Below are positions 1 to 64,000 of a stretch of 64,000 nt of DNA, one piece after another. Under the pieces are notes generated by a model. That model made no database searches, was not told the DNA's origin, and was given only the letters and a program-made list of their open reading frames with translations. Positions within the stretch are counted from its first letter, which is position 1; every line of letters begins with the position of its first letter. The stretch is from positions 21,756-85,755 of IMG/VR virus record IMGVR_UViG_3300015214_000029; one strand, 5' to 3'. This DNA is from a virus. Its lineage: Duplodnaviria; Caudoviricetes. The translations under genes were made by a program, and so were the position numbers.

Positions 1-96
1 GTAATCGCCAGCGGTTTCGGGGTAACCATTGCCATCTTCCTGCTGATTACACTCCGGGCAGTGCGGGGTTCTGTCAACCCAGAGGATAATACCTAA

Positions 97-1323
97 ATGG
101 CACGGTCGAGTATTCCAACCTTAATCCCGCTCGACCGGGCGGCGGAACTGCTCGGGATGAACCCGCTGCATTTTAACAGCATTCAGTCCGAGAACTACCC
201 CTTCCGCTACCCGTGCGACGATACCTGGTTTCAGTACGACTGGCAGGATGCCGGGCGCATCTCCCGAGAGTCGCTGGCCTTTGCGCTGCGCCAGGCTGAG
301 GACATGACCTGGCGGCACCTGGGCTATTCCATGCTCCCCATCTGGCACGAGAATGAAGAGCATGTGCCGCTCCAGCACTACCGGCCCGAGATCTCCTCGC
401 TGCTCAACTCGCGCGGCCTGCCCAAGAGCATCACCACCAACAACGCCTATGTCATCGAGGTGGGCAAGCGGACTAAGACTCTGGTGCAGCGCAACGCTTT
501 CCTGGAGTACGAGGACACGACCGGCGATGGCTGGAAGGATACCGTTACCCTCACCTGCGACACGACTGTCACCGATCCCGAGGAACTACATGTCTACTTC
601 CCCGGGGAAGATGGGGCAGATGAGTGGGAGATCCGCCCGGTCAAGGTCAGCATCTCGGATGGGCTGGCAACCATCACCCTTCAGCGCCACCAGGTCCCCC
701 TGCCGGAGTTGTGGGAGCGGCAGCGCAGCCCGGAGAGCCTGGGCCTGACCATCGACGGTGATAACGATGCTAATTTCCTGCAAACGGTGGATGTCTACCG
801 GGTCTACACAGATACTACCGACCAGGGACATCTCATCAACCCGGCCTACTGCCTGACCTGCTCGGGTGCGGGCTGCGTAGCCTGTGGCTACGAGACACAG
901 AGTGTATGCGTCACCATCCGGGACCCCCGGCTGGGCATCCTGGCCTACCAGCGGGCAACTTGGGATGCCGCCAACGCCCGGTGGGTGCCTGCTGCCACCA
1001 CCAACTACCGGGAAGAGCGGATCAAGGTCCACTACCGGGCCGGGCATGTAGACTACCGGCTGACTCGCCCGTTCACCCAGATGGAGCCCCGCTTCGAGCG
1101 GGCAATTCTGTACTACGCCCTGACCCTGCTGGATAATGAGCCGATGGGCTGCGAGAACTTCAAGCAGATGTACAATGCCTGGTCGCTGGACCTGGCTAAA
1201 GCAGAAGCCGGTACATCCTGGCAGATCGCCTTCCAGGATCTCCGCTCGCCCTTCGGCACCACAAAGGCAGCGATTACCCTGTGGCGGCTGGTCAAGGCTG
1301 AGCAGATGGTCAACGCCAAATAG
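97..1323 (+). CDS. Putative virion structural protein (head-tail connector/adaptor region)
   Basis: 408-aa ORF with phage-like codon use at the head of the + strand block leading to tail tube, chaperone and tape measure genes; function inferred from position only. Confidence 0.45.
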   Translation: MARSSIPTLIPLDRAAELLGMNPLHFNSIQSENYPFRYPCDDTWFQYDWQDAGRISRESLAFALRQAEDMTWRHLGYSMLPIWHENEEHVPLQHYRPEISSLLNSRGLPKSITTNNAYVIEVGKRTKTLVQRNAFLEYEDTTGDGWKDTVTLTCDTTVTDPEELHVYFPGEDGADEWEIRPVKVSISDGLATITLQRHQVPLPELWERQRSPESLGLTIDGDNDANFLQTVDVYRVYTDTTDQGHLINPAYCLTCSGAGCVACGYETQSVCVTIRDPRLGILAYQRATWDAANARWVPAATTNYREERIKVHYRAGHVDYRLTRPFTQMEPRFERAILYYALTLLDNEPMGCENFKQMYNAWSLDLAKAEAGTSWQIAFQDLRSPFGTTKAAITLWRLVKAEQMVNAK

Positions 1324-1339
1324 GGGGACATTTTAGCGT

Positions 1340-1663
1340 ATGCCTCAAGTAATATATACTAACGACGAGGGTTACAAAGAGGTCAGGTGGGTGCCCGAGC
1401 ACGCGACCCCCGCGCAGTACCAGTGGGGTGTGGTGCTGGGTCCGCCCGATCTGTCGAGCCTGGATCTGCCCGAGACGAAACGCCGTGAGGTTTCCAACCG
1501 ACTGGCTGAGGCGGGGATTTTCGACCTGGTTACTCTGGTCGGCAGGCGCGGAGAGCTTGTAAGGATTTTAGAAGTCGTCGGGGTAGGGGACGTTTCGGGG
1601 GTGCGCAACGCCATCATCGGACTCTACCAAGCAGACGCCTATCCAGAAAAATTCGGAGGGTAA
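1340..1663 (+). CDS. Hypothetical protein in tail operon
   Basis: 107-aa ORF tightly packed between neighbours, GGGGGA RBS-like sequence upstream. Confidence 0.55.
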   Translation: MPQVIYTNDEGYKEVRWVPEHATPAQYQWGVVLGPPDLSSLDLPETKRREVSNRLAEAGIFDLVTLVGRRGELVRILEVVGVGDVSGVRNAIIGLYQADAYPEKFGG

Positions 1664-1669
1664 GACAAA

Positions 1670-3178
1670 ATGGCTGGGAATGCAGTCGAGCGTAGGCGTT
1701 CGCGGGTGTTCATCATCCCCCAGCAGGCAGGTCCGGCAAACGCGCCCGAGTACCTGATGTTCTCGGCAGCGGGAGCCCTGGCCTGGCCCCAGGGTGATGT
1801 TACGTTGCATAAAGCACCGAGCCCCACGCGGCGCGACAAGTTTGAGGTCATTGCCCGCACGCAGGATGCGCGAGAGAATGCCACCCTCTCGCTCAGCGTG
1901 GTTGACCAACTGGCAAAGTCCCGCATGTTTGAACTGGTGCGCCAGCGGTGCGCCTTCGACGTGCTGGTGGTTCACGGTCTATGCCAGGACCCCCAGGATC
2001 TCAACGGTGGCTGGTCGAGCGGCAAGGTGCGCGTGCTGGCAAATGCCCGCTTCACCGACTACAGCACTGATGAACTGGGCACGATGGACGAGTCCTCGGA
2101 CGCACCGATCATGGAAGAGCTTTCCATCTCCGCAGAGGAGTTGCTGGAAATCCTGCCCATGACCTATCTGGAGAAAGCCAAGAACCAGATCGTGGCTGAG
2201 GTCGTCAAGGTCGTCTTTGTAGACTCGGTGCAGTGTGGCGACTGCGGTGGGGCCCCCAGCGACGGCATCAGCAAGGTGGCGGCTCTGGTCTCCCCGGCTG
2301 GTTCTTCGCCGGGCACCCTGCCGGAAGTTGTAGCCACGATGGACGGCTACTCCACGACCATCGAGTCGTCCATCACCACGATGGCTCCTACCGATGTGGC
2401 TGCGGACATGGCGCACATCGGGGATTACCTGGTGGTGCTCCAGAGCGGGGCAACCGGCGCGATCCAGTACATCAACCTGGATGAGATGCTGCGCGGGGTG
2501 GGCACCTGGACTGAGGTCACAACCGGGCTCGATGTCTCGGGCGCTCCCCAAGCTATCTCGTCGGTGGGTCCGCGCGACACCTGGATCGTGGGCGCGGGCG
2601 GCTACGTCTACAAGATGGCGGACGTGATCTCGGGAGTGACGGTGCAGGATGCCGGGGTTGCTACCCAGGAAGACCTGCTGGATGTTCACGCCCTGGATCT
2701 GGACAACGTGGTGGCGGTGGGCAAGAACAACGCCGTCATCTACACCACCAACGGGCAGGACTGGGGCGTGGTCACCGGTCCCGAGCCGGGCGCAGACCTG
2801 AAGGCAGTCTGGGTGCGCAGCGAGATCGAGTGGCTGGTGGGCACCGATACCGGCAAGCTGTGGTACACGCGCAACGCGGGCGTCTCCTGGACGCAGAAGC
2901 GGTTTGTCGGGGACGAGAGCGGGTCCATCGAAGACATCCAGTTCGCCAATGCCAACGTGGGCTACATGTCCCATACTCTGGCGACGACTGCCGGGCGCAT
3001 CCTGCGCACGATTGACGGTGGCTACTCGTGGTTTGTAGTCCCCGAGGGGCAGGGCAGCCTCCCGGCGAGCGACATCATCAACAGCATCGCGGTGCCCGAG
3101 GATGATGCCAATATCATCTACGCGGGCGGTCTCGCGGACAACGCGGCTGACGGTATTCTGATCAAGGGCAGCGCCTAA
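1670..3178 (+). CDS. Putative major tail (tube) protein with C-terminal BNR/YCF48-like beta-propeller
   Basis: Position directly before chaperone pair and tape measure; C-terminal half has repeated W-x-x-V / GxxG-x-I/V-Y-x-T-x-N/D-G-G-x-S-W blades (e.g. ILRTIDGGYSW, LWYTRNAGVSW); GGAGG RBS. Confidence 0.6.
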   Translation: MAGNAVERRRSRVFIIPQQAGPANAPEYLMFSAAGALAWPQGDVTLHKAPSPTRRDKFEVIARTQDARENATLSLSVVDQLAKSRMFELVRQRCAFDVLVVHGLCQDPQDLNGGWSSGKVRVLANARFTDYSTDELGTMDESSDAPIMEELSISAEELLEILPMTYLEKAKNQIVAEVVKVVFVDSVQCGDCGGAPSDGISKVAALVSPAGSSPGTLPEVVATMDGYSTTIESSITTMAPTDVAADMAHIGDYLVVLQSGATGAIQYINLDEMLRGVGTWTEVTTGLDVSGAPQAISSVGPRDTWIVGAGGYVYKMADVISGVTVQDAGVATQEDLLDVHALDLDNVVAVGKNNAVIYTTNGQDWGVVTGPEPGADLKAVWVRSEIEWLVGTDTGKLWYTRNAGVSWTQKRFVGDESGSIEDIQFANANVGYMSHTLATTAGRILRTIDGGYSWFVVPEGQGSLPASDIINSIAVPEDDANIIYAGGLADNAADGILIKGSA

Positions 3179-3207
3179 CCATAGCTGAGCTAGGGAGAGA
3201 GCACAAC

Positions 3208-3798
3208 ATGGTCGATCTGGGTGCAATACAGAATGAAGCTAACCAGGCTGTCGCGGACATCCTGGCGGATGAATCAGTGCAGGCGGATGATCCCCGGTTG
3301 CTCCGGCTGTCAACCGGGGTCATCCTGCGCATGAAGCCGGTCTCGCCCTTCATGCTGAACCTGCTGGCCCACAAGTACCCGGAGCCCGAGGTACCCTCGG
3401 TCTTCATCGAGTCAAAGGGGCGGTACGAACTCAATCCCCTGGACCCGGACTACGTGCGGCTCAAGGAAGAGCGGGACCAGGCCCGGCAGCAGGCAGCGAT
3501 TGACCTGTATGTTGGCAAGGGCACCGAGTTGGTGAGGGGTCCCGACGATCTGCCAGGGCTGGATGACGAGTCCTGGGTCCAGGACCTTGTGGACCTGGCG
3601 GACCCGGGGGACCTGGTCGAAGAGGAAGTCAAGCGCATCGAGCAGAACCCCCGCTACCGCTATGTAGCCTGGGTGAAGTATGTTGCCATCGGCAACCGGC
3701 AGGATCTTGAGGATCTATCCCGCCGCGTCATGCGGGTGATGGGCGTCGCTGCCGAGGACGTGGCAGACGAGGTGCGTAAATTTCCAGATAACCCGTAA
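3208..3798 (+). CDS. Tail assembly chaperone (gpG-like)
   Basis: 196-aa ORF between tail tube and tape measure genes, overlapped at its end by a second open frame. Confidence 0.7.
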   Translation: MVDLGAIQNEANQAVADILADESVQADDPRLLRLSTGVILRMKPVSPFMLNLLAHKYPEPEVPSVFIESKGRYELNPLDPDYVRLKEERDQARQQAAIDLYVGKGTELVRGPDDLPGLDDESWVQDLVDLADPGDLVEEEVKRIEQNPRYRYVAWVKYVAIGNRQDLEDLSRRVMRVMGVAAEDVADEVRKFPDNP

Positions 3799-4060
3799 CG
3801 GGGAGCCGATTGAAGACATCCGCCCGCGTCACACGGTGCGGACAGGTATCGCCTTTACGACTATGCCAGGGCTGGTGCCCCTGTATGACGAGATGGCAGC
3901 GTGCCGTTTCGCGGGGTACCGCTTCTGGCATGAGTGGCAGGATCTATCCCCGCAGGAACGCGCCCGCCTCGTCGCCTACTACTACCTGGATGCCCTCGTA
4001 GAAGGGCACAAGGAAGATGCCGCCATAGAATACAGCAGGCGGCAGAGTAAGAGGAAGTAA
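3782..4060 (+). CDS. Tail assembly chaperone frameshift extension (gpT-like)
   Basis: Frame 2 is open from 3740 to 4060 and reads FQITRNGEPIEDIRPRHTVRTGIAF...; ends overlapping the tape measure start (TAATG). Confidence 0.6.
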   Translation, partial: FQITRNGEPIEDIRPRHTVRTGIAFTTMPGLVPLYDEMAACRFAGYRFWHEWQDLSPQERARLVAYYYLDALVEGHKEDAAIEYSRRQSKRK

Positions 4061-7000
4061 TGGCCTCAGCGGAAATCGGAATTGCCATTGTCCTGCGCGG
4101 TCTGGGCACCTTCCGCCAGAACATGGGCGCAGCCCAGTCAGACATCAACCGCTTCGAGCGTTCGATTGCGGGCATGGCGGGATCGGCGGGTAAGTTCGGT
4201 CAGACCCTTACCTCGCTCGGTACCGCCATCATGGGCATGGGACGTACCCTGACGCTGGGCATCACCGCTCCTCTCGTCGCGGTCAATACTGCCCTGGTCA
4301 ACGCGGGCATCCAGTTTGAGGATGCCTTTGCCGGGGTGTCCAAAACAGTTGATGGTATCGCGGATGATTTCGGGAACCTGACAGAGCTTGGTCTTGGGGT
4401 CCGCCAGGAGTTCCGGGACATGGCTCTTGAGATCCCGGTGGCGGCGACTGAACTGGCCCGCATCGGTCAGATCGCCGGTCAGCTTGGCGTCGAGGCGGCA
4501 CCCCTTATCGGGGAGTTGGGCACCGAACTGGGCTACTTCACCGAGATCGTCGCCAAGATGGGCGCGACCACCGACCTGTCCACTGAAGAGGCAGCGTTCG
4601 CCTTCGCTCGTTTGGCGAACATCATGGGCCAGCAGGACAACATTATTGAGTTTGTCAATGGGCTGTCCAATGCCATCGTAGACCTGGGCAACAACGCCGC
4701 AGCCACCGAGCCGGAGATTGTGGCAGCCGCCCTGCGTATTGCGGGTGCCGGGCGTGTGGTGGGCATGTCCACCCAGGAAGTGCTGGGCTTCGCTACTGCA
4801 CTGGGCGAACTGGGTGTGCGGGCAGAGATGGGCGGCACGGCTGTCTCGCGTGTCATGCAGGAGATGTTCTTAGCCATCTCGGAAGGTGTACAGACGACCG
4901 AGGTGGTATTGGAACAGGTAGACTCGGCTGAGCGGGCTCACCTGGAGAGTCTGACGCGGCGCTCCCTGAACGCTCAGCAGCGCCAGTTTGAGTTGGATGC
5001 GGCCCTGGACCGGGGTGTCATCTCAATGGAAGAGTACGACAAGCGGGCGCAGAAGAACAACCAGACGCTCGCTGAGCTGGATGCCGCTATCGCAGCCCTG
5101 CCCGAAGGCTTGGACGAGGTGGCAACGGCAATGGTCCAGGCGGGGGGCCCGCTGGTCACCTTCGCCACCATCTCGGGCCAGTCGGTGGAAGAGTTCGAGC
5201 GGGCCTTCAAGGAAGATGCGGCGGGCGCGGTCGTCCACTTCATCGAGCGACTTGCCATCATGCAGGACGAGGGCAAGATTACAAAGGACATGCTCAACGA
5301 ACTGGGGCTCGGTGGCGTGCGCGTGCGTGACGTACTCAACCGCATGGGCGGTGACATGAGCGTAGTCACCGAAAACATCGAGCGGGCAAACCGGGCGTGG
5401 GAAGAGCAGACGGCACTCCAGATTGAGTACCAGAAGCGGATTAATACGGTCAAGTCCCAGCTACAACTACTGGGCAACCAGTTCAAGGACCTGGGCATCA
5501 CCATCTTTGACCTGGTGAAAGAGGACCTGGCCCGGCTGATCGCCGGGATCAGCGCCATCATCCGGCATTTTCGAGAGATGGATCCGCGCACCCAGCGACT
5601 CATCCTGCTGGTGGGGGGCTTGGCAGCAGCAGTAGGTCCGCTGCTGATCGCCTTTGGTGGCATCGTCGCCATCGTGGGGCAGGTAGCTACCGGCATTGGG
5701 GTGATTGCCACCGCGATGACCGGGGCACTGGGGCCTGTGCTGCTGCTGGTAGGCGCGATTGGGGCGCTCATTGCCGGGCTGGTAGCCCTCACGCCCCTGG
5801 GAGACCCGGTACGCGATTTCATTGACAAGATTCGGCAGGACATTGAAGCCTACCTGAGCGGCGAGGGTCTGCCGCCTATTAGTATTCCTATTACCCCGGT
5901 AGTGGAAGAACCGGAAGACACGGGTCCCCGGGCTCCCAACGTGCCGGTGGTCAACGTAGTCCCGCGCACGCTCGCCCCGGGACCTACAAATGTGCGCAAC
6001 CTGCCTGAAGGGATCGACTTTGGTGCGGGATATGACTGGTCTGAGCCGCCTGATTTAAGCGCAATGCGGGCGGCAGTTACAGAAGCAGCCATTCCCGAGC
6101 CGGAAGCGGTGCAGGCAGGCTGGCAGGTAACCCTCGATACCATCAAAGAGAAAGTCAGCGGGTTCCTCTCAGAAATTAGCGGATTCTTTACCGACCAGAC
6201 AGCCCGCGTTGGTCTCTTGGAGCAGTTGGGCTTTACTCCTGAGCAGGTTGCCGAACTCGACAACTTTGTGCTGATGATCGAGTCCATCTTCAAGGTCATC
6301 CCGGAGACCGTCAAAGAGGTCTTCGCGGATGTGAGTGAAGTCTGGGAAAACGACTTCATCCAAAACCTGCGCGACGTGGGGGTGCTCGAAGATATTGAGG
6401 TCAACTGGACAGATGTGTGGGATGCCATCCGGCAGGCAGTGGTCGGGGCTGTTCAAGGTATTGCCTTTATCGTTGCCCTTTTGTTGAGTATCGTCACCGG
6501 GATCATCTCCGGACTGGCGGGCATGGCAGCAGTCATCATTGGGCAGTTCCAGGTACTCGCCGTCACCGTGCCTAACATCATTAGGGGCCTGATCAACGCC
6601 GTCTCAAATTTCTTTCTGATGCTGCGCAAGTTCTTTACAGGCGACTTTGACGCGGCTAAAGAGCACTTCATTCGCGCCTGGCAGGGGCTACGGGATGCCG
6701 TAACGAACCTCTTTGCCAGTATTGCTGCCCTGTTCTTTGGGGCGTTTGGTGGCATCTTGGCCTTTTTGGGGGGCTTCATTCAGGGGGTCATCAATTTCTT
6801 CAAGAATTTATATGAAACCCTGGTCGGGCACTCCATCATCCCCGACATGTTGAACGCCATCAAGCGAGTCTTTACCGACAGGCTGAACGATGTCAAGGAG
6901 TTTGTGCAGGGGATCATTGACGATCTCAAGTCCATCTGGACCGGGCTCAAGAACAGCCTGGAACGCATCATTGACGGTATTGGCGATTTTATTGACAGCA

Positions 7001-7434
7001 TCGGAACCACCACCGAAGAGATGCTGGACGTGGCGGGGGGAGCCCTTGAGGGGGTCAAAGGCGCGTTCATCAGTCTCAAGGAATGGCTGCTCGGCAATGT
7101 CGAAGACATCCTACGGCCCATCCGCAGGATTGGAGAGGCGGTGGGCTTGATCCATTCAGAAAACACGAACTCGCCCGAACTCAAGTTGCAGCACTCTTTC
7201 GAGTTGTTTGAGGACTATCTGAAAACAGCAAAGTTCGATTACACGGTCGGCGCTCGCCTGGCTCCCGAGACGGTAGACAGCCTCTCGGCAATGGTCTCGC
7301 CAGGGCGCAACGTCAGCTATGTGAGCAACGACAACCGCATCCAGGTGGGCGATGTGAATACTTACGGGGCGCGGGCCAATCCCGGGGCCTCGCTCATGGA
7401 CACCCTGCGCCGGGTACAGTCCCAGAGGGTATAA
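4060..7434 (+). CDS. Tape measure protein (TP901-like core)
   Basis: 1124 aa, Ala/Gly-rich helical; motifs AGIQFEDAFAGVSKT, LGNNAAATEPEI, GVRAEMGGTAVSR; Trp/Phe-periodic C-terminal repeats. Confidence 0.95.
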   Translation: MASAEIGIAIVLRGLGTFRQNMGAAQSDINRFERSIAGMAGSAGKFGQTLTSLGTAIMGMGRTLTLGITAPLVAVNTALVNAGIQFEDAFAGVSKTVDGIADDFGNLTELGLGVRQEFRDMALEIPVAATELARIGQIAGQLGVEAAPLIGELGTELGYFTEIVAKMGATTDLSTEEAAFAFARLANIMGQQDNIIEFVNGLSNAIVDLGNNAAATEPEIVAAALRIAGAGRVVGMSTQEVLGFATALGELGVRAEMGGTAVSRVMQEMFLAISEGVQTTEVVLEQVDSAERAHLESLTRRSLNAQQRQFELDAALDRGVISMEEYDKRAQKNNQTLAELDAAIAALPEGLDEVATAMVQAGGPLVTFATISGQSVEEFERAFKEDAAGAVVHFIERLAIMQDEGKITKDMLNELGLGGVRVRDVLNRMGGDMSVVTENIERANRAWEEQTALQIEYQKRINTVKSQLQLLGNQFKDLGITIFDLVKEDLARLIAGISAIIRHFREMDPRTQRLILLVGGLAAAVGPLLIAFGGIVAIVGQVATGIGVIATAMTGALGPVLLLVGAIGALIAGLVALTPLGDPVRDFIDKIRQDIEAYLSGEGLPPISIPITPVVEEPEDTGPRAPNVPVVNVVPRTLAPGPTNVRNLPEGIDFGAGYDWSEPPDLSAMRAAVTEAAIPEPEAVQAGWQVTLDTIKEKVSGFLSEISGFFTDQTARVGLLEQLGFTPEQVAELDNFVLMIESIFKVIPETVKEVFADVSEVWENDFIQNLRDVGVLEDIEVNWTDVWDAIRQAVVGAVQGIAFIVALLLSIVTGIISGLAGMAAVIIGQFQVLAVTVPNIIRGLINAVSNFFLMLRKFFTGDFDAAKEHFIRAWQGLRDAVTNLFASIAALFFGAFGGILAFLGGFIQGVINFFKNLYETLVGHSIIPDMLNAIKRVFTDRLNDVKEFVQGIIDDLKSIWTGLKNSLERIIDGIGDFIDSIGTTTEEMLDVAGGALEGVKGAFISLKEWLLGNVEDILRPIRRIGEAVGLIHSENTNSPELKLQHSFELFEDYLKTAKFDYTVGARLAPETVDSLSAMVSPGRNVSYVSNDNRIQVGDVNTYGARANPGASLMDTLRRVQSQRV

Positions 7435-7436
7435 CT

Positions 7437-8315
7437 GTGACAATCATCGAGAAGCTGGACTACATCACCCCTGACGGACAGGTACTCCCCCTGCACAACC
7501 CGCCCAGCCGGGTGGTAACCGAGATCACGGGGTGGGGGGAGCCGTCCAAGCAGGTAGATACCCGGCGCGGGGCCTACCAGCACGGGGAAACCATCATTGC
7601 CACCTGGCTGGAGCCGCGTGAGGTGTCCTGTACCCTGCGCCTGCAAACCCGAGACCGGGACGCCTACTGGAGTATGCGCCAGCGGCTCAACAACGCCCTG
7701 CGCCACAGCCGCACCGAGCCCCTGTACCCGAGGCCCGGCGTGTTGCGCCGCACCCTCTCCAACGGGCAGGTGCGCTGCCTGGATGTCGTGCTGATGGAAG
7801 GGCTGGCCTATACCAATCCAGGCGCGAATACCTGGGACGAGTGGGGGATCTTCGAACAGCTAAAGTTCATGGCTCACAACCCGGTCATCTATGACCCGCA
7901 GCAGTATCTCATCACGCCCCTGACCGGCTTTAACAGCACGCCTACTCAGACGCGCACGGTCGTCTATACCGGGACCTGGGCAGAGTACCCTATCATGACG
8001 GTCACCGGGCCTACTGATGGGTTTGCTATCAGAAACCTGACTACCGGGCATGAACTCTACTATATCCGGACGGTTAAGGCAGGCGAGGTCATTACCATCG
8101 ACCTGCGCTACGGGGAGAAGTCGCTGACCAGCAACCTGGACGGTCCGGTTACCGGCTACCTGGATATGGGGTTCTCAGACATGGGGGTATGGTCGCTCCA
8201 ACCCGACCCGGTCGCTCCACAGGGCATCAACCAGATCGAGGTGCAGACCTACTTCACACAGACAACGGCGACCAAGTTTGAAATGAGTTACTACCTGCGC
8301 TACGAGTCCATCTAG
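7437..8315 (+). CDS. Distal tail protein (Dit-like)
   Basis: Immediately after tape measure; motifs EPREVSCTL, YTGTWAEYPIMTVTGP, VITIDLRYGEKS typical of siphovirus Dit. Confidence 0.75.
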   Translation: MTIIEKLDYITPDGQVLPLHNPPSRVVTEITGWGEPSKQVDTRRGAYQHGETIIATWLEPREVSCTLRLQTRDRDAYWSMRQRLNNALRHSRTEPLYPRPGVLRRTLSNGQVRCLDVVLMEGLAYTNPGANTWDEWGIFEQLKFMAHNPVIYDPQQYLITPLTGFNSTPTQTRTVVYTGTWAEYPIMTVTGPTDGFAIRNLTTGHELYYIRTVKAGEVITIDLRYGEKSLTSNLDGPVTGYLDMGFSDMGVWSLQPDPVAPQGINQIEVQTYFTQTTATKFEMSYYLRYESI

Positions 8316-8422
8316 GGGCGGCTTGCTGCCAGGTGGGGAAGGTCCCGTACTGCTGCCCTCACCGCCCCCAGGATCATTCCCCACCTGTTCGAGAGGCGGC
8401 TGGTGAGCCGCCTCTCTCGATT

Positions 8423-9094
8423 CTACCGCTGGGGCCGGTGCTGCTGGATGAAAGTCTTGGGGTCGATATAGTGGGCCAGCACCCCATCGTAAGAAGCCCC
8501 GGGCCAGTGGTTGGGATTGCGTTCCATGATGTCAGTCCGTGCCATGTCGAAATGGAGATGGTAGGCAAACCGACCGTCCGAGTTGCCGACCTGCCCGATC
8601 TGCTGCCCGCGTGCGACAACGTCCCCGGTCTTAACCAGCACATTGTTCATATGGGCGCTGCGCGACCAGATGACCAGTCCATCCGGCAGCGGGTCGTGTC
8701 GGATGACGACCAGGTTGCCCCAGGTGCCGTTTCCCCTGCCGGAGAAGGTGACCAGCCCCGAGCCCGAGGCGTAGACCGGAGCGTGCCGGTCGGCGTCCCA
8801 GTGAGGGCTGTTACTGTTGAGGTCGGCTCCGGTGTGGAACTGGGGGATACCATTGAGCAGGTAGCGGCTGGCAAAGCCAGTCGCGTCGAACCAGGTGCCG
8901 GGCCACACCTGTGCGCTGGCCCGCTCTTCCTCGGTACCGATGGGCGGGTCAAAGCCGTCGCCTGGCAGGTCAAAGACCAGGCCCAGGTTGAAGGTGTCGT
9001 TGAGCAGGGCCTTCAGCCCGCGTGCGTCGCTGCGGGCGTAGGTGTCCAGGATCTCGCGCAGGTAGCCCCGCTTGATGATTAAGTCGCTGTCCAT
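8423..9094 (-). CDS. M23 family peptidase (putative endolysin)
   Basis: HTGAD (HxxxD) and HLHF (HxH) zinc motifs, WGNLVVIRH; start placed at MDSDL (9094) after GGAGAG RBS. Confidence 0.85.
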   Translation of the reverse strand: MDSDLIIKRGYLREILDTYARSDARGLKALLNDTFNLGLVFDLPGDGFDPPIGTEEERASAQVWPGTWFDATGFASRYLLNGIPQFHTGADLNSNSPHWDADRHAPVYASGSGLVTFSGRGNGTWGNLVVIRHDPLPDGLVIWSRSAHMNNVLVKTGDVVARGQQIGQVGNSDGRFAYHLHFDMARTDIMERNPNHWPGASYDGVLAHYIDPKTFIQQHRPQR

Positions 9095-9158
9095 TTTTTG
9101 TCTCTCCAGGAGTGGTAGGTAAGCGGATGAGGCTGTTGTACCACTCTTCGGGGCACTT

Positions 9159-9434
9159 TCAAAACGGGGAGCGGTCCTCAATTCCCCGTGCGGGACGCCT
9201 GCCCGACAGCGCCCACTGCTCAAATTCCTCTCTGAAGTGAATGATCAACTCCCGCGCCTGGTCCTGGGGTAGCTCGTAGATGGGCTGGGGGTTAACTGCC
9301 AGTTTGATCATGAGGTCAAAGAGGTAGACCAGTTTACCCCCGGTGTTGTCCGAGTCGTTGGCCCAGGACTGGATCACCTGGATGTTCTCAGCCGTCAGGC
9401 GATTGAAGTTGAACTTGATGTCTGCGATGCTCAT
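9159..9434 (-). CDS. Hypothetical protein
   Basis: 91-aa ORF with AGGA RBS and upstream TATAAT. Confidence 0.55.
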   Translation of the reverse strand: MSIADIKFNFNRLTAENIQVIQSWANDSDNTGGKLVYLFDLMIKLAVNPQPIYELPQDQARELIIHFREEFEQWALSGRRPARGIEDRSPF

Positions 9435-9453
9435 GGTCGTCCTATTATAATGT

Positions 9454-9480
9454 AGGGACCCGAATTTCTACTCGGGTCCC
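9454..9480. terminator. GC-rich hairpin (AGGGACCCGA-loop-TCGGGTCCCT), probable terminator after ORF ending at 9503
   Basis: Perfect 10-bp inverted repeat in an intergenic gap. Confidence 0.5.
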
Positions 9481-9502
9481 TTCTATTTCTCGCACGTCCG
9501 GG

Positions 9503-9907
9503 CTACTCCACAAACCCCAGCAGGATCTCCGTCGCCAGCTTGCGTATCTTGGGATCGGGGTTTTCGATGCCTGCCTTGAGAGTCTTGGCAACCAGCGTGC
9601 TGAACTCCATCTCCGACTGCACCTGACGCATGATCACCATCACACTGCCCATCAGCAGCCCGCGTGAAGTAAAGATGCGCAGCGTGCCCGCCCCGTTAAC
9701 CATCTCTTCCCAGGCTTCCACAATATCCTCGGATGCAGGCTGCTGCATCTCAGGCGGGAGTGCTTGCAGTGCGCTGTGCGTCTTGCGCTGGTAGTCTGCA
9801 ATGAACTCCCGGCACTCTTTGACAGCCTCTTCCTCGTTGTCAAACATGCGCAGCGTGGTCACCTTATCCTGATACCGGGCTTCCATCAACCACACTTCAG
9901 GCTTCAT
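9503..9907 (-). CDS. Hypothetical protein
   Basis: 134-aa ORF in coupled minus-strand run. Confidence 0.55.
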   Translation of the reverse strand: MKPEVWLMEARYQDKVTTLRMFDNEEEAVKECREFIADYQRKTHSALQALPPEMQQPASEDIVEAWEEMVNGAGTLRIFTSRGLLMGSVMVIMRQVQSEMEFSTLVAKTLKAGIENPDPKIRKLATEILLGFVE

Positions 9908-10322
9908 CGTCCACCTCTTGGTCCATGTAGGGAGCCACGTTCACCAGGAACTCCAGCCTGTCCAGGCTGGGATCACTGCCGAAATCTCCGATGCGGCATA
10001 CCATCTCGTCCTCGGTGACCGGGCGCACGATCATGTAGTTGAAGCCGCGCATGAAGTCACGCGAGATGAAGAACGTTATGTCCTCGCCCTCGCTGACCAC
10101 CTCTTCCCAGGGCTCCCAGGTCGAGTCACCCAGCATCTTGCGCAGTTCCTCTTCACTGGTGTCCGGGTCCCCTTCCTGAAGATGCTCCACGATACCGGAC
10201 TGGAAGCTGGACAGGGACTTGCGGGCCGCTGCCAGCCCCTCTTCCCGGGTGCTGAAGAACCCTACTGCCGTGCAATGACCGGTCGAAACAGCCTCAGCCA
10301 CCCAGCACAAACGTTCACTCAT
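9897..10322 (-). CDS. Hypothetical protein
   Basis: 141-aa ORF with AAGGAG RBS. Confidence 0.6.
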   Translation of the reverse strand: MSERLCWVAEAVSTGHCTAVGFFSTREEGLAAARKSLSSFQSGIVEHLQEGDPDTSEEELRKMLGDSTWEPWEEVVSEGEDITFFISRDFMRGFNYMIVRPVTEDEMVCRIGDFGSDPSLDRLEFLVNVAPYMDQEVDDEA

Positions 10323-10359
10323 CAGTTTCTCCTTTTAGCTAATTTAGCTAGACTAGGTC

Positions 10360-10674
10360 TTACCCGACTACATCAAACAGCACAACCGTTACCAGGTCTG
10401 TTTCCTCGAACCCGGGATAGATGTCCTGCATCACTGCCAGCAGCCCCTCGCGGGTGCGGCAGGCAGGGTCGTGCTCCACCGCCAGCCATGCGGCGGGGAT
10501 CTCCTCGAAGGGCAGAGTGTGGGTGCGGGTGATGATTCCCCGTGCAACCTGGTTCTCTTCCAGATCACAGAGGGAAACCAGCGTACCCTCTTCCTCTGCC
10601 CACTTGTCTCCCCGGCGCACCGTGACATTGGTCCCTTCCTCGAAGGTCGGGTTCTCGAACAGTAACTTCTTCAT
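10360..10674 (-). CDS. ASCH/PUA-like domain protein
   Basis: TVRRGDKW and EHDP..RT..GL..M..YPGF pattern resembling ASCH domains. Confidence 0.5.
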   Translation of the reverse strand: MKKLLFENPTFEEGTNVTVRRGDKWAEEEGTLVSLCDLEENQVARGIITRTHTLPFEEIPAAWLAVEHDPACRTREGLLAVMQDIYPGFEETDLVTVVLFDVVG

Positions 10675-10721
10675 GGTTCCCCCTTAAAGGATTGGTCGAA
10701 TAGGTCCCGGAACTGAAATGC

Positions 10722-10832
10722 TCAGGACAGTAATCCCCCAACAATCCCCGCTACCCGCAGCAGAACCAGCAGGATAGCGGCAAAGACCAAGACCCAGACT
10801 AAAAAGTTGACGTACCCGTCTTCGTGCCACAT
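10722..10832 (-). CDS. Small membrane peptide (36 aa, MWHEDGYVNFLVWVLVFAAILLVLLRVAGIVGGLLS)
   Basis: Read manually; GAGGT RBS upstream, single hydrophobic helix; not in supplied ORF track. Confidence 0.45.
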   Translation of the reverse strand: MWHEDGYVNFLVWVLVFAAILLVLLRVAGIVGGLLS

Positions 10833-11576
10833 ACTCGACACCTCAGCTTCAGGCTCAATAGAATGCCTGTACTATTTAGTTTCGTAGAAATCAAATCCCA
10901 GCGACTTGGTCCAGGCTTGTATGGTGGCCTCGTTCGCATCCAGCAGGTTGGCATCGTTGTAGTAGGTCGTCTCGTCGCCGGGGGTCAACGGACCATCCAG
11001 CAAGTCAAGGGCCTGCTCCCGGGTAATCTGTCCCTGCTGGCGATACTTCTTGATGGTGCGCAGGCGCAGCAGCCTGGCTACTCCGGTAACGATGGAGTCA
11101 CTCATGTTCATTCCTTCCCCCGATATTCCAATGTCCTTCGCTCCCCGGTATAGAGGACATAGCCACAGTCGGCGCAATAGACGAGCGCCTGGTCCCAGAC
11201 CGTCCCCATGAGCTTCACCTCGCGGCTGCGGTAGTCGGCTTTGGTCAGGTTATGCCAGGTCCGCATTGGCGCGTCGATGAACACTTTAGCCGAATAGCGG
11301 ACGTTTTCGCTTCCGCAGCGTGGACAGGTGAGTGTACTCATCCCCGTTATCCCTCTGTTGAGATGTTGGCAAGCCGGGCCTTCACCCACTTGGGAGCCCG
11401 TTTAGCCTTGTAGTGCCGACGCAGCCCGCAGTCATCGCACTTCACCAGAAGATCTCCGGTCAGCCAGGCATCATTGCTGGTACCCGCGTAGCCCCCGTTC
11501 TCCCAGGTGTGCTCGTAGAGCAGGTCATAGAACTCAATGATGGTGCAATTGCTGTGTCGGCACTTAGCCATTGTCC

Positions 11577-12050
11577 CTACTCCCTGAGATCGTCTGCCGT
11601 GCCGCCTGCCAGTAGTTCCGGGCCTATCTTGACCAGAGCCGCCTTTGCCTTGTGGAGCATCTGGTCATAGACTGACAACGGCTTGCCCTCGATCTTGTAC
11701 TGCCAGGTCTGCTTGGGCTCCAGGTACGGGATGAACCAGGCCAAACAAGCGACCGCATCCCGCAGGGTCTCAATGTCCCCCTCTGGTCCGTAGCAGTACG
11801 GACACGGACCCTCGATGTTCTCATAAGTTGCCGGGTCCCAGCCCACTACTGTGATGCCGCTGCCCTCACACTCAACACAGGCTATTTGGTCGCCGCGTAC
11901 TCGCAGAGAGGTGTAGTTGTCGGTAAACTGGACGATATACCCACCGTCTACCAGCCCGATAACCCGCCCGACATCTCCCTCGACAATCCCGTTCCGGATC
12001 TTGTCTGAGGTGTAGATGACTGGCGCTCCAACACGGTACTTTCTAGTCAT
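11577..12050 (-). CDS. Hypothetical protein with CxxC pair (DnaJ-like zinc ribbon)
   Basis: CVECEGSG...CPYCYG; start at MTRKY after GAGGT RBS. Confidence 0.5.
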   Translation of the reverse strand: MTRKYRVGAPVIYTSDKIRNGIVEGDVGRVIGLVDGGYIVQFTDNYTSLRVRGDQIACVECEGSGITVVGWDPATYENIEGPCPYCYGPEGDIETLRDAVACLAWFIPYLEPKQTWQYKIEGKPLSVYDQMLHKAKAALVKIGPELLAGGTADDLRE

Positions 12051-12870
12051 GTCTACCTCGCTGTATGTATTCAAACCGGATCAGCAGCGCCAGCACAATG
12101 ACAAGATAGGCGAGCCCTGCCGGGGGATACCGCTGGTACAGATGTACAAACATTACCCCTACCAGTATCAACCCCAGAATAGCCCCCAGCAGGACACTTG
12201 CCAGCACCCAGCCGCGCATCAGCCTGCCGCTCCCCAATCATCATCCGGGGGCTCTGTCTTTGTCGGCTCTATGAGCAGCATAAGCCCCTGGCTGAAGCGG
12301 ATTGTGACCATTGCCCCGATAAACCCGACCGCCAGGCAGATAGACAGGCCCAGACTGGTGTGCTGGTACAAGAGCCCGGTAAGGACTGCGGTCAGAGTAA
12401 ATAGGGCCAGCAGCACAAATAGTATATACATGTACTACTCCTACTCTGCGCCGGGAAAATCCTCTTCGAGCGCCACCACCTTATCGTACAGGCGCTCCAG
12501 GCTGTCCAGTACCTCAAAGATGTCATCCACCACATCCTTGAAGCGGTTACGCTCTGCATACTCATCGGTGTGATCCGGGACTTCGGACAGTACCTCAGCC
12601 CCCAGGTCGATGATGTTTCCCAGAGCCTTGTCTACTAGATTACTCGCTATGTTGGTACGCATCACTCTACTCCCAGCCAATAGTGGTCGGGTAAAACGTT
12701 CTTGACCTGGCGGATCTCCAGCCCCTCTATCTCGCCCGCCAGCTTCGCTGCTGTCGAGGGGTGAACCTGGCAGATGGTGGGCGACTCGCCATACTTCTGT
12801 GCGTAATAATCCACCGCCCGCTGAAGTCCCACCAGTGAGGGTGAGGCGTCGTACCAGAGCATCCCTATCT

Positions 12871-13236
12871 TCACACCAGACTCCTTTCCCAGGGATCGTA
12901 CAGATCTGCTATTGCGTCGTCTATCGCAGCCACCTGCTCCGGGTCCTGGGGCACAATAAAGAACCCCTGCTCACTCAAGAATAATTCCAGCACTGCCTTG
13001 ATCCGGTTGCGCTGCTCGGCTCGCTGCCGGGCCTGGGCAACCTCGTCCTTCTGCTGCTGAGCAGCCGCATACTTGGACACCGTCGCCTTGTGACAGCCCT
13101 CAGAGCAGAAGTGGTGCTGTATCTCCCCGTGAAACTTGCCGTCCGGCTTGTGCAGGGCATCTGTAATCACCCACTCGGGCTTGGCGATCTCTTCCCCACA
13201 GTTGTCACAGAAGTAGGTATACTTAGCCTTGATCAT
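12871..13236 (-). CDS. Hypothetical zinc-binding protein
   Basis: CDNCG...HFCSEGC motif; GGAGA RBS. Confidence 0.5.
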   Translation of the reverse strand: MIKAKYTYFCDNCGEEIAKPEWVITDALHKPDGKFHGEIQHHFCSEGCHKATVSKYAAAQQQKDEVAQARQRAEQRNRIKAVLELFLSEQGFFIVPQDPEQVAAIDDAIADLYDPWERSLV

Positions 13237-13639
13237 CGTACATCTCCTTAATCCGGGCCTCAATCTCCCGGGCTTTACGCTCGTTGTCCGGCACCTCATA
13301 GGTACCGTCTACCTGCAAGAACATGTCCAGCACCCGCTGAAGGCGCTGAACCCGCTCCCGGTGCAGTGCCTCGCGCTGGGTGCGCCGGATCTCACTGGAT
13401 GTGTAGCGTTTCATAGTCGCTCGTCCCAGAAAGTCAGCGCCACCCGTAAGGCGTAGGCTAGGGCGAAGAAAGGCGTGACCCCCAGAATAACCAGCAGGAC
13501 AAGGGGCCACCAAAGGGCGACAGCGACTACCTGCCAGAGGTTCAGGTCAGACTCTTCTATCATCGCCATGAATAAAACGAAACACACAAAGAGCCAAAAG
13601 ACAACCCCACTGGCTATCATTATGTCCTGTGAGTCCATG

Positions 13640-13990
13640 TCAGGCCCCCCGGTAGCGGTCCTCGCCGTGCCCCTCGCCGTCGATCAGCCCGGCGCTCGCC
13701 CGCTGGTTCAGCCGGTACAGCAGATGGGCAGCGGCATCCTCTAAAGTAACCCCGAGATCCGTGATGCCCTGGACCACCGCCCAGAGCACATCTTCTAACT
13801 CTTCCAGCAGCCGCTCCCGATTCTCGGGCGAGACCACAAAGGGCACCGGTTCGCGCCGCATCTGTTTATTGAGGATGCGCTGGGTCTCGCCCGCTTCCTC
13901 GACCAGCAGGGCAACCGGGTAGATGACCTGGTTCTCGTCCGGGTAGATGGCTGTCTCTGCCACCCGCCGCTGTAAGTCGTTGAGTTCCAT
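13640..13990 (-). CDS. MazG-like nucleotide pyrophosphohydrolase
   Basis: EEAGE...EELEDVLW acidic helix motifs, N-terminal MELNDLQ and C-terminal RL..R...G pattern. Confidence 0.8.
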   Translation of the reverse strand: MELNDLQRRVAETAIYPDENQVIYPVALLVEEAGETQRILNKQMRREPVPFVVSPENRERLLEELEDVLWAVVQGITDLGVTLEDAAAHLLYRLNQRASAGLIDGEGHGEDRYRGA

Positions 13991-14851
13991 AGAATTTGCG
14001 GCAGGGTACTCCCCGTTTTAACGGGGAGGGGAATGCCGCCTTCCTCCTTTTGCGCTTCTCACGATGTGGTGCATCACCTGCCGCCCGAGAAATTCGCTGT
14101 ACGCGGGCGGGATGGCTTGCGCGGTCTCGCGCTGCGTCATGTACCAGTCGATGCCCATTGCCGCCCGCCCCTCCGCTACCCCGCTGAAATGGCCGAAGAT
14201 GCTCCACACCTCGCCCTCGTCCTGCGGCTGGCGTCCGGTGCGCGGTGCCCGCAACCCCAGCGCCTTGTGCGAAACGTGCTCGGGTGCTACCAGCGGCAGG
14301 TTGCTCTCGAAGTAGCGATGCCGGAACATCCGCAGTCCGAACATCGTGCCGCACAGCATCACAGGGTTGTGCAGCGGTGCGCCTGCTACGTTCTCAATAA
14401 TGTACGGCTTGCCGCTATCCACGAGCAGCGCCCGCGCTGCCGCTACCAGGTCGGGGTACTCGTTGCCGAGTACGTTATTCAGCGACGTATACGCCTGGCA
14501 CGGCGGGCTTGCCCAGATGAGGTCAAATGTGCCGAGGTCGAGCGGCGGGCGTAGCGCGTCGCCCCGCACGAAGGCGAACGGGTAGTTCGGCTGGTTGCCA
14601 ATATCGACACCCACGACCTCGAAGCCCGCCATGTGCAGGCCCATCGCCGCGCCGCCCGCGCCGCAGAACAAGTCCAGCGCCTTCATCTCACGCCACCGCC
14701 AGCTGCGTGTACGTAGAACAAAAGTGCGCGTTGACCATGTTATCCCTCTCTGAATATTCTCTCCGCCGGGACGCGGCCCCCAGACGCTAACGTGGGCCAC
14801 GATGCCGTGCGTAGTCTGGGAAGCTCCCCCTTTAAGGGGGAGAGCCGTCAC
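13991..14851 (+). mobile_element. Non-autonomous IS200/IS605 element (tnpB-less) carrying a C5 DNA methyltransferase
   Basis: Left ~66 bp identical to 27203-27268 and right ~100 bp nearly identical to 28460-28564; subterminal hairpins CTCCCCGTT-TT-AACGGGGAG and CTCCCCCTTTAAGGGGGAG; ends in TCAC; preceded by TCCAT like the other copy. Confidence 0.9.
14018..14686 (-). CDS. C5 cytosine DNA methyltransferase (short phage type)
   Basis: Motif I LDLFCGAGG, motif IV SPPCQ, motif VI IENV, RHRYF, AIPPAY; true start MKALDL at 14686; stop codon lies inside the IS left end. Confidence 0.9.
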   Translation of the reverse strand: MKALDLFCGAGGAAMGLHMAGFEVVGVDIGNQPNYPFAFVRGDALRPPLDLGTFDLIWASPPCQAYTSLNNVLGNEYPDLVAAARALLVDSGKPYIIENVAGAPLHNPVMLCGTMFGLRMFRHRYFESNLPLVAPEHVSHKALGLRAPRTGRQPQDEGEVWSIFGHFSGVAEGRAAMGIDWYMTQRETAQAIPPAYSEFLGRQVMHHIVRSAKGGRRHSPPR

Positions 14852-15090
14852 CAGAGCTCCATGTCTTCGGGGTCTGCCTTGACCCCTGCCGGACAGCAGC
14901 AGCGTCGCCAGTAAGCCCGGCCCCAGTAACAAGTTGTTAGTTCTTCAGTTGCCGGGTAGAGTTCGACCAGATAGGTGCCCCGCCCGCCACACTCGCACGA
15001 ACAGGGGTCCTCTTCCTCTACCGGCCGCCCATCTACCCAAACAGTCATGACTTCAGGTGCGACAATAAAAAGTCGATGATACCGGGACAC
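14848..15090 (-). CDS. Hypothetical protein
   Basis: 80-aa Cys-rich ORF; last Trp codon and stop are created at the IS right-end junction. Confidence 0.5.
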   Translation of the reverse strand: MSRYHRLFIVAPEVMTVWVDGRPVEEEDPCSCECGGRGTYLVELYPATEELTTCYWGRAYWRRCCCPAGVKADPEDMELW

Positions 15091-15401
15091 TGGCTGCGGA
15101 CCGCAGCCCTGACCCCCGCCTCAGTGAGTTCGATTAAGAAATCCCGCGTGCGCCACGTACCGCTAACCTTAACAAATCCACGAGCTTCCAAAGATTTAAC
15201 ACTGATCTCGTGTAAAGTACGACCGTCTTCCAGTACATAACCATACAGCCCGTCCTTGAAAGGACGAAACGGCTCCGGGTAGCACCGGGTAATCTCATTC
15301 AGCAGGCTGTACCAACTCCGTGCCTTAACGATCTCCACCTTCAAACTCCGGATAAACCTCGGTCGTCTTATTATAGAAGCAGATCCAACCACTCCCTTCA
15401 A
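15045..15401 (-). CDS. Hypothetical protein, possible winged-helix
   Basis: SVKSLEARGFV...IELTEAG pattern. Confidence 0.4.
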   Translation of the reverse strand: MKGVVGSASIIRRPRFIRSLKVEIVKARSWYSLLNEITRCYPEPFRPFKDGLYGYVLEDGRTLHEISVKSLEARGFVKVSGTWRTRDFLIELTEAGVRAAVRSQCPGIIDFLLSHLKS

Positions 15402-15987
15402 TCAGGCAGTCACAGACCCGACCTTCCTGGCTGTGGTAGTTCAGGTAGCCCGGGCACTGACCGTCCTCACCCTGCTGGTAGGCTTCCACCAAATCCTTAT
15501 AGGGCTCCAGGCTGATGGCCCGCCCGCAGGTGTCCACCCTGCCAGTCTCACTGTAAACACAGGGCGGGAACTGCCCGGGCCGGGTCACTACCGCTTCAAC
15601 CGTTGTATCGCCCCCGTACTCAACTGCCAGCCGCTCGAAGACGGTGTCCAACACACTGAGCCCAGCACTGTACTCCGCCTCACCGCCCATGCCGAAGATC
15701 TCAGCTTCCAGCAAACGGGCCAGCAGGTCCACTTCAGCATCACTCAGGTACACCCGCAACTCCGGCGTCGCCGTTGGCGTCGGGGGTGTAGTTGGCGTCG
15801 CCGTTGGCGTCGGGGGTGTAGTTGGCGTCGCTGTCGGGACCGGTGCTGCCTCTGTTGGTAGCTGCGTGGGTCGCCGGTCCAGCGGCAAGGGTGTCTCCGC
15901 CGAGTCTACCGGGACAAAGACCAGCAGGTTTACTGACAGGATCAGAATTAGAGCAAAGATGGTATAAATAATTGGACTAGAGCGCAC
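15325..15987 (-). CDS. SleB-like cell wall hydrolase with N-terminal membrane anchor and PT-rich linker
   Basis: Hydrophobic N-terminus, PTATPTTPP repeats, LLARLLEAE and VVTRPGQF motifs. Confidence 0.7.
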   Translation of the reverse strand: MRSSPIIYTIFALILILSVNLLVFVPVDSAETPLPLDRRPTQLPTEAAPVPTATPTTPPTPTATPTTPPTPTATPELRVYLSDAEVDLLARLLEAEIFGMGGEAEYSAGLSVLDTVFERLAVEYGGDTTVEAVVTRPGQFPPCVYSETGRVDTCGRAISLEPYKDLVEAYQQGEDGQCPGYLNYHSQEGRVCDCLIEGSGWICFYNKTTEVYPEFEGGDR

Positions 15988-15989
15988 GA

Positions 15990-16226
15990 TTACCCCCAGT
16001 GAGCTTGATGTTTGTGCCGGTAACAGTAGGCATACCCGCCGACCACTGCTCCGGTCTTAATATCTACTACCTCTGGACAGAACGCTGTTTGTCCCCAGGG
16101 TTGATAACTACAGGTCACCTCTCCCCGGCGAATGTGACTCTTCAAATGACTGGCCCAGCCCAGTCCGTTTGATGTGACTAGCTTCCCACAATAATGACAC
16201 CTGCGTTTACCATAAGTTCTGCCCAT
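15990..16226 (-). CDS. Small protein with C2H2-like zinc finger
   Basis: CHYC-x13-HLKSH. Confidence 0.45.
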   Translation of the reverse strand: MGRTYGKRRCHYCGKLVTSNGLGWASHLKSHIRRGEVTCSYQPWGQTAFCPEVVDIKTGAVVGGYAYCYRHKHQAHWG

Positions 16227-16576
16227 CAGCCCACCACCATAAACCTCAGTAACTCAACCCCGAACCGGTACAGGAACTCCGGGATCGGGCGGGGGACGGC
16301 TCCCCTCAGCAGCAGCCAGAACACGATGTCTGGGTGTGGCCTATAGAGTTCATTCCCCCGCCCGCTAGTGCGGAGCCTGTGGCGCTCGAAGCGGTACTTG
16401 GCTTCCTCTTCAAGCTCCCTGCCCCTGTCCGGGAAGACCCTGAGCAGGTACGTGTGCGGGTTGCTGGTCATATATGTATTCAGTCGGTTTTCTACATCGA
16501 CAGCAAGCCCGAACTTGAAATACCCGCCCACCTGGATCACATACCCATCTGGGTTCTTACGCCTGCCCCGCCTCAT
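16226..16576 (-). CDS. T5orf172/GIY-YIG-like domain protein
   Basis: YVI...YFKFG...VENRL..Y.TSNP pattern. Confidence 0.6.
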   Translation of the reverse strand: MRRGRRKNPDGYVIQVGGYFKFGLAVDVENRLNTYMTSNPHTYLLRVFPDRGRELEEEAKYRFERHRLRTSGRGNELYRPHPDIVFWLLLRGAVPRPIPEFLYRFGVELLRFMVVG

Positions 16577-16692
16577 GACACGTAAACGACGCTCGGCTTT
16601 GGACTCGCCAAAACCAGGCGTCGCTTTTTCTCTCCCAGGAAGTCGATGTTCACGGTTACTTGTAGTGGTAATGGCTATTCGGTTGTCACGAG

Positions 16693-16765
16693 CACGTCCG
16701 GTAGGAGTCGAACCTACAGTCCCCGCTTTTGGAGAGCGGTGCGTTGCCTGTTACGCTACGGACGT
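16693..16765 (-). tRNA. trnW: tRNA-Trp (CCA)
   Basis: Full cloverleaf: ACGTCCG acceptor (A1-U72, G73), D arm GCGT-AACAGGCA-ACGC, anticodon arm CCGCT-CTCCAAA-AGCGG, T arm GTAGG-TTCGACT-CCTAC; no encoded CCA end. Confidence 0.95.
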
Positions 16766-16888
16766 ATAAGCCCGAGAGCGGGCTGATGGCACGGGCTGAC
16801 TCTCAGGTATTCCCGCTTTAGGTCTTTCCCCGCCAGAGGAGCCGTCACCCTGCACCCCTGACTTCGCAGTTATCTCTTCTCAATTATC

Positions 16889-16917
16889 AGTATAAGGCAT
16901 TTTTCGCAGGGTGTCAA
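16889..16917 (-). promoter_or_regulatory. sigma70-type promoter for tRNA-Trp
   Basis: TTGACA-N17-TATACT on minus strand. Confidence 0.8.
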
Positions 16918-16947
16918 GCAAGTCATTAAGACTGCTCAGTTGGAATC

Positions 16948-17475
16948 CTAGTGACTCGTCTGCTGCAACCGCTGGCGTATGACCGGCTCCTGGTAGAACT
17001 GCCAGAACTCGGGGGCCACTTCATACCGGCGCGGGATCTCATAGATGATGTCTGTGCCCCGGGTGCCCGCCCAGGTCCGGTCCAACTGGGAGCGCATTGG
17101 CAGGGTATCCAGCCAGCCCTCGACGCGCCGCATCCCGTAACGGGCAACTGCTATCCAGTAGCAGGTGGTGGTGTCGGGGGGCTGGGGCTGGTGTTCCTCG
17201 GGCAGCAGCAGGAAACAATTTACCCCACAGAAAATACGCCAGTGCCACTCTACGCTTGCTGGGACCCTTGCCCTGGATAAAATGCCCTCGTGCATCTCTA
17301 CGGCCTGTAGTGGGCGAAAGCTGAGGTCAGACAAGCCCCGGCGCTCTTCGTACAGCTTACCCTTCAGCCAGGCCCGCCACGAGGGGACCTCGGCGTTGGT
17401 TAAGGTTTCCTGCCCCTGACTCTCAAAGAGAGCCGGGTCATACATGATGAGCAAGTCTAGCTCGGTAACCATCAT
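16948..17475 (-). CDS. Hypothetical protein
   Basis: ORF coupled to the upstream nuclease gene. Confidence 0.5.
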   Translation of the reverse strand: MMVTELDLLIMYDPALFESQGQETLTNAEVPSWRAWLKGKLYEERRGLSDLSFRPLQAVEMHEGILSRARVPASVEWHWRIFCGVNCFLLLPEEHQPQPPDTTTCYWIAVARYGMRRVEGWLDTLPMRSQLDRTWAGTRGTDIIYEIPRRYEVAPEFWQFYQEPVIRQRLQQTSH

Positions 17476-17791
17476 CCAGACTCTTTCCGTCCCCGGGCTC
17501 CCAGCCAAACGCCTGGACTACCAACTGCCCGGGCGTCGTAACACAGTAAACCGGGAAGCCCGCCCACTGCTCAAAGAACTGCTGCTCGTCTTCAGTCAGT
17601 TTCCCGCCCTCATCCTTGATCTCCACTAGGACGATAAAAGGTTCCCAGAGGTCGCGGCGCATTCCACCAACCACGACATCCGGGAACCCCTGGCCTAGCG
17701 TGTGTGTGAGGGCGACCAGAAAGCCTACCTCACGCAGCGTTTCAACCAGTGCCTTCTGATTGCGGTCCGTCTTCCTGCGGTATTTCGTCAT
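17438..17791 (-). CDS. VRR-NUC/PD-(D/E)XK nuclease-like protein
   Basis: GFPDVVV...LVEIK...GKLTEDEQQF motif. Confidence 0.75.
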   Translation of the reverse strand: MTKYRRKTDRNQKALVETLREVGFLVALTHTLGQGFPDVVVGGMRRDLWEPFIVLVEIKDEGGKLTEDEQQFFEQWAGFPVYCVTTPGQLVVQAFGWEPGDGKSLDDGYRARLAHHV

Positions 17792-18021
17792 CGGGTCCCA
17801 GCCTGGAGTGAAGTCGCAGGGCTGCGGCGTTGTCACCATCCCACCAGATACTATCCTCGCGCCGCAACGCGCCGGATTCGATCTGCTCGGACTGGAGCAC
17901 TGCCGCCTGCCCTGTCAAGTTGTAGTAGCCGGTTAGGTCCCGGCGCTGATGCGCCGCTAGAGCCGCCTCGTTCAGTTCGTTCAGCGTCTTCATGGTATAT
18001 CGACTCTCCCTGTTCCTAAAA

Positions 18022-18948
18022 TCAAAGTTCCATCGCATCCGCCACCAGGGGCGCATCCAGGCTGGTGTCCAGGTACCGCTCCGTCACCGCCATCGAGGTG
18101 TGCCCCAGCATGAACTGGGCCTGCTTCATGTCGTCGGTGCGGTTGTAGAGCAGTGTTGCTGCCGAGCGGCGCAGGTCGTGAACCGAAATCTGGGGCAGAC
18201 CTGCCGCCCCCGCCCGCTTCTTGACCACCCGCCACAGCCCATTAGTCGTGATCTGCCCGTTCCACTCATCCGAGGGGGTCAGTGAGACGAAGATGCGCTC
18301 ACTGTCCCCTGCCGGGCGCAGGGCGTGCCATGTCTCAAGCAGTGCAACAGCATAGCTGGCAACCGGTACTGTGCGTACCCGGTGGTGCTTACCCTGGATG
18401 TCCTCAAACTGGGCGACGATCTTGCCCCCCATCTCCCGTTTGCGGAACTGGCCCCAGACCAGTTCCGCAACCTCAAAGACGCGCAACCCACAAGCCAGGA
18501 AGACTGCCAGGATCGCCCGGTCGCGCACCACCAGCCGCTCATCCTCGCCCTCTTCAACCGGGAAGTTAAGCAACTGCCGCATCCCTGCGGCATCCAGCCA
18601 GTTGCCCCGCTTCTGCCCGCGCACCGGAATGCTCTCGACACTCTCTGCTTTACTCGCCAGGTCTGCCGGGATCAGGCCCTCTCGCGCAGCTACCCGGAAG
18701 AACTTGCGGATAGCCGACAGCTTCTTGTTGATGGTAGCAGGCTTGTAGCCCCGCTCGCGCAGCGACCGCTTGTACGCGCCCACTGCCTGTGCCGGGGACT
18801 GAACCCCCTGCCCCGCCGAGTGTGCCAGGAACTTACGGATCTCATCCTCGTACACCTGAGCCGTCTTCTCAGAGTTGGTCTCAGCGACCACCATCTGGAT
18901 GACTGACTCAACCTGGTCATTGAACTGGGTCTTAACTATCAGGGACAT
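18022..18948 (-). CDS. Tyrosine recombinase/integrase
   Basis: Catalytic set intact: GLR, K in KHHRVR, HDLRR, LGH, RY; N-terminal SAM-like domain. Confidence 0.92.
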   Translation of the reverse strand: MSLIVKTQFNDQVESVIQMVVAETNSEKTAQVYEDEIRKFLAHSAGQGVQSPAQAVGAYKRSLRERGYKPATINKKLSAIRKFFRVAAREGLIPADLASKAESVESIPVRGQKRGNWLDAAGMRQLLNFPVEEGEDERLVVRDRAILAVFLACGLRVFEVAELVWGQFRKREMGGKIVAQFEDIQGKHHRVRTVPVASYAVALLETWHALRPAGDSERIFVSLTPSDEWNGQITTNGLWRVVKKRAGAAGLPQISVHDLRRSAATLLYNRTDDMKQAQFMLGHTSMAVTERYLDTSLDAPLVADAMEL

Positions 18949-18972
18949 CCTAGACTCCTTTGTCTATGCCTC

Positions 18973-19091
18973 TCTACTTCTCAGTATATTCTATTGCCTT
19001 TTCCTTGTCAAGAGGTTTCGACAAGAATCGTCAAGACCCGGGCCACACACCCCGGGTCCCGACTTCAAGGAGTCTAGTATGAGTGTGTTGG
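18973..19091. repeat. 119-bp direct repeat copy 1 (minus-strand promoter TTGACA-N17-TATACT, 12-10-12 palindrome, + strand RBS and ATG)
   Basis: Aligns with 20711-20829. Confidence 0.9.
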
Positions 19092-19156
19092 ATAGTGTGG
19101 TGGTCTCTCTACATAGCTTGGCGTTCCAAACGTACCGGCAGAGTAAAGCATAATGT

Positions 19157-20689
19157 TCAGTCTGGCTTTTTCCATATCGTAATGCTTTTTCGCAAAGCTT
19201 CTCTCCCAAACCTCTTCATTTGCTGGCTGCTGTTGCCCTTACGATTAGGAAGCACATACACTATTTGCGGTTCATAGCCGAGTTGTTCCGCCAAGTGGGT
19301 AGTCAACAAGTCAACGGGTATCACTTCGCCTCCGTATCGCACATTGTCATTTACGAAGGCAACATGGGCTCCGGGTTGACACGTGCGCAATACTTCCGCG
19401 AATACAAACGCCAGTTCAATGAAGTACCCCTCTACCATTGACAGAATCCCCCGATTGTTGATCTCGCCCCTCTCCCAGCGAATCCTAAGTGCTTCGTTTA
19501 CCTCTTGAAACACTGGGTTTGATAGTACTATGTCAAGGGTACGCTCGAAACGATCAGAGGCATCGATTGACGCATAGTAATCTCTCAGCTGTTCTACTTT
19601 CGAACGGTGTTCGACCGTGCATGACAGCTGACTCTGACGTAGTTCACGAATCTCCTCTTCATCCACCTTCAGATAGGCAAGTTCAAGTGCATATGTCCGT
19701 GTGTAATCATACCTGTTACAGTAAGGTGGAGATGTAATTACTCCTGCGAACTGATTGGATTCTAGCGTAGGCAAGATTTGCAGAGCGCTTCCTTTGAAAA
19801 GGGTCGCTTGACCCTTCGTCCTTGACGCAAGCTGGAGTTCCTTCACGTCATCAACAATGGTACTTAACGCGCGAATTAAGGCATCTTTGACAGTAGGCAG
19901 ATCGCCCTTGTCCATTCCTTTGATGAGACGTTTTCCTTGCCAAGCACGCTCTCGATTCCTCTGTCTCACCTTGTCCGATCTGCTGTCCCAACGCAGGTAT
20001 TGACCATCTTTACGTGTAAAACTGACTTCTTCGAGAATACTGGTCAGGACAAGTCGTAATAGCACTTTCGCTTCTACGGAAACGTCAAGTAGATCGAACC
20101 ACTCAGTATAGAACATCAAATCGTTTTCAGTCGTATCGGGAAACGCACTGTCAGTGATTGCAAGATGCGGAAACCTGTGACGAGCAGGTCCCGGTTCAGT
20201 TTCTTCGATGAGCTCTAAGATCCTTTCCAGTTCGTCCGTATCATATTCGAACGCATGTGACTTGGCCTCCCATGCTAGATGACAGACAGGGAGAATTTCG
20301 ATGCCGACTGCATTGATCCCATTTGCTATTGCGACCAGTAAAGTAGTTGCGGATCCACTAAATGGCTCAAGTAGTGTTTGACCTGGCTGAATGCCGAATT
20401 TATTAATCAATGACTGGACAAGTTCTGCGGAAAAGCCCTCACGGTACTTGATCCAGCTATGAACCATTTCTCCTTTGTTGCCTTGATAGCTGACAAGCTG
20501 TCGATTGAACTCGTCAGTCTCTTCAAGTAACATCATATACTGTCGCTCTAGTTGACGACGGGCATTCTGAGGGCAGACATCCTCGTGAGAAAAGGTTGTG
20601 CGCACCAAGTCTTTTCGATTGGTATTCAAATCGTTTGAATTCAGCGGTAAAGGCAGTTGCTTCACTCTAATTCCCCTAAATTGTGTCAT
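19157..20689 (-). CDS. Amino (N4-cytosine or N6-adenine) DNA methyltransferase, lower GC
   Basis: EPFSGSAT (motif I) before TSPPY (motif IV); visibly more AT-rich than flanks. Confidence 0.88.
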   Translation of the reverse strand: MTQFRGIRVKQLPLPLNSNDLNTNRKDLVRTTFSHEDVCPQNARRQLERQYMMLLEETDEFNRQLVSYQGNKGEMVHSWIKYREGFSAELVQSLINKFGIQPGQTLLEPFSGSATTLLVAIANGINAVGIEILPVCHLAWEAKSHAFEYDTDELERILELIEETEPGPARHRFPHLAITDSAFPDTTENDLMFYTEWFDLLDVSVEAKVLLRLVLTSILEEVSFTRKDGQYLRWDSRSDKVRQRNRERAWQGKRLIKGMDKGDLPTVKDALIRALSTIVDDVKELQLASRTKGQATLFKGSALQILPTLESNQFAGVITSPPYCNRYDYTRTYALELAYLKVDEEEIRELRQSQLSCTVEHRSKVEQLRDYYASIDASDRFERTLDIVLSNPVFQEVNEALRIRWERGEINNRGILSMVEGYFIELAFVFAEVLRTCQPGAHVAFVNDNVRYGGEVIPVDLLTTHLAEQLGYEPQIVYVLPNRKGNSSQQMKRFGREALRKSITIWKKPD

Positions 20690-20710
20690 TCTGGTCTAAT
20701 CAGGTTCCGT

Positions 20711-20829
20711 TCTACTTCTCAGTGTATTCTTTTGCCTTTTCCTTGTCAAGAGGTTTCGACAAGAATCGTCAGGACCCGGGGTGTGCGGTCCGGGTCCTGA
20801 CTTCAAGGAGTCTAGTATGAGTGTGTTGG
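20711..20829. repeat. 119-bp direct repeat copy 2
   Basis: Aligns with 18973-19091; promoter TTGACA-N17-TACACT points into the methyltransferase. Confidence 0.9.
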
Positions 20830-20873
20830 GCGGGGCTGTGTCATTTCCCCTCACTCAATACCATGATACTCTG

Positions 20874-21182
20874 CTATCTCCCCGATGTCAAGTTTCTCAG
20901 CATCCTCTCCATGTCATCATGGCCCAGTACCCGCTCCAGGATCAGGGTTCCGCTGCTCAAGTATTGGTACAGAATGCGATACCCGTTAGGTCCCCGGTTT
21001 ACATAGCCTATCCACAGGGACGAGTTCTTGACCCGGTGAGCCTTGAACGAGGGCAGCGCCGTGTTCGTCTGTGCCAGCAGCTTCACCTTACGATCTACCT
21101 GTTTTTGGACCTGCCGGGGCAGGTCCTTGTAGTCCTCAACGAACTGCCGCTTCTTGCGGACGGCGTTGACCGGTGTACTCAT
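20874..21182 (-). CDS. RelE/ParE-superfamily protein (putative mRNA interferase)
   Basis: 102 aa; FVEDYKDL..QVQKQV..KV.LL, LWIGYVN..YRILY, VLGHD pattern. Confidence 0.6.
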   Translation of the reverse strand: MSTPVNAVRKKRQFVEDYKDLPRQVQKQVDRKVKLLAQTNTALPSFKAHRVKNSSLWIGYVNRGPNGYRILYQYLSSGTLILERVLGHDDMERMLRNLTSGR

Positions 21183-21873
21183 AGGCCTGCTCCCATATGT
21201 ATGTGCGCAATTCGTCAAGGTCCGCTACCCGGTCCTCGTCATGCGAGACGTGGGGAGCCCACAGATCCATCGGGTCATAGTAGTCCCAGTCCAGCCAGTC
21301 GAACGGGTAACGCTGTGGGTCGAGCTTGTCCCACAGGTACATGGCATAAGCCGTCGCATCTGTCTTCTTGTTCCCGGTAAAGCTCGGGCGCTTACCCAGT
21401 ACCCAGACCCGTGTCGGGGGGTGGTTGTGCCACAGACCCCTCATCCGGTCCTGTCCTTCCAGGAACCCGAGGCGCAGCAGGTACAAGACATGGCGACGAC
21501 TCTGGCGCAACGCCTGGCGCAAAAACGCCTCAGCGAACTTGTAAGGTGGGTTACCCATAACAATGTCAAAGGACTGGTCCGGCAGCGTACTCTTGGTGTA
21601 GTCCTGGATCAGCCAGTCCCCGTAGAACGGGGGGCGCTCGGTAAGGTAGTATTCCAGCCCCGTAACCTGGGACTGGGGCCATCGCTTCCGGGCTGCAAAG
21701 CCCCAGACCCCCAGCCCCGCGCCGGGGTCCAGGATCTTCAGCACCCGGCTGTGCCCATCCAGGGCCCGGGTATCCACCTGCTCCAGCACAGCCTCAATCA
21801 GCCCGATTGGAGTCGGGTAGAAGTCCCGGGCATCCCGGGGGCGCATCTTCTTCTCAGTCATGATGATCGGCAT
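21136..21873 (-). CDS. N6-adenine DNA methyltransferase (phage type)
   Basis: DFYPTP, ILDPGAGLG, NPPY, LLRLGFLEG, RPSF motifs. Confidence 0.88.
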   Translation of the reverse strand: MPIIMTEKKMRPRDARDFYPTPIGLIEAVLEQVDTRALDGHSRVLKILDPGAGLGVWGFAARKRWPQSQVTGLEYYLTERPPFYGDWLIQDYTKSTLPDQSFDIVMGNPPYKFAEAFLRQALRQSRRHVLYLLRLGFLEGQDRMRGLWHNHPPTRVWVLGKRPSFTGNKKTDATAYAMYLWDKLDPQRYPFDWLDWDYYDPMDLWAPHVSHDEDRVADLDELRTYIWEQAYEYTGQRRPQEAAVR

Positions 21874-21874
21874 A

Positions 21875-22744
21875 CTAGACTCCTTCCTCTTCGTCGTCTA
21901 CAAAGTAAACCAGGTTGAGATCCGACCGCTGCTTCATTGCCAGCAGGATCTTCTCATCCGTGCTCACGTTCAACATCCTCAGTATCCGGTTGATGCCCTG
22001 CTTAGCGAGGTCATCGTTGTCACTGAAGTAGAGTTCCCCGATGGGAGCAGACCTGCCGTTCTGCAAAACCACCAGCAGGGGTCCTTCCAGCCGGAAGCGC
22101 AGGTTATAGTCCGGCCCATCCCCTTCCGGGCTGTAGAGCGCCATGCGTAGCTGGCTGACCGTCGCCCCGGGGTCCATTGCCAGGGCCAACAGCTTGGGCT
22201 GGTTGTCCAGGTCCCTGCTGCGAGCCAGCGGGGTGAGTAGGACCAACTTCGAGATGTCGGTCCGGGTCGGGTCCCAGCTTACCTCTCGCATGATCGGCCT
22301 GTTATCCTCACCCATGACTGGCTCTCCCCGCTCATCCCGCTCGGGAATCTTGATGGGGACGCCTGGCGTATAGTTGTCCTCGATGAAGACCTTAGCCGCC
22401 CGCATGTAGTTCTCGATGGTGTCGATAGACAACTCCCCGCCCGTTTCCTTGAGAGCAAACGTTTCAAACTGGAGCCCGTACTGCTTCCTGAAGTCCAGGT
22501 CCAGTTCGTTCCAGTTCTTCTTGAACAGCCAGAGCGTGTGCGCCTCGATAATCGAGACCCCCCGCTTGACCCCCACCGCCATACGCAGCAGACTCAGCAT
22601 GTGCTGAGTCCACTGGGTACGGTTCTCTTCGGTTAGCTCGGGCAGCGATTTCAGGGTGCTGATAATGCGCTGCACCATTGCCGTCGCGCCCTCTGCCGAG
22701 AGGTTAGCAATGTTCAACCCACGAAACAGGTCCAAATCTGACAT
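21875..22744 (-). CDS. Hypothetical protein
   Basis: 289-aa ORF in replication block. Confidence 0.65.
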   Translation of the reverse strand: MSDLDLFRGLNIANLSAEGATAMVQRIISTLKSLPELTEENRTQWTQHMLSLLRMAVGVKRGVSIIEAHTLWLFKKNWNELDLDFRKQYGLQFETFALKETGGELSIDTIENYMRAAKVFIEDNYTPGVPIKIPERDERGEPVMGEDNRPIMREVSWDPTRTDISKLVLLTPLARSRDLDNQPKLLALAMDPGATVSQLRMALYSPEGDGPDYNLRFRLEGPLLVVLQNGRSAPIGELYFSDNDDLAKQGINRILRMLNVSTDEKILLAMKQRSDLNLVYFVDDEEEGV

Positions 22745-22775
22745 TTAGAAGTCCTCATGAGTAGTAGATGTTGGG

Positions 22776-23519
22776 TTAGTGTTGGATGATCTTGGCAATC
22801 ATGACCAACCAATCCGGGGAATCCGGATCGCTCAGCATGATAATATTGGGCCTTGTCTCGGGTACCGTGATACGAGTCCTCTCTCCCATCAACATCGCCA
22901 AGCGGCTGACGTAGTCTGAGTTCAAGGTCAGCGGCTCGGTGTGCGCCTGCTCGATGTCCCCCGCCAGGGGCACATACTCCACCTCACCCACTTCCGTCGC
23001 CTGAACCGTGCCCCACACATCCGACTCGGTAATGTGAACGCTGATGAACCGCAGGTTGTTGGGCGGCATCCCCGGCATAACCCGGCTGATTTTGATCAGG
23101 GAGCGCAGCGCCTCACTCTCCACCGTCAACCCGACCATAATCGGGTCTCGGGCAGCGGTCTCTGCACTCTCTACCGGCAAGGGTGCCCGGGCCTGAACTG
23201 CCAGGCTCGCCTTGAACCCGTTGTCCCCCCGCAGGGACACACGCTTATTATACGACAAAGTCAGGGTTTCTGCCCTAGATGCTTTCACGAGTTGTGACAG
23301 CGGCTCTGACAGGTAGAACTCCCCATCCTCGTCACACTCCACCACCTGGGGATAAGCCAGGACGAGTCCAATCGCCCCGGCTGGCCCCTCGATGCTGGCA
23401 GCGAGGCGCAGAAAACCATCCTTCACCACAAACCCAATGGCTGGAGCCGCCTCGGGCATCAGCCCGTTGATCTTATCCAGCCAGGGCCGCAGCGACCCGG
23501 TCTCGACGGTAATTTTCAT
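22776..23519 (-). CDS. Sliding-clamp (DNA Pol III beta)-like protein
   Basis: MKITVE..L...L.KI start, LRL.AS and LNSDYV..L patterns; adjacent to DNA polymerase; divergent. Confidence 0.45.
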   Translation of the reverse strand: MKITVETGSLRPWLDKINGLMPEAAPAIGFVVKDGFLRLAASIEGPAGAIGLVLAYPQVVECDEDGEFYLSEPLSQLVKASRAETLTLSYNKRVSLRGDNGFKASLAVQARAPLPVESAETAARDPIMVGLTVESEALRSLIKISRVMPGMPPNNLRFISVHITESDVWGTVQATEVGEVEYVPLAGDIEQAHTEPLTLNSDYVSRLAMLMGERTRITVPETRPNIIMLSDPDSPDWLVMIAKIIQH

Positions 23520-25308
23520 CCTTTGACCACCTATGCATTAAGTCGGTTTCAGCTATCGTCTTGACATCCGGGCAGATTTCTTGTCCGGCCTGCTCCATTG
23601 CTGCCGTTACCTGGTAAGCGGCAAAGTCCTCGATCTCCCGGTTGGTGCGCACCACTAGCTCGTCGTGGATCTGGAGCGCGATTGCCGCGTCTGGCTGGTC
23701 GGGCTCGATCCACTGCTCGTAGAGCAGCACCATTGCATACTTCATCATGTCCGCTGCCGTGCCCTGGATGGGCATGTTGCGGGCTTCCCTGCCGATCTTC
23801 CAGTCTTCCATCTGGGTCCGGTTGGGCCACCAGCGACGCCTGCCCCAGCGAGTGCTGGCGTATCCGTAGCGCATGACCTTCGGCCCCTGCTGGTCGCCCC
23901 AGGCGAACATGCCGGGGAAGGTCTGGCGCAGGTTATTGTAGAACTCCCGGGCCTGCGCCTCGGATACATTCAACACCTGCCGCAGTTTGTTGACCCCACC
24001 CCCGTAACCCGCCGCCAGAACCCCTTGCTTGAACATCTGTCGCTCGGCTTTGGTAATCTTCCGCCCCAGAGTCAACTCCCCGAAAGCGATATACACATCC
24101 TCTTCATTACAGGCACGGATCAGGTTCGGGTCCCCGCAGATCTGTGCCATGACGCGCGGTTCCTGCTGCGCGTAGTCAGAGACCGTGAAGATGTACTGTT
24201 CCTCAGCCAGTGTTGGCCCGGGCTTTGACTGGGGCAGGAACAAACGCCGGATGTCGGGCTCACCCTCGACCGGGCGGGCTCTCACATTCTGTAGGTTTGG
24301 GTCCTTGCAGCTATAGCGTCCAGTACCCGGCCCGTTCTGGTTCCAGTCCGGGTGTATCCGGCCTGTGACCGGGTTGATGTGGCTGGGGTAGTCCAGTTTC
24401 CACATCGTATTCCAGTTCGCCCAGTCCAGGTAGTCCCGCAGGAAGATCACACGCGGGTCTTCGTCCGGGCTGCGCAGCGTGCTTTCCAGATGATCCAGGA
24501 CAGCCTCAAGCTCGGGAGCCTGGGTCGTCTCTACCTGGATGCCAAACGTCTCCAGCAACCACTGGCGCTGTGCCGTGCTGTTCAGGTTGACGATGGGCGT
24601 TGCCTCGTCCCCGAAGAGCGTGGTTTGCAGGGGCACGTTCAGGTACTTTGCCATGTGTGCCACTCGCTGGCGCAGGGTTCGCTCGATGACCTGGGTGTAC
24701 TCGTCCCACAGGTTCAGGTCAAAGCCCACCCCCTCTAAATACATGTGGGTCGTGACTCGCACCAGCCGGTTCTCGATGCCAACGATGCGCCCGATGCCCT
24801 GGTTGCTGATGTCTTCCATCTGCTGGCGGCGGATCTCAGGCAGGTAGAGTACGTCCTTCTCCATGTACTCAAGCTGCCGGGCGGTGAAGTCGCCGCTGTG
24901 CTCGAAGAACGACAGCCGCACTGCCTCATCCTTGTTGACTCCCAGCCGCCGCAGCAAGACGTTTGCCAGGGCATTGCTGCGCGTCCGGTCTCCGGCGTAC
25001 AGCAGTCGCTCCACGACCAGGGTATCCCACACATTAGTGGTGATTATCCCCAACTTGTGGTTGAGGAAAGCCAGGTCAAAGCGGGCGTTGTGCGCGATCT
25101 TCGTCTGCTTCGGGTTGGTCAGGATGGGGACCAGTTGTTCGAAGTGATCCCGCAGCACGAACGCCTGCTCCCCATCCGACACCTGTACCGACAGCATCCG
25201 GTCCTGCCAGGGGTTGGCGGTTTTCTTTTTGTTTGTGACGGTGGTCTCGATGTCGATCCCGAGCACCGGAACCCCGTATATGTATTCAGGTAGCCTATCG
25301 ACCAGCAT
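23473..25308 (-). CDS. polA: Family A DNA polymerase (3'-5' exonuclease plus polymerase, no 5'-3' exonuclease)
   Basis: DIET, HNARFD, TGRYSCKDPNLQN, DYAQQEPR, RQMFKQGVLAAGYG, NMPIQGTAAD, QIHDEL. Confidence 0.95.
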   Translation of the reverse strand: MLVDRLPEYIYGVPVLGIDIETTVTNKKKTANPWQDRMLSVQVSDGEQAFVLRDHFEQLVPILTNPKQTKIAHNARFDLAFLNHKLGIITTNVWDTLVVERLLYAGDRTRSNALANVLLRRLGVNKDEAVRLSFFEHSGDFTARQLEYMEKDVLYLPEIRRQQMEDISNQGIGRIVGIENRLVRVTTHMYLEGVGFDLNLWDEYTQVIERTLRQRVAHMAKYLNVPLQTTLFGDEATPIVNLNSTAQRQWLLETFGIQVETTQAPELEAVLDHLESTLRSPDEDPRVIFLRDYLDWANWNTMWKLDYPSHINPVTGRIHPDWNQNGPGTGRYSCKDPNLQNVRARPVEGEPDIRRLFLPQSKPGPTLAEEQYIFTVSDYAQQEPRVMAQICGDPNLIRACNEEDVYIAFGELTLGRKITKAERQMFKQGVLAAGYGGGVNKLRQVLNVSEAQAREFYNNLRQTFPGMFAWGDQQGPKVMRYGYASTRWGRRRWWPNRTQMEDWKIGREARNMPIQGTAADMMKYAMVLLYEQWIEPDQPDAAIALQIHDELVVRTNREIEDFAAYQVTAAMEQAGQEICPDVKTIAETDLMHRWSKDENYRRDRVAAALAG

Positions 25309-25320
25309 GTTACCGCTCCC

Positions 25321-26937
25321 CTAGAACAGTGTGGACTGCGTCTGCTCTTCTGGACTGGGCTTGCTCAGAACTCGCTCGGCCCGCCGCTCCAGCACCGGGT
25401 CCAGCTTCCCACCTACCTTTGAGACGAACTGCTCCAAGTGTGAAAATACCTGCCGCCTGCCGGTGTACATGTCCTCACCCAGCAGCGGAGTATAGATCCG
25501 GTTGTACTGGGGCTCCCAGCCAATGCGCACATTGACCCCCGGGACTCCGCCCCGGTACTTCTGCACCAGCAACCAGACGTGCCCGGCGTCCATGCCCTCG
25601 GGTACCTCGAAGTCGATGCCCACCTGCGCCATGTAGATGGGATTCCAGACTTCAGCCATGATGTCCGAGGCGTGCCGTAGCGATTGGCTGTAGCGGGTGC
25701 CCCCTACCCCGGCGATCTTGAACCGGTTGCTGCCGGTCTCCCCGCCGAAGGATGACTGGCTGATGACGATGATCGACGCCCCGAGCATACGGCTGAGCGC
25801 CTGGTAGTTGTGGATCAGCCGGTCCAGCCACTCTTCTTTGGACATGCCGGGCAGTCGCTTGTCCCCGTGCAGTTCCATGTAGTCGGCGGACATCTGCCAT
25901 ACCGGGCCTTTGTCCCCGGTATGCATGGAGTCCAGCCGGTACTCAATGGCACTGGTCTCCGCCAGGTTGGTGTCATCTACGTACAGGGGCAGCACCCCCA
26001 GCCGCTCCACCCAATCCTTGAACCGGATGTACTCGGGTGAATTTTTGAACGTGTCCGGCTTGCGGCGCAGCCGGGTGGTGTCGAACCCCGAGAGCATTGC
26101 CGCTGAGCGGAACAGCAGGTCTACGTCCTGCATCTCCATCGAGTTGATGGCTACGCAGCCCTGTATCCCATTGACATACAGCCCCATTGCCGTGCCCAGG
26201 TTGACGGCATGAACCAGGCCCGACTTGAAGGACCCCGCCATGCCGTGAATGGTGGTCAGCGTGCGAACCGGGAACAACCCCGCTTCCAGGAAAGGCTCAA
26301 ACCCACAGGGCAGCAGAGAGAGTTGCTTACCACTCTCAATGTCTCCCAGCCGGGCCAGGGCATCCTCAGCCACGAAGCTGAGGTGTTTGTAGCCCGCCTC
26401 GTCTGTGCGTAAAAACTCCCGTAGATCCCGCACATACCCGTTCATCCACTCGACCGGGTCCCCGATCTCCCCAATTGCCTTCTCGAAGGAGTCGGGATCG
26501 TCCAACACCCGGCCCATCACCCGGCTGCGCAGTGCCGTCCGGTAGAGGATGCCAACCCGGTCTACCTGCTGGACGTGGTAGCGGTAGCCCTGGTAGTCGA
26601 ACTCGGTGATGCCCCAATACTGGGGCATCTTGTCCACCAGAGTCTTAACGTACCGGCGCAGTTCGGTCTTGACGGTGGGCGGCAGGGAGTCCACCACGTT
26701 CGCCACCGTGATGCCCTTGCGGTCCATGAAGCAGATCTGGATCGCCTGCCAGATAGCGGCGTGGTCCTGGTGCCCGGTGTCATAACGCCCCTCGGCATCA
26801 TAGATGAATTTGTCATGGGTCAGTTCACCCAGTGCCTCACGAGTTTGATCGGGAAACAACAGGGTATAGCCCAGGACGATCTGCTCGCGCTCGTAAGGTG
26901 AGATCTGCATGTTACTTAAACCAATCCATGTCAACAT
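25321..26937 (-). CDS. DnaB-like replicative helicase
   Basis: GMAGSFKS P-loop variant, SMEM, LYVDD, DYMEL, IIVISQ motifs. Confidence 0.8.
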   Translation of the reverse strand: MLTWIGLSNMQISPYEREQIVLGYTLLFPDQTREALGELTHDKFIYDAEGRYDTGHQDHAAIWQAIQICFMDRKGITVANVVDSLPPTVKTELRRYVKTLVDKMPQYWGITEFDYQGYRYHVQQVDRVGILYRTALRSRVMGRVLDDPDSFEKAIGEIGDPVEWMNGYVRDLREFLRTDEAGYKHLSFVAEDALARLGDIESGKQLSLLPCGFEPFLEAGLFPVRTLTTIHGMAGSFKSGLVHAVNLGTAMGLYVNGIQGCVAINSMEMQDVDLLFRSAAMLSGFDTTRLRRKPDTFKNSPEYIRFKDWVERLGVLPLYVDDTNLAETSAIEYRLDSMHTGDKGPVWQMSADYMELHGDKRLPGMSKEEWLDRLIHNYQALSRMLGASIIVISQSSFGGETGSNRFKIAGVGGTRYSQSLRHASDIMAEVWNPIYMAQVGIDFEVPEGMDAGHVWLLVQKYRGGVPGVNVRIGWEPQYNRIYTPLLGEDMYTGRRQVFSHLEQFVSKVGGKLDPVLERRAERVLSKPSPEEQTQSTLF

Positions 26938-27202
26938 GGTTGACGTACAGCTTGCCGCTGGGCATCCGCTCGTTGCGGATCACCTCCAAACCCAGCAGGG
27001 TATCCGGCAGGTCCTCGATCCCGTGCGGGTTGACCAACAGGTGAGTCGGCTTGCGGTAGTACCGCTTCTCAAACTGGCGGATGGCTCGCCGGGTCTCATC
27101 GGTGATGATCTCCAGGCTCGACCCCCGCTGACTGAAGCTGCGAACGATCCCGCTGAACTTGAGATCCTGGGTGCCCACTGCCGGGCGTCGCTTTAGGTCC
27201 AT
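26912..27202 (-). CDS. Hypothetical protein
   Basis: 96-aa ORF whose ATG abuts the IS left end. Confidence 0.55.
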   Translation of the reverse strand: MDLKRRPAVGTQDLKFSGIVRSFSQRGSSLEIITDETRRAIRQFEKRYYRKPTHLLVNPHGIEDLPDTLLGLEVIRNERMPSGKLYVNHVDMDWFK

Positions 27203-28564
27203 AGAATTTGCGGCAGGGTACTCCCCGTTTTAACGGGGAGGGGAATGCCGCCTTCCTCCTTTTGCGCTCCTCAGAAATGTGGTATAATTCGTTTGTCTAG
27301 GAACGGTACCCGTGAGCGGATTTTTGCTTTATGGCCCCCAAAGGCACGGGTGTTCCTAGACACAACACCGCAGGCCTGCGGGGGTCGCCGCTTTTTGAGG
27401 GTACGATGATCCGCACCTACAAGCACCGGCTGTACCCGACGCCCGATCAGGAAGTCGTGATGCACGACATCCTGTGGGCGGGCTGTTGGCTGTACAACCG
27501 GGCGCTCGACTACCGCCGCCGTCGCTGGTACGAGAGCCGCCACAGCGTCAGCTACTACGAGCAGGCGGGCATGTGGCGCGACTGGCGCAACGAGCAGCCA
27601 GACGATAACCCGCTGCGCGTCCTCAACATGAGCGCCGGTCAGCAAGTTCTGCGCCGCCTCGACAACACCTACCGCGAGTTCTTCAAGGGCAAGCGGGGCA
27701 GGCCCCGCTTCAAGCGCCACGACCGCTTCAACAGCGTCAACTTCAAGCCGGGCGACGGGGCCGCCCTCAAGGGCCGCAAGCTGTACCTGCAAAACGTTGG
27801 CCTCGTCACTGTGCGCTGGCACCGCAGCCTGCCCGACGAAGCGAAGCTCAAGAACATCATCCTGCTGCGCAAGCCGTCCGGCTGGTACGTGCTGCTGCAA
27901 GTTGATCTGCCTGATGTCGAGCCGGAGCCAAGCGACAAGCCCGCCATTGGGATCGATGTGGGTATTCACCACGCTCTCGCTCTTTCCGATGGCACGATCA
28001 TCGACAGCCCCAAGTACCTTGAGCAGTCGCTCAAGAAGCTCCGCCGTCTCCAGCGCCGGGTCGCCCGTCGCAAGAAGGGCAGCAAGGGCTGGTGGCGGGC
28101 TGTGCATCAAGTCGCCAAACAGCATGAGCACATCGCCAACCAGCGCCGGGATTGGTGGCACAAAGTCACGACGTGGCTTGTGCAGAATTACGGCACTATC
28201 GCGCTTGAGGACTTGAACCTCAGCTTCCTGCTTCGCAACGGCAGTCTCGCACGCCACGCCCATGACGTGGGGTTGGGCATCTTCTACAAGCTTCTCGACT
28301 ACAAGGCTATGGAGGCCGGAGTCGAGATCGTGAAGGTGAACCCCGCTTACACGTCGCAGGTGTGCAGCGAGTGCGGCTGTATTGTCGAGAAGAAGCTGAG
28401 TGAGCGCGAACACTGTTGTCCTCACTGCGGGTTTACAGCCGACAGGGATGTAAACGCCGCTCTGAACATTTTGTGGGCCGGGACGCGGCCCCCAGACGCT
28501 AACGTGAGCCACGAGGCTGTGCGTAGTCTGGGAAGCTCCCCCTTTTAAGGGGGAGAGCCGTCAC
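27203..28564 (+). mobile_element. IS200/IS605-family (IS1341-like, tnpB-only) element
   Basis: Subterminal hairpins, TCAC right end, TCCAT left flank, extended -10 promoter TGTGGTATAAT at 27278-27288. Confidence 0.92.
27406..28548 (+). CDS. tnpB: RNA-guided endonuclease TnpB
   Basis: RTYKHRLYPT N-terminus; RuvC D (GIDVG), E (LEDL), D (DRDVNAA); CSECG/CPHCG zinc finger. Confidence 0.95.
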   Translation: MIRTYKHRLYPTPDQEVVMHDILWAGCWLYNRALDYRRRRWYESRHSVSYYEQAGMWRDWRNEQPDDNPLRVLNMSAGQQVLRRLDNTYREFFKGKRGRPRFKRHDRFNSVNFKPGDGAALKGRKLYLQNVGLVTVRWHRSLPDEAKLKNIILLRKPSGWYVLLQVDLPDVEPEPSDKPAIGIDVGIHHALALSDGTIIDSPKYLEQSLKKLRRLQRRVARRKKGSKGWWRAVHQVAKQHEHIANQRRDWWHKVTTWLVQNYGTIALEDLNLSFLLRNGSLARHAHDVGLGIFYKLLDYKAMEAGVEIVKVNPAYTSQVCSECGCIVEKKLSEREHCCPHCGFTADRDVNAALNILWAGTRPPDANVSHEAVRSLGSSPF

Positions 28565-29931
28565 CAGAAACCCCCGAGTTTGGCTGAGGCTTTATCCCCC
28601 CAGCGTTTGAGGACCCCCGCCAACTGGCGGAAGTCGGTGACCTGGTACAGGTCATCACCCATCAGCAGCCACTCCTTCGGCGTGAAGGTCGGGTGTGGGG
28701 CCTGCAAGCAGAGCATCTGAAGGGTGTGGGATACCCGGGCGCGGATTGCACTCGGGTCGTCATCCTGGAAGGTGGCCCGGGCTGCTTCCGCCACTATCTG
28801 CATAATTTTGTATGCACTTTCCGGGTCCCCCTGCGCCACCGACTCCAGCATCAGCCGACAGTTCGTCACCTGACCGGCGTCCAGCAGGTACAGGAACCCC
28901 TTATCATCTCTCAGCACCATCTTGACGAACTCCCTCGGGGTACCCCCCGCTCGTCTAAAGTCCGTATAATCCTTCCCCGCCATCTCCCGGGGGAAGTAGC
29001 GCACCTCACCGCCCAGTAGTTCCGCCAACGCTTGCGCGTGGACGTGCTCGCTCGGGGTACTGTCCGGCACGATCACAACGCGCCGGGTCCCGGCCAGCCG
29101 CCTGCGCAGGTCCATTGACTCCACCCGGTCCGGGTTGCCGAAAACCGAAGCCCCGTTGGGCGAGAATGCAGGCAGTCCATCCTGCTCCGCCAGTAATTGA
29201 TCGAATGTCCCAATCAACCCGATCATGTAATCCGGATTGACCAGGTGTGAGCCGACGATGAACGGACGGTTGTGCCCAGCGTGCCCCACGTAGTGCCAGT
29301 TGGGTCCCGCTATAGGCGGGGACTCTGGCGTGCTCCGGTATTGTAGGGTCACCACCTCACTGTGGCGGGGAACCCCATCCCAGAAAGGTACAACATAGGC
29401 TTTATAGTCCGGTCGCCAGCCCAGCAGGTTCCGATCAATCGTCTCATCCGTCAGCAGGCGGGCCTCATACAGCCAGGTTCGGCGGTCCGGGGTCAATTCC
29501 CGGTGCCAGTAGTCGATCCACTTGCGGGGCACCGGCCCCTTGTAGTCCGCTGACGTGCGGCGACTGGCGTAAGCGACGGTCTCCAGAGCCGGAAAGCTGC
29601 CGAGGTGATCGGTGATGAACTGGACGGCATCAGGAAACGTGCAGCCTTCCATCTTCATCACATAATCAAACATATCAAACGCCTTGCGACAGGTAAAACA
29701 ATACGCCCCATCCGCATAGATGTGCAGATTGGGCGTTCGTTTATCGTTGTGCCACAGGCAGTGAACCTTGCCCCCCTTCTCGATGGAAGTGTAGAGGCTG
29801 ACCACCTGGGGCATCGACACCGTCTCACGCAGATAATCTAACTGCGAGCGTTCGATGTGTTGAAACTCACCCTCGGTCGGCGGCTGGTAGTTCTGGAGTT
29901 CTGGGTCATGGATGTCGAAGACATTGGACAT
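28561..29931 (-). CDS. DNA primase (CHC2 zinc finger plus TOPRIM)
   Basis: HCLWHND...YCFTC zinc domain; VVIVPD, GKDYTDF TOPRIM-like motifs. Confidence 0.85.
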   Translation of the reverse strand: MSNVFDIHDPELQNYQPPTEGEFQHIERSQLDYLRETVSMPQVVSLYTSIEKGGKVHCLWHNDKRTPNLHIYADGAYCFTCRKAFDMFDYVMKMEGCTFPDAVQFITDHLGSFPALETVAYASRRTSADYKGPVPRKWIDYWHRELTPDRRTWLYEARLLTDETIDRNLLGWRPDYKAYVVPFWDGVPRHSEVVTLQYRSTPESPPIAGPNWHYVGHAGHNRPFIVGSHLVNPDYMIGLIGTFDQLLAEQDGLPAFSPNGASVFGNPDRVESMDLRRRLAGTRRVVIVPDSTPSEHVHAQALAELLGGEVRYFPREMAGKDYTDFRRAGGTPREFVKMVLRDDKGFLYLLDAGQVTNCRLMLESVAQGDPESAYKIMQIVAEAARATFQDDDPSAIRARVSHTLQMLCLQAPHPTFTPKEWLLMGDDLYQVTDFRQLAGVLKRWGDKASAKLGGFW

Positions 29932-29945
29932 GGTCTCTCCCTATC

Positions 29946-30299
29946 TCATGAACGCCTCTCTTCCAAGAGCTTGCCGACGAGCTTGAACGAGAACGGGTAC
30001 TCGGACACCTGGAGCGCCATGCGAATCCCACGCTCTACCTCACCCGCCCCGTACTTCTGCTTGAGCAGATTACAGTGACGCAGCAGGATAGGCCGGGACA
30101 ACTGCTCTTCTATGGTCTCCCCGTACCGCTGCCTCTGTTGGCCCAGCATAAAGTCCACCAGCGTCGTCGTCTTCTCCCCCAGCTTGGGCTCGAAGTGTGA
30201 CCCGAACGGGTCACCCCTCAGGATAGGATGTATGGCATCCACCTCGGGGTGACCCGCCCACTGGTTGCCTAGATGCGGGCGCTGCTTACGCCTCAGCAT
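29946..30299 (-). CDS. Hypothetical protein
   Basis: 117-aa ORF in replication block. Confidence 0.55.
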   Translation of the reverse strand: MLRRKQRPHLGNQWAGHPEVDAIHPILRGDPFGSHFEPKLGEKTTTLVDFMLGQQRQRYGETIEEQLSRPILLRHCNLLKQKYGAGEVERGIRMALQVSEYPFSFKLVGKLLEERRS

Positions 30300-30302
30300 A
30301 GA

Positions 30303-31580
30303 CTAGAACCCCAGGTTCGCTTCCTCGTGCCCATCCTTCAGCACCGTGTAGAGACGGTGTGCATCGGCTGGAGACAGCGAGCCAATCTGCCGCTTGCCGC
30401 CGACCTTCGGCAGTTCCAGCAGGTCCCAGGTCTCGACCAGGTTTTCCTTCGCCCACTTAACCCCCTCGGGGGTGAGTTCCAGATTCAGGTCCGCCTGCCC
30501 TTCCGGGGTCGGCTCGAAGACTGCCACGTCCGGGGTCAGCGTGTCCTCGATGAAGATCACGAGGCGCTGAAGTTCCTCGGACTGGGTGCCCTTGTCGCCC
30601 TGCACGTCCACCTCATCGTCATCGTCCTCGCCTGCCAGCACGAACTTGAGCAGGTCAACCTTCAGACGACCTTCCTTCGTGCGCTCCAGCACGCCCCGGG
30701 CCGAGCGGTTCTCGTCCGCGATCCGATGGCGGATCACCTCAAAGGGGTTCTCTGCCTCGTTGACCCCGAACTTACTCTCGGTCGGATCAGTCTGCCAGAT
30801 GTAGTCCCCCCACTCCACATCGCCCGGTGCGTGCTTGGCAAAGTGGAACAGAAGTCGCTGAAGACGAACGGCATGAACCGGAGTCCCGGGCCGGTCATCC
30901 GGGAAGCTGATGGGCTTGGGGCGCACAATCCCATCGTCGTCCACCGTCGTCCCATCGAAGGGCTGGTACAGGGTCTCGTAGATCTGGAACCCATCGAAGG
31001 GCGTCGGCTTGCCCCAGGCATCCCCGGTAATCTCATACACGATGCGAGCCGTCTCCGTATCTCCCCAGCGATTGCTGAACTTGATGGGGTCCTGCCCATC
31101 GTGCCCGAAGATCTTGACCACCCGCAGATGGTACTCACCCAGCGGGGGACCAAATTCCTTTGACCAGTATTTGACGTAAGGCGTGCTCTTCTCGGTGACC
31201 ACCACCTTGAGTGGGCGGGGCTGGGTGATCTTCTCCAGCACCTTCTGGACCCGCAGCAGGAACCCGGTGGTCTCTTCTGCCGGAAGCACCTTCGCCGGGT
31301 TCGCCCCGAGCGTCGTCACCAACACCACCAGTTCCGGCACCGTCAGCGTCGCCAGGATCGAGGGCGTCTCTTCCGCCACCTTCAGGCGCAGAAGGGCCTG
31401 CATCCGCCCATCCAGCACGGACGGCTTGAAGATCGGGTCACCATTCTCTTCATCCGTCCACACGAACCCGGCGATCCCGAGTACCGTGTAGTTCCCGGCC
31501 TTTGGCTTCTCGAACTCCCCGCCCGAGGTAGGCTGGAGTTCGGTCAGGCCCTTCTCAGTCGTATCCCAAATGCTTACCAT
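30303..31580 (-). CDS. Hypothetical replication protein (possible ssDNA-binding protein)
   Basis: 425 aa, acidic, ends in GF; position between primase and helicase genes. Confidence 0.4.
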   Translation of the reverse strand: MVSIWDTTEKGLTELQPTSGGEFEKPKAGNYTVLGIAGFVWTDEENGDPIFKPSVLDGRMQALLRLKVAEETPSILATLTVPELVVLVTTLGANPAKVLPAEETTGFLLRVQKVLEKITQPRPLKVVVTEKSTPYVKYWSKEFGPPLGEYHLRVVKIFGHDGQDPIKFSNRWGDTETARIVYEITGDAWGKPTPFDGFQIYETLYQPFDGTTVDDDGIVRPKPISFPDDRPGTPVHAVRLQRLLFHFAKHAPGDVEWGDYIWQTDPTESKFGVNEAENPFEVIRHRIADENRSARGVLERTKEGRLKVDLLKFVLAGEDDDDEVDVQGDKGTQSEELQRLVIFIEDTLTPDVAVFEPTPEGQADLNLELTPEGVKWAKENLVETWDLLELPKVGGKRQIGSLSPADAHRLYTVLKDGHEEANLGF

Positions 31581-31626
31581 GTTTTTTCTCCCTCGCTGCC
31601 TCGCGCAGCTATACTAGACTCCGTGC

Positions 31627-32049
31627 TTAAAAGCCCTTGCTCGACTGGCGGGTAATACTCTCAATCGCCAGGTTTGCCTCGATCACCCGCTGCTGCAACC
31701 TCAGGAACTCTTCAATGTGAATCGTCCCTTCCAGCAGCGGCTCAGCACTGGCCTCGTGCCCCGGGCGAGGAATGGCAATGACCAGTTCCCGCCCCACCGG
31801 GGGCTCCAGGTTAAAGCCTGCCCGGATCTCATCTCGCTTGTCCGGGCCAGTGCGCAGGTTGACCCCGGTCCAATACTTGGTCAGCGAGATGTAGATGTAA
31901 CTATCCGTCACCGCTGGCTGCGCGGTCGGCATCTCCATCTCGAACCCGAGCGTACCGGGGCTCTCGTCCAGCAGGTTCTCTGACAGGGCTTCCGCTGCCA
32001 GAGCTTCCAGGTTGAGTGTGGGGGGCTTCTTAGCCACGTACCACCTCAC
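31627..32049 (-). CDS. Hypothetical protein
   Basis: 140-aa ORF, coupled. Confidence 0.5.
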   Translation of the reverse strand: MRWYVAKKPPTLNLEALAAEALSENLLDESPGTLGFEMEMPTAQPAVTDSYIYISLTKYWTGVNLRTGPDKRDEIRAGFNLEPPVGRELVIAIPRPGHEASAEPLLEGTIHIEEFLRLQQRVIEANLAIESITRQSSKGF

Positions 32050-32329
32050 GACGAAAGACTCGGGTCACCAGGTCCAGCATCCTCGGGTTCTGGAGCGCCC
32101 CCACCATCATGGCAACCGCCCGCCTACCCTGCATGGTGCGCTGGTAGTAGTAGCTGCCCTGGTACCCGGGTTTCGGGTCCCGGTAGTAGGTGCGCATTGC
32201 TTCCTTGAGTTCCGGGTCGGGGATGGCATCGAGCACCCCGTTTAGGAACTCTTGGAACTCTGCATCGGTGCCCGGGAAGCCGGACTCTTCCTGCAACTTC
32301 TTATTCCTCTGTGCTAGGCTCCAAGCCAT
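32030..32329 (-). CDS. Hypothetical protein
   Basis: 99-aa ORF with GAGGT RBS. Confidence 0.5.
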   Translation of the reverse strand: MAWSLAQRNKKLQEESGFPGTDAEFQEFLNGVLDAIPDPELKEAMRTYYRDPKPGYQGSYYYQRTMQGRRAVAMMVGALQNPRMLDLVTRVFRREVVRG

Positions 32330-34376
32330 GCTCCACCTCTCGACTCATCAAGTCCATCTCATATACAAACCGGCTGGGCGGCAGCGGCTCTTTCTGCCCG
32401 GGCCACTGGGCCACCCCCGATACTCGACAGCGCCGCTTGGCGCGGGTCACCGCCACGTACATGACGTTGCGCTCGTCCCAGACCGTTGACTTCGACGGTC
32501 GGGGAATGCCATCTGTAGGTGGCGTCCAGCCCAGCGAGAACCGGTGAGGCAGGACCCCATCGCTCGCCCCGATGATGTAAGTGTTCGGGCGCTCCAGCCC
32601 CTTGAACCGGTAGATGGTGCCGATCAGTACATAGTCCACCAGATCCTCGGGCTTGACGTTCTTCCCGGCCTGAAGCTGGGCCATGTAGGTGAAGAAGTCC
32701 TCGACCGACAGCCGACTGCCGATCTCTTCCAGCACCGCCAGGTCATCCCAGACCGACTCGATCTCGCCGCTGCCTGCCTCGTCATCCTCGGCTCGGTACT
32801 CGGCTTCAATCCAGGCATCCAGCACGAACTTGCGGAGTTCCTGGATGAAGACCAGTGCACTGTTGCCGGGGCTGAATTGCAGGTGCTCCAGCGTCTCGAT
32901 CAGATCCGTCGCGCCGTTCTTCCACTGCGCCCAGCCCTTGCGGTTCTCATCAAACCGGTGTGCCCGCAGTTGGGCTACCACTGGCTGGGTCCGGTCCAGG
33001 CGAGAGTTGAACTCTGCGCCCAGGTAGCGGGTCGGGCAGTAGCTACCGTCTCGCTTGGTCATATTCAGCGAGGCGATGTTGTATACGTAGTCATACGCAT
33101 CCCAGTCTACCGGGTTCACCGCCAGCCGCATGTAGGACGTGACGATCTTTGGGATGCGACGGTTGAAGAACGACATGTTCCCCAGGTTGACAAACGGGAT
33201 GCCCCGGCGCAGGAACTCAAGCTCGATGTAAGCCATCTGCGCGTTGACCCGCCCCATGACAAAGTAATCACCGGGCTTGCCATCCTCGCTGAGCAGTTCC
33301 GCCTCGATCTCCCGGGCGATCTCCCATGCCTCTTCCTCGGGGTCCTCAAACCAGGCCCAAGTCAGGTCGGGCCCGGGCATCGCCTCTTCCCACGCCTCGA
33401 TGGTCTTCCCATACTTACGGGTTTCCTCATCGTAGTTGTGAATGATGAGGCTCGCCGCCCGCTTGAGCAGGCCCGGGTGCGAGCGGAAGTTCACCGTCAT
33501 GTTGAACCGCTGCCCGCCAAAGATCCGGTCAAACCCATCCCGCAGGTTGAACTCTGGCGCGGCTCCATTGAACTGGTACAAGGTCTGGTCCGCATCCCCG
33601 ACGATAAACGCGGCCTTTGGGTGCAGCTTCTCCACAATGCGCATCGCCTGGGCGCTCGTATCCTGCGCCTCGTCAATGAGCAGGTGCGTGAACCGCTGCT
33701 GCCAGTAGGTACGGAACCCCTCATCGTAGGTGAAGGCGTACTCTGCCTCGTACATCATGTCCGCGAAGTCTACCAGATTATCCCGCTGCATCTCGTGCCG
33801 GTAGTGCAGAGCGGCGCGGGTCAGGTTGGGTGCCCAGTAGTCGCCCACCTGCTCATCGAAGTAGTGGTACAGGGCATCATGCTCCCAGCGGATGAAGTCG
33901 CGTTTGGCCTCATCGATCCAGTAGAGGATCGAGTTGAACCCGACCGGCTCCAGCTTCCGGGTCCGGGGGTTCTCGACCAGCCAGCCGATCTTCTCCACCC
34001 ACTTCTCGATGATCGAGCGCGACTGCCAGGACTTGGCAACCCGACGCGCGGCGAACTCAGGGTAGTATTCTTTGAGCATCCGCCAGCAGGCTGCATGGAT
34101 CGTCGTCACCTGTCCGTTGCCCCCGAGCCCGGTCCTCAGACTGGTCTCTGCTAGGTACGGAAAGGTACTGAAGATGCGCAGTCCCATGTCCTCGGCCTGC
34201 GAGCGGGAGAAGGTGACCACCAGGATATTGTCGGGGTTGACCCCGTTCTGCACCAGGTGATCCAGCCGCCGCTCGATGACAAACGTTTTGCCACTGCCGG
34301 GCACGGCTTCCAGTACGACATGTGCGTCAATGGGAGCCTCGATTGCTTTTCTCTGCTGAGGGGTTGCCTTAGCCAT
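32301..34376 (-). CDS. UvrD/PcrA-family SF1 helicase
   Basis: AVPGSGKT, LLIDEAQD, VGDADQTLYQFNGA, FKGLE, YVAVTRAK. Confidence 0.95.
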   Translation of the reverse strand: MAKATPQQRKAIEAPIDAHVVLEAVPGSGKTFVIERRLDHLVQNGVNPDNILVVTFSRSQAEDMGLRIFSTFPYLAETSLRTGLGGNGQVTTIHAACWRMLKEYYPEFAARRVAKSWQSRSIIEKWVEKIGWLVENPRTRKLEPVGFNSILYWIDEAKRDFIRWEHDALYHYFDEQVGDYWAPNLTRAALHYRHEMQRDNLVDFADMMYEAEYAFTYDEGFRTYWQQRFTHLLIDEAQDTSAQAMRIVEKLHPKAAFIVGDADQTLYQFNGAAPEFNLRDGFDRIFGGQRFNMTVNFRSHPGLLKRAASLIIHNYDEETRKYGKTIEAWEEAMPGPDLTWAWFEDPEEEAWEIAREIEAELLSEDGKPGDYFVMGRVNAQMAYIELEFLRRGIPFVNLGNMSFFNRRIPKIVTSYMRLAVNPVDWDAYDYVYNIASLNMTKRDGSYCPTRYLGAEFNSRLDRTQPVVAQLRAHRFDENRKGWAQWKNGATDLIETLEHLQFSPGNSALVFIQELRKFVLDAWIEAEYRAEDDEAGSGEIESVWDDLAVLEEIGSRLSVEDFFTYMAQLQAGKNVKPEDLVDYVLIGTIYRFKGLERPNTYIIGASDGVLPHRFSLGWTPPTDGIPRPSKSTVWDERNVMYVAVTRAKRRCRVSGVAQWPGQKEPLPPSRFVYEMDLMSREVEHGLEPSTEE

Positions 34377-34379
34377 TAC

Positions 34380-34844
34380 CTACTCCCAGTGCGCCATGCG
34401 CACGGTACCATCCGGCAGGAACTCGGCGTGAGCCGCGCACAGTGCCGGGTCCTCGCTGACCAGATCCGGCTCGCCACAGTAGATGCAGCCCCGGGTCACC
34501 TCGGGGTGAACATCCAGTTGGGTGACCGCTTCCCGCACGCGCAGCTGGAGCCGATCCTGCCAGCCCTGCGTGCGCAGGATGCGGGGGGTGCTCGACGTGT
34601 AGCGATCCACCTGCCCATAGACCACGCGGATCGCATCCGCATCCTTCTCCCGAGAGGTCATCGAGCGACCGTCAATGGTCGAGAAGACGCGCACGAACTT
34701 GCGGGTCTGCGGGAAGAGGATCTGGTAGACCAGTTCGTTCCCCCGGAAAGACCACGAGAGTTGACCCCCGGCTGCGCGAGCCAGCGGGTCCATCACTGCC
34801 AGCATGTCGGCATGGGTGAAGCGGACGAACTTTTTTCTAGCCAT
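34380..34844 (-). CDS. Hypothetical protein
   Basis: Start MARKK after AAGGAGTC RBS. Confidence 0.55.
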   Translation of the reverse strand: MARKKFVRFTHADMLAVMDPLARAAGGQLSWSFRGNELVYQILFPQTRKFVRVFSTIDGRSMTSREKDADAIRVVYGQVDRYTSSTPRILRTQGWQDRLQLRVREAVTQLDVHPEVTRGCIYCGEPDLVSEDPALCAAHAEFLPDGTVRMAHWE

Positions 34845-34890
34845 GTTCAGACTCCTTGACACGGGGTAGGTTTCGTCATCTCTATCTATC

Positions 34891-35021
34891 AGTATAGTTG
34901 AGGTTTTTAAGCCTGTCAAGAGATTGGGGGCAGAGGTTTTTGGCCCCTGCCCCCTTTCCTGGCACCCTTACAGGTGACCGTCAGCAACTCTCAGTATAGT
35001 TGAGGTTTCTAACCCTGTCAA
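34891..35021 (-). promoter_or_regulatory. Two tandem near-identical sigma70 promoters
   Basis: TTGACA-N17-TATACT at 34891-34919 and 34993-35021, both with AAACCTCAAC in the spacer. Confidence 0.8.
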
Positions 35022-35029
35022 CCCCCAAT

Positions 35030-36298
35030 TTAGTAAGGTCGTTGGGCGATGATACTGACCATCTCAGAGTGCAGCCAAGACTGGTTGAAGTAGTCCGTGC
35101 TGGCGTAGCCGGTATAGCCGTTCATGGTGTAGATGGGGTAAGGCAGCGCCCGGATAGCCGCCCCGAGTGCCACCAGGTCCCGGGCCTTGTCCGGCTTGGG
35201 GGTACTCTGCTGCCCGTTGGCAAACTCAGTGACGTGGAACTCAGTAAATCCGAGTGGGATGAAGTGATCGCACACCCACTTCACATGCTCCACTGCCTTC
35301 TGCACCGTTACCCCGTTGCCTGTGTAGGTGTGAATATCGATGGCAACCGGGGCGTACTCAGTCAGGGCCTTCGCTGCCCAGCTTGAGCCCGCTACCCAGT
35401 CATTGTGAGCGTGATGCCGGACCCCCGGCGAGCTTCCGGTCACGGGTACCGGTGAAGCGGCAGGATAGTGCAGGGTCGCCCCCGGGTACCGGTGGGACAG
35501 GTAGATCCCGGCATCTAGGAAGGCATACCCAAAAGTCTGGGGGTCGGGCCACTGCACCTTGTAGCCCTCTCGGGCACCCTCGCCGTCCAGGTTGGTCTCG
35601 TTGTAGATGATGATGTGCATTCGCTCGCGCAGGTAAGGCCAGAGAGGGTCGAGTGCCCGGTTAAACTCCCCGTAAATCTGGTCACGACTCTTACCCCCCT
35701 CGAACTTGATCAGCGGGCGGATCAAGAACTGCATGGGGACGCCCCGCTGCTCAGTTGAGACTCGGTCCATCATCTCCAGGGTGCGCTGGGTTACACCCCC
35801 GTGTGTGACAACAACCCAGGACCCGGGGCGGATGGCCCGGATCATGGCCTCGATGTCGCTGTTGTAGTCCCAGGGGTCCGAGACCGTGCCCCCAAAGATG
35901 GCTCGGGTTGCGGGGGACCAGACCCGCAGGTACTCCCGACTAGCCCAGCCAACCGTACCCTGTGTGTCGATGAGCTTGAACCAGGGACTACGGTCCTCTA
36001 ACCGTCCCAGCTTTTCCTGGGGAGTCAGCGTCCGGATGATGGAATAATGGGTGCCCGGCCCGGTACGAAAATTCAAGCCCACAGTGGGCGTCCAGTAACT
36101 ATCCGGTTGAGGGGGTTCGGGTGTTGGAGGTGCCGGGGCCGGTGGCTCTGTCCGGATCTGGCGGATCAGGGCTTGGATCTGGGTAACAGATTGCTCGATC
36201 TGGCTGACCGCCGAGGTCAGGGCTTGGCGGGTCAACCCTTGCGAGGTCTCTAGCTGAGCGAGTTGGGAGAGTATCGAGTCGATGTTCATGTGTGCCAC
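35030..36298 (-). CDS. SH3b plus clan GH-A-like glycoside hydrolase (putative cell-wall enzyme)
   Basis: Coiled N-terminus, LNFRTGPGTHY SH3 motif, IYNE acid/base and HVTEF nucleophile-like motifs, DIHTY. Confidence 0.65.
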   Translation of the reverse strand: MAHMNIDSILSQLAQLETSQGLTRQALTSAVSQIEQSVTQIQALIRQIRTEPPAPAPPTPEPPQPDSYWTPTVGLNFRTGPGTHYSIIRTLTPQEKLGRLEDRSPWFKLIDTQGTVGWASREYLRVWSPATRAIFGGTVSDPWDYNSDIEAMIRAIRPGSWVVVTHGGVTQRTLEMMDRVSTEQRGVPMQFLIRPLIKFEGGKSRDQIYGEFNRALDPLWPYLRERMHIIIYNETNLDGEGAREGYKVQWPDPQTFGYAFLDAGIYLSHRYPGATLHYPAASPVPVTGSSPGVRHHAHNDWVAGSSWAAKALTEYAPVAIDIHTYTGNGVTVQKAVEHVKWVCDHFIPLGFTEFHVTEFANGQQSTPKPDKARDLVALGAAIRALPYPIYTMNGYTGYASTDYFNQSWLHSEMVSIIAQRPY

Positions 36299-36748
36299 CA
36301 GTTTCGGGTCGGTGCTGTCGGTTTGTTTTCGAAGCCAGGTTCTCTATATATGAGTATTAAATATATTAGATCGACTCTTAGAGTCCTTTCTTTTATGGAT
36401 ATAGGCCGACAGTGGAGTTGGATTAAGGTATATAGTTATTATTATATATTACTTTATATAATGAGTCCGTCTTATATGCATATAGACTCTATGAGTCTTT
36501 TTCCCTATGAGAAAGACTCATAAGGGAGACCTGGGGCCTCACAAAAAAGCATACACCCTTTTGCCTCGCGAGTCAAACTTGACAGCCCGGAGCTTTGGGT
36601 GTATGCTTCTAGGTGGAGCGAGGTTCCGAATGGTCGGCAGTCATGGGCCGACCCTTTACGGTGCCTGTCGGGGAGACAATTCTGGGAGAGGAATTGTCTC
36701 CCCTTTTCGTTTAATCGGGCAGTTCTATATACATATAGGAGTCAAGAG

Positions 36749-37540
36749 ATGCGGGGATTTTTGAAAACCTCAGCCGTGCCGCTCGCCCTGCTCGCCATCA
36801 AACTGCTGACGACCTGGCGAACGGCAGTTGACACGTTCAGTGTCACTCACGACTGGCTGGATGTGATCCTGATCGACGGTGTCATGCTCGCTTTCTGGTT
36901 GGTCACGGCTTACGCGGGTGAGAACCAGACGGCTATGTCCATTCGACCCTTCACGGCTATCGGTGCCTGGGCGCTGTATCTCTCCCAGCTTTACATCGGC
37001 TGGGAAGCGACTCATACCGGGGTCGCCTTCATCGTGCGTGGTGCGGGCGGACTTGCCCTGCTCTACGATACCTGGGACTATGTTGCTGCCCTGACCCGCA
37101 AGCAGGCCCGGCGTCGGCGCAGCATCCGGGAGAAGCGGGCGTCGCAGCGGTTGTTCGTCATGAATATTGGGTACCTGTTCTTCGTGCTGGTGGGGACTCC
37201 GGTCTGGTGGCTGGTCAGTGGGGTGTCAGTGGTGGTGGACTTCGCCCGGGATGCCGGGCTGGTCATCCGGCCTGCCAAGCATGTCAGTGCTGTCAGTCGG
37301 CTTGACACGGTTGACATCATTGACGGTGAGGCTGTCAACCCTGAGCGTCAGCTAACGTCAGGTACCGTGTCAGGGGTAACGTCAGCCCTGTCAACGACTG
37401 ACAGGCGTCGTCAGATTGAACGTCAGGTTGACACTGACCCTAATGTCACGGTGACACAGTTGGCTGTCAAGTATAACGTCAGTCGTGGCACCATTTACAA
37501 CGATCTGAACAGTCTGGGTATTACCCTGACACAGAAGTAG
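36749..37540 (+). CDS. Multi-pass membrane protein with C-terminal HTH (DUF2637/Spd-like architecture)
   Basis: 4-5 hydrophobic segments; C-terminal VTQLAVKYNVSRGTIYNDL helix-turn-helix; AGGAG RBS. Confidence 0.7.
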   Translation: MRGFLKTSAVPLALLAIKLLTTWRTAVDTFSVTHDWLDVILIDGVMLAFWLVTAYAGENQTAMSIRPFTAIGAWALYLSQLYIGWEATHTGVAFIVRGAGGLALLYDTWDYVAALTRKQARRRRSIREKRASQRLFVMNIGYLFFVLVGTPVWWLVSGVSVVVDFARDAGLVIRPAKHVSAVSRLDTVDIIDGEAVNPERQLTSGTVSGVTSALSTTDRRRQIERQVDTDPNVTVTQLAVKYNVSRGTIYNDLNSLGITLTQK

Positions 37541-37660
37541 TGTCAGGTTGACAGGGGTAACGTCAGGGGATTGTACAGTTGACGTTACCCCTGTCAGGTG
37601 GGGTGTCAGTCCTGTGCAGGCTGAGTGTCAGCCTGAAGAGTTATGAGCTTGGCCCTGACA
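37282..37660. repeat. Cluster of 26 YGTCAR motifs (either strand) with a 17-bp perfect inverted repeat at 37549-37565/37580-37596
   Basis: Counted directly in the sequence. Confidence 0.9.
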
Positions 37661-38106
37661 TCTTTCAGGGCGTCCACGATCTTCCAGCCTGTGAGATAGT
37701 ACTCGCTGATGCGCTGCACTTTCGGCAGGGCAGCGTCAATGTTGTTGACAGCCGCCGCCAGGTTGTCGATCTCCACCGCTGCTGCTGCCCAGTCGAGGGC
37801 GTAATGGACATCCTGACGCAGCGTGTCAGCCCCATCCTGCTCGAAGGCAGAGTGCATGTCCAGCACGTCCTCAGCCAGATCGTACAGGGTGTCCGCCAAT
37901 CCTTCCTTGTACTCTTCAAGGGCCTTTTCTCGGGCGAACTCGGCATACTCTTGGGCCTCAACCTCATTGACGAAGAACGCCACCTCTCGGCTGGCCCCCT
38001 CGGGGTGCTGCTCCCGGACCGCATAGAACTTGATCTCCACCGTCTTGGCAGAGTGGAGGTTCACCTTGCGGCTCAGGGTCTCGGGATGCACTAGGTACTT
38101 GACCAT
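37606..38106 (-). CDS. Hypothetical protein
   Basis: Start MVKYL after AAGGAGTC RBS. Confidence 0.55.
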   Translation of the reverse strand: MVKYLVHPETLSRKVNLHSAKTVEIKFYAVREQHPEGASREVAFFVNEVEAQEYAEFAREKALEEYKEGLADTLYDLAEDVLDMHSAFEQDGADTLRQDVHYALDWAAAAVEIDNLAAAVNNIDAALPKVQRISEYYLTGWKIVDALKDVRAKLITLQADTQPAQD

Positions 38107-38360
38107 TTGATTGACTCCTTTGTCTGCCGGGGGTACTGCTCGCGCACGTACCGCTCGGCTTTGTCCAACGTGGTAAATTCTGTATCTATATACCAGCCAG
38201 CGGGCTCGGTGCCCCACTGGGGGAAGTAGATGAGGACCTGGTAGCCGTCCCCACCGGGGCGGATGAGAACATGGGATGGTTCGTTTTGACCGAGCACATG
38301 ACACCTCTTCAGCAGGGTTGGGGGTGCCTAGTGTAGCACACCCCCAGCCCCGCTAAAATG

Positions 38361-38810
38361 CTACAGCATGTGAACGACAACGCTGTAGGTTACGTCCTCG
38401 TAGTAGGCCAGCGGGAAGTGGGTCACCGCCAGGGCTGCAACGTCTTCCCTTACTTCAGCCAGGGGTGCCTCACTTCTGAAGATCCCGGTCCGGTAGTGGA
38501 TCTTGTTATCGTGGCGGGACCGGGCGACGATAGTATAGCTAAGGTGCCGTCGCAGGTCCGAGTGGTTGTGTCGGTTTTGAGGGGTCGCTGTTTGCTGCTC
38601 CAGGGCCAGGCCCAGCGCAACTACCAGGATGATCAGCCAGCCCCCGACAACAACCCCCAGGGTGGTGAGCACTCTCAGGGGTACGGGCACAAGATCCTGT
38701 GCCTGGATCAGCATAAAGAGTGCCATCAGGGTGCCAACTAGCAGGATGGCAAGGATCAGGACGCGCCCGGCGTGAATGCGACGGACCCGGGTCGTACTTG
38801 TGTGGGTCAT
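38361..38810 (-). CDS. Hypothetical membrane protein
   Basis: Two hydrophobic helices; GAGGAGTCTAGT RBS motif. Confidence 0.6.
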   Translation of the reverse strand: MTHTSTTRVRRIHAGRVLILAILLVGTLMALFMLIQAQDLVPVPLRVLTTLGVVVGGWLIILVVALGLALEQQTATPQNRHNHSDLRRHLSYTIVARSRHDNKIHYRTGIFRSEAPLAEVREDVAALAVTHFPLAYYEDVTYSVVVHML

Positions 38811-38824
38811 ACTAGACTCCTCTG

Positions 38825-39043
38825 CTATGGTAGAACAAGATAAAAGGTGGCAAGTTTCTTCAGGTCGAGGTGCAGCAGCCGCTTGCCGGTCCGCTTGTCA
38901 TGCACCTCGACCTGTTTGGCCTGTCGGCGGAATGCCTGGTGCAGCTTGACCTTGAGTAGCTGCGCCTCAGTCCGGTTCAGCCGGACCCGACTGTGTTCCT
39001 TACCGCGCCGGGTGTAGAAGATGAAGGTGACGGTGCGTTCCAT
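38825..39043 (-). CDS. Hypothetical protein
   Basis: 72-aa basic ORF. Confidence 0.5.
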   Translation of the reverse strand: MERTVTFIFYTRRGKEHSRVRLNRTEAQLLKVKLHQAFRRQAKQVEVHDKRTGKRLLHLDLKKLATFYLVLP

Positions 39044-39057
39044 GTCAGCATGGACTC

Positions 39058-39423
39058 CTAACCCAGCTTCTTGAGCAGCCGGTAGTAGTTCGGGTCCACG
39101 AACTTGAACCAGGCATGGCAGAACTGGTACAGGTCATCGATCTGCCGCCAGTCCCCGACAATGTCGCCCAGAGAGCGGATGCCGCTGTGCTGGTCATTGA
39201 TCCGGGGGTAGGTCGCCGTGTCCCGCTGGCGGATACGGTACCGCTTGGACTGTTCCCAGCCATTGCTCACCTGAACGTCGATGAAGGTCTTACCCACCCG
39301 GCGCACCCAGCTCGGGTACTCTGACTGGGTCTCAGCGAACTCTTCAAAGAGCAGGGTGTAGTTCGGGCGCTCGGGCTGGGGCTCTTCCAGCGGTATCCCC
39401 GACTTCTTCAGGCTAAACGACAT
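39058..39423 (-). CDS. Hypothetical early protein
   Basis: GAGAGGAGTC RBS motif. Confidence 0.6.
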   Translation of the reverse strand: MSFSLKKSGIPLEEPQPERPNYTLLFEEFAETQSEYPSWVRRVGKTFIDVQVSNGWEQSKRYRIRQRDTATYPRINDQHSGIRSLGDIVGDWRQIDDLYQFCHAWFKFVDPNYYRLLKKLG

Positions 39424-39503
39424 GACAGACTCCTCTCAGTCTATATGGATATACGTTCACAACCGGGCACGAGTTACCCCGTGCCCGGATGGTGAGAGCA
39501 CAT

Positions 39504-40571
39504 CTAGGCGCTGCCCAGCAGTTCGTACTGCTTGAACCGCTTGGCAGCAGAGCCCTCAAGCTGGGGACCGTAGTTGTCCGTATTGGAGTAGCCCACACCC
39601 TGTAGGATGTGAAGGACGCTCCAGAAGTGACCGCGCAGGGGGTACCACTTGCCCCGGCCCAGGTCGATCTGGTTGGTCTTCAGGTCGATGATGACGGTGC
39701 GGGGGTTCTCCCGCGCCCGGCGACGCCACTCATCCATCTTCAGGATGTATGCCTGGGCCACGTCCTCGGCGGCTGCACGGGGCAGGTAGTTGGTGTTGAA
39801 GTACCCGCTCAGGTCTACCTGCTCGATGTGCCGCTCCCAGTGGTTGCGGTCGATGTGGCGGTGATTAAACCAGGGATTTATCTTGCGCAGCTTCTCTCGC
39901 ACTGCCCGCTCGTAGTGGGGTAGGTTGACGCTGGCGAACTGGTCACGGTCCTGGTCTTTCGGCATAATCATGGCGGCATACCTGCCATCGAACAGCCAGA
40001 GCATGATACCCGCCCCGGTGTAGACCCCATCGTAAGGCTGGGCGAACACCCGGACCTTGCCCATCGGTAGCAGACCGTCGATCCACTGCTGCCGAATGAT
40101 GTGGAGTGACAGCCCGGGCCGCTGCACACTGAACTCGGCACCACCCAGGGTCTCGACCCTGGGTTCCTTCTTGGAGCCCGGCCCGTACTCGGGCGGGTCA
40201 CAGGTCAGGGTCAGGGCGTGCTCGGGAGTGCAGCGCAGATTAACCGCGTCATTGAGTCCGGCCCCTACGGTGCGCAGGGCCTTGCGCAGCGCCAGTGCAT
40301 CCGCCACAAACAGGGGGATGAGCGGGCACGTCTTGAACTGGGCCTCGACCCTCTGTTCGGCGTCCTTAGTCCAGTCCGACTCCGGCGAGGGCACGCCCAG
40401 TTCCTCGACCAGCGCCTCGACCTGGTCGTCGTCCAGTTCGTCCCCGACCACACCGTAAGCATGGGTATCTGTCATGACGAACACGGCAGGTTGCCCGCTG
40501 ATCTTGAACTGGAGTAGCAGCCTGGGGTTCTTGATCTTACGCAGGTACTTGAGATCTTCCTCGTACAGCAT
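39504..40571 (-). CDS. Hypothetical early protein
   Basis: Start MLYEE after GAGAGGAGTC RBS; promoter TTGACA-N17-TACCCT at 40658-40686. Confidence 0.65.
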   Translation of the reverse strand: MLYEEDLKYLRKIKNPRLLLQFKISGQPAVFVMTDTHAYGVVGDELDDDQVEALVEELGVPSPESDWTKDAEQRVEAQFKTCPLIPLFVADALALRKALRTVGAGLNDAVNLRCTPEHALTLTCDPPEYGPGSKKEPRVETLGGAEFSVQRPGLSLHIIRQQWIDGLLPMGKVRVFAQPYDGVYTGAGIMLWLFDGRYAAMIMPKDQDRDQFASVNLPHYERAVREKLRKINPWFNHRHIDRNHWERHIEQVDLSGYFNTNYLPRAAAEDVAQAYILKMDEWRRRARENPRTVIIDLKTNQIDLGRGKWYPLRGHFWSVLHILQGVGYSNTDNYGPQLEGSAAKRFKQYELLGSA

Positions 40572-40696
40572 GTTAGACTCCTCTCTAGTCCTCTCTCCCG
40601 GGCCGGGCACCCCGCAGGGCACCCGACCGCTTGAGAGAGGAGTTCTACCCTACCTTTAGGGTATTCGAAAACTTACGAGTTGTCAAGCAACTCATA

Positions 40697-40781
40697 GGTG
40701 GAGATGCCGGGTGTCGAACCCGGGTCCGCAAGCTTGCCGGGTTGCCCCGGGTCATTGCCCACGTCGAAGCCAGTCATCCCC
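40697..40781 (-). ncRNA. Minimal tmRNA-like RNA (tRNA-like domain only)
   Basis: GGGGATG/CATCTCC acceptor with G3-U70, A73-CC; stemless D loop ACTGGCTTCGAC; GGAC then T arm CCGGG-TTCGACA-CCCGG; mRNA-like domain replaced by CCGGG-GCAA-CCCGG. Confidence 0.85.
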
Positions 40782-40824
40782 AGATGGCTGGAGCCCACCT
40801 CAGCGGGCTCCAGGGGTCTGTAGA

Positions 40825-41445
40825 TCACTTGCTGTACACCACCGTCACGCTCTGCCAGTTCCAGTAGGCTTCCTTGAGGTGCAGCCCTTTGATACGGGCG
40901 ATCAGGGCCTCGACCTGCTGGGTATTGCGCAGCCGGTACCAGTTGCGGGTGCCGTCCTCACGTACCAGGGTGATGCGGGTCATCCGGTAGGACGTGTCCT
41001 CTGTCAGATCCAGCCGGACTTCCAGCCCGACCAGTGGGGACACCGTGAAGTTGTCCCGGTAGGTCTTGCACTGGGCATACACGAACCCGTTGTCATCTTC
41101 CCACAGGTCGATGTACTCCACGTTGTAAAGCTCGGGAAAGATGTGCCAGTCCGAGATATCCATGAACTCGGTACGCCCCGGCACCCAACGGAAGTTGAGG
41201 CACCGGCCTTCGTCATACAGGGCCCGCTCTTCATCCTCGTCTACCCAGTCGGGCAGGTTGTCCGGGTCCCAGCCGTTGAACTGGCAATACTCCCGCCAGT
41301 TCTGTTCCTCTACCTCGGGGTCGTCATATGGCTCGGGGTCGTTCAGCCAGGCATACACCTCGTAAGGCGTACACCCCTCGAACTTGCCCGGACCCCGGGC
41401 GATCCCCTCATAGTGGGCACGGACCGCAGCCTTGTGTGTACTCAT
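40825..41445 (-). CDS. Hypothetical early protein
   Basis: 206 aa, acidic; RBS motif. Confidence 0.6.
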   Translation of the reverse strand: MSTHKAAVRAHYEGIARGPGKFEGCTPYEVYAWLNDPEPYDDPEVEEQNWREYCQFNGWDPDNLPDWVDEDEERALYDEGRCLNFRWVPGRTEFMDISDWHIFPELYNVEYIDLWEDDNGFVYAQCKTYRDNFTVSPLVGLEVRLDLTEDTSYRMTRITLVREDGTRNWYRLRNTQQVEALIARIKGLHLKEAYWNWQSVTVVYSK

Positions 41446-41520
41446 ACTAGACTCCTCTCAGTCATAGGTTAATGCGTCCAGTGGTGTGCCCTACCGGGGC
41501 AGGGCACACGGCTGGCAGCA

Positions 41521-41841
41521 CTAACGGGTCGGCGATAGCGACCGGTGTTGAGCGGTCACCCGCTCGACCAGTTCGAACGGTACGCCGTCCAGACGGAAGG
41601 CACCGTTCTCGGGGATGGGGTCGGTGACGAAGTTCCCGAGCTTGACCAGGATCTCTACTGCCTTACGTCTATCTCCCCCAGCATACCGCTGGGCGAAGAC
41701 TTTGAACCCCTTACGCGCACCCCGCAGCCGCTCTTCCGGGGTCAGGTGGTGCGCCCGGGGGCTATGCCGGGAGATATGCCCGGCGATCTGCCAGCGGTTC
41801 CACCCGGTGAAGGGTCTCCCGCACACTGCACATTCTCTCAT
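41521..41841 (-). CDS. Early protein with C2H2-like zinc finger
   Basis: CAVC-x14-HISRH; GAGAGGAGTC RBS. Confidence 0.55.
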   Translation of the reverse strand: MRECAVCGRPFTGWNRWQIAGHISRHSPRAHHLTPEERLRGARKGFKVFAQRYAGGDRRKAVEILVKLGNFVTDPIPENGAFRLDGVPFELVERVTAQHRSLSPTR

Positions 41842-41976
41842 GACTCGACTCCTCTCAGGACTGTTCACACTAGACTCCCTTCTATTCAGCAATGCACTGA
41901 GGGGTGTGCCCGGTCATACTACGTTGGTCGGGTACACTGCACCCTTCCTGTAGCCCGGGCACACAGTCTCAGGGCA

Positions 41977-42285
41977 CTACTGTTCGGGCTTGTCATCCGG
42001 CAGCGTCACGCTGATGGTGATGCTGTTCAGGATGCGCTCGAACTCTTCGCCGGTCACCCGGTCCGCCTTGTCACCCCCATCGATGATGTTGAGGTGTTGC
42101 CCGGTGGTCGGGCCCCAGTCGTTTTCCCGCACGATCAGCCCCTTACCGGGGATGAACACGGCGACCGGGGTGGAGTAGGAAAACCATAGGGCAATTGGCC
42201 CCAGGTCTACCTTCATGGCGTTGTGCCGGGGTTCCGGTCGGTAGGACCGGATCTCCACCTCGTTGGCCCGTAGTTGTTTGGTCAC
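41977..42285 (-). CDS. Hypothetical early protein
   Basis: LWFSYSTPVA...GPTTGQHLN motif; AAGGAGTC RBS. Confidence 0.6.
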   Translation of the reverse strand: MTKQLRANEVEIRSYRPEPRHNAMKVDLGPIALWFSYSTPVAVFIPGKGLIVRENDWGPTTGQHLNIIDGGDKADRVTGEEFERILNSITISVTLPDDKPEQ

Positions 42286-42683
42286 GCTGACTCCTTTCCC
42301 TTTTCCAAAGCACGGATGCGGCGATTAATCTCGAACTGCACTGCACCCTCTAGGATCAGTTCACGCAGCCTGCGCAGCCCCTCGATGTTCCCTTTAAGGG
42401 CATAGTAGTGGACTACGGCAAGCACGTTGTCGGTTTGCTCATTTGCCCGCCAGCCCCAGCCCATACACCAGGGACACTTAACGTCCGAGCGGAAGTGCTT
42501 GGGGTCATCGGACCGGTAGTGTGCTTGGCAGAAGGGACATACTGTGTACTCGGGCTTGTACTCGGGCGGCTCTTCCTCGATTGAACGCACAAGCCAGTCC
42601 AAGTTGAAGTGCCGGGTCTTTTCAGTTCCCGGGTTGGTGATAGTAACCCGGACCCCGAGCGGGGTATCCTCATACTCGAACAC
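42282..42683 (-). CDS. Hypothetical early protein with CxxC pair
   Basis: CPFC...CPWC; GTG start after RBS motif. Confidence 0.55.
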   Translation of the reverse strand: MFEYEDTPLGVRVTITNPGTEKTRHFNLDWLVRSIEEEPPEYKPEYTVCPFCQAHYRSDDPKHFRSDVKCPWCMGWGWRANEQTDNVLAVVHYYALKGNIEGLRRLRELILEGAVQFEINRRIRALEKGKESA

Positions 42684-42753
42684 ACCAGACTCCTCTCTGT
42701 TAATGACCAAACGTAAGGGCTCCGGGTCACCCCCGAGCCCTACCGTTTGTCCA

Positions 42754-43650
42754 CTAACGGGCGATTCCCAACCGGACCTTCAGGTAGGCGGCGACGTACC
42801 GGCCCACCCGCTTGCTCAGGATCTTACGGCCCTCCAGAGGATCACGGTGAAAGGCAACCCAGTTGAACCCCTCGCCCGAGACCTCGTACCACAGGGATTC
42901 CTGGTCTGCCCGGCTACCCCGTTCCTCGACGGCATTGAAGACGAGCGAGGGCACCACGTACCCTTCGCGCAGGTGGCTGAGCAGGTGCTCATGCGGGTGC
43001 TCTGTTTCATACTCGGCAAGCTCGTCATTGGAGATGGCGTGCAGCAGCCGAGCCGCCTTGTTGACCTGGGCCCTCTCAGTCGAGCGCTGCTGGGCAACCA
43101 GGTCGCCCAGGGGGACGCCGGTCCCGACTTCCCGCATATAGCAATGCCAGCAGTCGCCCGCATTCGGGCGATCCAGGGTGCCGTCCTCGATGGCCTGGCG
43201 GACCTTGCGCACATAGGCATTGATCTTCTGGTTGAGCCACTTCACACGGCGCTGCTCTTCTTCACCGAACCGGGCGTTGTTATCCAGCAGGTTACCTTCC
43301 CAGTCGATGGTGAGCCCATCGTAGAACGGTACCGTATTCTGCTGCTTGACACTGAGGTACCATGCCCCCTTGTCCTGGTAGACCGAGATGTAACCGGGCA
43401 GACCCCGCAGCGCATCATTGATCCGCTGTTTAGTCGTGCTGGTCCGCCAGCCATTGGTCTGGAACTTCAGGAAGTCTGGGGTGTACAGCACTACGTCAGT
43501 GTCATGGTAGCGCACGGCGATGGCATACTTGCCCCGGCGCTGTACCCGGGTAGCCCTACCATTGGGGTAGGGACGGTCATCCGGGTCCTTGCCGCCAGCC
43601 AGGTACGCCTGTACTTCATCCCAACTTGAAGGCGAGAAACGATCAGACAT
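42754..43650 (-). CDS. Hypothetical early protein
   Basis: Start MSDRF after AAGGAGTCTAG RBS; IAVRYHDTDVV...TNGWRTSTTKQRIN. Confidence 0.65.
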   Translation of the reverse strand: MSDRFSPSSWDEVQAYLAGGKDPDDRPYPNGRATRVQRRGKYAIAVRYHDTDVVLYTPDFLKFQTNGWRTSTTKQRINDALRGLPGYISVYQDKGAWYLSVKQQNTVPFYDGLTIDWEGNLLDNNARFGEEEQRRVKWLNQKINAYVRKVRQAIEDGTLDRPNAGDCWHCYMREVGTGVPLGDLVAQQRSTERAQVNKAARLLHAISNDELAEYETEHPHEHLLSHLREGYVVPSLVFNAVEERGSRADQESLWYEVSGEGFNWVAFHRDPLEGRKILSKRVGRYVAAYLKVRLGIAR

Positions 43651-43652
43651 TG

Positions 43653-43767
43653 CTAGACTCCTTTCAGATTTGACACGGATACACTTTGCTAAACCTATGA
43701 TAACCGATCTGTGATCGGGAGTCAAGAGGCAATTAGCAGACAACCGGGCTCAAGTTACCCTGAGCCC
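43653..43767 (-). promoter_or_regulatory. Early promoter module copy 1
   Basis: TTGACT-N17-TATCAT with CCGATC-ACA-GATCGG palindrome in spacer; repeated at 44773-44884. Confidence 0.85.
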
Positions 43768-43781
43768 GGATGGTCTGATAA

Positions 43782-44258
43782 TTACCGGACGTAAGCGGTA
43801 CAGTCCCCGACCGGCACGCCTTTGGAGAGATAGCGGCGTATGGTGTAGTCGAGGCGGGCATGGGAGTAGGTGGATACGCCCCCGTTGTAGGGGTTGATCT
43901 CGTACATCCGGACGGTGACCAGGGTCCCCTGTACCCGGACGATCCAACCGGCACGCCAGCTTATGAGGGCAGCAATCACGCCGTGATCCTCATCGACGGC
44001 TTGCCAGATACCGGCCCGCCACTGGTTGGTAAGCAGGTCGGCAGCAATCACCCGGTACACCCCGAGCTGCCGACCCCCGACCACCACGTAAGCGGTCTCC
44101 AACAGGACCAGCAGCCGGTCATACTGGGAGCCCAGCAGCAGGGTATTACCTCGGGGCACCCGGTATAGCGGCTCTGTTTCCCAGTTGTTGAACTCATTGC
44201 GTTTGGCGGGGCTACGCCGGATGAAGACCCGGGGATCATGCCTTACGATGTAGTTCAT
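43782..44258 (-). CDS. Hypothetical early protein
   Basis: RBS motif then MNYIV. Confidence 0.55.
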   Translation of the reverse strand: MNYIVRHDPRVFIRRSPAKRNEFNNWETEPLYRVPRGNTLLLGSQYDRLLVLLETAYVVVGGRQLGVYRVIAADLLTNQWRAGIWQAVDEDHGVIAALISWRAGWIVRVQGTLVTVRMYEINPYNGGVSTYSHARLDYTIRRYLSKGVPVGDCTAYVR

Positions 44259-44327
44259 ACTCGACTCCTCTCTTTGCAATGGGCACACGTAAGGACCTAT
44301 GCTGACATGGGCCCTACCGTTTGACCA

Positions 44328-44771
44328 CTAGACCACGATCTCGAATTCTTCACACTCAATGTACTCACCCTCATGCCAGCCGGTGAGATCCACCATCCGA
44401 GCCAGGATGTTATACACATCCCGCAGATGGTTGGATGCGTGCCAGCGGGGAGCCCCTACCCATACCCAACCGGCTCGTGCCGGGCCGCACGCGGCGACCG
44501 GGTCCTGCCAGCGGGTGTGCGAGATCCAGAATGACCCGTTCTTATACACAACGGTCTGGACGAAGTATACCCGGTTGTTTACCCACCGGGTGCCATTCCA
44601 ACGCCAGCCGATAACCCACTCGGCGGAGCGGATACGGTCTTCTACGTCCTGGAGTTCACGCCGGGCACGCTGCCAGGTGAGCGAGCCGGGCTCAGAGCAT
44701 TTGATCCGGGCCGTGAGCCGGGCACGGCGTCGGTACGCATTCTCCAACACACGGCGACTGCTGTTGTCCAT
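44328..44771 (-). CDS. Hypothetical early protein
   Basis: RBS motif; Arg/Trp-rich. Confidence 0.55.
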   Translation of the reverse strand: MDNSSRRVLENAYRRRARLTARIKCSEPGSLTWQRARRELQDVEDRIRSAEWVIGWRWNGTRWVNNRVYFVQTVVYKNGSFWISHTRWQDPVAACGPARAGWVWVGAPRWHASNHLRDVYNILARMVDLTGWHEGEYIECEEFEIVV

Positions 44772-44772
44772 C

Positions 44773-44884
44773 CTAGACTCCTCTCAGATTTGACACGGGT
44801 ACACTTTGCTAAACCTATGATAGCCGATCTGTGATCGGGAGTCAAGCAATTAGCAGACAACTGGGCTCAAGTCACCCTGAGCCC
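44773..44884 (-). promoter_or_regulatory. Early promoter module copy 2
   Basis: Direct repeat of 43653-43767. Confidence 0.85.
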
Positions 44885-44897
44885 TACCGTTTGACCA

Positions 44898-45143
44898 CTA
44901 CCCGTACCGTGCACGCTGTATAGCCCGGTCTTTGAGCACCTGTAACAGGTCACCTTCCAGTACCGCTGCCTGGTCGCAACTCACCCGGGCCTTGTGGACT
45001 TCTGCCCGCACTGACATAGACGGATTGAACCGGGCAGTGACAACCAGTACCCAAATCCGCTTACCCGTGTAGGCATTCGTCAGGCGTGACCACTCATACT
45101 CCACCGGCACGCCAGCTACCGTAGTTTTACGGTCTTTTGGCAT
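44898..45143 (-). CDS. Hypothetical early protein
   Basis: Between hairpins, RBS motif. Confidence 0.55.
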   Translation of the reverse strand: MPKDRKTTVAGVPVEYEWSRLTNAYTGKRIWVLVVTARFNPSMSVRAEVHKARVSCDQAAVLEGDLLQVLKDRAIQRARYG

Positions 45144-45321
45144 AGCTGACTCCTCTCATTGCAATGGGCACATGTAAGGGCACCCCGATTCTGGGATGCC
45201 CTACCATGTGACCACTACTCACCCCGGATCAGACGGTCGAGCAAGTCATCCAGAGAATACCCCGCCAGGTGAGCGGGCTTGACACCATGTGCGATCTGCC
45301 AACGATCACGTCGAGTCAGCA

Positions 45322-45552
45322 TTACGCACCCCCCGGGATCAGCCGCACGTCGAATCCGGTGGCCCAGAAGTCATACCGAACCTCCCAGCCCAGGCGCTCA
45401 AGGCGCTGCCGGAAGACATACGCCCGGCCGGAGTCGAGGTGACGGTATGTGAAGTGTCCACCCTGCCGGGCAATACACACCCGGTGGTTGCCATCATGAT
45501 CCCGGCCATGCTGAAAGATCACATGCCGGATCGGACCCGTTCTCGTGCCCAT
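45322..45552 (-). CDS. Hypothetical early protein
   Basis: RBS motif. Confidence 0.5.
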   Translation of the reverse strand: MGTRTGPIRHVIFQHGRDHDGNHRVCIARQGGHFTYRHLDSGRAYVFRQRLERLGWEVRYDFWATGFDVRLIPGGA

Positions 45553-45766
45553 ATCAGACTCCTCTCAGTGTTCATCGACACACCCCGGGAGTCCATGCCA
45601 ACATGGACTCCCAGTGTTTGGCAATCAATGGGTGTACAGGTACACCCCGCCGCGCGGCCCAGTCCCCTGCTGGGTACCAGGCACCCCGAATAGGACAGAC
45701 TCCCCTGACTCTCATCGATACAGGTAAGGGCACGAGTCGCCCCGTGCCCTACCCTGTGGCAATCAG

Positions 45767-46045
45767 TTACAGGTATATCGTGACTGCCATTGTGTGCTCA
45801 CCGAACCGGGTAAGCTGGGAAAAGCTGCTATTCCGCTTGAGCACATACAGGCGAGCATACAGGTTCCCTACCCGTTTAGCGGTGAGGTAATACACCGTAG
45901 TATGCGTACCCCGCACGCCACCAAACCGGGAAAACACTACCCGGTAGGGTAGGGGATCACCGGCCGCATCAAGGGTAATGGTCACCTTCTGCAAGGGGGC
46001 CTTACGCCGGTACACGGGATTGATACCTTCACTCTTTAACCGCAT
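45767..46045 (-). CDS. Hypothetical early protein
   Basis: Between hairpins, RBS motif then MRLKS. Confidence 0.55.
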   Translation of the reverse strand: MRLKSEGINPVYRRKAPLQKVTITLDAAGDPLPYRVVFSRFGGVRGTHTTVYYLTAKRVGNLYARLYVLKRNSSFSQLTRFGEHTMAVTIYL

Positions 46046-46339
46046 GACAGACTCCTCTCCATTGAGCAATGGGTACACGTAAGGGCACCCCAGGGGGTGC
46101 CCTACCCGGTAGCGATCAAAAATACCGTACCGCGATCCGCTTGCCCTTGCGGGCCTGGTCACAGAGATACCCCGAGCTCACCCGGACCCCGGAGTCGGTG
46201 ATCCAGTGTTTACCCTGTCGGGTGACGCGGATCACTCCATCGTAGGTCTTCACCTTGTGTAGAAACATATCAGACTCCTCTCATACGCTCATTGACATAG
46301 GCAAGGGCCCGAGTCGCCCCGGGCCCTACCGTGCGGCAA

Positions 46340-46552
46340 TCAGCCGATAAATGGGCACCCGAATCGACGGTTTGGACATCCGGTGCCCGCCGCTACCTTG
46401 AACCGGGCTCCCGCCGCTGTGGGGCAGCGGTGCCAAACATACCCCGCACGCGGGGCAGTGCGGCCCGTATAGAGGTCGCCCCGGTAGTGTTCTACCGGCA
46501 GGACCCAGCCCGCGCCCAGGGCGCTCTGATATACGGCTACGATACGACGCAT
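46340..46552 (-). CDS. Hypothetical early protein
   Basis: Between hairpins, RBS motif. Confidence 0.5.
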   Translation of the reverse strand: MRRIVAVYQSALGAGWVLPVEHYRGDLYTGRTAPRAGYVWHRCPTAAGARFKVAAGTGCPNRRFGCPFIG

Positions 46553-46624
46553 TGTCTGACTCCTCTCATATGCTCATTGACACAGGTAAGGGCACCCTAC
46601 ACAGGGTGCCCTACCCTGTGGCAA

Positions 46625-46966
46625 TCAGCCCTTACGCCACAGTTTGTAGTGCCGGACTTCACCACCACGCCACGCCAGCCACGCTCTAAACTCGAAGGGT
46701 GTAAGTCGGACTCCATCGAATACCCGAATATACCGAACCTCACCCGACTCGTCGTGGACTTCAAACACTCCACGCCAGATCGTCCATTGCCCGTGCTGGT
46801 ATCCCTTGTGGAAGCGGACGTGCTGAATCTCACCTGTGTGACCAGCCCGGATCAGGTCCGCAATCTTACATAGGGTTTTCTGTCGGTAGGCAATGACTCC
46901 GGTCCCAGCGAATCCGAGTCGATTCACATACCGGACCGCATCTAGATAGTTTTCGACCTTGACCAT
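46625..46966 (-). CDS. Hypothetical early protein
   Basis: Between hairpins, RBS motif. Confidence 0.55.
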   Translation of the reverse strand: MVKVENYLDAVRYVNRLGFAGTGVIAYRQKTLCKIADLIRAGHTGEIQHVRFHKGYQHGQWTIWRGVFEVHDESGEVRYIRVFDGVRLTPFEFRAWLAWRGGEVRHYKLWRKG

Positions 46967-47037
46967 GATTGACTCCTCTCATACGCTCATTGACACAGGT
47001 AAGGACTCAGGTCACCCCGAGTCCTACCCTGTGGCAA

Positions 47038-47283
47038 TCAGCCATGCCGGACAAAAGTATAATCGTACTCTCCCGCTCCAAAGTAGTGCTTGCCATAGGG
47101 ATGCCATACCGGATCTGACTCGAACCGATCATACACGGCATACAGCAGTTCTGAGTCCTCGAAGGTGAAGTCCCAGAGGATCGTATCATCGGCATATACC
47201 CTGATACCGTCCGCCGGATCACACACCCCGCACCCGCACCCTTTATGTAGCTGTACCCGATTCGCATCGGTAAATTTAGGCAC
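47038..47283 (-). CDS. Hypothetical early protein
   Basis: Between hairpins, GTG start after AAGGAGTC. Confidence 0.5.
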   Translation of the reverse strand: MPKFTDANRVQLHKGCGCGVCDPADGIRVYADDTILWDFTFEDSELLYAVYDRFESDPVWHPYGKHYFGAGEYDYTFVRHG

Positions 47284-47383
47284 GATTGACTCCTTTTCTA
47301 GACAATAGGCACAGGTAAGGGCCCGAGTCGCCCCGGGTCCTACCCTGTGACTATCCTCAAGGACTCCACGACCTTATGGGGTG

Positions 47384-47725
47384 CTAGACAAGCACCCCAA
47401 AGATCGACTCCTCCGTGACCAGGACTGATTCCTGGCGAAACACTGCCTTGATTCGAGCCGCAAGAGTGTACACTGCGACCCGGTCCTGGGGTGTACCGCA
47501 TATCTCAACTACTGTTGAGTTTTCCCGGGCACCCTTCCAGGATCCTACGCCAGAATACAGGGTGTACCCTTCAAACTGAAGGTCCACCAGGTCGTGAAGG
47601 GTATCCCGATCATCAAGGTCTTCAGTGTATAGACGGTACCTTACACTGAGATCCGCCCGCGTCGGGACGGTATCCTCAGTGTAATCTGCGACGTATATGT
47701 TGTTGTGGATAAAGTTTTTGGACAT
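47384..47725 (-). CDS. Hypothetical early protein (possible P-II/DUF190-like fold)
   Basis: FEGYTLYSGVGSWKG...AVFRQESVLV; RBS motif. Confidence 0.5.
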   Translation of the reverse strand: MSKNFIHNNIYVADYTEDTVPTRADLSVRYRLYTEDLDDRDTLHDLVDLQFEGYTLYSGVGSWKGARENSTVVEICGTPQDRVAVYTLAARIKAVFRQESVLVTEESIFGVLV

Positions 47726-47809
47726 GACAGACTCCTCTTTATACTATAGGGCATAGGCCCATTGACACAGGTAAGGGCCCGAGCTGACCCGGGCCCTACC
47801 CTGTGGCAA

Positions 47810-48067
47810 TCAGCCGATACGCTCAAAGACCCAGATCCGCTCCCGATCCCTATTGTCCCCAGTCTTCTCGAAGGTGATACGCCAGCTCGGGTCTTGCTCG
47901 AATGCGGTCGCAATCTCTTTTATCGGTATGCGATACCGACGGAAGGTATGCCAGTTTACACTACCGTCTACATGAGTCACGCGAATCTCGTCGTAGTGAT
48001 CCTGGCACCAGTCGCAACCGCAACCGCGTCGGATCTTCACTTCTATCACAGTATTTTTTTTGGGCAT
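47810..48067 (-). CDS. Hypothetical early protein
   Basis: Between hairpins, RBS motif. Confidence 0.55.
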   Translation of the reverse strand: MPKKNTVIEVKIRRGCGCDWCQDHYDEIRVTHVDGSVNWHTFRRYRIPIKEIATAFEQDPSWRITFEKTGDNRDRERIWVFERIG

Positions 48068-48154
48068 GACAGACTCCTTCCTATGGGACATAACTCATTG
48101 ACACAGGTAAGGACTCGACGCATAAAGCGTCGAGTCCTACCCTGTGGCAATCAG

Positions 48155-48421
48155 TTAGTTGTAGTACTCTGTATCCTCGTCAAGATCCGCGTCTTCAGCC
48201 AGACTGATCTCCAACACAAGATCCAGTCGGTGCGGATCCGTTGATTCGAAGCGATATCCCCAGTCGCGCCGGATGTTGCCATAGCAACGTAGGTCTTCAC
48301 GATCTTCGAGGATCAGTCGCTTTTCAGATACAGCAATCTGGCGTGCTTCCGCTAGCGTATCTGCTGTGAAGTATGCGCCCGGAAGATATCCCGCTGTCCC
48401 AACAGTAATTACGTACTTCAT
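48155..48421 (-). CDS. Hypothetical early protein (first gene of leftward early unit)
   Basis: AAGGAGTC RBS; promoter TTGACT-N16-TATGAT at 48510-48537. Confidence 0.55.
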   Translation of the reverse strand: MKYVITVGTAGYLPGAYFTADTLAEARQIAVSEKRLILEDREDLRCYGNIRRDWGYRFESTDPHRLDLVLEISLAEDADLDEDTEYYN

Positions 48422-48685
48422 GACAGACTCCTTGAGCTATAGAGTTGTTAAAGTAGACTGACTATTTGATCTAGGATCGGCGGTCCGCGCCCGCCTCAAT
48501 CCTGCCCTGATCATATGAGTATTCGAAACAAAGTCAATCCCTTTAGAAGTGTTTTTTAGAATTTTTTTAGATCTTGTTCTATATGTTTCCTCGTGTTTTA
48601 GAACAAAATAGGCTATTTTGTTAACCGTTTATTAACCGTTGTTTTAGGACTATTTTAGTCCACAATAGGGTCGATTCGGGTCCGA

Positions 48686-48905
48686 TTCATCCTCATGCTT
48701 CATCCTCATGCTTCATCCTCATGCTTCATCCTCGTGCTTCATTCTCGTGCTCATGCCATCCTGCCATCGCGCCGGCCGGCTGCCATCGCGCCGGCCGGCT
48801 GCCATCGTGCCATCGTGCTCATTATGGTAGGGACAATGGAGCAATGGAGCAATGGAGCAATGGAGCAATGGGACAATGGAGCAATGGGACAATGGAGCAA
48901 TGGGG
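48686..48905. repeat. Tandem short-repeat arrays: 5x13 bp, 2x19 bp, 2x8 bp, then 9x8 bp CAATGG(AG/GA/GG)
   Basis: TTCATCCTCATGC x5 from 48686; CATCGCGCCGGCCGGCTGC x2 from 48765; CAATGGAG-type x9 at 48834-48905. Confidence 0.95.
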
Positions 48906-49353
48906 ATAGTCAGTAGAATGATAATTCTATTGGTTGTATCAATACAACAGATTATTATTGGTTGTATTGGTTCAATATGTGTTGCATTCTTACAACTAAA
49001 TCGTTATCTGTTGTATTGGTTCAATATGTGTTGCATCATTGCAACCAATAAATGTAATAGCATCTAAACATATCATCTTAAATGCCATATTACAGAAGTA
49101 ATAGGGTATGTTTGTTAAAGAATTCTAATCAGTAATAATAGCCGTAAGACCCGCCTACTGAGCTATTACGAGCGGTATTACATATGCCATCCCTCAGACT
49201 CACGCGAACCGGAATCGGGCCCCCTTACCCCCAAGTATGCTAATACTCTCTACATTATATAAGTCCCCATTCCGGTAACAGAGTAGCCCACTATTATAGT
49301 GGGGCAGGTTGTTACCGAAATAATGTGGCAATTTTTCCGAAAATAAATCCCAC

Positions 49354-49381
49354 TTGACTTGAGGGGGCTCTATGCTATAAT
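49354..49381 (+). promoter_or_regulatory. sigma70 promoter with extended -10
   Basis: TTGACT-N16-TATAAT with TG upstream of -10. Confidence 0.75.
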
Positions 49382-49510
49382 GTGGTTGACGTTGGACTCG
49401 CCTAAGTCCTCGCCTGCCGCCCGCTGAACCTGCCAGTTCGTTAATGCGGGCGGTTTGGCTTTCCTATAAGAACTGCTCCACTTCCCCCTAACTGTAGCAG
49501 TTTCTATAGG

Positions 49511-49539
49511 TTGACAATCTCCGGGGGCTGTCCTATACT
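49511..49539 (+). promoter_or_regulatory. sigma70 promoter
   Basis: TTGACA-N17-TATACT; similar promoters at 49931-49959, 50219-50246, 52745-52773, 53576-53603. Confidence 0.8.
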
Positions 49540-49626
49540 GAGGGGCAGGGAAGAAGAGTTGCTTACCTTTGGGGGAGAGGACTCGTGGCGGGGTTCTCTC
49601 CCCTGCGTCTTTGTGAGGAGTCAGGT

Positions 49627-49887
49627 ATGGAAACCGCTTACGAGCTTGTCCCCCTGGGATACGATGAAGACGGTTTGCCGGGCTTACAGTTGCGCATCGT
49701 GGTTCACGACTACGAGAATGCCCAGGACTTTGTCGTTTATTATGACCTGTGGATGCACGATGTCCAGGGGGACCGGGCTCCCGACGAGTGGGGCTGGGAG
49801 CCGCACAAGCAGTTCATCGACCTGCTCTGTACTGAGGGAGTGGAAGCAGCAGCCCTGTGGCAGCTTCAATATAGGAACTTCAGGTGA
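49627..49887 (+). CDS. Hypothetical protein
   Basis: GAGGAGTC RBS then METAY. Confidence 0.55.
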   Translation: METAYELVPLGYDEDGLPGLQLRIVVHDYENAQDFVVYYDLWMHDVQGDRAPDEWGWEPHKQFIDLLCTEGVEAAALWQLQYRNFR

Positions 49888-49998
49888 ACGCCTGTTCTGG
49901 TAAATAGGATCTAAATAAGGGGTGGATGTATTGACAGGCTGTAGGGCTCCCCTTATGATAAGGTTAGGATTGTATGAGTATTGGGGGAGAGGCGAGCA

Positions 49999-50217
49999 AT
50001 GACAGTCGTAGAAGGGTACCGGGTTGATGAGACGAAGGCGCATGTCCAGATTACCTTCGATAACGGCAGGGCGATGACTATAGAGGTCAACCTTCTCAAC
50101 GACGACCGGGATCTGGACCAGATCGTCTCCGATATTGCGGACGAGGCGATTGGCAAGGGGCGCTGGAAGCAGGAAATGTTGGTCTATGCCATCTTCAACG
50201 GGGAGCCGTTGGATTGA
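49999..50217 (+). CDS. Hypothetical protein
   Basis: GAGAGG RBS then MTVVE. Confidence 0.55.
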   Translation: MTVVEGYRVDETKAHVQITFDNGRAMTIEVNLLNDDRDLDQIVSDIADEAIGKGRWKQEMLVYAIFNGEPLD

Positions 50218-50365
50218 GTTGACAGCCCGCTAAAAATAAATATACTTCTAAATGAAACGAACAGCCCTCGCCACTGGGGGCTGTTTCGCAATAGGCGGGC
50301 TGCGCCGTCTCCTCTACTTCCCCCTCGCCCGCTCGCGTACCTTTATCACAAGAGGCAAGGGAGCA

Positions 50366-51593
<1,228 letters not shown>

Positions 51594-51851
51594 ATGAAGG
51601 ATATTCGTGTTTTGCTGTCGGAGCGTACTCTGGATGTGGGCTCTGTCTTCACCTTTGCGGGTGAGGCGTTTCAGGTGACTGAGGCGGACCCGGTGGTGGC
51701 GGATGGGGTGGTCTACGTGCCGGTGGAGCGGGTTGTGCAGGGCTCGGTCACCGAGGACGAGGATGGGCTCAAGCTCGTGACCGAGAGCTTCATCCTGCTG
51801 GATGCGCTGGACCTGGTCGGCTGTCCCTATATGAAGGTCGAGAAGGCGTAG
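51594..51851 (+). CDS. Hypothetical protein
   Basis: MKDIRV start; GGAGG RBS supplied by the IS left end. Confidence 0.55.
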   Translation: MKDIRVLLSERTLDVGSVFTFAGEAFQVTEADPVVADGVVYVPVERVVQGSVTEDEDGLKLVTESFILLDALDLVGCPYMKVEKA

Positions 51852-51867
51852 CCTTCGGGGGAATGAG

Positions 51868-51935
51868 CGGTTCCCTGCCGGGGAGCCGCTTTTCTTTTTC
51901 TTTCTTTTCTGCTTTCTTTTCTTCTTTCTTTTACT
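51868..51935 (+). terminator. Intrinsic terminator with long pyrimidine tail
   Basis: GCGGTTCCC-TGCC-GGGAGCCGC followed by T-rich tract. Confidence 0.75.
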
Positions 51936-51966
51936 AAGTTTCTTTTCCGTTCTGAGGAGTCTGGAT

Positions 51967-52758
51967 GTGGAATTGCCGCTTTTCTTTAAGTATACGGATG
52001 CCGGGGGTGTGCCACCTTTTGTGGGGCCTGAGAGTACCTTCCGCTGGGAGCGGCCCTCGGCTACCAGCCCTGGCCCCTGGCAGGATGTCGGGGGTGAGTT
52101 GCAGATCTGTCACTGGGGGCTGCATCTCGTCCCCTTTACCTTTGCCTGGCGGTGGCCTGCGCCTTATCTGTTCGAGGCAGAGGCGCGGGGGGCGATTCGC
52201 GCCGAATTCAGGGATGGGGGGTTGTTTGATAAGGTGGTCTGCCGTGAGGCGCGGCTGCTGCGCCGGGTCCCGGCCTGGCGAGACACGGATAGGCTGGCCC
52301 GGATTTGCCTGCGGGCCTCAGCATACATCCGGGAACAGGCATGGGCGGCAGACCTGACCCCCGCTATCTTCTCAGAGGTGATGCGCCTGCTGGGTGGCGT
52401 GCAAGAACAGATAGAACAGAAGCGGTCCTTTCCGCCGCTGGGGGAGATCCGTAACCCGCTGTACCGGGCTGATAATTGGGGCCTGGGCCCTCCTTTCCCT
52501 TCTCAGAAGAACCGGACAGAGCAGGAAGGATATATGGTTTGGTTAGAGGGCCTGAAGCACGTGGATGCCGTACCCCTTTACCGGGCGTTCGAGATGTTCT
52601 ATGGGAGTTGGGTAAAGGTCTCTCATTATCTCTCGGATAACCAGCCTACGGCTCAGGGCAGGGCGTTGAACCAGATCTTTCTGAAAGGGCTGGGCTACGA
52701 CTGCCTGGACTACGAGGCTCGCTACCAAGAACTGCTCGACCATGTTGACATGAACTAG
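51967..52758 (+). CDS. Hypothetical phage protein
   Basis: 263 aa with LQICHWGLH motif. Confidence 0.6.
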   Translation: MELPLFFKYTDAGGVPPFVGPESTFRWERPSATSPGPWQDVGGELQICHWGLHLVPFTFAWRWPAPYLFEAEARGAIRAEFRDGGLFDKVVCREARLLRRVPAWRDTDRLARICLRASAYIREQAWAADLTPAIFSEVMRLLGGVQEQIEQKRSFPPLGEIRNPLYRADNWGLGPPFPSQKNRTEQEGYMVWLEGLKHVDAVPLYRAFEMFYGSWVKVSHYLSDNQPTAQGRALNQIFLKGLGYDCLDYEARYQELLDHVDMN

Positions 52759-52867
52759 AAAGTCCTCTATACTTATAAGTAGAGGATGATTGGTGATCAT
52801 GTGGATACACAGCCCCGGGCCTGTTTAGGGTTTCCCGGGGTTGTGTGCATTTTTCAAGGAGGCTACA

Positions 52868-53566
52868 ATGAAACGCTTTGGTGGCTGGATGTCGCGCACC
52901 TGGAAGATGGGCTGCATGGGCAAGTTCCTGGTGCTGGCGGTGCTGTTCGTGGCCCTCACGATTTTCGGCAGCGCCATCAATGGGGTGCTTGTGGGCATCT
53001 CGGGAGATACACAGGCAGCGACCGAACGGGTCTCGGCGAACTATGCGATCTCTGAGGAAGAGGACGCGCCGCGCCCGACACAAACGCCGCGCCCGACACA
53101 AACGCCGCGCCCCACTCGAACGCCGCGCCCGACTGCGGTGCCAACGGCAACCCCCTCGCAGCTTGAGGTCAATGCCTGGTCGATCTTCATGGTGGAGCAG
53201 TGGGATATTCTGGGGTCGGCAACCGATGACATGGCCCGGCTGTTCGGGCAGTTGAGTAACAGGCCGACCCTGATCCTGGACTATAACTGGTTGGTGGCAG
53301 TGGAGACGGCTGCGGCTGAGGTGCGCTACGTGCGCCAGGCAGTGGACAGCTACTCGCCCCCGGTTGGGGTGGCAGACCTTCATGCTGAGGCCCGGGATGT
53401 GCTGGCAATTTGCGCCGACGCTTATACTGCGACGAGCGATGCGGTGTGGCAGGATGACCTTGAACAGATCTCGCTGGACCTGGATGCGGCGCTGCAAGAG
53501 GTGGAGCAGTGCCACCGGGCGGCTCTGGACTTCAACGATAGTCTGGAGATCGCGCTCGGTTCCTGA
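52868..53566 (+). CDS. Membrane-anchored protein with PT-rich repeats
   Basis: Hydrophobic N-terminal helix; PRPTQT repeats encoded by 18-bp tandem repeats. Confidence 0.7.
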   Translation: MKRFGGWMSRTWKMGCMGKFLVLAVLFVALTIFGSAINGVLVGISGDTQAATERVSANYAISEEEDAPRPTQTPRPTQTPRPTRTPRPTAVPTATPSQLEVNAWSIFMVEQWDILGSATDDMARLFGQLSNRPTLILDYNWLVAVETAAAEVRYVRQAVDSYSPPVGVADLHAEARDVLAICADAYTATSDAVWQDDLEQISLDLDAALQEVEQCHRAALDFNDSLEIALGS

Positions 53567-53607
53567 AATTGGTACTTGACAGACTCAGAAAGCTGAGTAT
53601 GCTTATA

Positions 53608-53689
53608 GTTGAGGCGGGTCGAAGGTTCTGGGTTACCCAACTTACAAGAGATGGTCACGCCCCAGGCCGCACACTTATCCGCCTTTAAC
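53608..53689 (+). ncRNA. Y RNA-like 1 (short)
   Basis: Terminal stem GGCGGGTCG...CTTATCCGCC; just downstream of TTGACA-N16-TATGCT promoter; upstream of Ro60. Confidence 0.75.
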
Positions 53690-53700
53690 AACTGAGCGTG

Positions 53701-53830
53701 TAGAGCGGGTCGCTGGGTGACGGTAATCGGAAACTTGGGTTCGACCCCCAGGCGGCTGGCGTGGCAGAGGTCGCGCTACCGACCGTCCTTAATGGACAAT
53801 AATCTCGTTGCTCGATCTTTATCCGCTCTA
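53701..53830 (+). ncRNA. Y RNA-like 2 (YrlA type, with T-arm)
   Basis: TAGAGCGGGTCG...TTTATCCGCTCTA terminal stem; TGGG-TTCGACC-CCCA T-arm. Confidence 0.75.
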
Positions 53831-53847
53831 ATCTTTACTAACTGTAT

Positions 53848-53989
53848 AGCGGCGGGTCGCTGTAGAACGGTTATCCACTGTAACTGGGAAGGTTGCGGGT
53901 TCGAATCCCGCCCGGACCCCTTACATGGGTCCGGTAGCTCAACAGGCAGAGCGTCTAAAAAACTCGTTCTCGATCACTTATCCGCCGCT
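53848..53989 (+). ncRNA. yrlA: Y RNA-like 3 (YrlA, permuted tRNA-like domain)
   Basis: T arm GCGGG-TTCGAAT-CCCGC, closed acceptor CCGGACCC-CTTACAT-GGGTCCGG, D arm GCTC-AACAGGCA-GAGC inside AGCGGCGGGTCG...CTTATCCGCCGCT stem. Confidence 0.88.
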
Positions 53990-53999
53990 CCGACAATAA

Positions 54000-54076
54000 A
54001 AAGGAACCGGGTCGAAGGCTGTCGGTTATCTACTGAGAAGAGAACCCCGATAACCACAAACCTATCCGGTTCCTTT
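54000..54076 (+). ncRNA. Y RNA-like 4 (short)
   Basis: AAAGGAACCGGGTCG...CCTATCCGGTTCCTTT terminal stem; GGTTATC/GATAACC inner stem. Confidence 0.75.
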
Positions 54077-54100
54077 CGTTTGTCGGGGAAAGGGAGAGCC

Positions 54101-55699
54101 ATGCCATACGGTAAGCATTTCAACCTTCGTCAGACCCCCCAGGACCAGCCCATTCCGGGCAGCGGTCAGGTCAAGAACTCGGCAGGCGGGTATGCGTGGC
54201 AGATCTCTCCCTGGGAGCGGCTGACTCGCTTCCTGATCCTGGGTACCGAGGGGGGCACGTACTACGCCTCGGAGCGGGCCTTGACCATCGAGAACGCAGA
54301 GAACGTCTGGGCCTGCCTGAACCTCGACCCCAAGCGGGTGGTGGATGAGACCATTGCCGTCTCAGACGCGGGACGTGCGCCCAAGAACTCTCCGGCGCTC
54401 TTCGTCATGGCGATGGCGTGCAGTGAGGTCTTCGTGAGTGACCAAGTGCTGCGCGAGTATGCGCTCGACCGGCTGGAGCAGGTGGCCCGCACGCCGACCC
54501 ACCTCTTTGAGTTCCTGGGCTACGTGCTCGGGTTCCGCAAGTGGGGGCGTGGGCTGCGTAACGCCGTTGCTCGCTGGTATAACGGGCATACACCCGAGAA
54601 CCTGGTCTACCACTTGGTGAAGTATCGCCAGCGGGCGGGCTGGACGCACAGGGACGTGCTGCGCGTGGTTCACCCGACGCCGGTCTCAGAGGCGCACTCG
54701 ACGCTCTATAACTGGGCGATCCGGGGCGAGGCAGACATAGACAAGCTGGGCGACCAGGCTCTCCTGGTGCTGGAAGGCTATCACCGGGCACAGGCGGCGA
54801 CGACCCCAGAGCGGTGGGTTGAGATCATCAAGGCGTACAACCTGCCGCGCGAGGCGCTGCCGACCCAGGCCCTCTCGCACCCGCAGGTGTGGGCGGCGCT
54901 GCTGGAGACCGGGATGCCGGTCATGGCATTGACCCGTAACCTCGCCAACCTCGGGCGGAACGGGGTTATCGGCCCGGGCTTGTGGGATACCAACCAGCTG
55001 GTGGTCTCGGCGCTCAGCAATGATGAGGTGATCCGCCGCTCGCGGATGCACCCCATCCACTTCCTGCTGGCGCTGCGCATTTACACGCGGGGCTACAACA
55101 ACCGGGGTCGCTGGGTGCCCGAGCCCAGCATCCGGGATGCGCTGGAAGGGGCGTACTACAAGGCGTTCGGTAATATCGATCCGACCGGCAAGCGCATCGT
55201 CATCGGCCTGGATGTGTCGGGCTCAATGGACTACATGACCATTCCGGGGCTGGAAGCGTTCACGGCTCGGGATGGCGCAGTAGCTATGGCGATGGCAACG
55301 GTGCGCACGGAGCCCTACACGGCTGTCTATGCTTTTGGGTCGAGGCTGCAAAAGCTGGGCATCGGCAAGAACGACCGGCTGAGTACCGTGCTCAAGAAGA
55401 CCAAGATGAACTTTGGCGGGACGGATGCGGCACTGCCCATCCTCCAGGCGCTCCAGGACCGGACGCAGGTGGATGCTTTTATCACCTACACGGACAACGA
55501 GACCTGGGCAGGGGCGGTTCATCCGGCACAGGCGCTCCAGCGGTACCGGGAAGAGATGGGCATCCCGGCGAAGCTGATCGTGGTTGGCATGACTTCAACC
55601 GGCTTCAGCATCGCAGACCCGAACGATGCGGGGATGCTGGATGTCGTGGGGTTCGATGCGAACACCCCCCAGGCGATCTCGGAGTTCATTCGCCTGTAG
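54101..55699 (+). CDS. rsr: Ro60/Rsr (TROVE plus vWA) RNA-binding protein
   Basis: VKNSAGGY, RFLILGTEGGTYY, KYRQRAGWTHRDVLR, MALTRNLANL, LDVSGSM, GGTDAALP, YTDNETW. Confidence 0.95.
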   Translation: MPYGKHFNLRQTPQDQPIPGSGQVKNSAGGYAWQISPWERLTRFLILGTEGGTYYASERALTIENAENVWACLNLDPKRVVDETIAVSDAGRAPKNSPALFVMAMACSEVFVSDQVLREYALDRLEQVARTPTHLFEFLGYVLGFRKWGRGLRNAVARWYNGHTPENLVYHLVKYRQRAGWTHRDVLRVVHPTPVSEAHSTLYNWAIRGEADIDKLGDQALLVLEGYHRAQAATTPERWVEIIKAYNLPREALPTQALSHPQVWAALLETGMPVMALTRNLANLGRNGVIGPGLWDTNQLVVSALSNDEVIRRSRMHPIHFLLALRIYTRGYNNRGRWVPEPSIRDALEGAYYKAFGNIDPTGKRIVIGLDVSGSMDYMTIPGLEAFTARDGAVAMAMATVRTEPYTAVYAFGSRLQKLGIGKNDRLSTVLKKTKMNFGGTDAALPILQALQDRTQVDAFITYTDNETWAGAVHPAQALQRYREEMGIPAKLIVVGMTSTGFSIADPNDAGMLDVVGFDANTPQAISEFIRL

Positions 55700-55717
55700 C
55701 TTTAACTGGTGAGTGTT

Positions 55718-55744
55718 GGGGTCCGCCTACGGGCGGACCCTTTT
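55718..55744 (+). terminator. Intrinsic terminator after rsr
   Basis: GGGTCCGCC-TACG-GGCGGACCC-TTTT. Confidence 0.8.
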
Positions 55745-55759
55745 CATAAGGAACCCGGG

Positions 55760-55990
55760 GTGAAAGCCTTTATCAATCTTGTAGCAGATGTGATTGAGAT
55801 TGTCATAAAGATGCTGTTGGGCGGGCTGGTGGTGGTGTTAGTGGGAGTCCTGCCCAGTATAGGGGCAGCCTTAATTATAGCAGCTATTCTCGTATACTAC
55901 CTGAACGTCTCTGAGACACTAGGCTATGTGTTGGGCTGGTTGATAGTGCTTATGATCTGGTTGGCTATAACTCGTTCTCACGAGTATTGA
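55760..55990 (+). CDS. Small membrane protein
   Basis: Hydrophobic ORF; GTG start after AAGGA. Confidence 0.5.
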   Translation: MKAFINLVADVIEIVIKMLLGGLVVVLVGVLPSIGAALIIAAILVYYLNVSETLGYVLGWLIVLMIWLAITRSHEY

Positions 55991-56007
55991 TATAAAGGAG
56001 TCTGGGC

Positions 56008-56793
56008 ATGAATATCCGAGTGGATGTGCAGCGGGGGTGTGGCTGGCGCGAGGATCACGGAGCCCTCTACCTGGTATCGGATGGTTTGAGCGCCCCCTGT
56101 GGTAAGCTCCCCATTCCCCTGGCCCGGGTGTGTGAGTGCTGCGGGCAGTTGATCTACAACGTCCAGGTGGACGGTAAGATCCTCAAACAGTCGCGCTCCC
56201 ACCGCAACTTGCTGAACCCAGCCCCACTACTCAACGAGCAGGCCTGTGCCTACGAGCAGTTGGGGACGAACCTCAAGGTCCACAAACGCTGCCCGCTGGC
56301 GTCCTGGCCCGAGAACAAGCCTGCCGTGTTGGATTGGATCGGCAAGGAGCACTACGCGACGACTGCCGACTTCACACGCGAAGCGGTGGAGCATGGGGTG
56401 TCGCGCCGCATCCGGGGACTGCCGGAGTGGTTCGAGATCGGCAAAGACTGGGTCTTCCTGGCGCACCCACAGGCAGTAGCCCTGCCGGATAATCAGGCGT
56501 ATAACCTGACTCACCCGGACGAGGACCCGCTGCCCGAGTGGTTGCCGGGCATCTTCCACGCCTTCCGCCCACAGCGGGTCGAGGTGATCGTGGACGATAA
56601 GACGACCCCGGAAGAGATGGAGTCCTACAAGGCGCGGGGCTATACCCCCACGCGCATTATCCGCCAGGACAGCGCCGACCGGCTGCTGTGCGGGCGCTGC
56701 CATACCAACGTGGCATCTCATAACCTCGATCCGCTGGACTGGGACGAGTATCATTTCCCACTGTGCGAGGATTGCTGGGTATGGGTTGAATAG
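56008..56793 (+). CDS. Hypothetical Cys-rich protein
   Basis: 261 aa; AAGGAGTC RBS. Confidence 0.65.
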   Translation: MNIRVDVQRGCGWREDHGALYLVSDGLSAPCGKLPIPLARVCECCGQLIYNVQVDGKILKQSRSHRNLLNPAPLLNEQACAYEQLGTNLKVHKRCPLASWPENKPAVLDWIGKEHYATTADFTREAVEHGVSRRIRGLPEWFEIGKDWVFLAHPQAVALPDNQAYNLTHPDEDPLPEWLPGIFHAFRPQRVEVIVDDKTTPEEMESYKARGYTPTRIIRQDSADRLLCGRCHTNVASHNLDPLDWDEYHFPLCEDCWVWVE

Positions 56794-57049
56794 AATGGAA
56801 GAGACGATGTTCTACGTGACAGCGGTAGACGTAAGCTCGAACCGGACTCTGATCGTGGCGATTGGGGCCGGTTCGACTCTCAAGGCGGCGCAGGAAGTGG
56901 CTGATCGGTATGCGCTGCGCCATAACGCCCTGATGCCGGTCTGGGAGCAGACGGACGAGCATCGGTGGCAGAGTAACGAGTTCGAGGCGAGTGTGTACCG
57001 CACGCGCCTGGTGATTGAAGAGCGTCCACTGGCTTCAGTCAAGTTTTAG
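56786..57049 (+). CDS. Hypothetical protein
   Basis: 87-aa ORF coupled to upstream gene. Confidence 0.5.
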   Translation: MNRMEETMFYVTAVDVSSNRTLIVAIGAGSTLKAAQEVADRYALRHNALMPVWEQTDEHRWQSNEFEASVYRTRLVIEERPLASVKF

Positions 57050-57117
57050 CCCGGGACCCTTTCTGAGTAGAATAGGGGTGTCGTGACACCTAGATTCGAA
57101 TCAGGGAGAACCAAACA

Positions 57118-57435
57118 ATGGATAAGGTTATCGCGTTTCTGGCTAAACTGGGCACCATCCTGGTGGACCGGCGAGCCATCATCACCGGGCTGTTCGTCGC
57201 CCTTCTGTCTTTCGGCAGCATGTTCGGGCTCACGCCTGAGCAGGTCGCTGAGATGGAAGCGGCCCTGGGCGAGACTTACACCGCTATCATTGCGGCGGTG
57301 GGTATCCTGGGCCAACTGCTGGCTGCGGGGTTTGCCGTCTACAAGCTGATCGATAGCTGGACGCAGCGCCCGCCCAGCGGCCTTAGCTACAAGGAATCTG
57401 AAGCCGCCCATCTGATGTACGGGCCGAAGGGTTAA
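57118..57435 (+). CDS. Putative holin
   Basis: 105 aa, two hydrophobic helices, charged C-terminus, AGGGAG RBS. Confidence 0.6.
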   Translation: MDKVIAFLAKLGTILVDRRAIITGLFVALLSFGSMFGLTPEQVAEMEAALGETYTAIIAAVGILGQLLAAGFAVYKLIDSWTQRPPSGLSYKESEAAHLMYGPKG

Positions 57436-57626
57436 GGACGTGTGGTGCGTTGGGGCCGCGATTGCACTATGTGTGGTCGCGGCTCTTGCCTGTCAGGTAG
57501 AGGTGGAGCCCACTCCTACCAGCACCTTAACAAATACGGCAACGGCGACTGAGACGCCTACTGTCGCCATTGGCGACAGTAGGCGACCACCTAAGACCTT
57601 CCCTTGATCTGGAGAGCGTACTACTC

Positions 57627-58865
57627 ATGGCTGATGGCTTCTTTGTACCCCAGCAGGCGATTGATATTTTCGAGGCTGGCGGCTCTACTACAGACGTGGT
57701 CGAGGCGCGTATCTTAAATGACCGGGGAGACCCGGTCGCTCCGCGTAGCGCCCGCCGCTGGCGGCGCTACTGGCTGGACGGCGTAGCCAACCCCAACGCC
57801 GGGGTGTCCGGGCAGGAGACGGAGATCACGGACGAGGAAGTCGCTGCCGTCTTCCGGCTGATCAAGAACAAGTCCCTGTCCCTGGACGAGATCTCGGACG
57901 CACTGGATCGCAGCCCCAGCACCGTGCAGCGCATTGTGTCCCGCATGGAGCAAGAGGGCTACAATGTCCGCATCGTGCATCGCCGGGTGGAAGCCTCGAC
58001 CGAGGCGAGCCTGCGCACCCCCGAGCCACCCAAAATACTGTTCGACGCCCACCACATCCGCTTCGGCATCTACTCGGATCTCCACAAGGGGAGCCGCGAA
58101 GAGCAGATCGGGGCCTTCCGCCACTGGATGCAGTACGCGCGGGATGAGGGGATCGAGGTCTTCTTTGGGCTGGGGGACTACACGGCTGGGCGTAATGTCT
58201 ACCGGGGGCAGGATCTCGACCTGTATCTATTCACGGCTGACGAACAGCTTGAGGCGCTGCGCCAGGATCTCCAGCCGCAGCCGCACGAGACTCACATTCT
58301 GCTCGGAGGCAACCATGACTTTGCCCACCTACGCAATGGCTCCACAGATGTGGTGGCCCGCTTCTGTGCAGACTATCCCAACGTCCACTTTGTGGGCTAC
58401 GATATGGCAGACATCCCCCTGACATCCGATACCGGTATCCGGTTGTGGCATCCCTCGGGGGGCAAGCCCTACGCAACCTCTTACCGGTTGCAGAAGGGCA
58501 TGGAGGCGATGGCCTATGAGCAGTTACTCAACCTCTCCCGGGAAGCGAGGGAGGATAATCCCATCATCAAGGTTATTGCAGCGGGCCACATTCATGTGGA
58601 CGCTAAGGTACATGAGGGCGCAGTGCTGGGTCTACAGTGTGCCTGTTTCGAAGGACAGACGAACTACCTGAAGCGCAAGAGCTTGTACCCGCAGATTGGC
58701 GGCTATATCGTAGACCTGTGGATTGATGATCGTGGTAACATTGCCCGGGAGCGGGTAGAATTTAGTAAGTACCAGCCGGTGGATGAGGATTATCGGAACT
58801 ACGCTGAACGTATGGAACAACTGTACCCACCGGCCCGGTTGGAGCCGGTGTTTACTTTAGCATAG
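57627..58865 (+). CDS. Calcineurin-like metallophosphoesterase with N-terminal HTH
   Basis: SDLH, GDY, GNHD, LWH, GHIH motifs; LDEISDALDRSPSTV HTH. Confidence 0.85.
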   Translation: MADGFFVPQQAIDIFEAGGSTTDVVEARILNDRGDPVAPRSARRWRRYWLDGVANPNAGVSGQETEITDEEVAAVFRLIKNKSLSLDEISDALDRSPSTVQRIVSRMEQEGYNVRIVHRRVEASTEASLRTPEPPKILFDAHHIRFGIYSDLHKGSREEQIGAFRHWMQYARDEGIEVFFGLGDYTAGRNVYRGQDLDLYLFTADEQLEALRQDLQPQPHETHILLGGNHDFAHLRNGSTDVVARFCADYPNVHFVGYDMADIPLTSDTGIRLWHPSGGKPYATSYRLQKGMEAMAYEQLLNLSREAREDNPIIKVIAAGHIHVDAKVHEGAVLGLQCACFEGQTNYLKRKSLYPQIGGYIVDLWIDDRGNIARERVEFSKYQPVDEDYRNYAERMEQLYPPARLEPVFTLA

Positions 58866-58874
58866 GAGTCGAAT

Positions 58875-59090
58875 ATGAGGAAAGGGCTGTTTGCCAAGAT
58901 CGAGCGAGACCGGTTCTGGAACGTAACCCGGGAGATCCAGGAGTCGGATGTCATGGACACCGGGCACGGGGGCAGGGTGGTGATGTACTATGAACCGGAG
59001 ACCTGTCCCTGGGTTGAAGTGCAGGTTGATGACGAGGAATGGCAGTGGCAGCGTCTCCCGCTGGCGCTGATCTACATGAATGATAACTAA
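58875..59090 (+). CDS. Hypothetical protein
   Basis: AGGAGTC RBS. Confidence 0.55.
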   Translation: MRKGLFAKIERDRFWNVTREIQESDVMDTGHGGRVVMYYEPETCPWVEVQVDDEEWQWQRLPLALIYMNDN

Positions 59091-59117
59091 CCGACCTGCC
59101 AGGTGCAGTGTCGGCTC

Positions 59118-59145
59118 AAAAGGCCCGGAGCAATCCGGGCCTTTT
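59118..59145. terminator. Bidirectional intrinsic terminator
   Basis: AAAAGGCCCGGA-GCAA-TCCGGGCCTTTT. Confidence 0.8.
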
Positions 59146-59215
59146 AATTTCCCATTTTAGAGAATCGCCCCGAGACCGTATACTTTTAACAGAAACTAAA
59201 GTAGGGAGAATCCGC

Positions 59216-59986
59216 ATGAGCGTCACTGAGGAACGATTCCGCCAGGGGACCGGCGAGAGGTACCTTAAAAACGGAAAGGTGCGCTGTCAGGCAGTGGCGA
59301 AGGGCAAGCTGCGCAAGCTGCGCGAGGAAACGGGCAACAAGGATCTCACGTCCGAGGAAGCCTGGCCCGCCGCGCAGTGCGAGTGGCCCGCCGAGGAAGG
59401 GGCGTTCGCCTGTGAGCTTCACGGGGGCGCGAGCACGACTCTCCAGCCTAAGTCCCTGCTGGACTTCATGCCGATGGACCTGCGGGAGATGGCCCGGGAG
59501 TTCGAACAGAGCCCGGACATTACCACCAACCAGAGGGACACCATCATTGCCCTCATCGTGCGCAATTCTCAACTTTTTGAAGAACTGTATGATGCACTGA
59601 GTACCAAGTCCGTCAAGCAGATCCACAAGTACCTGGATCTGATCGAGAGCGGCGACATCGTTGTGGGGACCCGGGGTATCCGGGAGATCTTGAAGGCAGC
59701 TTACGACGAGCGGGAAACCTGGAACGAGTTTCGGGAGAACAGCAAGACGATTGGCAAGCTCATCGAGACCCAACTCAAGGTCTTTGACAAGATGCAGCAG
59801 ATCGCTACAGTGGACCAGGTGCTCGCCCTGCTGGAACGGCTTAACGACATCATGCAGTCGGTGGTGACCCGGTATATTACAGATCCCGACCTGCGCAACA
59901 CGATCATGCTGGAGTTCTCGCGCCAGGCGCGGGACAAGGTCGGCATGGCTGGACCTGGGGTGGATGTGTCCCGGCTAAATGGCTAA
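59216..59986 (+). CDS. Putative terminase small subunit
   Basis: RCQA...C..HGGAS motif; directly upstream of the large subunit. Confidence 0.65.
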   Translation: MSVTEERFRQGTGERYLKNGKVRCQAVAKGKLRKLREETGNKDLTSEEAWPAAQCEWPAEEGAFACELHGGASTTLQPKSLLDFMPMDLREMAREFEQSPDITTNQRDTIIALIVRNSQLFEELYDALSTKSVKQIHKYLDLIESGDIVVGTRGIREILKAAYDERETWNEFRENSKTIGKLIETQLKVFDKMQQIATVDQVLALLERLNDIMQSVVTRYITDPDLRNTIMLEFSRQARDKVGMAGPGVDVSRLNG

Positions 59987-61781
59987 TTCGGATTACGATC
60001 TCGAAGGTTTCTTACGCGCAGCCAACGAGCACAAGAGTGTCTACCAGCAGGCACTAGACCGGATGGCGGAGCGGTTTGAGAAGGTGGTGAACCCGCCTGA
60101 ACCCATCCCGCCATCCCAGTGGTTGCAGACTTACTTCTATGTGCCGCGCCCGCGTAACCCTAAGACCGGCGACGTGCTGCCGCCTGGTCCTATTGTGCTG
60201 GAAGATCACCAGGCAGCAATCATAGACGAGGCGCTGAGCCGGGACGAGGGGGGCCGCTTCCGTTATGTAACCATCCTCTACTCTGCGCCCAAGAAGTCGG
60301 GCAAGTCGGCGCTGTCGGCGGGCGTTGCCAAGTACATGGGGCATACCAACGATTACGGCAGTATCTACTGCCTGGCAAACGATGGTAAGCAGTCGGATGA
60401 CCGGCTCTATCAGCCCATCGTCAAGAGCTACAGCCTGCATCGGCGTCTGAACGGACCCTTTGCCGGGGTGCGGCCTAAGTTGGTCGAGGTGACAATCCCG
60501 GATACCCACTCTAAGATCGAAGCCGTACCCTGCGACGCGGCGGGCGAGGCGGGTTCCGAGCCGCTGGCGACGTTCTGGTCTGAAGTCTGGGGATATGACA
60601 GTGAAGCCAAGCGGCGGTTGTTCACCGAGATGACGGTGCCGCCAACTCTGTATGGATATGCGATCCGCTGGATCGAGAGCTATGCAGGGTTCATCGGGCA
60701 GTCCGACCTGCTCTGGGAGTTGTATGAGACCGGGGTTAAACAGGGGACGCCCCATCCGGGGTTCAAGCATCTGGTGGGCATTGACGGCGAGCCGGTGGTC
60801 TACGTGAACGAGGCGGCGCGGATGTTCGTTTACTGGGATACCAAGCCGCGCATGGCCTGGCAGACCGACGACTACTACGAGGCAGAGGCCAGGATCTTGC
60901 TGCCCTCTGAGTTCCAGCGCATTCACCGGAACCAGTGGCAGGCCCCCTCGGGTAGCTTTGTGGAACCCGAGATGTGGGATCGCTGCGCGGACCCGCACCT
61001 GCCGCCCCTGGTGGACAAGCGGGTGCCTTGCGTGATCGCCATTGACGCGGCAGTCTCGAAGGATTGTGCAGCGATCCTGCTGCTGACCCGTGACCCGAAC
61101 TACCCCGAGACGGATGTTGCCATTCGCAAGGCCCGGATCTTCCGACCGTCTGAGGGGCGCAAGCTGAACCTGGAAAATACGATTGGGCGCACCCTGCGCA
61201 ACTGGCTGGGCGAGCACAACGTGGTCTGTGTGGTCTACGATGAGTTCCAGATGGCGCATCTCATCCAGAACTACTCGCGGGGCAAGGTCATCATCGACGG
61301 TGAGGAACTGCGGGACATCCCCGAAGATAAGCGGGATGCCTACATTATGGAACAGCAGCGGGTGGTACAGGTCTGGTACGAGGCCTTTGGGCAGCAGAAC
61401 CCCCGGGCTATCGCGGACAAGCAGTTGCATGACCTGATCACCAACCGCCAGGTCCACTACAACCCGCACGACTTGAACGAGGACATCGGGGCCCGGGGGG
61501 ACCAGGAGACGGTTACCAAGCACATCAAGCAGGCGGGGACACACATCCAGGGTGACAACAAGCTACGCCTGGCGAAGCTCTCGCCCTCGGCTCACATCGA
61601 CGGCGCGGTGGCCCTGGCGATGGGCGCTCACCAGGTGCTCAAGCTGAACATGGACAATGAAGAATTTGACGTGGACAATGCTGCCCAGCAGTTGGCTCGG
61701 GGCGACATTACCTTTGAAGATTTCCAGACGATTATGAGTCAGCGCCGGGCGCGATTGGTGAGGGATACCAACGATGACTAA
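59979..61781 (+). CDS. terL: Terminase large subunit
   Basis: APKKSGKS Walker A, WSEVW Walker B variant, AIDAAVSKD and HIDGAVAL nuclease motifs. Confidence 0.92.
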   Translation: MANSDYDLEGFLRAANEHKSVYQQALDRMAERFEKVVNPPEPIPPSQWLQTYFYVPRPRNPKTGDVLPPGPIVLEDHQAAIIDEALSRDEGGRFRYVTILYSAPKKSGKSALSAGVAKYMGHTNDYGSIYCLANDGKQSDDRLYQPIVKSYSLHRRLNGPFAGVRPKLVEVTIPDTHSKIEAVPCDAAGEAGSEPLATFWSEVWGYDSEAKRRLFTEMTVPPTLYGYAIRWIESYAGFIGQSDLLWELYETGVKQGTPHPGFKHLVGIDGEPVVYVNEAARMFVYWDTKPRMAWQTDDYYEAEARILLPSEFQRIHRNQWQAPSGSFVEPEMWDRCADPHLPPLVDKRVPCVIAIDAAVSKDCAAILLLTRDPNYPETDVAIRKARIFRPSEGRKLNLENTIGRTLRNWLGEHNVVCVVYDEFQMAHLIQNYSRGKVIIDGEELRDIPEDKRDAYIMEQQRVVQVWYEAFGQQNPRAIADKQLHDLITNRQVHYNPHDLNEDIGARGDQETVTKHIKQAGTHIQGDNKLRLAKLSPSAHIDGAVALAMGAHQVLKLNMDNEEFDVDNAAQQLARGDITFEDFQTIMSQRRARLVRDTNDD

Positions 61782-63315
61782 TTATGAACAGTTGAAGCTG
61801 TTTGATCCGGCAGTGTCCGGGGGCTCGGTAATGGATACCCCCAAAGCGGACGAGGTGGGCGGCATCCACCCGCTGGTCCTGTCGCTGGCGGTGATGGCGG
61901 ACGAGATCCCGGCCTGGGGTAATGTAGTCTCCCGGGACAAGGCGCTGCGCGACTTCTGGCCTACTGAGCCAACCCTCGCCTCGGCTATCTACAATATCGC
62001 CACGCGCATGGCGCTCATGGAGTGGCACATTGAGGGCTCCGACCCGACCAAGCCTAAGCCCCGCAACACGGCGCGGGCAGCAGAGATCATGCTGCGCAAC
62101 GCGGACCGGGGCAATGGCTGGGAAGTCTTCATGCTCAAGTTGGTAACCGACCTGATGACCCAGGACAACGGGGGGTTCATCGAGGTCATTCGGCGCGGGC
62201 CGAAGCCCACAGATCCGGTGGTGAACATCGCTCACCTGGACTCGGCCCGCTGCCAGCGGACCGGCGATCCGCAGTACCCGGTGGTTTACACCGACCGGCA
62301 GGGGCGTAAGCACAAGATGGGCTGGTGGCAGGTGCTCACCATTGAGGACATGCCCTCGCCCATTGAGACGATGTATGGGGTGCAGTACAGCGCCCTGACC
62401 CGTGCCCTGCGTGCCGCGCAGATCATCCGGGACATCACGATCTATAAGAAGGAGAAGGTCTCGGGCAACTTTGCCCGGGCCGTTCACCTGGTATCGGGCC
62501 TGACCAAGCAGAACCTTGAGGATGCCCTGGCCCTGGCGAGGGAGAGCCAGATGAACCAGCATCTCTTCCGCTACCAGAACCCGGCGATCATCCCGACCAT
62601 TGATCCGGACGCTAACCTGAAGGTTGAGACCATCGAACTGGCCTCACTGCCCGACCACTTCAACGAGGATACGACTTTCAAGTGGTACATCTCGCAGCTT
62701 GCCCTGGCGTTCGGTGTAGACTACCAGGAGTTTGCTCCCCTGCCGGGGGGTCAGTTGGGCTCCAGCGGGCAGGCGGAGATCCTGCATCTCAAGTCGCGGG
62801 GCAAGGGTCCTGCGGCGCTCATCAACCGTATCGAGTTCCTGATCAACTACAGCGGGATCCTGCCCAACTCGGTCAAGTTTGGCTTCCGGGAGATGGACAC
62901 TCGCGCCAACACTGCAATGGCAGAGGCTCGCTACCTGCGGGGTAGGGACCGGGCGCTGCGTATTGACAGTGGGGAACTCAGTCAGGAAGCGGCAATTCAG
63001 CAGGCAGTCCTGGATGGTGACCTGCCGGAGCACCTGGCGGAAGAGTTGCTGAGTAACCCGCCCGAGCGCCAGCGTCAGCCAGATCCTCTCGGGGCGGGGC
63101 AGATTACGGGTGGGCAGGATACTCAGCAGCAGCCGGACTCCGCACCAACGGACTCGGGGGCAACCGAGGACAAGGAAGTGACCGACAAGAAGCGGGTTGC
63201 CCTCATCCGGCGTCTGGGTAAGAACGGGGATCTGATCCTGCCTGACGAATCGCTGATGGGGGAGATCACCCCCGAGGATATTGCGGCGGAGAAAAAGTAC
63301 CTGGGGGTGCTGTAA
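61774..63315 (+). CDS. Portal protein
   Basis: 513 aa after terminase; NGGFIEVIR, YGVQYS, QLALAFGV motifs. Confidence 0.88.
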   Translation: MTNYEQLKLFDPAVSGGSVMDTPKADEVGGIHPLVLSLAVMADEIPAWGNVVSRDKALRDFWPTEPTLASAIYNIATRMALMEWHIEGSDPTKPKPRNTARAAEIMLRNADRGNGWEVFMLKLVTDLMTQDNGGFIEVIRRGPKPTDPVVNIAHLDSARCQRTGDPQYPVVYTDRQGRKHKMGWWQVLTIEDMPSPIETMYGVQYSALTRALRAAQIIRDITIYKKEKVSGNFARAVHLVSGLTKQNLEDALALARESQMNQHLFRYQNPAIIPTIDPDANLKVETIELASLPDHFNEDTTFKWYISQLALAFGVDYQEFAPLPGGQLGSSGQAEILHLKSRGKGPAALINRIEFLINYSGILPNSVKFGFREMDTRANTAMAEARYLRGRDRALRIDSGELSQEAAIQQAVLDGDLPEHLAEELLSNPPERQRQPDPLGAGQITGGQDTQQQPDSAPTDSGATEDKEVTDKKRVALIRRLGKNGDLILPDESLMGEITPEDIAAEKKYLGVL

Positions 63316-63890
63316 TGCCGAGGCGGGAGTTTCGCCAGGTGGATGAGGATCTAGAGGAAGCCTACGAGGAAACGCTCGAAGCCTACATGGAAGAGATGCA
63401 GGCGCTCGGGCAGCAGGCAGGCGAGGGGGAGATCGACCCGGATACCTTTGAAGAGCGGATGCGGGATCTGCTCAAAGCCTACTTTATCGGCCTGGCACTG
63501 CTGGCAACGGATGGCTTGTTCGATGTGGAGAACGAAGATGACCTAGAAGATCTCAACCTGTTCCTGGCACAGCGGTATGAGCTTCTTGGCGAGTTCAAGA
63601 AAGACATCGCCTCGGGCGGGTTCAGTACCGACTACATTCGCTGGCGGGCGGGGCTGTATGCCGGAGCCCGGCATGTCTTCATCCGCTTCATGGTCCCCCG
63701 GGATGTATTCTTTGATATGCCCTACCTACCCGGAGTGGACTGTCTGGGGGATGGATTCTGCCAGTGCACGCTCAACGTGATTGACGAGGGGGATCATTAC
63801 CTGGTGGAGTGGCTGCTGGGGCCGACCGAGCACTGCGTGGTCTGTCTGGATGCAGAATCGGCGTCGCCCTATACCTTCCCGAAGGAATGA
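63315..63890 (+). CDS. Head morphogenesis (Mu gpF-like) protein
   Basis: After portal; WLLGPTEHCVVC and C.C motif. Confidence 0.6.
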   Translation: MPRREFRQVDEDLEEAYEETLEAYMEEMQALGQQAGEGEIDPDTFEERMRDLLKAYFIGLALLATDGLFDVENEDDLEDLNLFLAQRYELLGEFKKDIASGGFSTDYIRWRAGLYAGARHVFIRFMVPRDVFFDMPYLPGVDCLGDGFCQCTLNVIDEGDHYLVEWLLGPTEHCVVCLDAESASPYTFPKE

Positions 63891-64000
63891 TTTTAACCTG
63901 ACTCAAGCCCTGTGTATACTGTTAGCGAGGCTGTGAGATGCCGCCAGTTTACCTGCGCATAGAACCTATCCGGCTCAAGCCTGCCCAGCGGTTGGATAAC

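Follow-up and report, generated by a model that had tools for sequence, protein, structure and literature searches.

IS200/IS605 elements are regarded as minimal, with transposase, nuclease, and guide RNA as their components. To our knowledge, their known derivatives are either gene-less miniatures or intron chimeras, and IStrons are IS605-type elements fused to a group I intron. The gene-less miniatures of the IS200/IS605 elements, termed PATEs, often keep the omega-RNA (Meers et al. 2023). In ISDra2, the model of the IS605-type (tnpA and tnpB) and IS1341-type (tnpB only) elements, the functional omega-RNA scaffold is 116 nt in length, and the topology of the scaffold described below matches it (PMC10097598). 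A literature search found no description of a natural IS200/IS605 shell in which tnpB has been swapped for a useful gene with the guide-RNA module kept. Based on sequence comparison, covariation analysis, structural modeling, and metagenomic alleles, the segment at window positions 13991-14851 in a phage genome is probably a non-autonomous derivative of the IS200/IS605 elements that carries cargo and is moved as a unit from left end (LE) to right end (RE) by a host TnpA acting in trans. Like the IS605- and IS1341-type elements, it possesses subterminal hairpins and has neither inverted repeats nor a target duplication. As in ISDra2-type elements, it is inserted directly 3′ of a fixed tetranucleotide, and its right end overlaps the predicted omega-RNA, for which the flank would form the guide; this omega-RNA also resembles that of ISDra2 in its stems 1–4, its UUUA loop, and perhaps a pseudoknot. 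In contrast to these types, it lacks both tnpA and tnpB and contains an unrelated gene in antisense orientation. It also differs from them in the loss of the left-end promoter and in a scaffold of only ~89 nt.

The window, a stretch of 64,000 nt, extends from base 21756 to base 85755 of an IMG/VR virus genome that is complete (85,755 bp) and bears direct terminal repeats. The genes around 13991-14851 are on the minus strand, and the 861-bp element is positioned at the stop/start junction of two of them, namely an 80-aa gene of unknown function on the right (14848-15090, minus strand), the last codon (Trp) and stop codon of which are supplied here by the right end, and a MazG-like pyrophosphatase gene on the left (13640-13990, minus strand; PF03819, phrog_229). 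The CCAT target, or transposon-adjacent motif (13987-13990, plus strand), abuts the left end and also provides the minus-strand ATG of the MazG-like gene. The left end (13991-14070, plus strand) is followed by a foreign cargo segment (14071-14751, minus strand) without similarity to the tnpB element at 27203-28564, which replaces the -10 box of the tnpB promoter, the 5′ UTR, and nearly all of tnpB, and which carries the methyltransferase gene and a short upstream ORF. The right end, including a 3′-terminal remnant of tnpB, occupies 14752-14851 (plus strand). The would-be guide CAGAGCTCCATGTCTT (14852-14867, plus strand), assigned from its position as the flank directly 3′ of the right end, is unique in the window. 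The intact partner element (27203-28564, plus strand) consists of a left end, tnpB (27406-28548), an omega-RNA scaffold (28475-28564), and a guide (28565-28580). Its 380-aa TnpB contains the Pfam domains HTH_OrfB, OrfB_IS605, and Cas12f1-like_TNB and matches the TnpB of ISDra2 with an E value of 3e-44, the RuvC and zinc-finger motifs being aligned. Three tnpB genes are present in the virus genome, and no Y1 TnpA was found to be encoded in a search of the complete genome, so that the statement of the earlier note that the window contains no tnpA holds for the whole virus.

The earlier note had also recognized both ends of the tnpB element in this segment, and detailed comparison agrees with it. 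On the left, 71 nt (13991-14061 against 27203-27273) are shared with one mismatch, and weaker identity continues to ~14070; on the right, 100 nt (14752-14851 against 28465-28564) are ~91-96% identical, and the last 90 nt differ by 4 substitutions and a 1-nt loop deletion. TCCAT precedes the left end and GAGCCGTCAC terminates the right end in both copies, and a search of all 85,755 bp of the virus genome found two copies of each end and no more, against 0 occurrences expected from shuffled controls. The left end contains an outer stem (13998-14003/14034-14039), which covaries in the relatives L096 and L113, and an inner hairpin (14009-14015/14022-14028) with a TTTTAA loop. This double stem and the terminal hairpin of the right end both covary across relatives, and terminal inverted repeats are absent. 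The left-end homology ends exactly where the tnpB copy has a TGgTATAAT -10 box, so that the left-end promoter has been lost in the cargo copy. The tnpB tail remnant noticed earlier in the right end is present and reads LNILSAGTRPPDANVGHDAVRSLGSSPF, although its final "L" was misread: because of the 1-nt deletion in the right end, the TAA is gone and the frame reads on.

The principal gene of the cargo segment is a short orphan C5 DNA methyltransferase of 222 aa (14018-14686, minus strand), which hits PF00145 over residues 1-101 (E 2e-6) and M.HaeIII in a profile search (E 7e-7). The C5 methyltransferase motifs, which in this enzyme class lie on a Rossmann-type fold, were all found, namely I (FxGxG), IV (PCQ, containing the catalytic Cys), VI (ENV), VIII, and X, and the family-invariant residues FCGAGG, PPCQ, IIENV, RHRYFE, and AIPPAY are all kept. 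A confident AlphaFold (AF2) model was obtained (pLDDT 95.6), and its top fold matches were the catalytic domain of DNMT3A/B and M.HaeIII (Foldseek probability 1.00). The protein is a member of a very large family of phage methyltransferases of 205-225 aa (phrog_363), which includes mycobacteriophage genes annotated as "DNA methyltransferase". It is 45-68% identical to many phage copies, and its DNA is 66% identical to gp82 of phage Pukovnik over 370 nt; the search of GenBank phages returned nothing beyond methyltransferase homologues at ~66% DNA identity. After ...RQVMHHI, the protein switches to 14 residues (~209-222) that the left end encodes on its reverse strand, and these replace the last ~17 native residues, which are poorly conserved. 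P0001, the nearest relative at 91% identity, possesses a different, native C-terminal tail; therefore, the methyltransferase gene was captured from elsewhere and fused to the left end. The description of the gene as intact thus stands for the PF00145 ORF of 222 aa with its invariant residues and fails for the native tail. The stop codon (14018-14020) lies, as claimed, in the left-end hairpin, namely in the loop of the stem 14009-14015/14022-14028. The upstream ORF of 16 codons that had been reported is likewise present (14688-14738, minus strand, as read from the sequence), and its stop codon lies 1 nt before the ATG of the methyltransferase. The Shine-Dalgarno sequence of this ORF is located on the junction of cargo and right end, and the ORF may be either a leader or a 3′ remnant of the donor gene that preceded the methyltransferase.

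The relatives of the two copies define the element family. TnpB proteins 60-76% identical to the partner TnpB occur in Chloroflexota/Anaerolineae MAGs and in three viral contigs, and an exact left-end 25-mer had no match in viral contigs. CCAT directly precedes the left end in ~30/30 family insertions without target duplication, and the right ends of the family always finish with GAGCCGTCAC, the flanks after TCAC being unrelated. In two autonomous members (L093 and L103), the left ends of which are 80-87% identical to that of the cargo element, a Y1 TnpA (PF01797, 129-130 aa, E 1e-34 to 1e-37) is encoded between the left end and tnpB, which identifies the lineage as a genuine family of the IS605 type. 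As far as these sequences indicate, the parent lineage, with Y1 TnpA and TnpB, is that of the Chloroflexota/Anaerolineae elements. One Phototrophicaceae MAG gave 51 covariance-model hits comprising intact tnpB copies, decayed copies, and ~20 gene-less elements of ~350-400 nt that consist of the left end and the scaffold only, two of which (L124 and L126) have different flanks. No cargo was found in the 50 omega copies inspected among these 51, and a 630-nt tnpB-less element in a MAG of the host lineage (L149) contained no convincing ORF.

The scaffold consensus was derived from an alignment of nine right ends with slid controls. Its four helices are paired in 95.8% of cells, with compensatory changes in 17/32 pairs, against 34-46% in the slid controls. 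The module is ~89-90 nt long, and upstream of it the family shows variable insertions. A stem-1 hairpin comes first in the module, followed by a possible pseudoknot and then by stems 2, 3, and 4, the last of which has a UUUA loop. The pseudoknot, formed by GAC in the loop of stem 1 and GTC at -5..-3, is pairable in 8/9 sequences; its pairs hardly vary and have no covariation support. In the cargo copy, the predicted scaffold (14763-14851, plus strand; based on covariation, the covariance model, and fold energies) keeps every helix, with stem 1 cut from 6 to 4 bp and stem 3 containing a single C-U mismatch as well as a single compensatory change from A-U to G-C. The claim that the omega-RNA region was retained is thus supported, since the region constitutes a complete, covariation-supported scaffold, the guide for which would come from the flank. 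With covariance model R1, a score of 89.5 bits was obtained for the cargo copy, compared with 107.8 for the tnpB copy, and the pairing probability of its stem 1 is 0.27, compared with 0.99. The single-sequence minimum free energy structure of the cargo-copy scaffold and guide is an alternative fold, to which no decisive weight was given, as the consensus fold lies within 0.6 kcal/mol of the minimum. A search of Rfam found no family matching the omega region. Three sigma-70-like sites were found, against 0.4 expected in 1.6 kb. One of these, TTGACC-16-AATATT (14731-14758, plus strand), is a consensus match that spans the junction of cargo and right end, and it would start transcription at ~14765, at about the first base of stem 1. 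Among the sequencing runs listed as containing this part of the window, none was an RNA run.

Contigs of four public metagenome runs were compared with 12000-30500 of the window to obtain the corresponding alleles in related phages. The runs X2 (soil) and X3 (compost) contain phages about 97-98% identical to the window, and their contigs bridge 27202 to 28565, so that exactly the tnpB element is missing, and 13989 to 14848, so that the cargo element minus 3 nt is missing, with one ambiguous base. At the former site, the primase-like protein P0129 (8945-nt contig) ends ..GGF, compared with ..GGFW in the window phage, which confirms the scarless empty site of tnpB and validates the protein cross-check. 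At the latter, the empty-site sequence was deduced from the contig joint and the termini of proteins on the same contigs: on a 5344-nt contig, the 80-aa protein (P0124) ends ..MEL and the MazG-like protein (P0127) starts MMELND. The empty cargo allele accordingly reads TTCCAT-CAT-CAGAGC (TTCCATCATCAGAGC; coding strand CTC TGA TGA TGG AAC), that is, TTCCAT CAT CAGAGCTCC..., and the flanks of the filled allele are TTCCAT and CAGAGC. The alternative reading TTCCATCACCAGAGC was ruled out, as P0124 and P0127 require T as the third extra base. Whereas the empty site of the tnpB copy corresponds exactly to motif plus right flank, that of the cargo copy includes an extra CAT; the empty site TTCCATCAGAGC predicted in the earlier note was consequently not recovered, and the relatives carry TTCCATCATCAGAGC instead. 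A third allele, in which the 80-aa protein ends ..MELF, is present on a 1937-nt contig, and the C-termini are therefore ..MELW in the window phage, ..MEL, and ..MELF.

The mismatch of 3 nt at the cargo site needs at least one extra event, the direction of which is indeterminable without an outgroup; in the search for an outgroup of the 80-aa gene to polarize the difference, only one 90% cluster was found to exist. Phage relatives sought in IMG/VR through the primase-like or the MazG-like protein were absent or only 35-38% identical. Slippage in the TGATGA/CATCAT repeat in either lineage, non-canonical integration, and selection for alleles that escape the motif are the candidates for this event. 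With ~18 indels across the 18.5 kb compared, an unrelated indel within 3 nt of the junction would be unusual, although tandem repeats slip more readily than average sequence.

Further copies of the cargo region were also found. In X2, a 766-nt contig (depth 11.7, compared with 40 for the phage) contains CCAT, the left end, and the methyltransferase; the identity is 96.6%, and the sequence on either side is dissimilar. Methyltransferase pieces in X10 do not differ from the window, 99% of sampled words occur in run X1, and an independent ENA assembly (P0122) encodes an identical read-through ORF of 277 aa that runs from the right end through the methyltransferase into the left-end-encoded tail. 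A 21-mer across the junction of the left end and the methyltransferase was found in none of the JGI metagenomes searched. The empty sites in X2 and X3, together with the copies in X2, X10, and the ENA assembly, demonstrate that the element is real and discrete. The exact 861-bp unit was fully read at one insertion site, and its second context rests on the 766-nt contig of X2.

These observations show how the cargo element is composed. Illegitimate recombination swapped the tnpB promoter and gene for a foreign piece of ~680 bp, which brought in the short phage-type C5 methyltransferase in the opposite orientation. The left-end hairpin recognized by the transposase was kept in this exchange, as were the last ~100 nt, which contain the omega-RNA scaffold in full together with the TCAC cleavage end. 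The resulting unit was then probably moved by peel-and-paste transposition with a host-encoded Y1 TnpA supplied in trans, and the gene-less miniature derivatives in the host-lineage genomes would move likewise. Because the cargo is co-oriented with the phage operon, the methyltransferase is probably expressed by read-through. It would most likely methylate the phage DNA against host restriction, and this protection is probably the reason for the phage to keep the insertion. Cargo capture is rare and could be a dead end, since a search for an omega-RNA scaffold beside 80 viral loci with methyltransferase homologues was negative (0/80), as was the search for cargo in the omega copies of the MAG (0/50). 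The observations against this explanation also include that the cargo site is 3 nt off canonical insertion or excision, that the phage has no TnpA, and that stem 1 of the cargo copy is weakened.

The unit may, with a small probability, have served as an RNA-guided homing cassette, in which an omega-RNA of the cargo element with the guide CAGAGCTCCATGTCTT would be loaded by the phage TnpB in trans to cut element-free alleles of co-infecting relatives, so that repair would copy the methyltransferase cassette. The complete scaffold with all helices and a compensatory A-U to G-C change, the placement of the promoter-like TTGACC-16-AATATT to start at stem 1, and the presence of a cognate, intact TnpB in the same genome are consistent with this reading. 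In addition, element-free relatives in nature carry the full 16-nt match to the guide, X2 and X3, the samples with these relatives, also contain cargo-region sequence at lower depth, and the action of gene-less derivatives in trans with TnpB has previously been proposed (Meers et al., bioRxiv 10.1101/2023.03.14.532601). However, the match in the natural empty allele follows TCAT rather than the CCAT of ~30/30 family sites, so that the 16-nt target expected earlier behind the cognate motif was found behind a different tetranucleotide, and cutting would depend on a tolerance of this deviation. When the true CCAT is taken as the starting point, guide and target lose register at position 3. Moreover, the left-end promoter is lost and stem 1 is weakened, and every miniature derivative of the family keeps the scaffold, so that its retention here is not specific to homing. 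The two other junction alleles are in-frame 3-nt insertions in the first bases after CCAT, one being CAT (giving ..MEL* and MMELND) and the other giving ..MELF*. Both leave the flanking genes intact and break the motif or the guide register, and they resemble what drive-resistant target alleles would look like. It is nevertheless improbable that the cassette functions as an RNA-guided drive that favors a beneficial cargo in co-infecting phages, with the junction as a site of an arms race.

It is also rather improbable that the segment was not mobile as a unit. According to this explanation, a resident methyltransferase was flanked by two IS copies and the composite collapsed through two internal deletions, or the segment is a one-off, immobile relic of recombination that was spread by ordinary phage recombination. 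In its favor, the methyltransferase and its neighbors share one strand, and illegitimate junctions are found on both sides, one where the methyltransferase is fused by its 3′ end inside the left end and one inside the 3′ end of tnpB. A CCAT is present at 14735-14738, near the right junction; the IS family targets gene junctions in the phage, which makes flanking insertions plausible, and the 3-nt mismatch to canonical insertion also fits. However, the relatives miss the methyltransferase together with both ends, cut at the element ends, and show no methyltransferase without the ends. The different native tail of P0001 indicates that the gene came from elsewhere, and the X2 contig with the left end and the methyltransferase has other flanks. 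Furthermore, even a collapsed composite would remain an LE-to-RE unit that TnpA can mobilize. Finally, although the ends are repeats within the genome that are able to mislead assemblers, a chimera joining IS ends to an unrelated methyltransferase contig was ruled out for practical purposes by the identical 277-aa ORF in the independent assembly P0122, the X10 pieces identical to the window, the X2 contig that crosses the junction of left end and methyltransferase, and the occurrence of 99% of sampled words in run X1.

A non-autonomous derivative that carries a passenger gene poses the question of whether a derivative reduced to its guide RNA can transport cargo and whether TnpB acting in trans can retain or spread it, which bears on how RNA-guided systems, e.g., CRISPR-associated transposons, began moving cargo. 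Material for a direct test exists in the cognate TnpB of the same phage, the cognate TnpA of related elements, and the filled and empty alleles in public metagenomes. The case also illustrates how phages may gain predicted anti-restriction genes by way of single-strand transposons that land precisely at gene junctions. In contrast to the cargo copy, the short mycobacteriophage-type methyltransferases (Pukovnik gp82, phrog_363) are ordinary resident genes, and IS ends or a scaffold accompany none of the 80 viral loci. The case is conceptually similar to the free-standing homing endonuclease genes and "intronless homing" of T-even phages, in that co-infecting phages differ in the presence of a small cassette at a gene junction and a nuclease could bias its inheritance. 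Contrary to the T-even case, the hypothetical cut would be made by an RNA-guided nuclease with its gene at a distance of 12.5 kb, and the motif next to the natural target is non-cognate. The element resembles IStrons in that an IS605 shell is combined with a second functional module by which insertion becomes less costly, whereas its module is a protein gene of probable use to the phage instead of a self-splicing RNA, and tnpB is absent. The closest resemblance in composition is to the PATEs, as the cargo element is non-autonomous, retains the left end and the omega-RNA/right end, and presumably depends on TnpA, and perhaps on TnpB, in trans; ~20 PATE-like copies of its own family are present in the Phototrophicaceae MAG. 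Unlike the gene-less PATEs, it possesses a complete, conserved methyltransferase ORF of 222 aa fused to the left end and resides in a phage genome. The action of gene-less omega-RNA derivatives in trans has already been proposed (Meers et al.), and what appears to be new here is the passenger gene in the shell.

The intact tnpB element, an IS200/IS605-type copy at 27203-28564, is also polymorphic for insertion, since relatives of the phage in public metagenome runs from soil (X2) and compost (X3) are without it. The empty site in these relatives is scarless and reads GTCCAT|CAGAAAC, so that the element's own guide is a perfect match to these natural alleles. The insertion point is a TGATG at which the stop and start codons of two genes overlap, one of them primase-like and the other of 96 aa. 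On other contigs of X2 and X3, the match to the element terminates exactly at its ends (27199 and 28564), beyond which other flanking sequences follow, and in both the soil and the compost community the same IS therefore also occupies other sites, which probably lie in the host.

In a MAG of the host lineage, Phototrophicaceae, about 20 copies of a miniature element of approximately 350-400 nt were found (loci L124, L126, and L150-L166), which combine the left end and a promoter-like TGTGCTAAAAT with the scaffold of the omega-RNA, the guide RNA of TnpB. Many of these copies carry an insertion in stem 4 of the scaffold. Each copy directly follows CCAT, and every site is different.

The phage possesses two further tnpB genes of families other than that of the 27203-28564 copy, one at 50407-51495 (-) and the other outside the window at 7.7-8.8 kb of the genome (locus L128), giving three TnpBs in total; the Y1 transposase TnpA is absent from the phage genome. 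The L128 gene shows a weak match to the omega-RNA covariance model (42 bits), and its adjacent motif differs (..CTAC).

Other segments also vary among the relatives. In one from X3, 535 other letters replace 10 nt at 16721-16732, inside tRNA-Trp (16692-16765), which could represent an insertion or an intron-like element located within or next to this tRNA gene in the relatives. A relative in a further run, X8, is without the 1738-bp segment at 18993-20732, with the joint within a 40-nt repeat, which fits deletion or insertion of a repeat-flanked cassette.

Many contigs in all four runs compared match only at 23740-23779 (approximately 40 nt) and diverge on both sides; this is a short, highly conserved segment within a 611-aa gene (23473-25308). 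Finally, the Rfam tmRNA model matches 85 nt at 40696-40781 (-) with 70 bits and covers the model ends only, and this region looks like a miniature tmRNA-like gene.

Follow-up and report, generated by a model that had tools for sequence, protein, structure and literature searches.

A phage tmRNA gene reduced to the tRNA-like domain, and the class of viral RNAs to which it belongs

The window analysed here is a stretch of 64,000 nucleotides (positions 21,756 to 85,755) of an 85,755-bp IMG/VR virus record, IMGVR_UViG_3300015214_000029, which has direct terminal repeats, is rated 100% complete and contains genes for TerL, a portal and a tape-measure protein. At window positions 40697-40781 of the minus strand lies a gene of 85 bases for a tag-less tmRNA, in the following mini-tmRNA, whose letters are those quoted in an earlier note on this DNA. 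The Rfam tmRNA model RF00023 matched 40696-40781 of this strand with 70.0 bits (E 3.2e-25; gathering score, 47 bits) over model positions 1-374, with both ends matched, and this was the sole tmRNA match of Rfam across the whole 85,755-bp genome. Comparison with the Rfam tmRNA and mt-tmRNA models left RF00023 as the best match in its clan. An identity as mt-tmRNA was rejected because cmscan, which retains only the best match among overlapping families of one clan, reported RF00023 at the site together with a weak tmRNA_permuted match (31 bits), and not mt-tmRNA. ARAGORN called no tmRNA at 40697-40781, and the locus had no blastn match among cultured phages. A 27-nt string covering T arm and acceptor occurred once in the window compared to zero expected from shuffles, and the isolated RNA folded modestly better than shuffled sequence (z -1.75). 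All 86 nt were identical in a second, independent assembly (Logan), with 4 substitutions in about 215 flanking nucleotides, which in this near-identical strain are too few sequence differences to count as evidence of constraint.

The RNA contains a complete tRNA-like domain (TLD; Table 1, numbered from G1 at window position 40781). Its D loop has the GG and UUCGAC typical of tmRNA and falls one base short of the Rfam consensus; the D loop, the GGAC junction and the T arm with its UUCRA loop were aligned with posterior probabilities mostly given as an asterisk. The acceptor stem, helix 2a and T stem are fully paired. Sequence, Rfam alignment and pairing thus bear out the tmRNA hallmarks listed in the note (G3-U70, A73, stemless D loop, helix 2a and GGAC). 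A76 is not encoded. The note had also described a GNRA-capped hairpin in place of the mRNA-like domain and pseudoknots. Indeed, such a hairpin occupies this place, with 298 inner RF00023 positions (message and pseudoknots) reduced to 13 nt in the Rfam alignment and no tag frame, and the 23-nt middle segment containing it folds with -9.9 kcal/mol (RNAfold). No mRNA-like domain with resume codon, tag ORF and stop codon was found between GAC and GGAC, a gap of 35 nt that is mostly paired, no stop codon occurs there in the frame holding GCA, and pseudoknots PK1-PK4 are not present. A hidden, very short tag was considered as well; the sole in-frame stop (GGG-CAA-UGA) lies partly within helix 2a and UAA/UGA is not conserved among related RNAs, making such a tag implausible. 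Without resume codon or tag frame, the mini-tmRNA is unable to carry out trans-translation. Judged by its sequence, the 85-base element is a real phage gene for the alanine-accepting tRNA-like domain of tmRNA, devoid of tag frame and pseudoknots.

Table 1 Features of the mini-tmRNA locus and of the integrase region in the 64,000-nucleotide window.
Feature	Window positions	RNA positions	Strand	Basis or remark
TLD-only (tag-less) tmRNA gene	40696..40781		-	Rfam RF00023, 70 bits, E 3e-25, model positions 1-374
Acceptor stem GGGGAUG / CAUCUCC, 7 bp, G3.U70	40775..40781 pairs with 40700-40706	1-7 with 76-82	-	Sequence
Stemless D loop A-CUGGC-UUCGAC	40763..40774	8-19	-	Rfam alignment
Helix 2a GUGGGC / GCUUGC	40757..40762 pairs with 40728-40733	20-25 with 49-54	-	6/6 paired, three G.U
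Internal loop AAUGAC		26-31	-	
Inner hairpin CCGGG-GCAA-CCCGG (GNRA tetraloop, 5 bp)	40737..40750	32-45	-	RNAfold and Rfam alignment gap
Junction GGAC		55-58	-	Rfam alignment
T arm CCGGG-UUCGACA-CCCGG		59-75	-	Rfam alignment
GGAC junction and T arm together	40707..40727		-	Rfam alignment; single occurrence in window
Discriminator A73, then CC, then U	40699; 40698-40697; 40696	83-86	-	Sequence
Upstream ORF, 206 aa, no known family	40825..41445		-	Stop codon 43 nt before RNA
11-bp hairpin between upstream ORF stop codon and RNA 5' end	40788..40813		-	-22.9 kcal/mol, z -3.3
9-bp hairpin directly 3' of RNA, then AGUUUUCG	40666..40696		-	-9.7 kcal/mol, z -3.1
Very stable hairpin before ribosome-binding site of next gene	40589..40641		-	-47.1 kcal/mol, z -4.2
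Downstream ORF, 355 aa, no known family	39504..40571		-	
Tyrosine integrase gene	18022..18948		-	PF00589, 89 bits
Full tRNA-Trp(CCA) gene	16692..16765		-	No encoded CCA end

The proteins encoded on either side of the gene belong to no Pfam or PHROG family and have no relatives in IMG/VR; a search of a 5.8-billion protein set returned one 99%-identical copy only, and the ESM Atlas gave no usable match. The strong hairpin noted earlier upstream of the RNA was recovered with an 11-bp stem, and the predicted fold of the hairpin directly downstream resembles a weak terminator or an element for 3' processing. Through an imperfect inverted repeat of 29 nt with 76% complementarity (40768-40796 / 40805-40833), the first 14 nt of the mini-tmRNA can base-pair with a region made up of the leader and the end of the upstream ORF, and in the minimum-energy fold of a 181-nt precursor the 5' acceptor strand is paired with the leader. 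This repeat could form a duplex of the type processed by RNase III, or could have arisen by chance. We found no antisense partner RNA nearby, the only complementarity being that between leader and 5' strand. A promoter scan detected no minus-strand site for the mini-tmRNA; a TTGACA-17-TACCCT downstream of it has a weak -10 hexamer. In the absence of any recognisable promoter-like site for the RNA itself, the simplest assumption is that the mini-tmRNA is co-transcribed with the 206-aa ORF, as is probably the case, and released by RNase P.

Alternatively, the element could be mainly a tRNA-like processing signal, at which RNase P / RNase Z would split the upstream and downstream messages. Flanking hairpins would then shield the ends created by cleavage, and the RNA set free would be without a role of its own. 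The RNA follows a stop codon at 43 nt, is bracketed by three stable hairpins, lacks a promoter-like site on its strand and has a leader able to pair with its 5' strand, all in line with such a signal. For processing alone, however, an ordinary tRNA or a simple hairpin would be enough, and G3.U70, the GAC/GGAC junction, helix 2a and the tmRNA-type D loop are not needed for it but are kept throughout the class described below. We therefore consider this explanation extremely improbable.

Compared to standard one-piece bacterial tmRNA (RF00023), the mini-tmRNA shares a complete TLD, comprising alanine identity elements, stemless D loop, T arm and the initial part of helix 2, but is without the resume codon, tag frame, stop codon and all pseudoknots (about 300 nt). 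Since these message parts are missing, it cannot switch a ribosome onto a message. Two TLD halves closed by a tetraloop are also found in the Thermus fragments of crystal structure 2CZJ, where 25 nt of the 5' part and 34 nt of the 3' part, joined through a UUCG loop, bind SmpB (PMC3985003). Those fragments are artificial and carry no CCA, whereas the natural mini-tmRNA keeps the acceptor end and has a longer helix 2a with an internal loop. Tag-less tmRNAs are furthermore retained by jakobid mitochondria and some plastids, for which a rescue role has been suggested (PMC11915505; PMC3985003). These RNAs, including the approximately 65-bp genes of Mallomonadaceae plastids, resemble the mini-tmRNA in containing little beyond the TLD and in their presumed SmpB partner. 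In contrast, they are organelle genes served by a nucleus-encoded SmpB and represent the only tmRNA of their compartment, whereas a phage mini-tmRNA would act beside the full tmRNA of the host, making competition possible.

The closest counterpart is a phage RNA that was already published. The earlier note was not aware of any phage version lacking the tag domain; this statement of novelty was wrong, as Hudson, Lau and Williams named 'Mycobacterium phage DS6A (TLD only)' in 2014 and proposed SmpB titration (PMC4131195), and a tmRNA database paper of 2025 restated the DS6A case and added plastid genes without a CDS (PMC11915505). The kind is also common in viral contigs, as described below. We located the DS6A gene (tmRNA Website tmID 11587) at JN698994 28478-28560(+). 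It is phage-borne, 83 nt long compared to 85-86 nt here, has G3.U70 and A73, and joins 5' and 3' TLD halves by helix 2a and a small hairpin with no tag frame; phage DS6A likewise has a tyrosine integrase and no annotated SmpB. The two sequences are unrelated beyond the tmRNA consensus, however, and so are the phages. DS6A scored 43 bits, just under the Rfam threshold, with deviant GGUCGAC and GGCAC motifs, whereas the copy described here is canonical (70 bits); its inner part shows the common GACGAAAACCGCACGCGG pattern instead of a GNRA hairpin; and its host is Mycobacterium, while that of the present phage is probably a member of the Chloroflexota.

Searches of viral and metagenomic sequences placed both RNAs in a larger class. 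With strict patterns, in which both tmRNA ends and 15-45 nt between them were required, 3 and then 30 viral contigs (one locus in both scans) and 117 metagenome stretches were obtained, representing roughly 90 distinct RNAs of 65-96 nt. The present RNA matches the class pattern of TLD halves joined by up to about 45 nt, helix 2a and a small hairpin in a viral genome; its middle segment of 23 nt exceeds the 16-19 nt of most members. A core pattern (UUCGAC, 15-45 nt, GGAC, T arm), which left the acceptor stem free to avoid circularity, matched at least 120 viral stretches in IMG/VR, and among the 120 matches listed, 110 formed at least six of the seven acceptor pairs together with the T stem. 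Of 229 non-identical loci, only 29 had any ARAGORN call at the gene, 10 of the 29 as tmRNA and mostly under a wrong name, whereas 24 of 26 other carrier records exceeded the Rfam tmRNA threshold. On this evidence, TLD-only mini-tmRNAs are common in uncultured phages, mostly missed by ARAGORN but detected by Rfam, and the phage RNA studied here belongs to a widespread, barely studied class with DS6A as its published prototype. As a single finding it repeats a published kind and is a new member rather than a new kind; as a sequence it is clean and canonical, and it comes from a complete genome.

Across 90 distinct sequences among the core-pattern matches listed, pair 3:70 was G.U in 88 and the discriminator was A in 89, with G-C at 1:72 (89/90), 2:71 (88/90) and 7:66 (87/90). 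In contrast, pairs 4:69, 5:68 and 6:67 interchanged freely among G-C, C-G, A-U and U-A. Helix 2a covaried in the same set, with 75 distinct 6-mers, all Watson-Crick types at each position and a mean pairing of 5.5 of 6, compared to 2.5 in controls in which strands were swapped between sequences. A single mutation suffices to turn a G.U pair into a Watson-Crick pair. The persistence of G3.U70 and A73 in RNAs with covarying pairs 4-6 and helix 2a speaks for selection on alanine charging and not on SmpB binding alone, and selection for alanine identity as such is well supported by these sequences across the class. Only 26 of the 90 members among the matches listed encode a full CCA; as most members lack it and the tRNA-Trp of the present phage is likewise without an encoded CCA end, addition by the host is expected.

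The ends of the mini-tmRNA bear on its origin. Among the bacterial matches listed, its 3' half is common to tmRNAs of many phyla, and its 5' half most resembles tmRNAs from metagenome-assembled genomes of Chloroflexia and Anaerolineae (2-3 edits in 24 nt), which share the D loop shortened by one base. The best named homologues of a Ro60 protein encoded by the phage are also from Chloroflexota (Bellilinea, 56% identity; Promineifilaceae; Anaerolineae). Since tmRNA ends and Ro60 homologues both point to Chloroflexota, a host from this phylum is likely; no prophage relatives of the portal were found in 401 Chloroflexota genomes. The T loop UUCGACA occurred in none of the 120 bacterial ssrA matches listed, indicating that the mini-tmRNA was not newly copied from any host gene sampled, and the same 120 matches yielded no attB candidate.

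A resemblance to Chloroflexota tmRNA ends over the first 24 nt would also suit a non-functional leftover, either an internally deleted, decaying phage ssrA or an integration-related ssrA fragment (attP). tmRNA genes are common integration sites and the phage encodes a tyrosine integrase. An attP would, however, be expected to carry only the 3' part of ssrA, whereas this gene has the two halves, linked in register through a stable hairpin, and the integrase gene is 22 kb distant. Together with the lack of a T-loop match among the 120 bacterial 3' ends listed, this led us to reject an attP fragment, a possibility that the note had allowed for. Against decay in general stand the intact pairs of acceptor stem, helix 2a and T stem, and an architecture that recurs with covariation in hundreds of unrelated viral contigs. 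Because neither a remnant nor a processing signal would preserve in-register halves, G3.U70, a tmRNA-type D loop and helix 2a, both roles are unlikely, and we regard the leftover explanation as very improbable.

Trans-translation is the main bacterial ribosome-rescue pathway and a drug target, and phages with a stripped-down tmRNA probably tamper with it. From the intact structure, the class membership and the selection on alanine identity elements documented in the sequences, we infer the following course. The mini-tmRNA would be transcribed together with the upstream orphan gene and cleaved by RNase P at G1, its 3' end would be trimmed and completed by the CCA-adding enzyme of the host, host AlaRS would charge it with alanine through G3.U70 and A73, and host SmpB and EF-Tu would bind it. 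Dependence on the host is in line with the gene content: neither an SmpB nor an RtcB gene was found in the phage, its tRNA-Trp also lacks an encoded CCA, and 26 further carriers, of which 12 are at least 90% complete, likewise yielded no SmpB gene. On balance we favour, by a modest degree of confidence, a functional phage TLD-only tmRNA that most likely competes with host tmRNA for SmpB and stalled ribosomes, which would lower SsrA tagging and degradation during infection.

This competitor role is ranked first since, by analogy, it has the sole experimental precedent. In the passage of PMC4131195 that cites Mao et al. 2009, a molecule similar to the DS6A RNA is said to have strongly inhibited tmRNA in E. 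coli, perhaps via SmpB titration, and the inhibition held 'whether or not chargeable'. The sponge idea of the earlier note is thus the SmpB-titration hypothesis already published there (PMC4131195). If the inhibition is as that passage describes it, SmpB titration on its own would leave the strict conservation of G3.U70 and A73 unexplained. Two folding results also speak against the favoured reading, namely the pairing of the 5' acceptor strand with the leader in the precursor and the only modest folding advantage of the isolated RNA over shuffled sequence.

By sequence, this retention appears to fit at least as well with rescue without tagging. Here, the alanyl-mini-tmRNA, together with host SmpB and EF-Tu, would enter non-stop ribosomes and take over the nascent chain, adding one alanine and no tag; the peptidyl-RNA would leave by drop-off and Pth, or through an ArfB-type release factor, so that ribosomes are freed and truncated phage proteins escape SsrA-directed proteolysis. 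The alanine identity elements are near-invariant among the matches listed while neighbouring pairs vary, indicating that charging matters, and the T loop and D-loop GG needed for tRNA behaviour on the ribosome are intact. A complete 123.6-kb virus (L173, record G414) moreover carries both a mini-tmRNA (46486-46567, 65 bits) and a full-length tmRNA (77588-77979; 392 nt, 94 bits), which argues that the mini-tmRNA has a role of its own. We know of no system in which a release mechanism for peptidyl-mini-tmRNA has been shown, which weighs against rescue. While the rescue role suggested for the tag-less tmRNAs of jakobid mitochondria and some plastids (PMC11915505, PMC3985003) is favourable, the review of Himeno counts loss of the tag region against bacterial-type trans-translation (PMC3985003), and the sole experiment on such a molecule cited in the above passage of PMC4131195 gave inhibition, not rescue. 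Rescue without tagging is therefore, in our estimate, rather unlikely.

A broader possibility, which we put forward tentatively, is that these are charged RNAs acting on the ribosome, providing either a phage rescue route without tagging or an active block of tagging, and are not passive SmpB sponges. It is based on the retention of G3.U70 and A73, the lack of a phage SmpB and the presence of mini- and full-length tmRNA in one phage. If true, phage nascent chains would be spared SsrA-directed proteolysis, and rescue could continue while host defences cut mRNAs. With the present copy, the system would also reach a new lineage of phages, which probably infect Chloroflexota and have a Ro60 / Y RNA module as well. 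The census yields concrete, testable predictions for these mechanisms, and what could be new lies at the level of the class: its abundance, the selection for charging, the placement in head modules and the co-occurrence with full-length tmRNA.

The position of the gene differs between phages. In the present genome it lies within a long minus-strand block containing small orphan ORFs and, after them, UvrD, primase, DnaB, PolA, a DNA methylase, the tyrosine integrase and tRNA-Trp, while TerL, portal and tail genes are on the plus strand. From this gene order, expression from an early or middle region is plausible. In other groups, the mini-tmRNA is frequently found in the head-gene module, between the genes for prohead protease and HK97 major capsid protein or beside the portal gene; these hallmark genes mark the carriers as genuine phages. 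Such a placement is indicative of late expression at a high level, in contrast to the position in this phage. Head-module examples include loci L202, L131 and L241 and their clusters; counted over loci, the gene lay just upstream of the HK97 major capsid gene in 22, downstream of an XkdF-type prohead protease in 19 and beside the portal gene in 19. A further arrangement was seen in marine loci (L016, L017, L165, L266), where near-identical mini-tmRNAs of 80 nt (GGGGTGGATCTGGTTTCGACGGGGATTAAAACCTGCAATGGTA...) occur in dozens of marine metagenome contigs, preceded on the same strand by three conserved orphan genes whose clusters are present in 40, 36 and 31 loci.

By sequence comparison, the phage itself is a new lineage. 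Its PolA has best matches of at most 27.6% identity among cultured phages and no close relatives in IMG/VR, its portal has no relatives in IMG/VR or among cultured phages, and the only relative found was the near-identical strain in the Logan assembly. The tyrosine integrase gene is 1.3 kb from the tRNA-Trp gene, and the phage may be temperate with its attP around these two genes. A 90-nt 'tRNA-Gly' called by ARAGORN at window 61006-61095 (+) falls within the ORF of the large terminase (59979-61781), is not matched by the Rfam tRNA model and is probably a false call.

The Ro60 orthologue (TROVE and vWA domains) is encoded in the region at window 53613-55699 (+), with its ATG at 54101 and not a GTG at 53717. 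Directly upstream of it are four tandem units that start with CGGGTCG (53615, 53706, 53853 and 54008) and end in a CTTATCCGCC-like motif. Unit 3 (53864-53973) scored 42.4 bits against Rfam YrlA, under the threshold of 69, and units 2 and 3 contain a T-arm-like GGGTTCGANNCCC. In its sequence organisation the array looks like a short-long-long-short array of Y RNAs; together with the mini-tmRNA, it would give this phage two kinds of tRNA-mimicking RNA.

Follow-up and report, generated by a model that had tools for sequence, protein, structure and literature searches.

A recurrent hairpin junction between small early genes of an uncultured phage, as a candidate RNA processing signal and a site of gene exchange

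The window analyzed here is a stretch of 64,000 nt (positions 21,756 to 85,755 of IMG/VR record IMGVR_UViG_3300015214_000029), to which all coordinates refer. It belongs to the 85,755-bp (~86 kb) genome of an uncultured phage that encodes a family A polymerase and is not T4-like; its nearest relative had been placed in the bin of a Bellilinea MAG, and the host of the lineage is probably a member of the Chloroflexota. A scan for RBS and start codons yielded 15 small early genes of unknown function (35-298 aa) on the minus strand of 42282..48421. In leftward order, these are 48155-48421, 47810-48067, 47384-47725, 47038-47283, 46625-46966, 46340-46552, 46116-46268, 45767-46045, 45322-45552, 45215-45322, 44898-45143, 44328-44771, 43782-44258, 42754-43650 and 42282-42683. 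The genes are mutually unrelated, except for one pair at 36% identity, and almost none matches a family (ORFans); their GC content varies with codon position as coding sequence typically does, with GC3 of 0.51-0.77 compared to 0.78-0.81 in the core genes. The early operon starts at a leftward sigma70-like promoter (P1, TTGACT-16-TATGAT, 48510..48537, minus strand).

A hairpin recurs between these genes. Using a covariance model (R1) built on 11 copies, we searched the whole 85,755-bp genome and found 11 full copies of 60-67 nt, with scores of 57-82 bits (E 1e-12 to 3e-19), and 3 partial copies, all on the minus (coding) strand at 42.7-48.2 kb of the window; the genome contained no match outside this array. 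The full-copy matches are 42694-42763, 44270-44337, 45155-45224, 45705-45772, 46060-46125, 46282-46349, 46567-46634, 46980-47047, 47296-47363, 47752-47819 and 48088-48160, and the partial ones are 43723-43791, 44840-44907 and 45565-45634. A first-pass annotation of the sequence had counted about 11 copies, which agrees with the 11 full copies, far above chance. It had placed the array at 44280-48154, where copies do lie, but one full copy (h42) falls outside that span.

The placement of the hairpin relative to the genes is regular. In 10 of the 11 copies, the stop codon of the upstream gene is within the 5' base of the hairpin, and an RBS follows ~10-20 nt past the hairpin, then the start codon. 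The strong RBS after the hairpins is GAGAGGAGUC, and the word preceding gene starts in this phage is GAGAGGAGTC; seven intergenic lengths are 69-72 nt, and no predicted fold sequesters the RBS. The annotation had rightly put the repeat after a stop codon and before GAGAGGAGTC, but the arrangement holds for the minus strand, which carries the genes. No promoter-like site was detected in a scan of the 11 hairpin units, and no T-tailed terminator-like site at any hairpin; the class of intrinsic terminators (G+C-rich hairpin with a U tract) was rejected for lack of the T tail. Two internal promoters, P2 (TTGACT-17-TATCAT, 44845-44817, minus) and P3 (43725-43697, minus), are located directly behind hairpins, within units h44b and h43, respectively, and 8 hairpins separate P1 from P2.

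The full copies, all on the minus strand, form two subfamilies, A and B. Reading leftward from P1, the type B copies are h48 (48091..48157; 72.4 bits with R1; dG -46.5, z -11.1), whose first 3 nt are the TAA stop of gene 48155-48421 and whose upper stem has 12 bp; h47b (47755..47816; 82.4 bits; dG -47.2, z -6.8), whose base includes the TGA that ends gene 47810-48067; h46d (46983..47044; 79.2 bits; dG -42.1, z -7.9), with a GUGA loop, and h46c (46570..46631; 81.6 bits; dG -43.5, z -7.8), both with TGA in the base; h46b (46285..46346; 70.7 bits), with a GCGA loop and TGA in the base; and h45b (45708..45769; 72.7 bits), with a GCGA loop and TAA in the base. The last is followed by the RBS-like GGGGAGTCTGTC without a start codon, and is likely to be a ghost cassette. 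In h47a (47299..47360; 74.1 bits; GCGA loop), the outer stem is AUAG/CUAU, a compensatory change relative to both subfamilies, and this is the only copy with the stop codon 24 nt upstream. The copies of type A, each with a TAG stop in the base, are h45a (45158..45221; 64.2 bits; dG -42.0, z -8.0), h44a (44273..44334; 61.9 bits) and h42 (42697..42760; 63.4 bits; dG -41.5, z -8.3), the last with a GUGA loop. At position 44298 within h44a, four of four other metagenomes have C instead of T, which restores one pair. By arm identities, h46a (46063..46122; 57.3 bits; dG -24.3, z -2.3) is a chimera of a B-like 5' arm and an A-like 3' arm, with a poorly paired lower stem.

Two minus-strand units are composite: h44b (44772..44900; 34.4 bits) joins a type-A 5' arm and a GUGA-capped hairpin to a promoter cassette and an RBS, and h43 (43651..43784; 28.2 bits) combines a GUAA-capped hairpin, a promoter and an RBS; the two are 95-96% identical. 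A degenerate variant at 45565..45634 (minus; 21.6 bits; dG -33.3) is an inverted repeat without the GGUAGG/CCUUAC internal-loop motif.

The first-pass annotation held that structure, and not only sequence, is under selection. Across the copies, 88.7% of the stem cells pair, compared to 31-48% in control alignments that were slid out of register, double changes occur in 13 of 25 pairs, and none of 500 shuffles equaled the observed covariation; RNAalifold independently predicts the identical structure. These results support selection on the structure itself. The specific covariations that had been read, from ATTG/CAAT to ATAG/CTAT and GTGG/CCAT in the outer stem, and from CACAGG to CACATG and GGGCAC to GGACTC, were all recovered. 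The helix has 23-30 positions, with a lower stem of 13-17 positions and an upper stem of 10-12 bp, and folding energies are -24 to -47 kcal/mol (z -2.3 to -11). Interruptions of the helix are symmetric only, a 2x2 internal loop and a 1x1 mismatch, and both are retained in every copy. The 2x2 loop is at the center of the helix, 10-12 bp below an apical loop that is often GNRA, and the upper stem between them is free in sequence but paired. On the sense strand, the loop reads 5'-GU/UA-3' (G.A plus U.U); the annotation was correct that it is kept, but had described it on the non-coding plus strand, as GTAA/TACC. For the same reason, the purine-purine mismatch reported there is a pyrimidine-pyrimidine one in the sense strand: C.U in 6 copies, U.C in 3 and C.C in 1, with A.G in h42 alone. 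The GGUAGG/CCUUACC sequence flanking the internal loop is invariant in 11/11 copies of both subfamilies, and the neighboring stems vary.

The strand that folds is the sense strand. There are 18 G.U cells on the minus strand versus 5 on the plus strand, the minus strand gives the more stable fold for 15 of 17 hairpins (Wilcoxon p 2.5e-4), and GNRA loops are present on the minus strand of 8 of the 17, although these statistics overstate independence because the copies are related by descent.

We compared the array with Logan contigs of four runs, i.e., four other metagenomes, represented by contigs rather than complete genomes. In these contigs, genes of the array are deleted, replaced and reordered, with the joints in hairpin units, as expected of the cassette-like array proposed in the first-pass annotation. 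Fixed gene order among relatives was to count against that proposal; the order is not fixed, because these contigs delete, replace and reorder genes at the units. The strains that differ in gene content at the junctions come from landfill, soil, compost and wastewater. Within the array, 15 of 21 joint ends are in hairpin units, which make up 24% of the bases (p ~6e-6), an enrichment that is inflated in that indels have to end between genes in any case if they are to be viable and that repeated arms can attract short contig ends. For example, the joint 47815>48161 (run X3) lacks one gene and one hairpin; further joints are 47350>48092 (run X2) and 46065>45161 (runs X3 and X10), which goes back, with 8 letters common at the crossover. 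Crossover points vary within the units and coincide with shared homology, a pattern like that of homologous recombination, and h46a and h44b are chimeric units. Recombination through homology patches of the PeSL kind is seen here at the population level.

PeSL (promoter-early stem-loop) cassettes were described in T4-type phages (Arbiol et al. 2010, PMC2839356; Comeau et al. 2014, PMC4122927). The likeness is that a repeated composite motif, which includes a stem-loop and ends 3' in a Shine-Dalgarno sequence, fills the gap from stop codon to ATG and flanks ORFans in a plastic region, that each motif has a stable stem-loop, and that the endpoints of indels and replacements among close relatives lie in the motifs, leaving chimeric motifs. 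Several features differ: the promoter is missing in 11 of 13 units, being present only in the 120-nt units at 43.7 and 44.8 kb; the hairpin is 3 times longer, with an invariant internal loop and mismatch; and this 86-kb phage with a family A polymerase is not T4-like. With regard to mini-circles, the 46065>45161 joints fit circles and tandem duplications equally. PeSL is the best of the recombination options that the annotation had offered, but 11 of the 13 units are without the promoter that defines it; h43 is PeSL-like in the strict sense.

The array also resembles the RNase III signals of T7/T3 early mRNA, e.g., R1.1, reportedly described by Dunn and Studier in 1983: conserved hairpins of ~60 nt lie between the early cistrons of one long transcript, and about two helical turns of dsRNA (~22 bp; here 23-30 positions) have an internal loop at the center. 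In T7, the central loop gives a single cut and a stabilizing 3' hairpin; here, cleavage is putative. The differences are that the loop is small and symmetric (2x2; G.A, U.U), whereas that of T7 is larger and asymmetric, that there are 11-14 sites versus 5, and that the sites here also border gene exchange. In its idealized form, a substrate of RNase III has 22 bp; where loops or mismatches interrupt the target, the outcome is single-strand cleavage and stabilizing 3' hairpins (PMC3867540). The modeled hairpin geometry is compatible with an RNase III-type processing or stability site.

On balance, we consider it somewhat probable that the units are intercistronic RNA hairpins with the role of T7-type RNase III processing or stability signals and, at the same time, PeSL-like homology patches. 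Each unit is a self-contained junction between cistrons of the leftward early operon, i.e., stop codon, hairpin, RBS and start. The hairpin folds in sense transcripts from P1 (48.5 kb), P2 (44.8 kb) and P3 (43.7 kb), where it would signal processing or stabilization of the mRNA in the manner of the T7 RNase III sites. A cut at the internal loop, at the center of about two helical turns, would leave a protective 3' hairpin on the upstream message and free the next cistron. At the population level, the units act as homology patches, since one 60-70-nt sequence is repeated between genes that have no relation to each other, and recombination from unit to unit deletes, duplicates, replaces and reorders single ORFan genes without breaking expression, in the way of PeSL elements in T4-type phages. 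T4-like phages and T7 already have a design of this kind, of which the array of hairpin junctions is a new form; it extends the PeSL idea to promoterless junctions within an operon, and to a lineage of phages distant from T4. It is only partly understood how phages take up and discard small early genes, many of them likely with host-takeover or anti-defense functions, without operon breakage. The array is a clear natural example: a single portable junction provides the stop codon, the RNA structure and the translation start, and strains vary in gene content at that same junction. With its invariant G.A/U.U loop, kept pyrimidine mismatch and measured upper stem, it is also a sharply defined RNA element, a candidate processing or protein-binding signal.

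An alternative of low but appreciable probability is that the hairpins are attenuators or terminators without a U tract, which passively block 3'-exonucleases without endonucleolytic processing, such that expression would be graded down the operon and restored by P2 and P3. The stems are G+C-rich and stable, two internal promoters are directly behind hairpins, and tail-less PeSL stem-loops terminated transcription in a reporter assay (PMC2839356). However, all hairpins lack the T tail, efficient termination at the 8 hairpins from P1 to P2 would silence most genes, and termination leaves the invariant internal loop, the kept mismatch and the upper-stem length unexplained.

The phage itself encodes no RNase III. 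The invariant GGUAGG/CCUUACC is not accounted for by this enzyme, which demands little specificity of sequence. The motif hints at a sequence-specific partner. A phage or host RNA-binding protein could control translation or the coupling of termination to reinitiation at the hairpin, the stem bringing the stop codon beside the downstream RBS. The invariance of the motif across both subfamilies next to varying stems, the stop codon in the base with the RBS just outside, and the uniform unit length all point in this direction, as does a comparable proposal for the SAS/ESAS repeats of Cluster K mycobacteriophages (Pope et al. 2011, PMC3203893). Nevertheless, no candidate protein is found among the early proteins, which match almost no family, and the RBS is free in every predicted fold; we regard this reading as unlikely. 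SAS/ESAS likewise have a Shine-Dalgarno-containing word before start codons and, upstream of it, imperfect inverted repeats with a variable spacer, in one orientation and at non-structural genes only, and their function is unknown. Here, the stop codon belongs to the element, strain-level shuffling is seen, and the arms are unrelated in sequence, ~25 nt with a covarying center versus 17 bp. Membership in SAS/ESAS was rejected: the 13-bp word GGGATAGGAGCCC and the 17-bp inverted repeats are absent (the word here is GAGAGGAGTC), the host group differs, and the layout alone is analogous.

G.T pairs and GNRA-like loops stabilize single-stranded DNA of the same strand too, and the folding strand would serve as lagging-strand template if replication begins near 48.8 kb, as the GC skew suggests. 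It is conceivable, if quite unlikely, that the hairpins fold as lagging-template ssDNA and are cut and rejoined by an unrecognized enzyme, in an integron-like but integrase-free excision and capture of ORFans as circles; each captured gene would then be assured of expression through the fold that this sequence adopts as RNA.

We judge it very unlikely that the hairpins are strand-specific attC-like sites at which a dedicated recombinase excises and inserts ORFan cassettes as circles. In both systems, promoterless ORFs of one orientation are bounded by imperfect palindromes whose outer parts are conserved and whose center varies but is paired; the single orientation of all copies, the strand-specific folding, the kept helix interruptions and the joints that go back would suit such a mechanism. 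However, R''/R' core sites (RYYYAAC / GTTRRRY) were sought in the arm sequences and neither is present, there are no bulged (extrahelical) bases, integron integrase or attI/Pc platform, and a Y1 transposase is absent. The phage tyrosine recombinase, to which the first-pass annotation had attributed such sites, is a lone, Xer-like gene 24 kb away (18022-18948) that scores 28.7 bits against the integron-integrase model TIGR02249 (cut-off 265). Crossovers at different points of the unit with shared homology resemble homologous recombination, and a stop codon and RBS in each site fit an RNA role.

Copies far more alike than the genes between them could also indicate a self-spreading REP/MITE-like miniature element, inserted between genes and moved by a host transposase. 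This is highly improbable, and REP or IS200/IS605-derived hairpins were rejected: the phage has no Y1 (HUH) transposase (PF01797), R1 does not match IS200/IS605 ends, no copy is found among 65 metagenome loci or in IMG/VR, and the hairpins are confined to one operon, in one orientation and at a fixed place relative to stop codon and RBS, signals that they supply themselves. Double-stranded operators for a dimeric repressor, which the conserved inverted half-sites might suggest, are scarcely credible, given half-sites that differ from each other identically in all copies at a spacing of 22 to 29 bp, a center that varies in sequence yet stays complementary through double changes, and G.U pairing biased to one strand.

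Intergenic hairpins of the same architecture but different sequence are also present to the left of the array, at 41466-41520, at 41880-41976 and, on the minus strand, at 39450..39503, where the hairpin has a GUAA loop and is h43-like.

The small genes of the leftward arm are separated by hairpins whose sense-strand helix is selected and held in place between stop codon and ribosome-binding site (RBS), without a promoter or terminator, and gene exchange between strains ends in these hairpin units. On the minus strand, at 42.7-48.2 kb, 15 small consecutive genes encode proteins of 35-298 aa, each with the RBS GAGAGGAGTC located 5-8 nt upstream of the start codon; seven of the intergenic gaps measure 69-72 nt, and most gaps contain one hairpin copy. 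Because the whole finding sits in the leftward arm, minus is the coding strand. A covariance model was built on the 11 full copies that it scores (57-82 bits); a scan of the whole genome with this model added three partial copies and nothing else, all on the minus strand. Read upward on the sense strand, the base consists of 3-5 pairs containing the upstream gene's stop codon (TGAuug in type B and TAGugg in type A, the two hairpin subfamilies), followed, in type B only, by a G.G mismatch. The lower stem continues with four pairs, a 1x1 pyrimidine mismatch and six pairs; above these are a 2x2 internal loop, 5'-GU/UA-3', and an upper stem that measures 10-12 pairs (10 bp in the majority of copies), changes freely in sequence and is capped by an apical loop of 4-6 nt. 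The folding energies range from -24 to -47 kcal/mol (z -2.3 to -11). The 1x1 site is C.U in six copies, U.C in three, C.C in one and A.G in one, and the 2x2 loop contains U.U plus G.A (G.G once) in all copies; neither is ever paired. Long interrupted hairpins with an identical architecture and other sequences are found further down the operon, at 39424-39503, 41446-41520 and 41842-41976; these also begin at a stop codon (TAGUG...), one of them has a GUAA loop, and the 39.4-kb hairpin covaries with h43, the hairpin at 43 kb.

The hairpin structure is under selection. We found that 88.7% of the alignment cells are paired, compared to only 31-48% in slid controls, and that 13 of the 25 pairs show double-sided changes. 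Among 500 shuffles, none matched the real alignment on four of the five measures, and one did so on the fifth, the number of doubly changed pairs. RNAalifold, run without a supplied structure, returned the identical helix with 11 compensated pairs. One outer-stem position is occupied by three Watson-Crick pairs (U-A, G-C and A-U), and one upper-stem position by A-U four times, C-G four times and U-A three times. Strain variants within the hairpins also tend to keep the pairing: the T at 44298 is replaced by C in all four other runs that were compared, whereby a pair is regained, and an insertion and a deletion at 47008/47013 occur together. Thus, the covariation with kept interruptions described in the first-pass annotation is borne out, whereas the strand has to be corrected, since that description followed the non-coding strand.

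The hairpin would act as a signal for RNA processing or stabilisation. Between the kept 2x2 loop and the apical loop lie 10-12 bp, and between it and the base 11-17 positions, which puts it at the centre of about two helical turns; early sites with such a layout were reportedly described in T7 by Dunn and Studier in 1983. The hairpins resemble T7-type processing sites in look, and cleavage here is a prediction. The ideal substrate of RNase III is 22 bp long; where a loop or mismatch interrupts the target, the enzyme makes one cut only, and the 3' hairpin left by it is stabilising (PMC3867540). A sequence-specific partner of the hairpin is a serious rival to such processing, because GGUAGG/CCUUACC never changes between copies and RNase III leaves this invariance unexplained. 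Neither RNase III nor a Y1 transposase is encoded by the phage, and the hairpins match no Rfam family and no ribozyme, the sole match being sub-threshold, microRNA-shaped and on the wrong strand.

The next alternative concerns the folding molecule, which, judged by sequence alone, could also be single-stranded DNA of the sense strand. There are 18 G.U cells on the minus strand versus 5 on the plus strand, and GNRA apical loops (GCGA, GUGA, GUAA) are present on the minus strand in 8 of the 17 early intergenic hairpins. In 15 of these 17, folding is more stable on the minus strand than on the plus strand (Wilcoxon p 2.5e-4, for copies that share ancestry). These tests are not fully independent, the copies being related by descent; all of them favour the sense strand. 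With the stop codon placed within the base and the RBS directly beyond it, an RNA role is the best fit. A role as duplex-DNA operator is excluded because the half-site spacing varies (22-29 bp), the centre covaries and the half-sites differ identically in every copy.

Parts of the stretch are carried by 21 further public runs from 12 other studies, and contigs from four of these runs (soil, compost, wastewater and one unspecified metagenome) were compared over 38000-50500; one of the runs, X10, is labelled RNA-Seq and rated probably DNA, and was compared as contigs, in which RNA ends do not show. The cassette-like gene exchange at hairpins that had been proposed from the sequence was recovered in these contigs, which delete, replace and reorder genes. 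In run X3, the joint 47815>48161, with 98 letters on its shorter side, marks the loss of exactly the gene 47810-48067 and one hairpin. In run X2, the joint 47350>48092 connects h47a to h48, and 47381>48419 skips three genes. Two joints were each seen in two studies: 46065>45161 (X3 and X10), which places the gene 45767-46045 directly behind h45a with eight common letters at the crossover, and 42267>42687 (X2 and X10), where the gene 42282-42683 is swapped for 27 other letters. Further observations are a joint at 38366>38855, in one study, where the gene 38361-38810 is missing or replaced (gene replacements comprise 16-27 other letters), and a 39-nt duplication at 45307-45345 in two studies. 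Array joint ends fall within hairpin units in 15 of 21 cases, with units making up 24% of array bases (binomial p about 6e-6), an enrichment to be read with the caveats that viable indels must end intergenically anyway and that short contig ends can align to the most similar arm.

Since the crossovers occur at varied points of the unit and share common letters, exchange via homologous recombination between repeats would fit, as proposed for PeSLs (PMC2839356, PMC4122927). The array acts like PeSLs, yet 11 of the 13 units here lack the promoter; compared to SAS/ESAS (PMC3203893), the layout is similar and the sequences are unrelated. No sigma70-like promoter or T-tailed terminator was found in any hairpin unit, and leftward promoters are present only at 48537-48510, 44845-44817 and 43725-43697. 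The latter two sit inside a 120-nt unit that occurs twice (43653-43770 and 44773-44897, 95-96% identity) and in which a hairpin with a GNRA cap is joined to a TTGACT-17-TATCAT promoter and an RBS; these copies are the arm's only strict PeSL-like elements. In the 44773-44897 copy (h44b), a type-A 5' arm is fused to the promoter cassette, and because it carries this arm, the unit is a recombinant. The genome bears scars of such exchanges in h46a, a chimera with a B-like 5' arm, an A-like 3' arm and an unpaired lower stem, and in the 214-nt gap at 45553-45766, which contains h45b, a degenerate variant hairpin and the RBS-like word GGGGAGTCTGTC, which no start codon follows, as if a cassette had once been lost here.

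The earlier suggestion of attC-like sites used by the phage tyrosine recombinase was not sustained: the hairpins lack core sites and bulged bases, and the single tyrosine recombinase is Xer-like, lies 24 kb from the array and fails the integron-integrase model. The array is not an attC array. An origin by tandem gene duplication was likewise rejected: the genes are mutually unrelated except for one pair, nearly all of them have no match in family assignment, and their GC3 is lower (0.51-0.77) than that of the core genes for polymerase, helicase and Ro60 (0.78-0.81); therefore, the repeats did not arise as a side effect of such duplication. Across the cassette genes at 42282-48421, GC3 is lowest near the promoter (0.51-0.62 at 46.6-48.4 kb), and the low values would fit recent acquisition from lower-GC sources. 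The sole paralogous pair (47038-47283 and 47810-48067, 36% identity) has a common N-terminal MPK...GCGC..C motif, which suggests a small zinc-binding protein. The loxP-like repeats by the recombinase (19.0 and 20.8 kb) are a separate repeat family, not relatives of the hairpins.

The source virus record, of which the window covers bases 21756-85755, is complete (85,755 bp, direct terminal repeats), and a landfill run is the top DNA match among the public runs carrying the stretch. No relative was detected among cultured phages at the nucleotide or terminase level (blastn, tblastn). The nearest homologues of the phage polymerase (66% identity) and the 298-aa early protein (41%) are both encoded on a contig of 75 kb that had been assigned to a Bellilinea sp. 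bin; for this reason, the host may belong to Anaerolineae. Searches with the hairpin motif yielded two matches in IMG/VR, both by chance, and 65 single matches in JGI metagenome contigs, none above 24 bits with the covariance model; the loci reached via the 298-aa protein, the polymerase and the homologues P0002 and P0013 (L009, L075, L076) are only distant and without such hairpins.

Gene directions split at an AT-rich, repeat-filled region (48.45-49.5 kb). This strand switch (48450-49550, GC 0.48) has no genes and contains 13-mer tandem repeats (48686-48750), 8-mer repeats GGAGCAAT/GGGACAAT (48822-48919) and 45-nt repeats (48955-49048); it is flanked on either side by consensus promoters that point outward, coincides with the turn of the GC skew and is probably the replication origin and early control region. 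A Ro60/TROVE protein carrying a vWA domain is encoded at 53717-55699, preceded at 53864-53973 by a sub-threshold match to YrlA-like Y RNA (42 bits, with the gathering score at 69). Bacterial Ro60, together with Y RNA, recruits PNPase to structured RNA; to connect this with the structured early RNAs of the phage is pure speculation. Within the leftward arm, an intergenic tmRNA match (40696-40781, 70 bits) is limited to the tRNA-like part.
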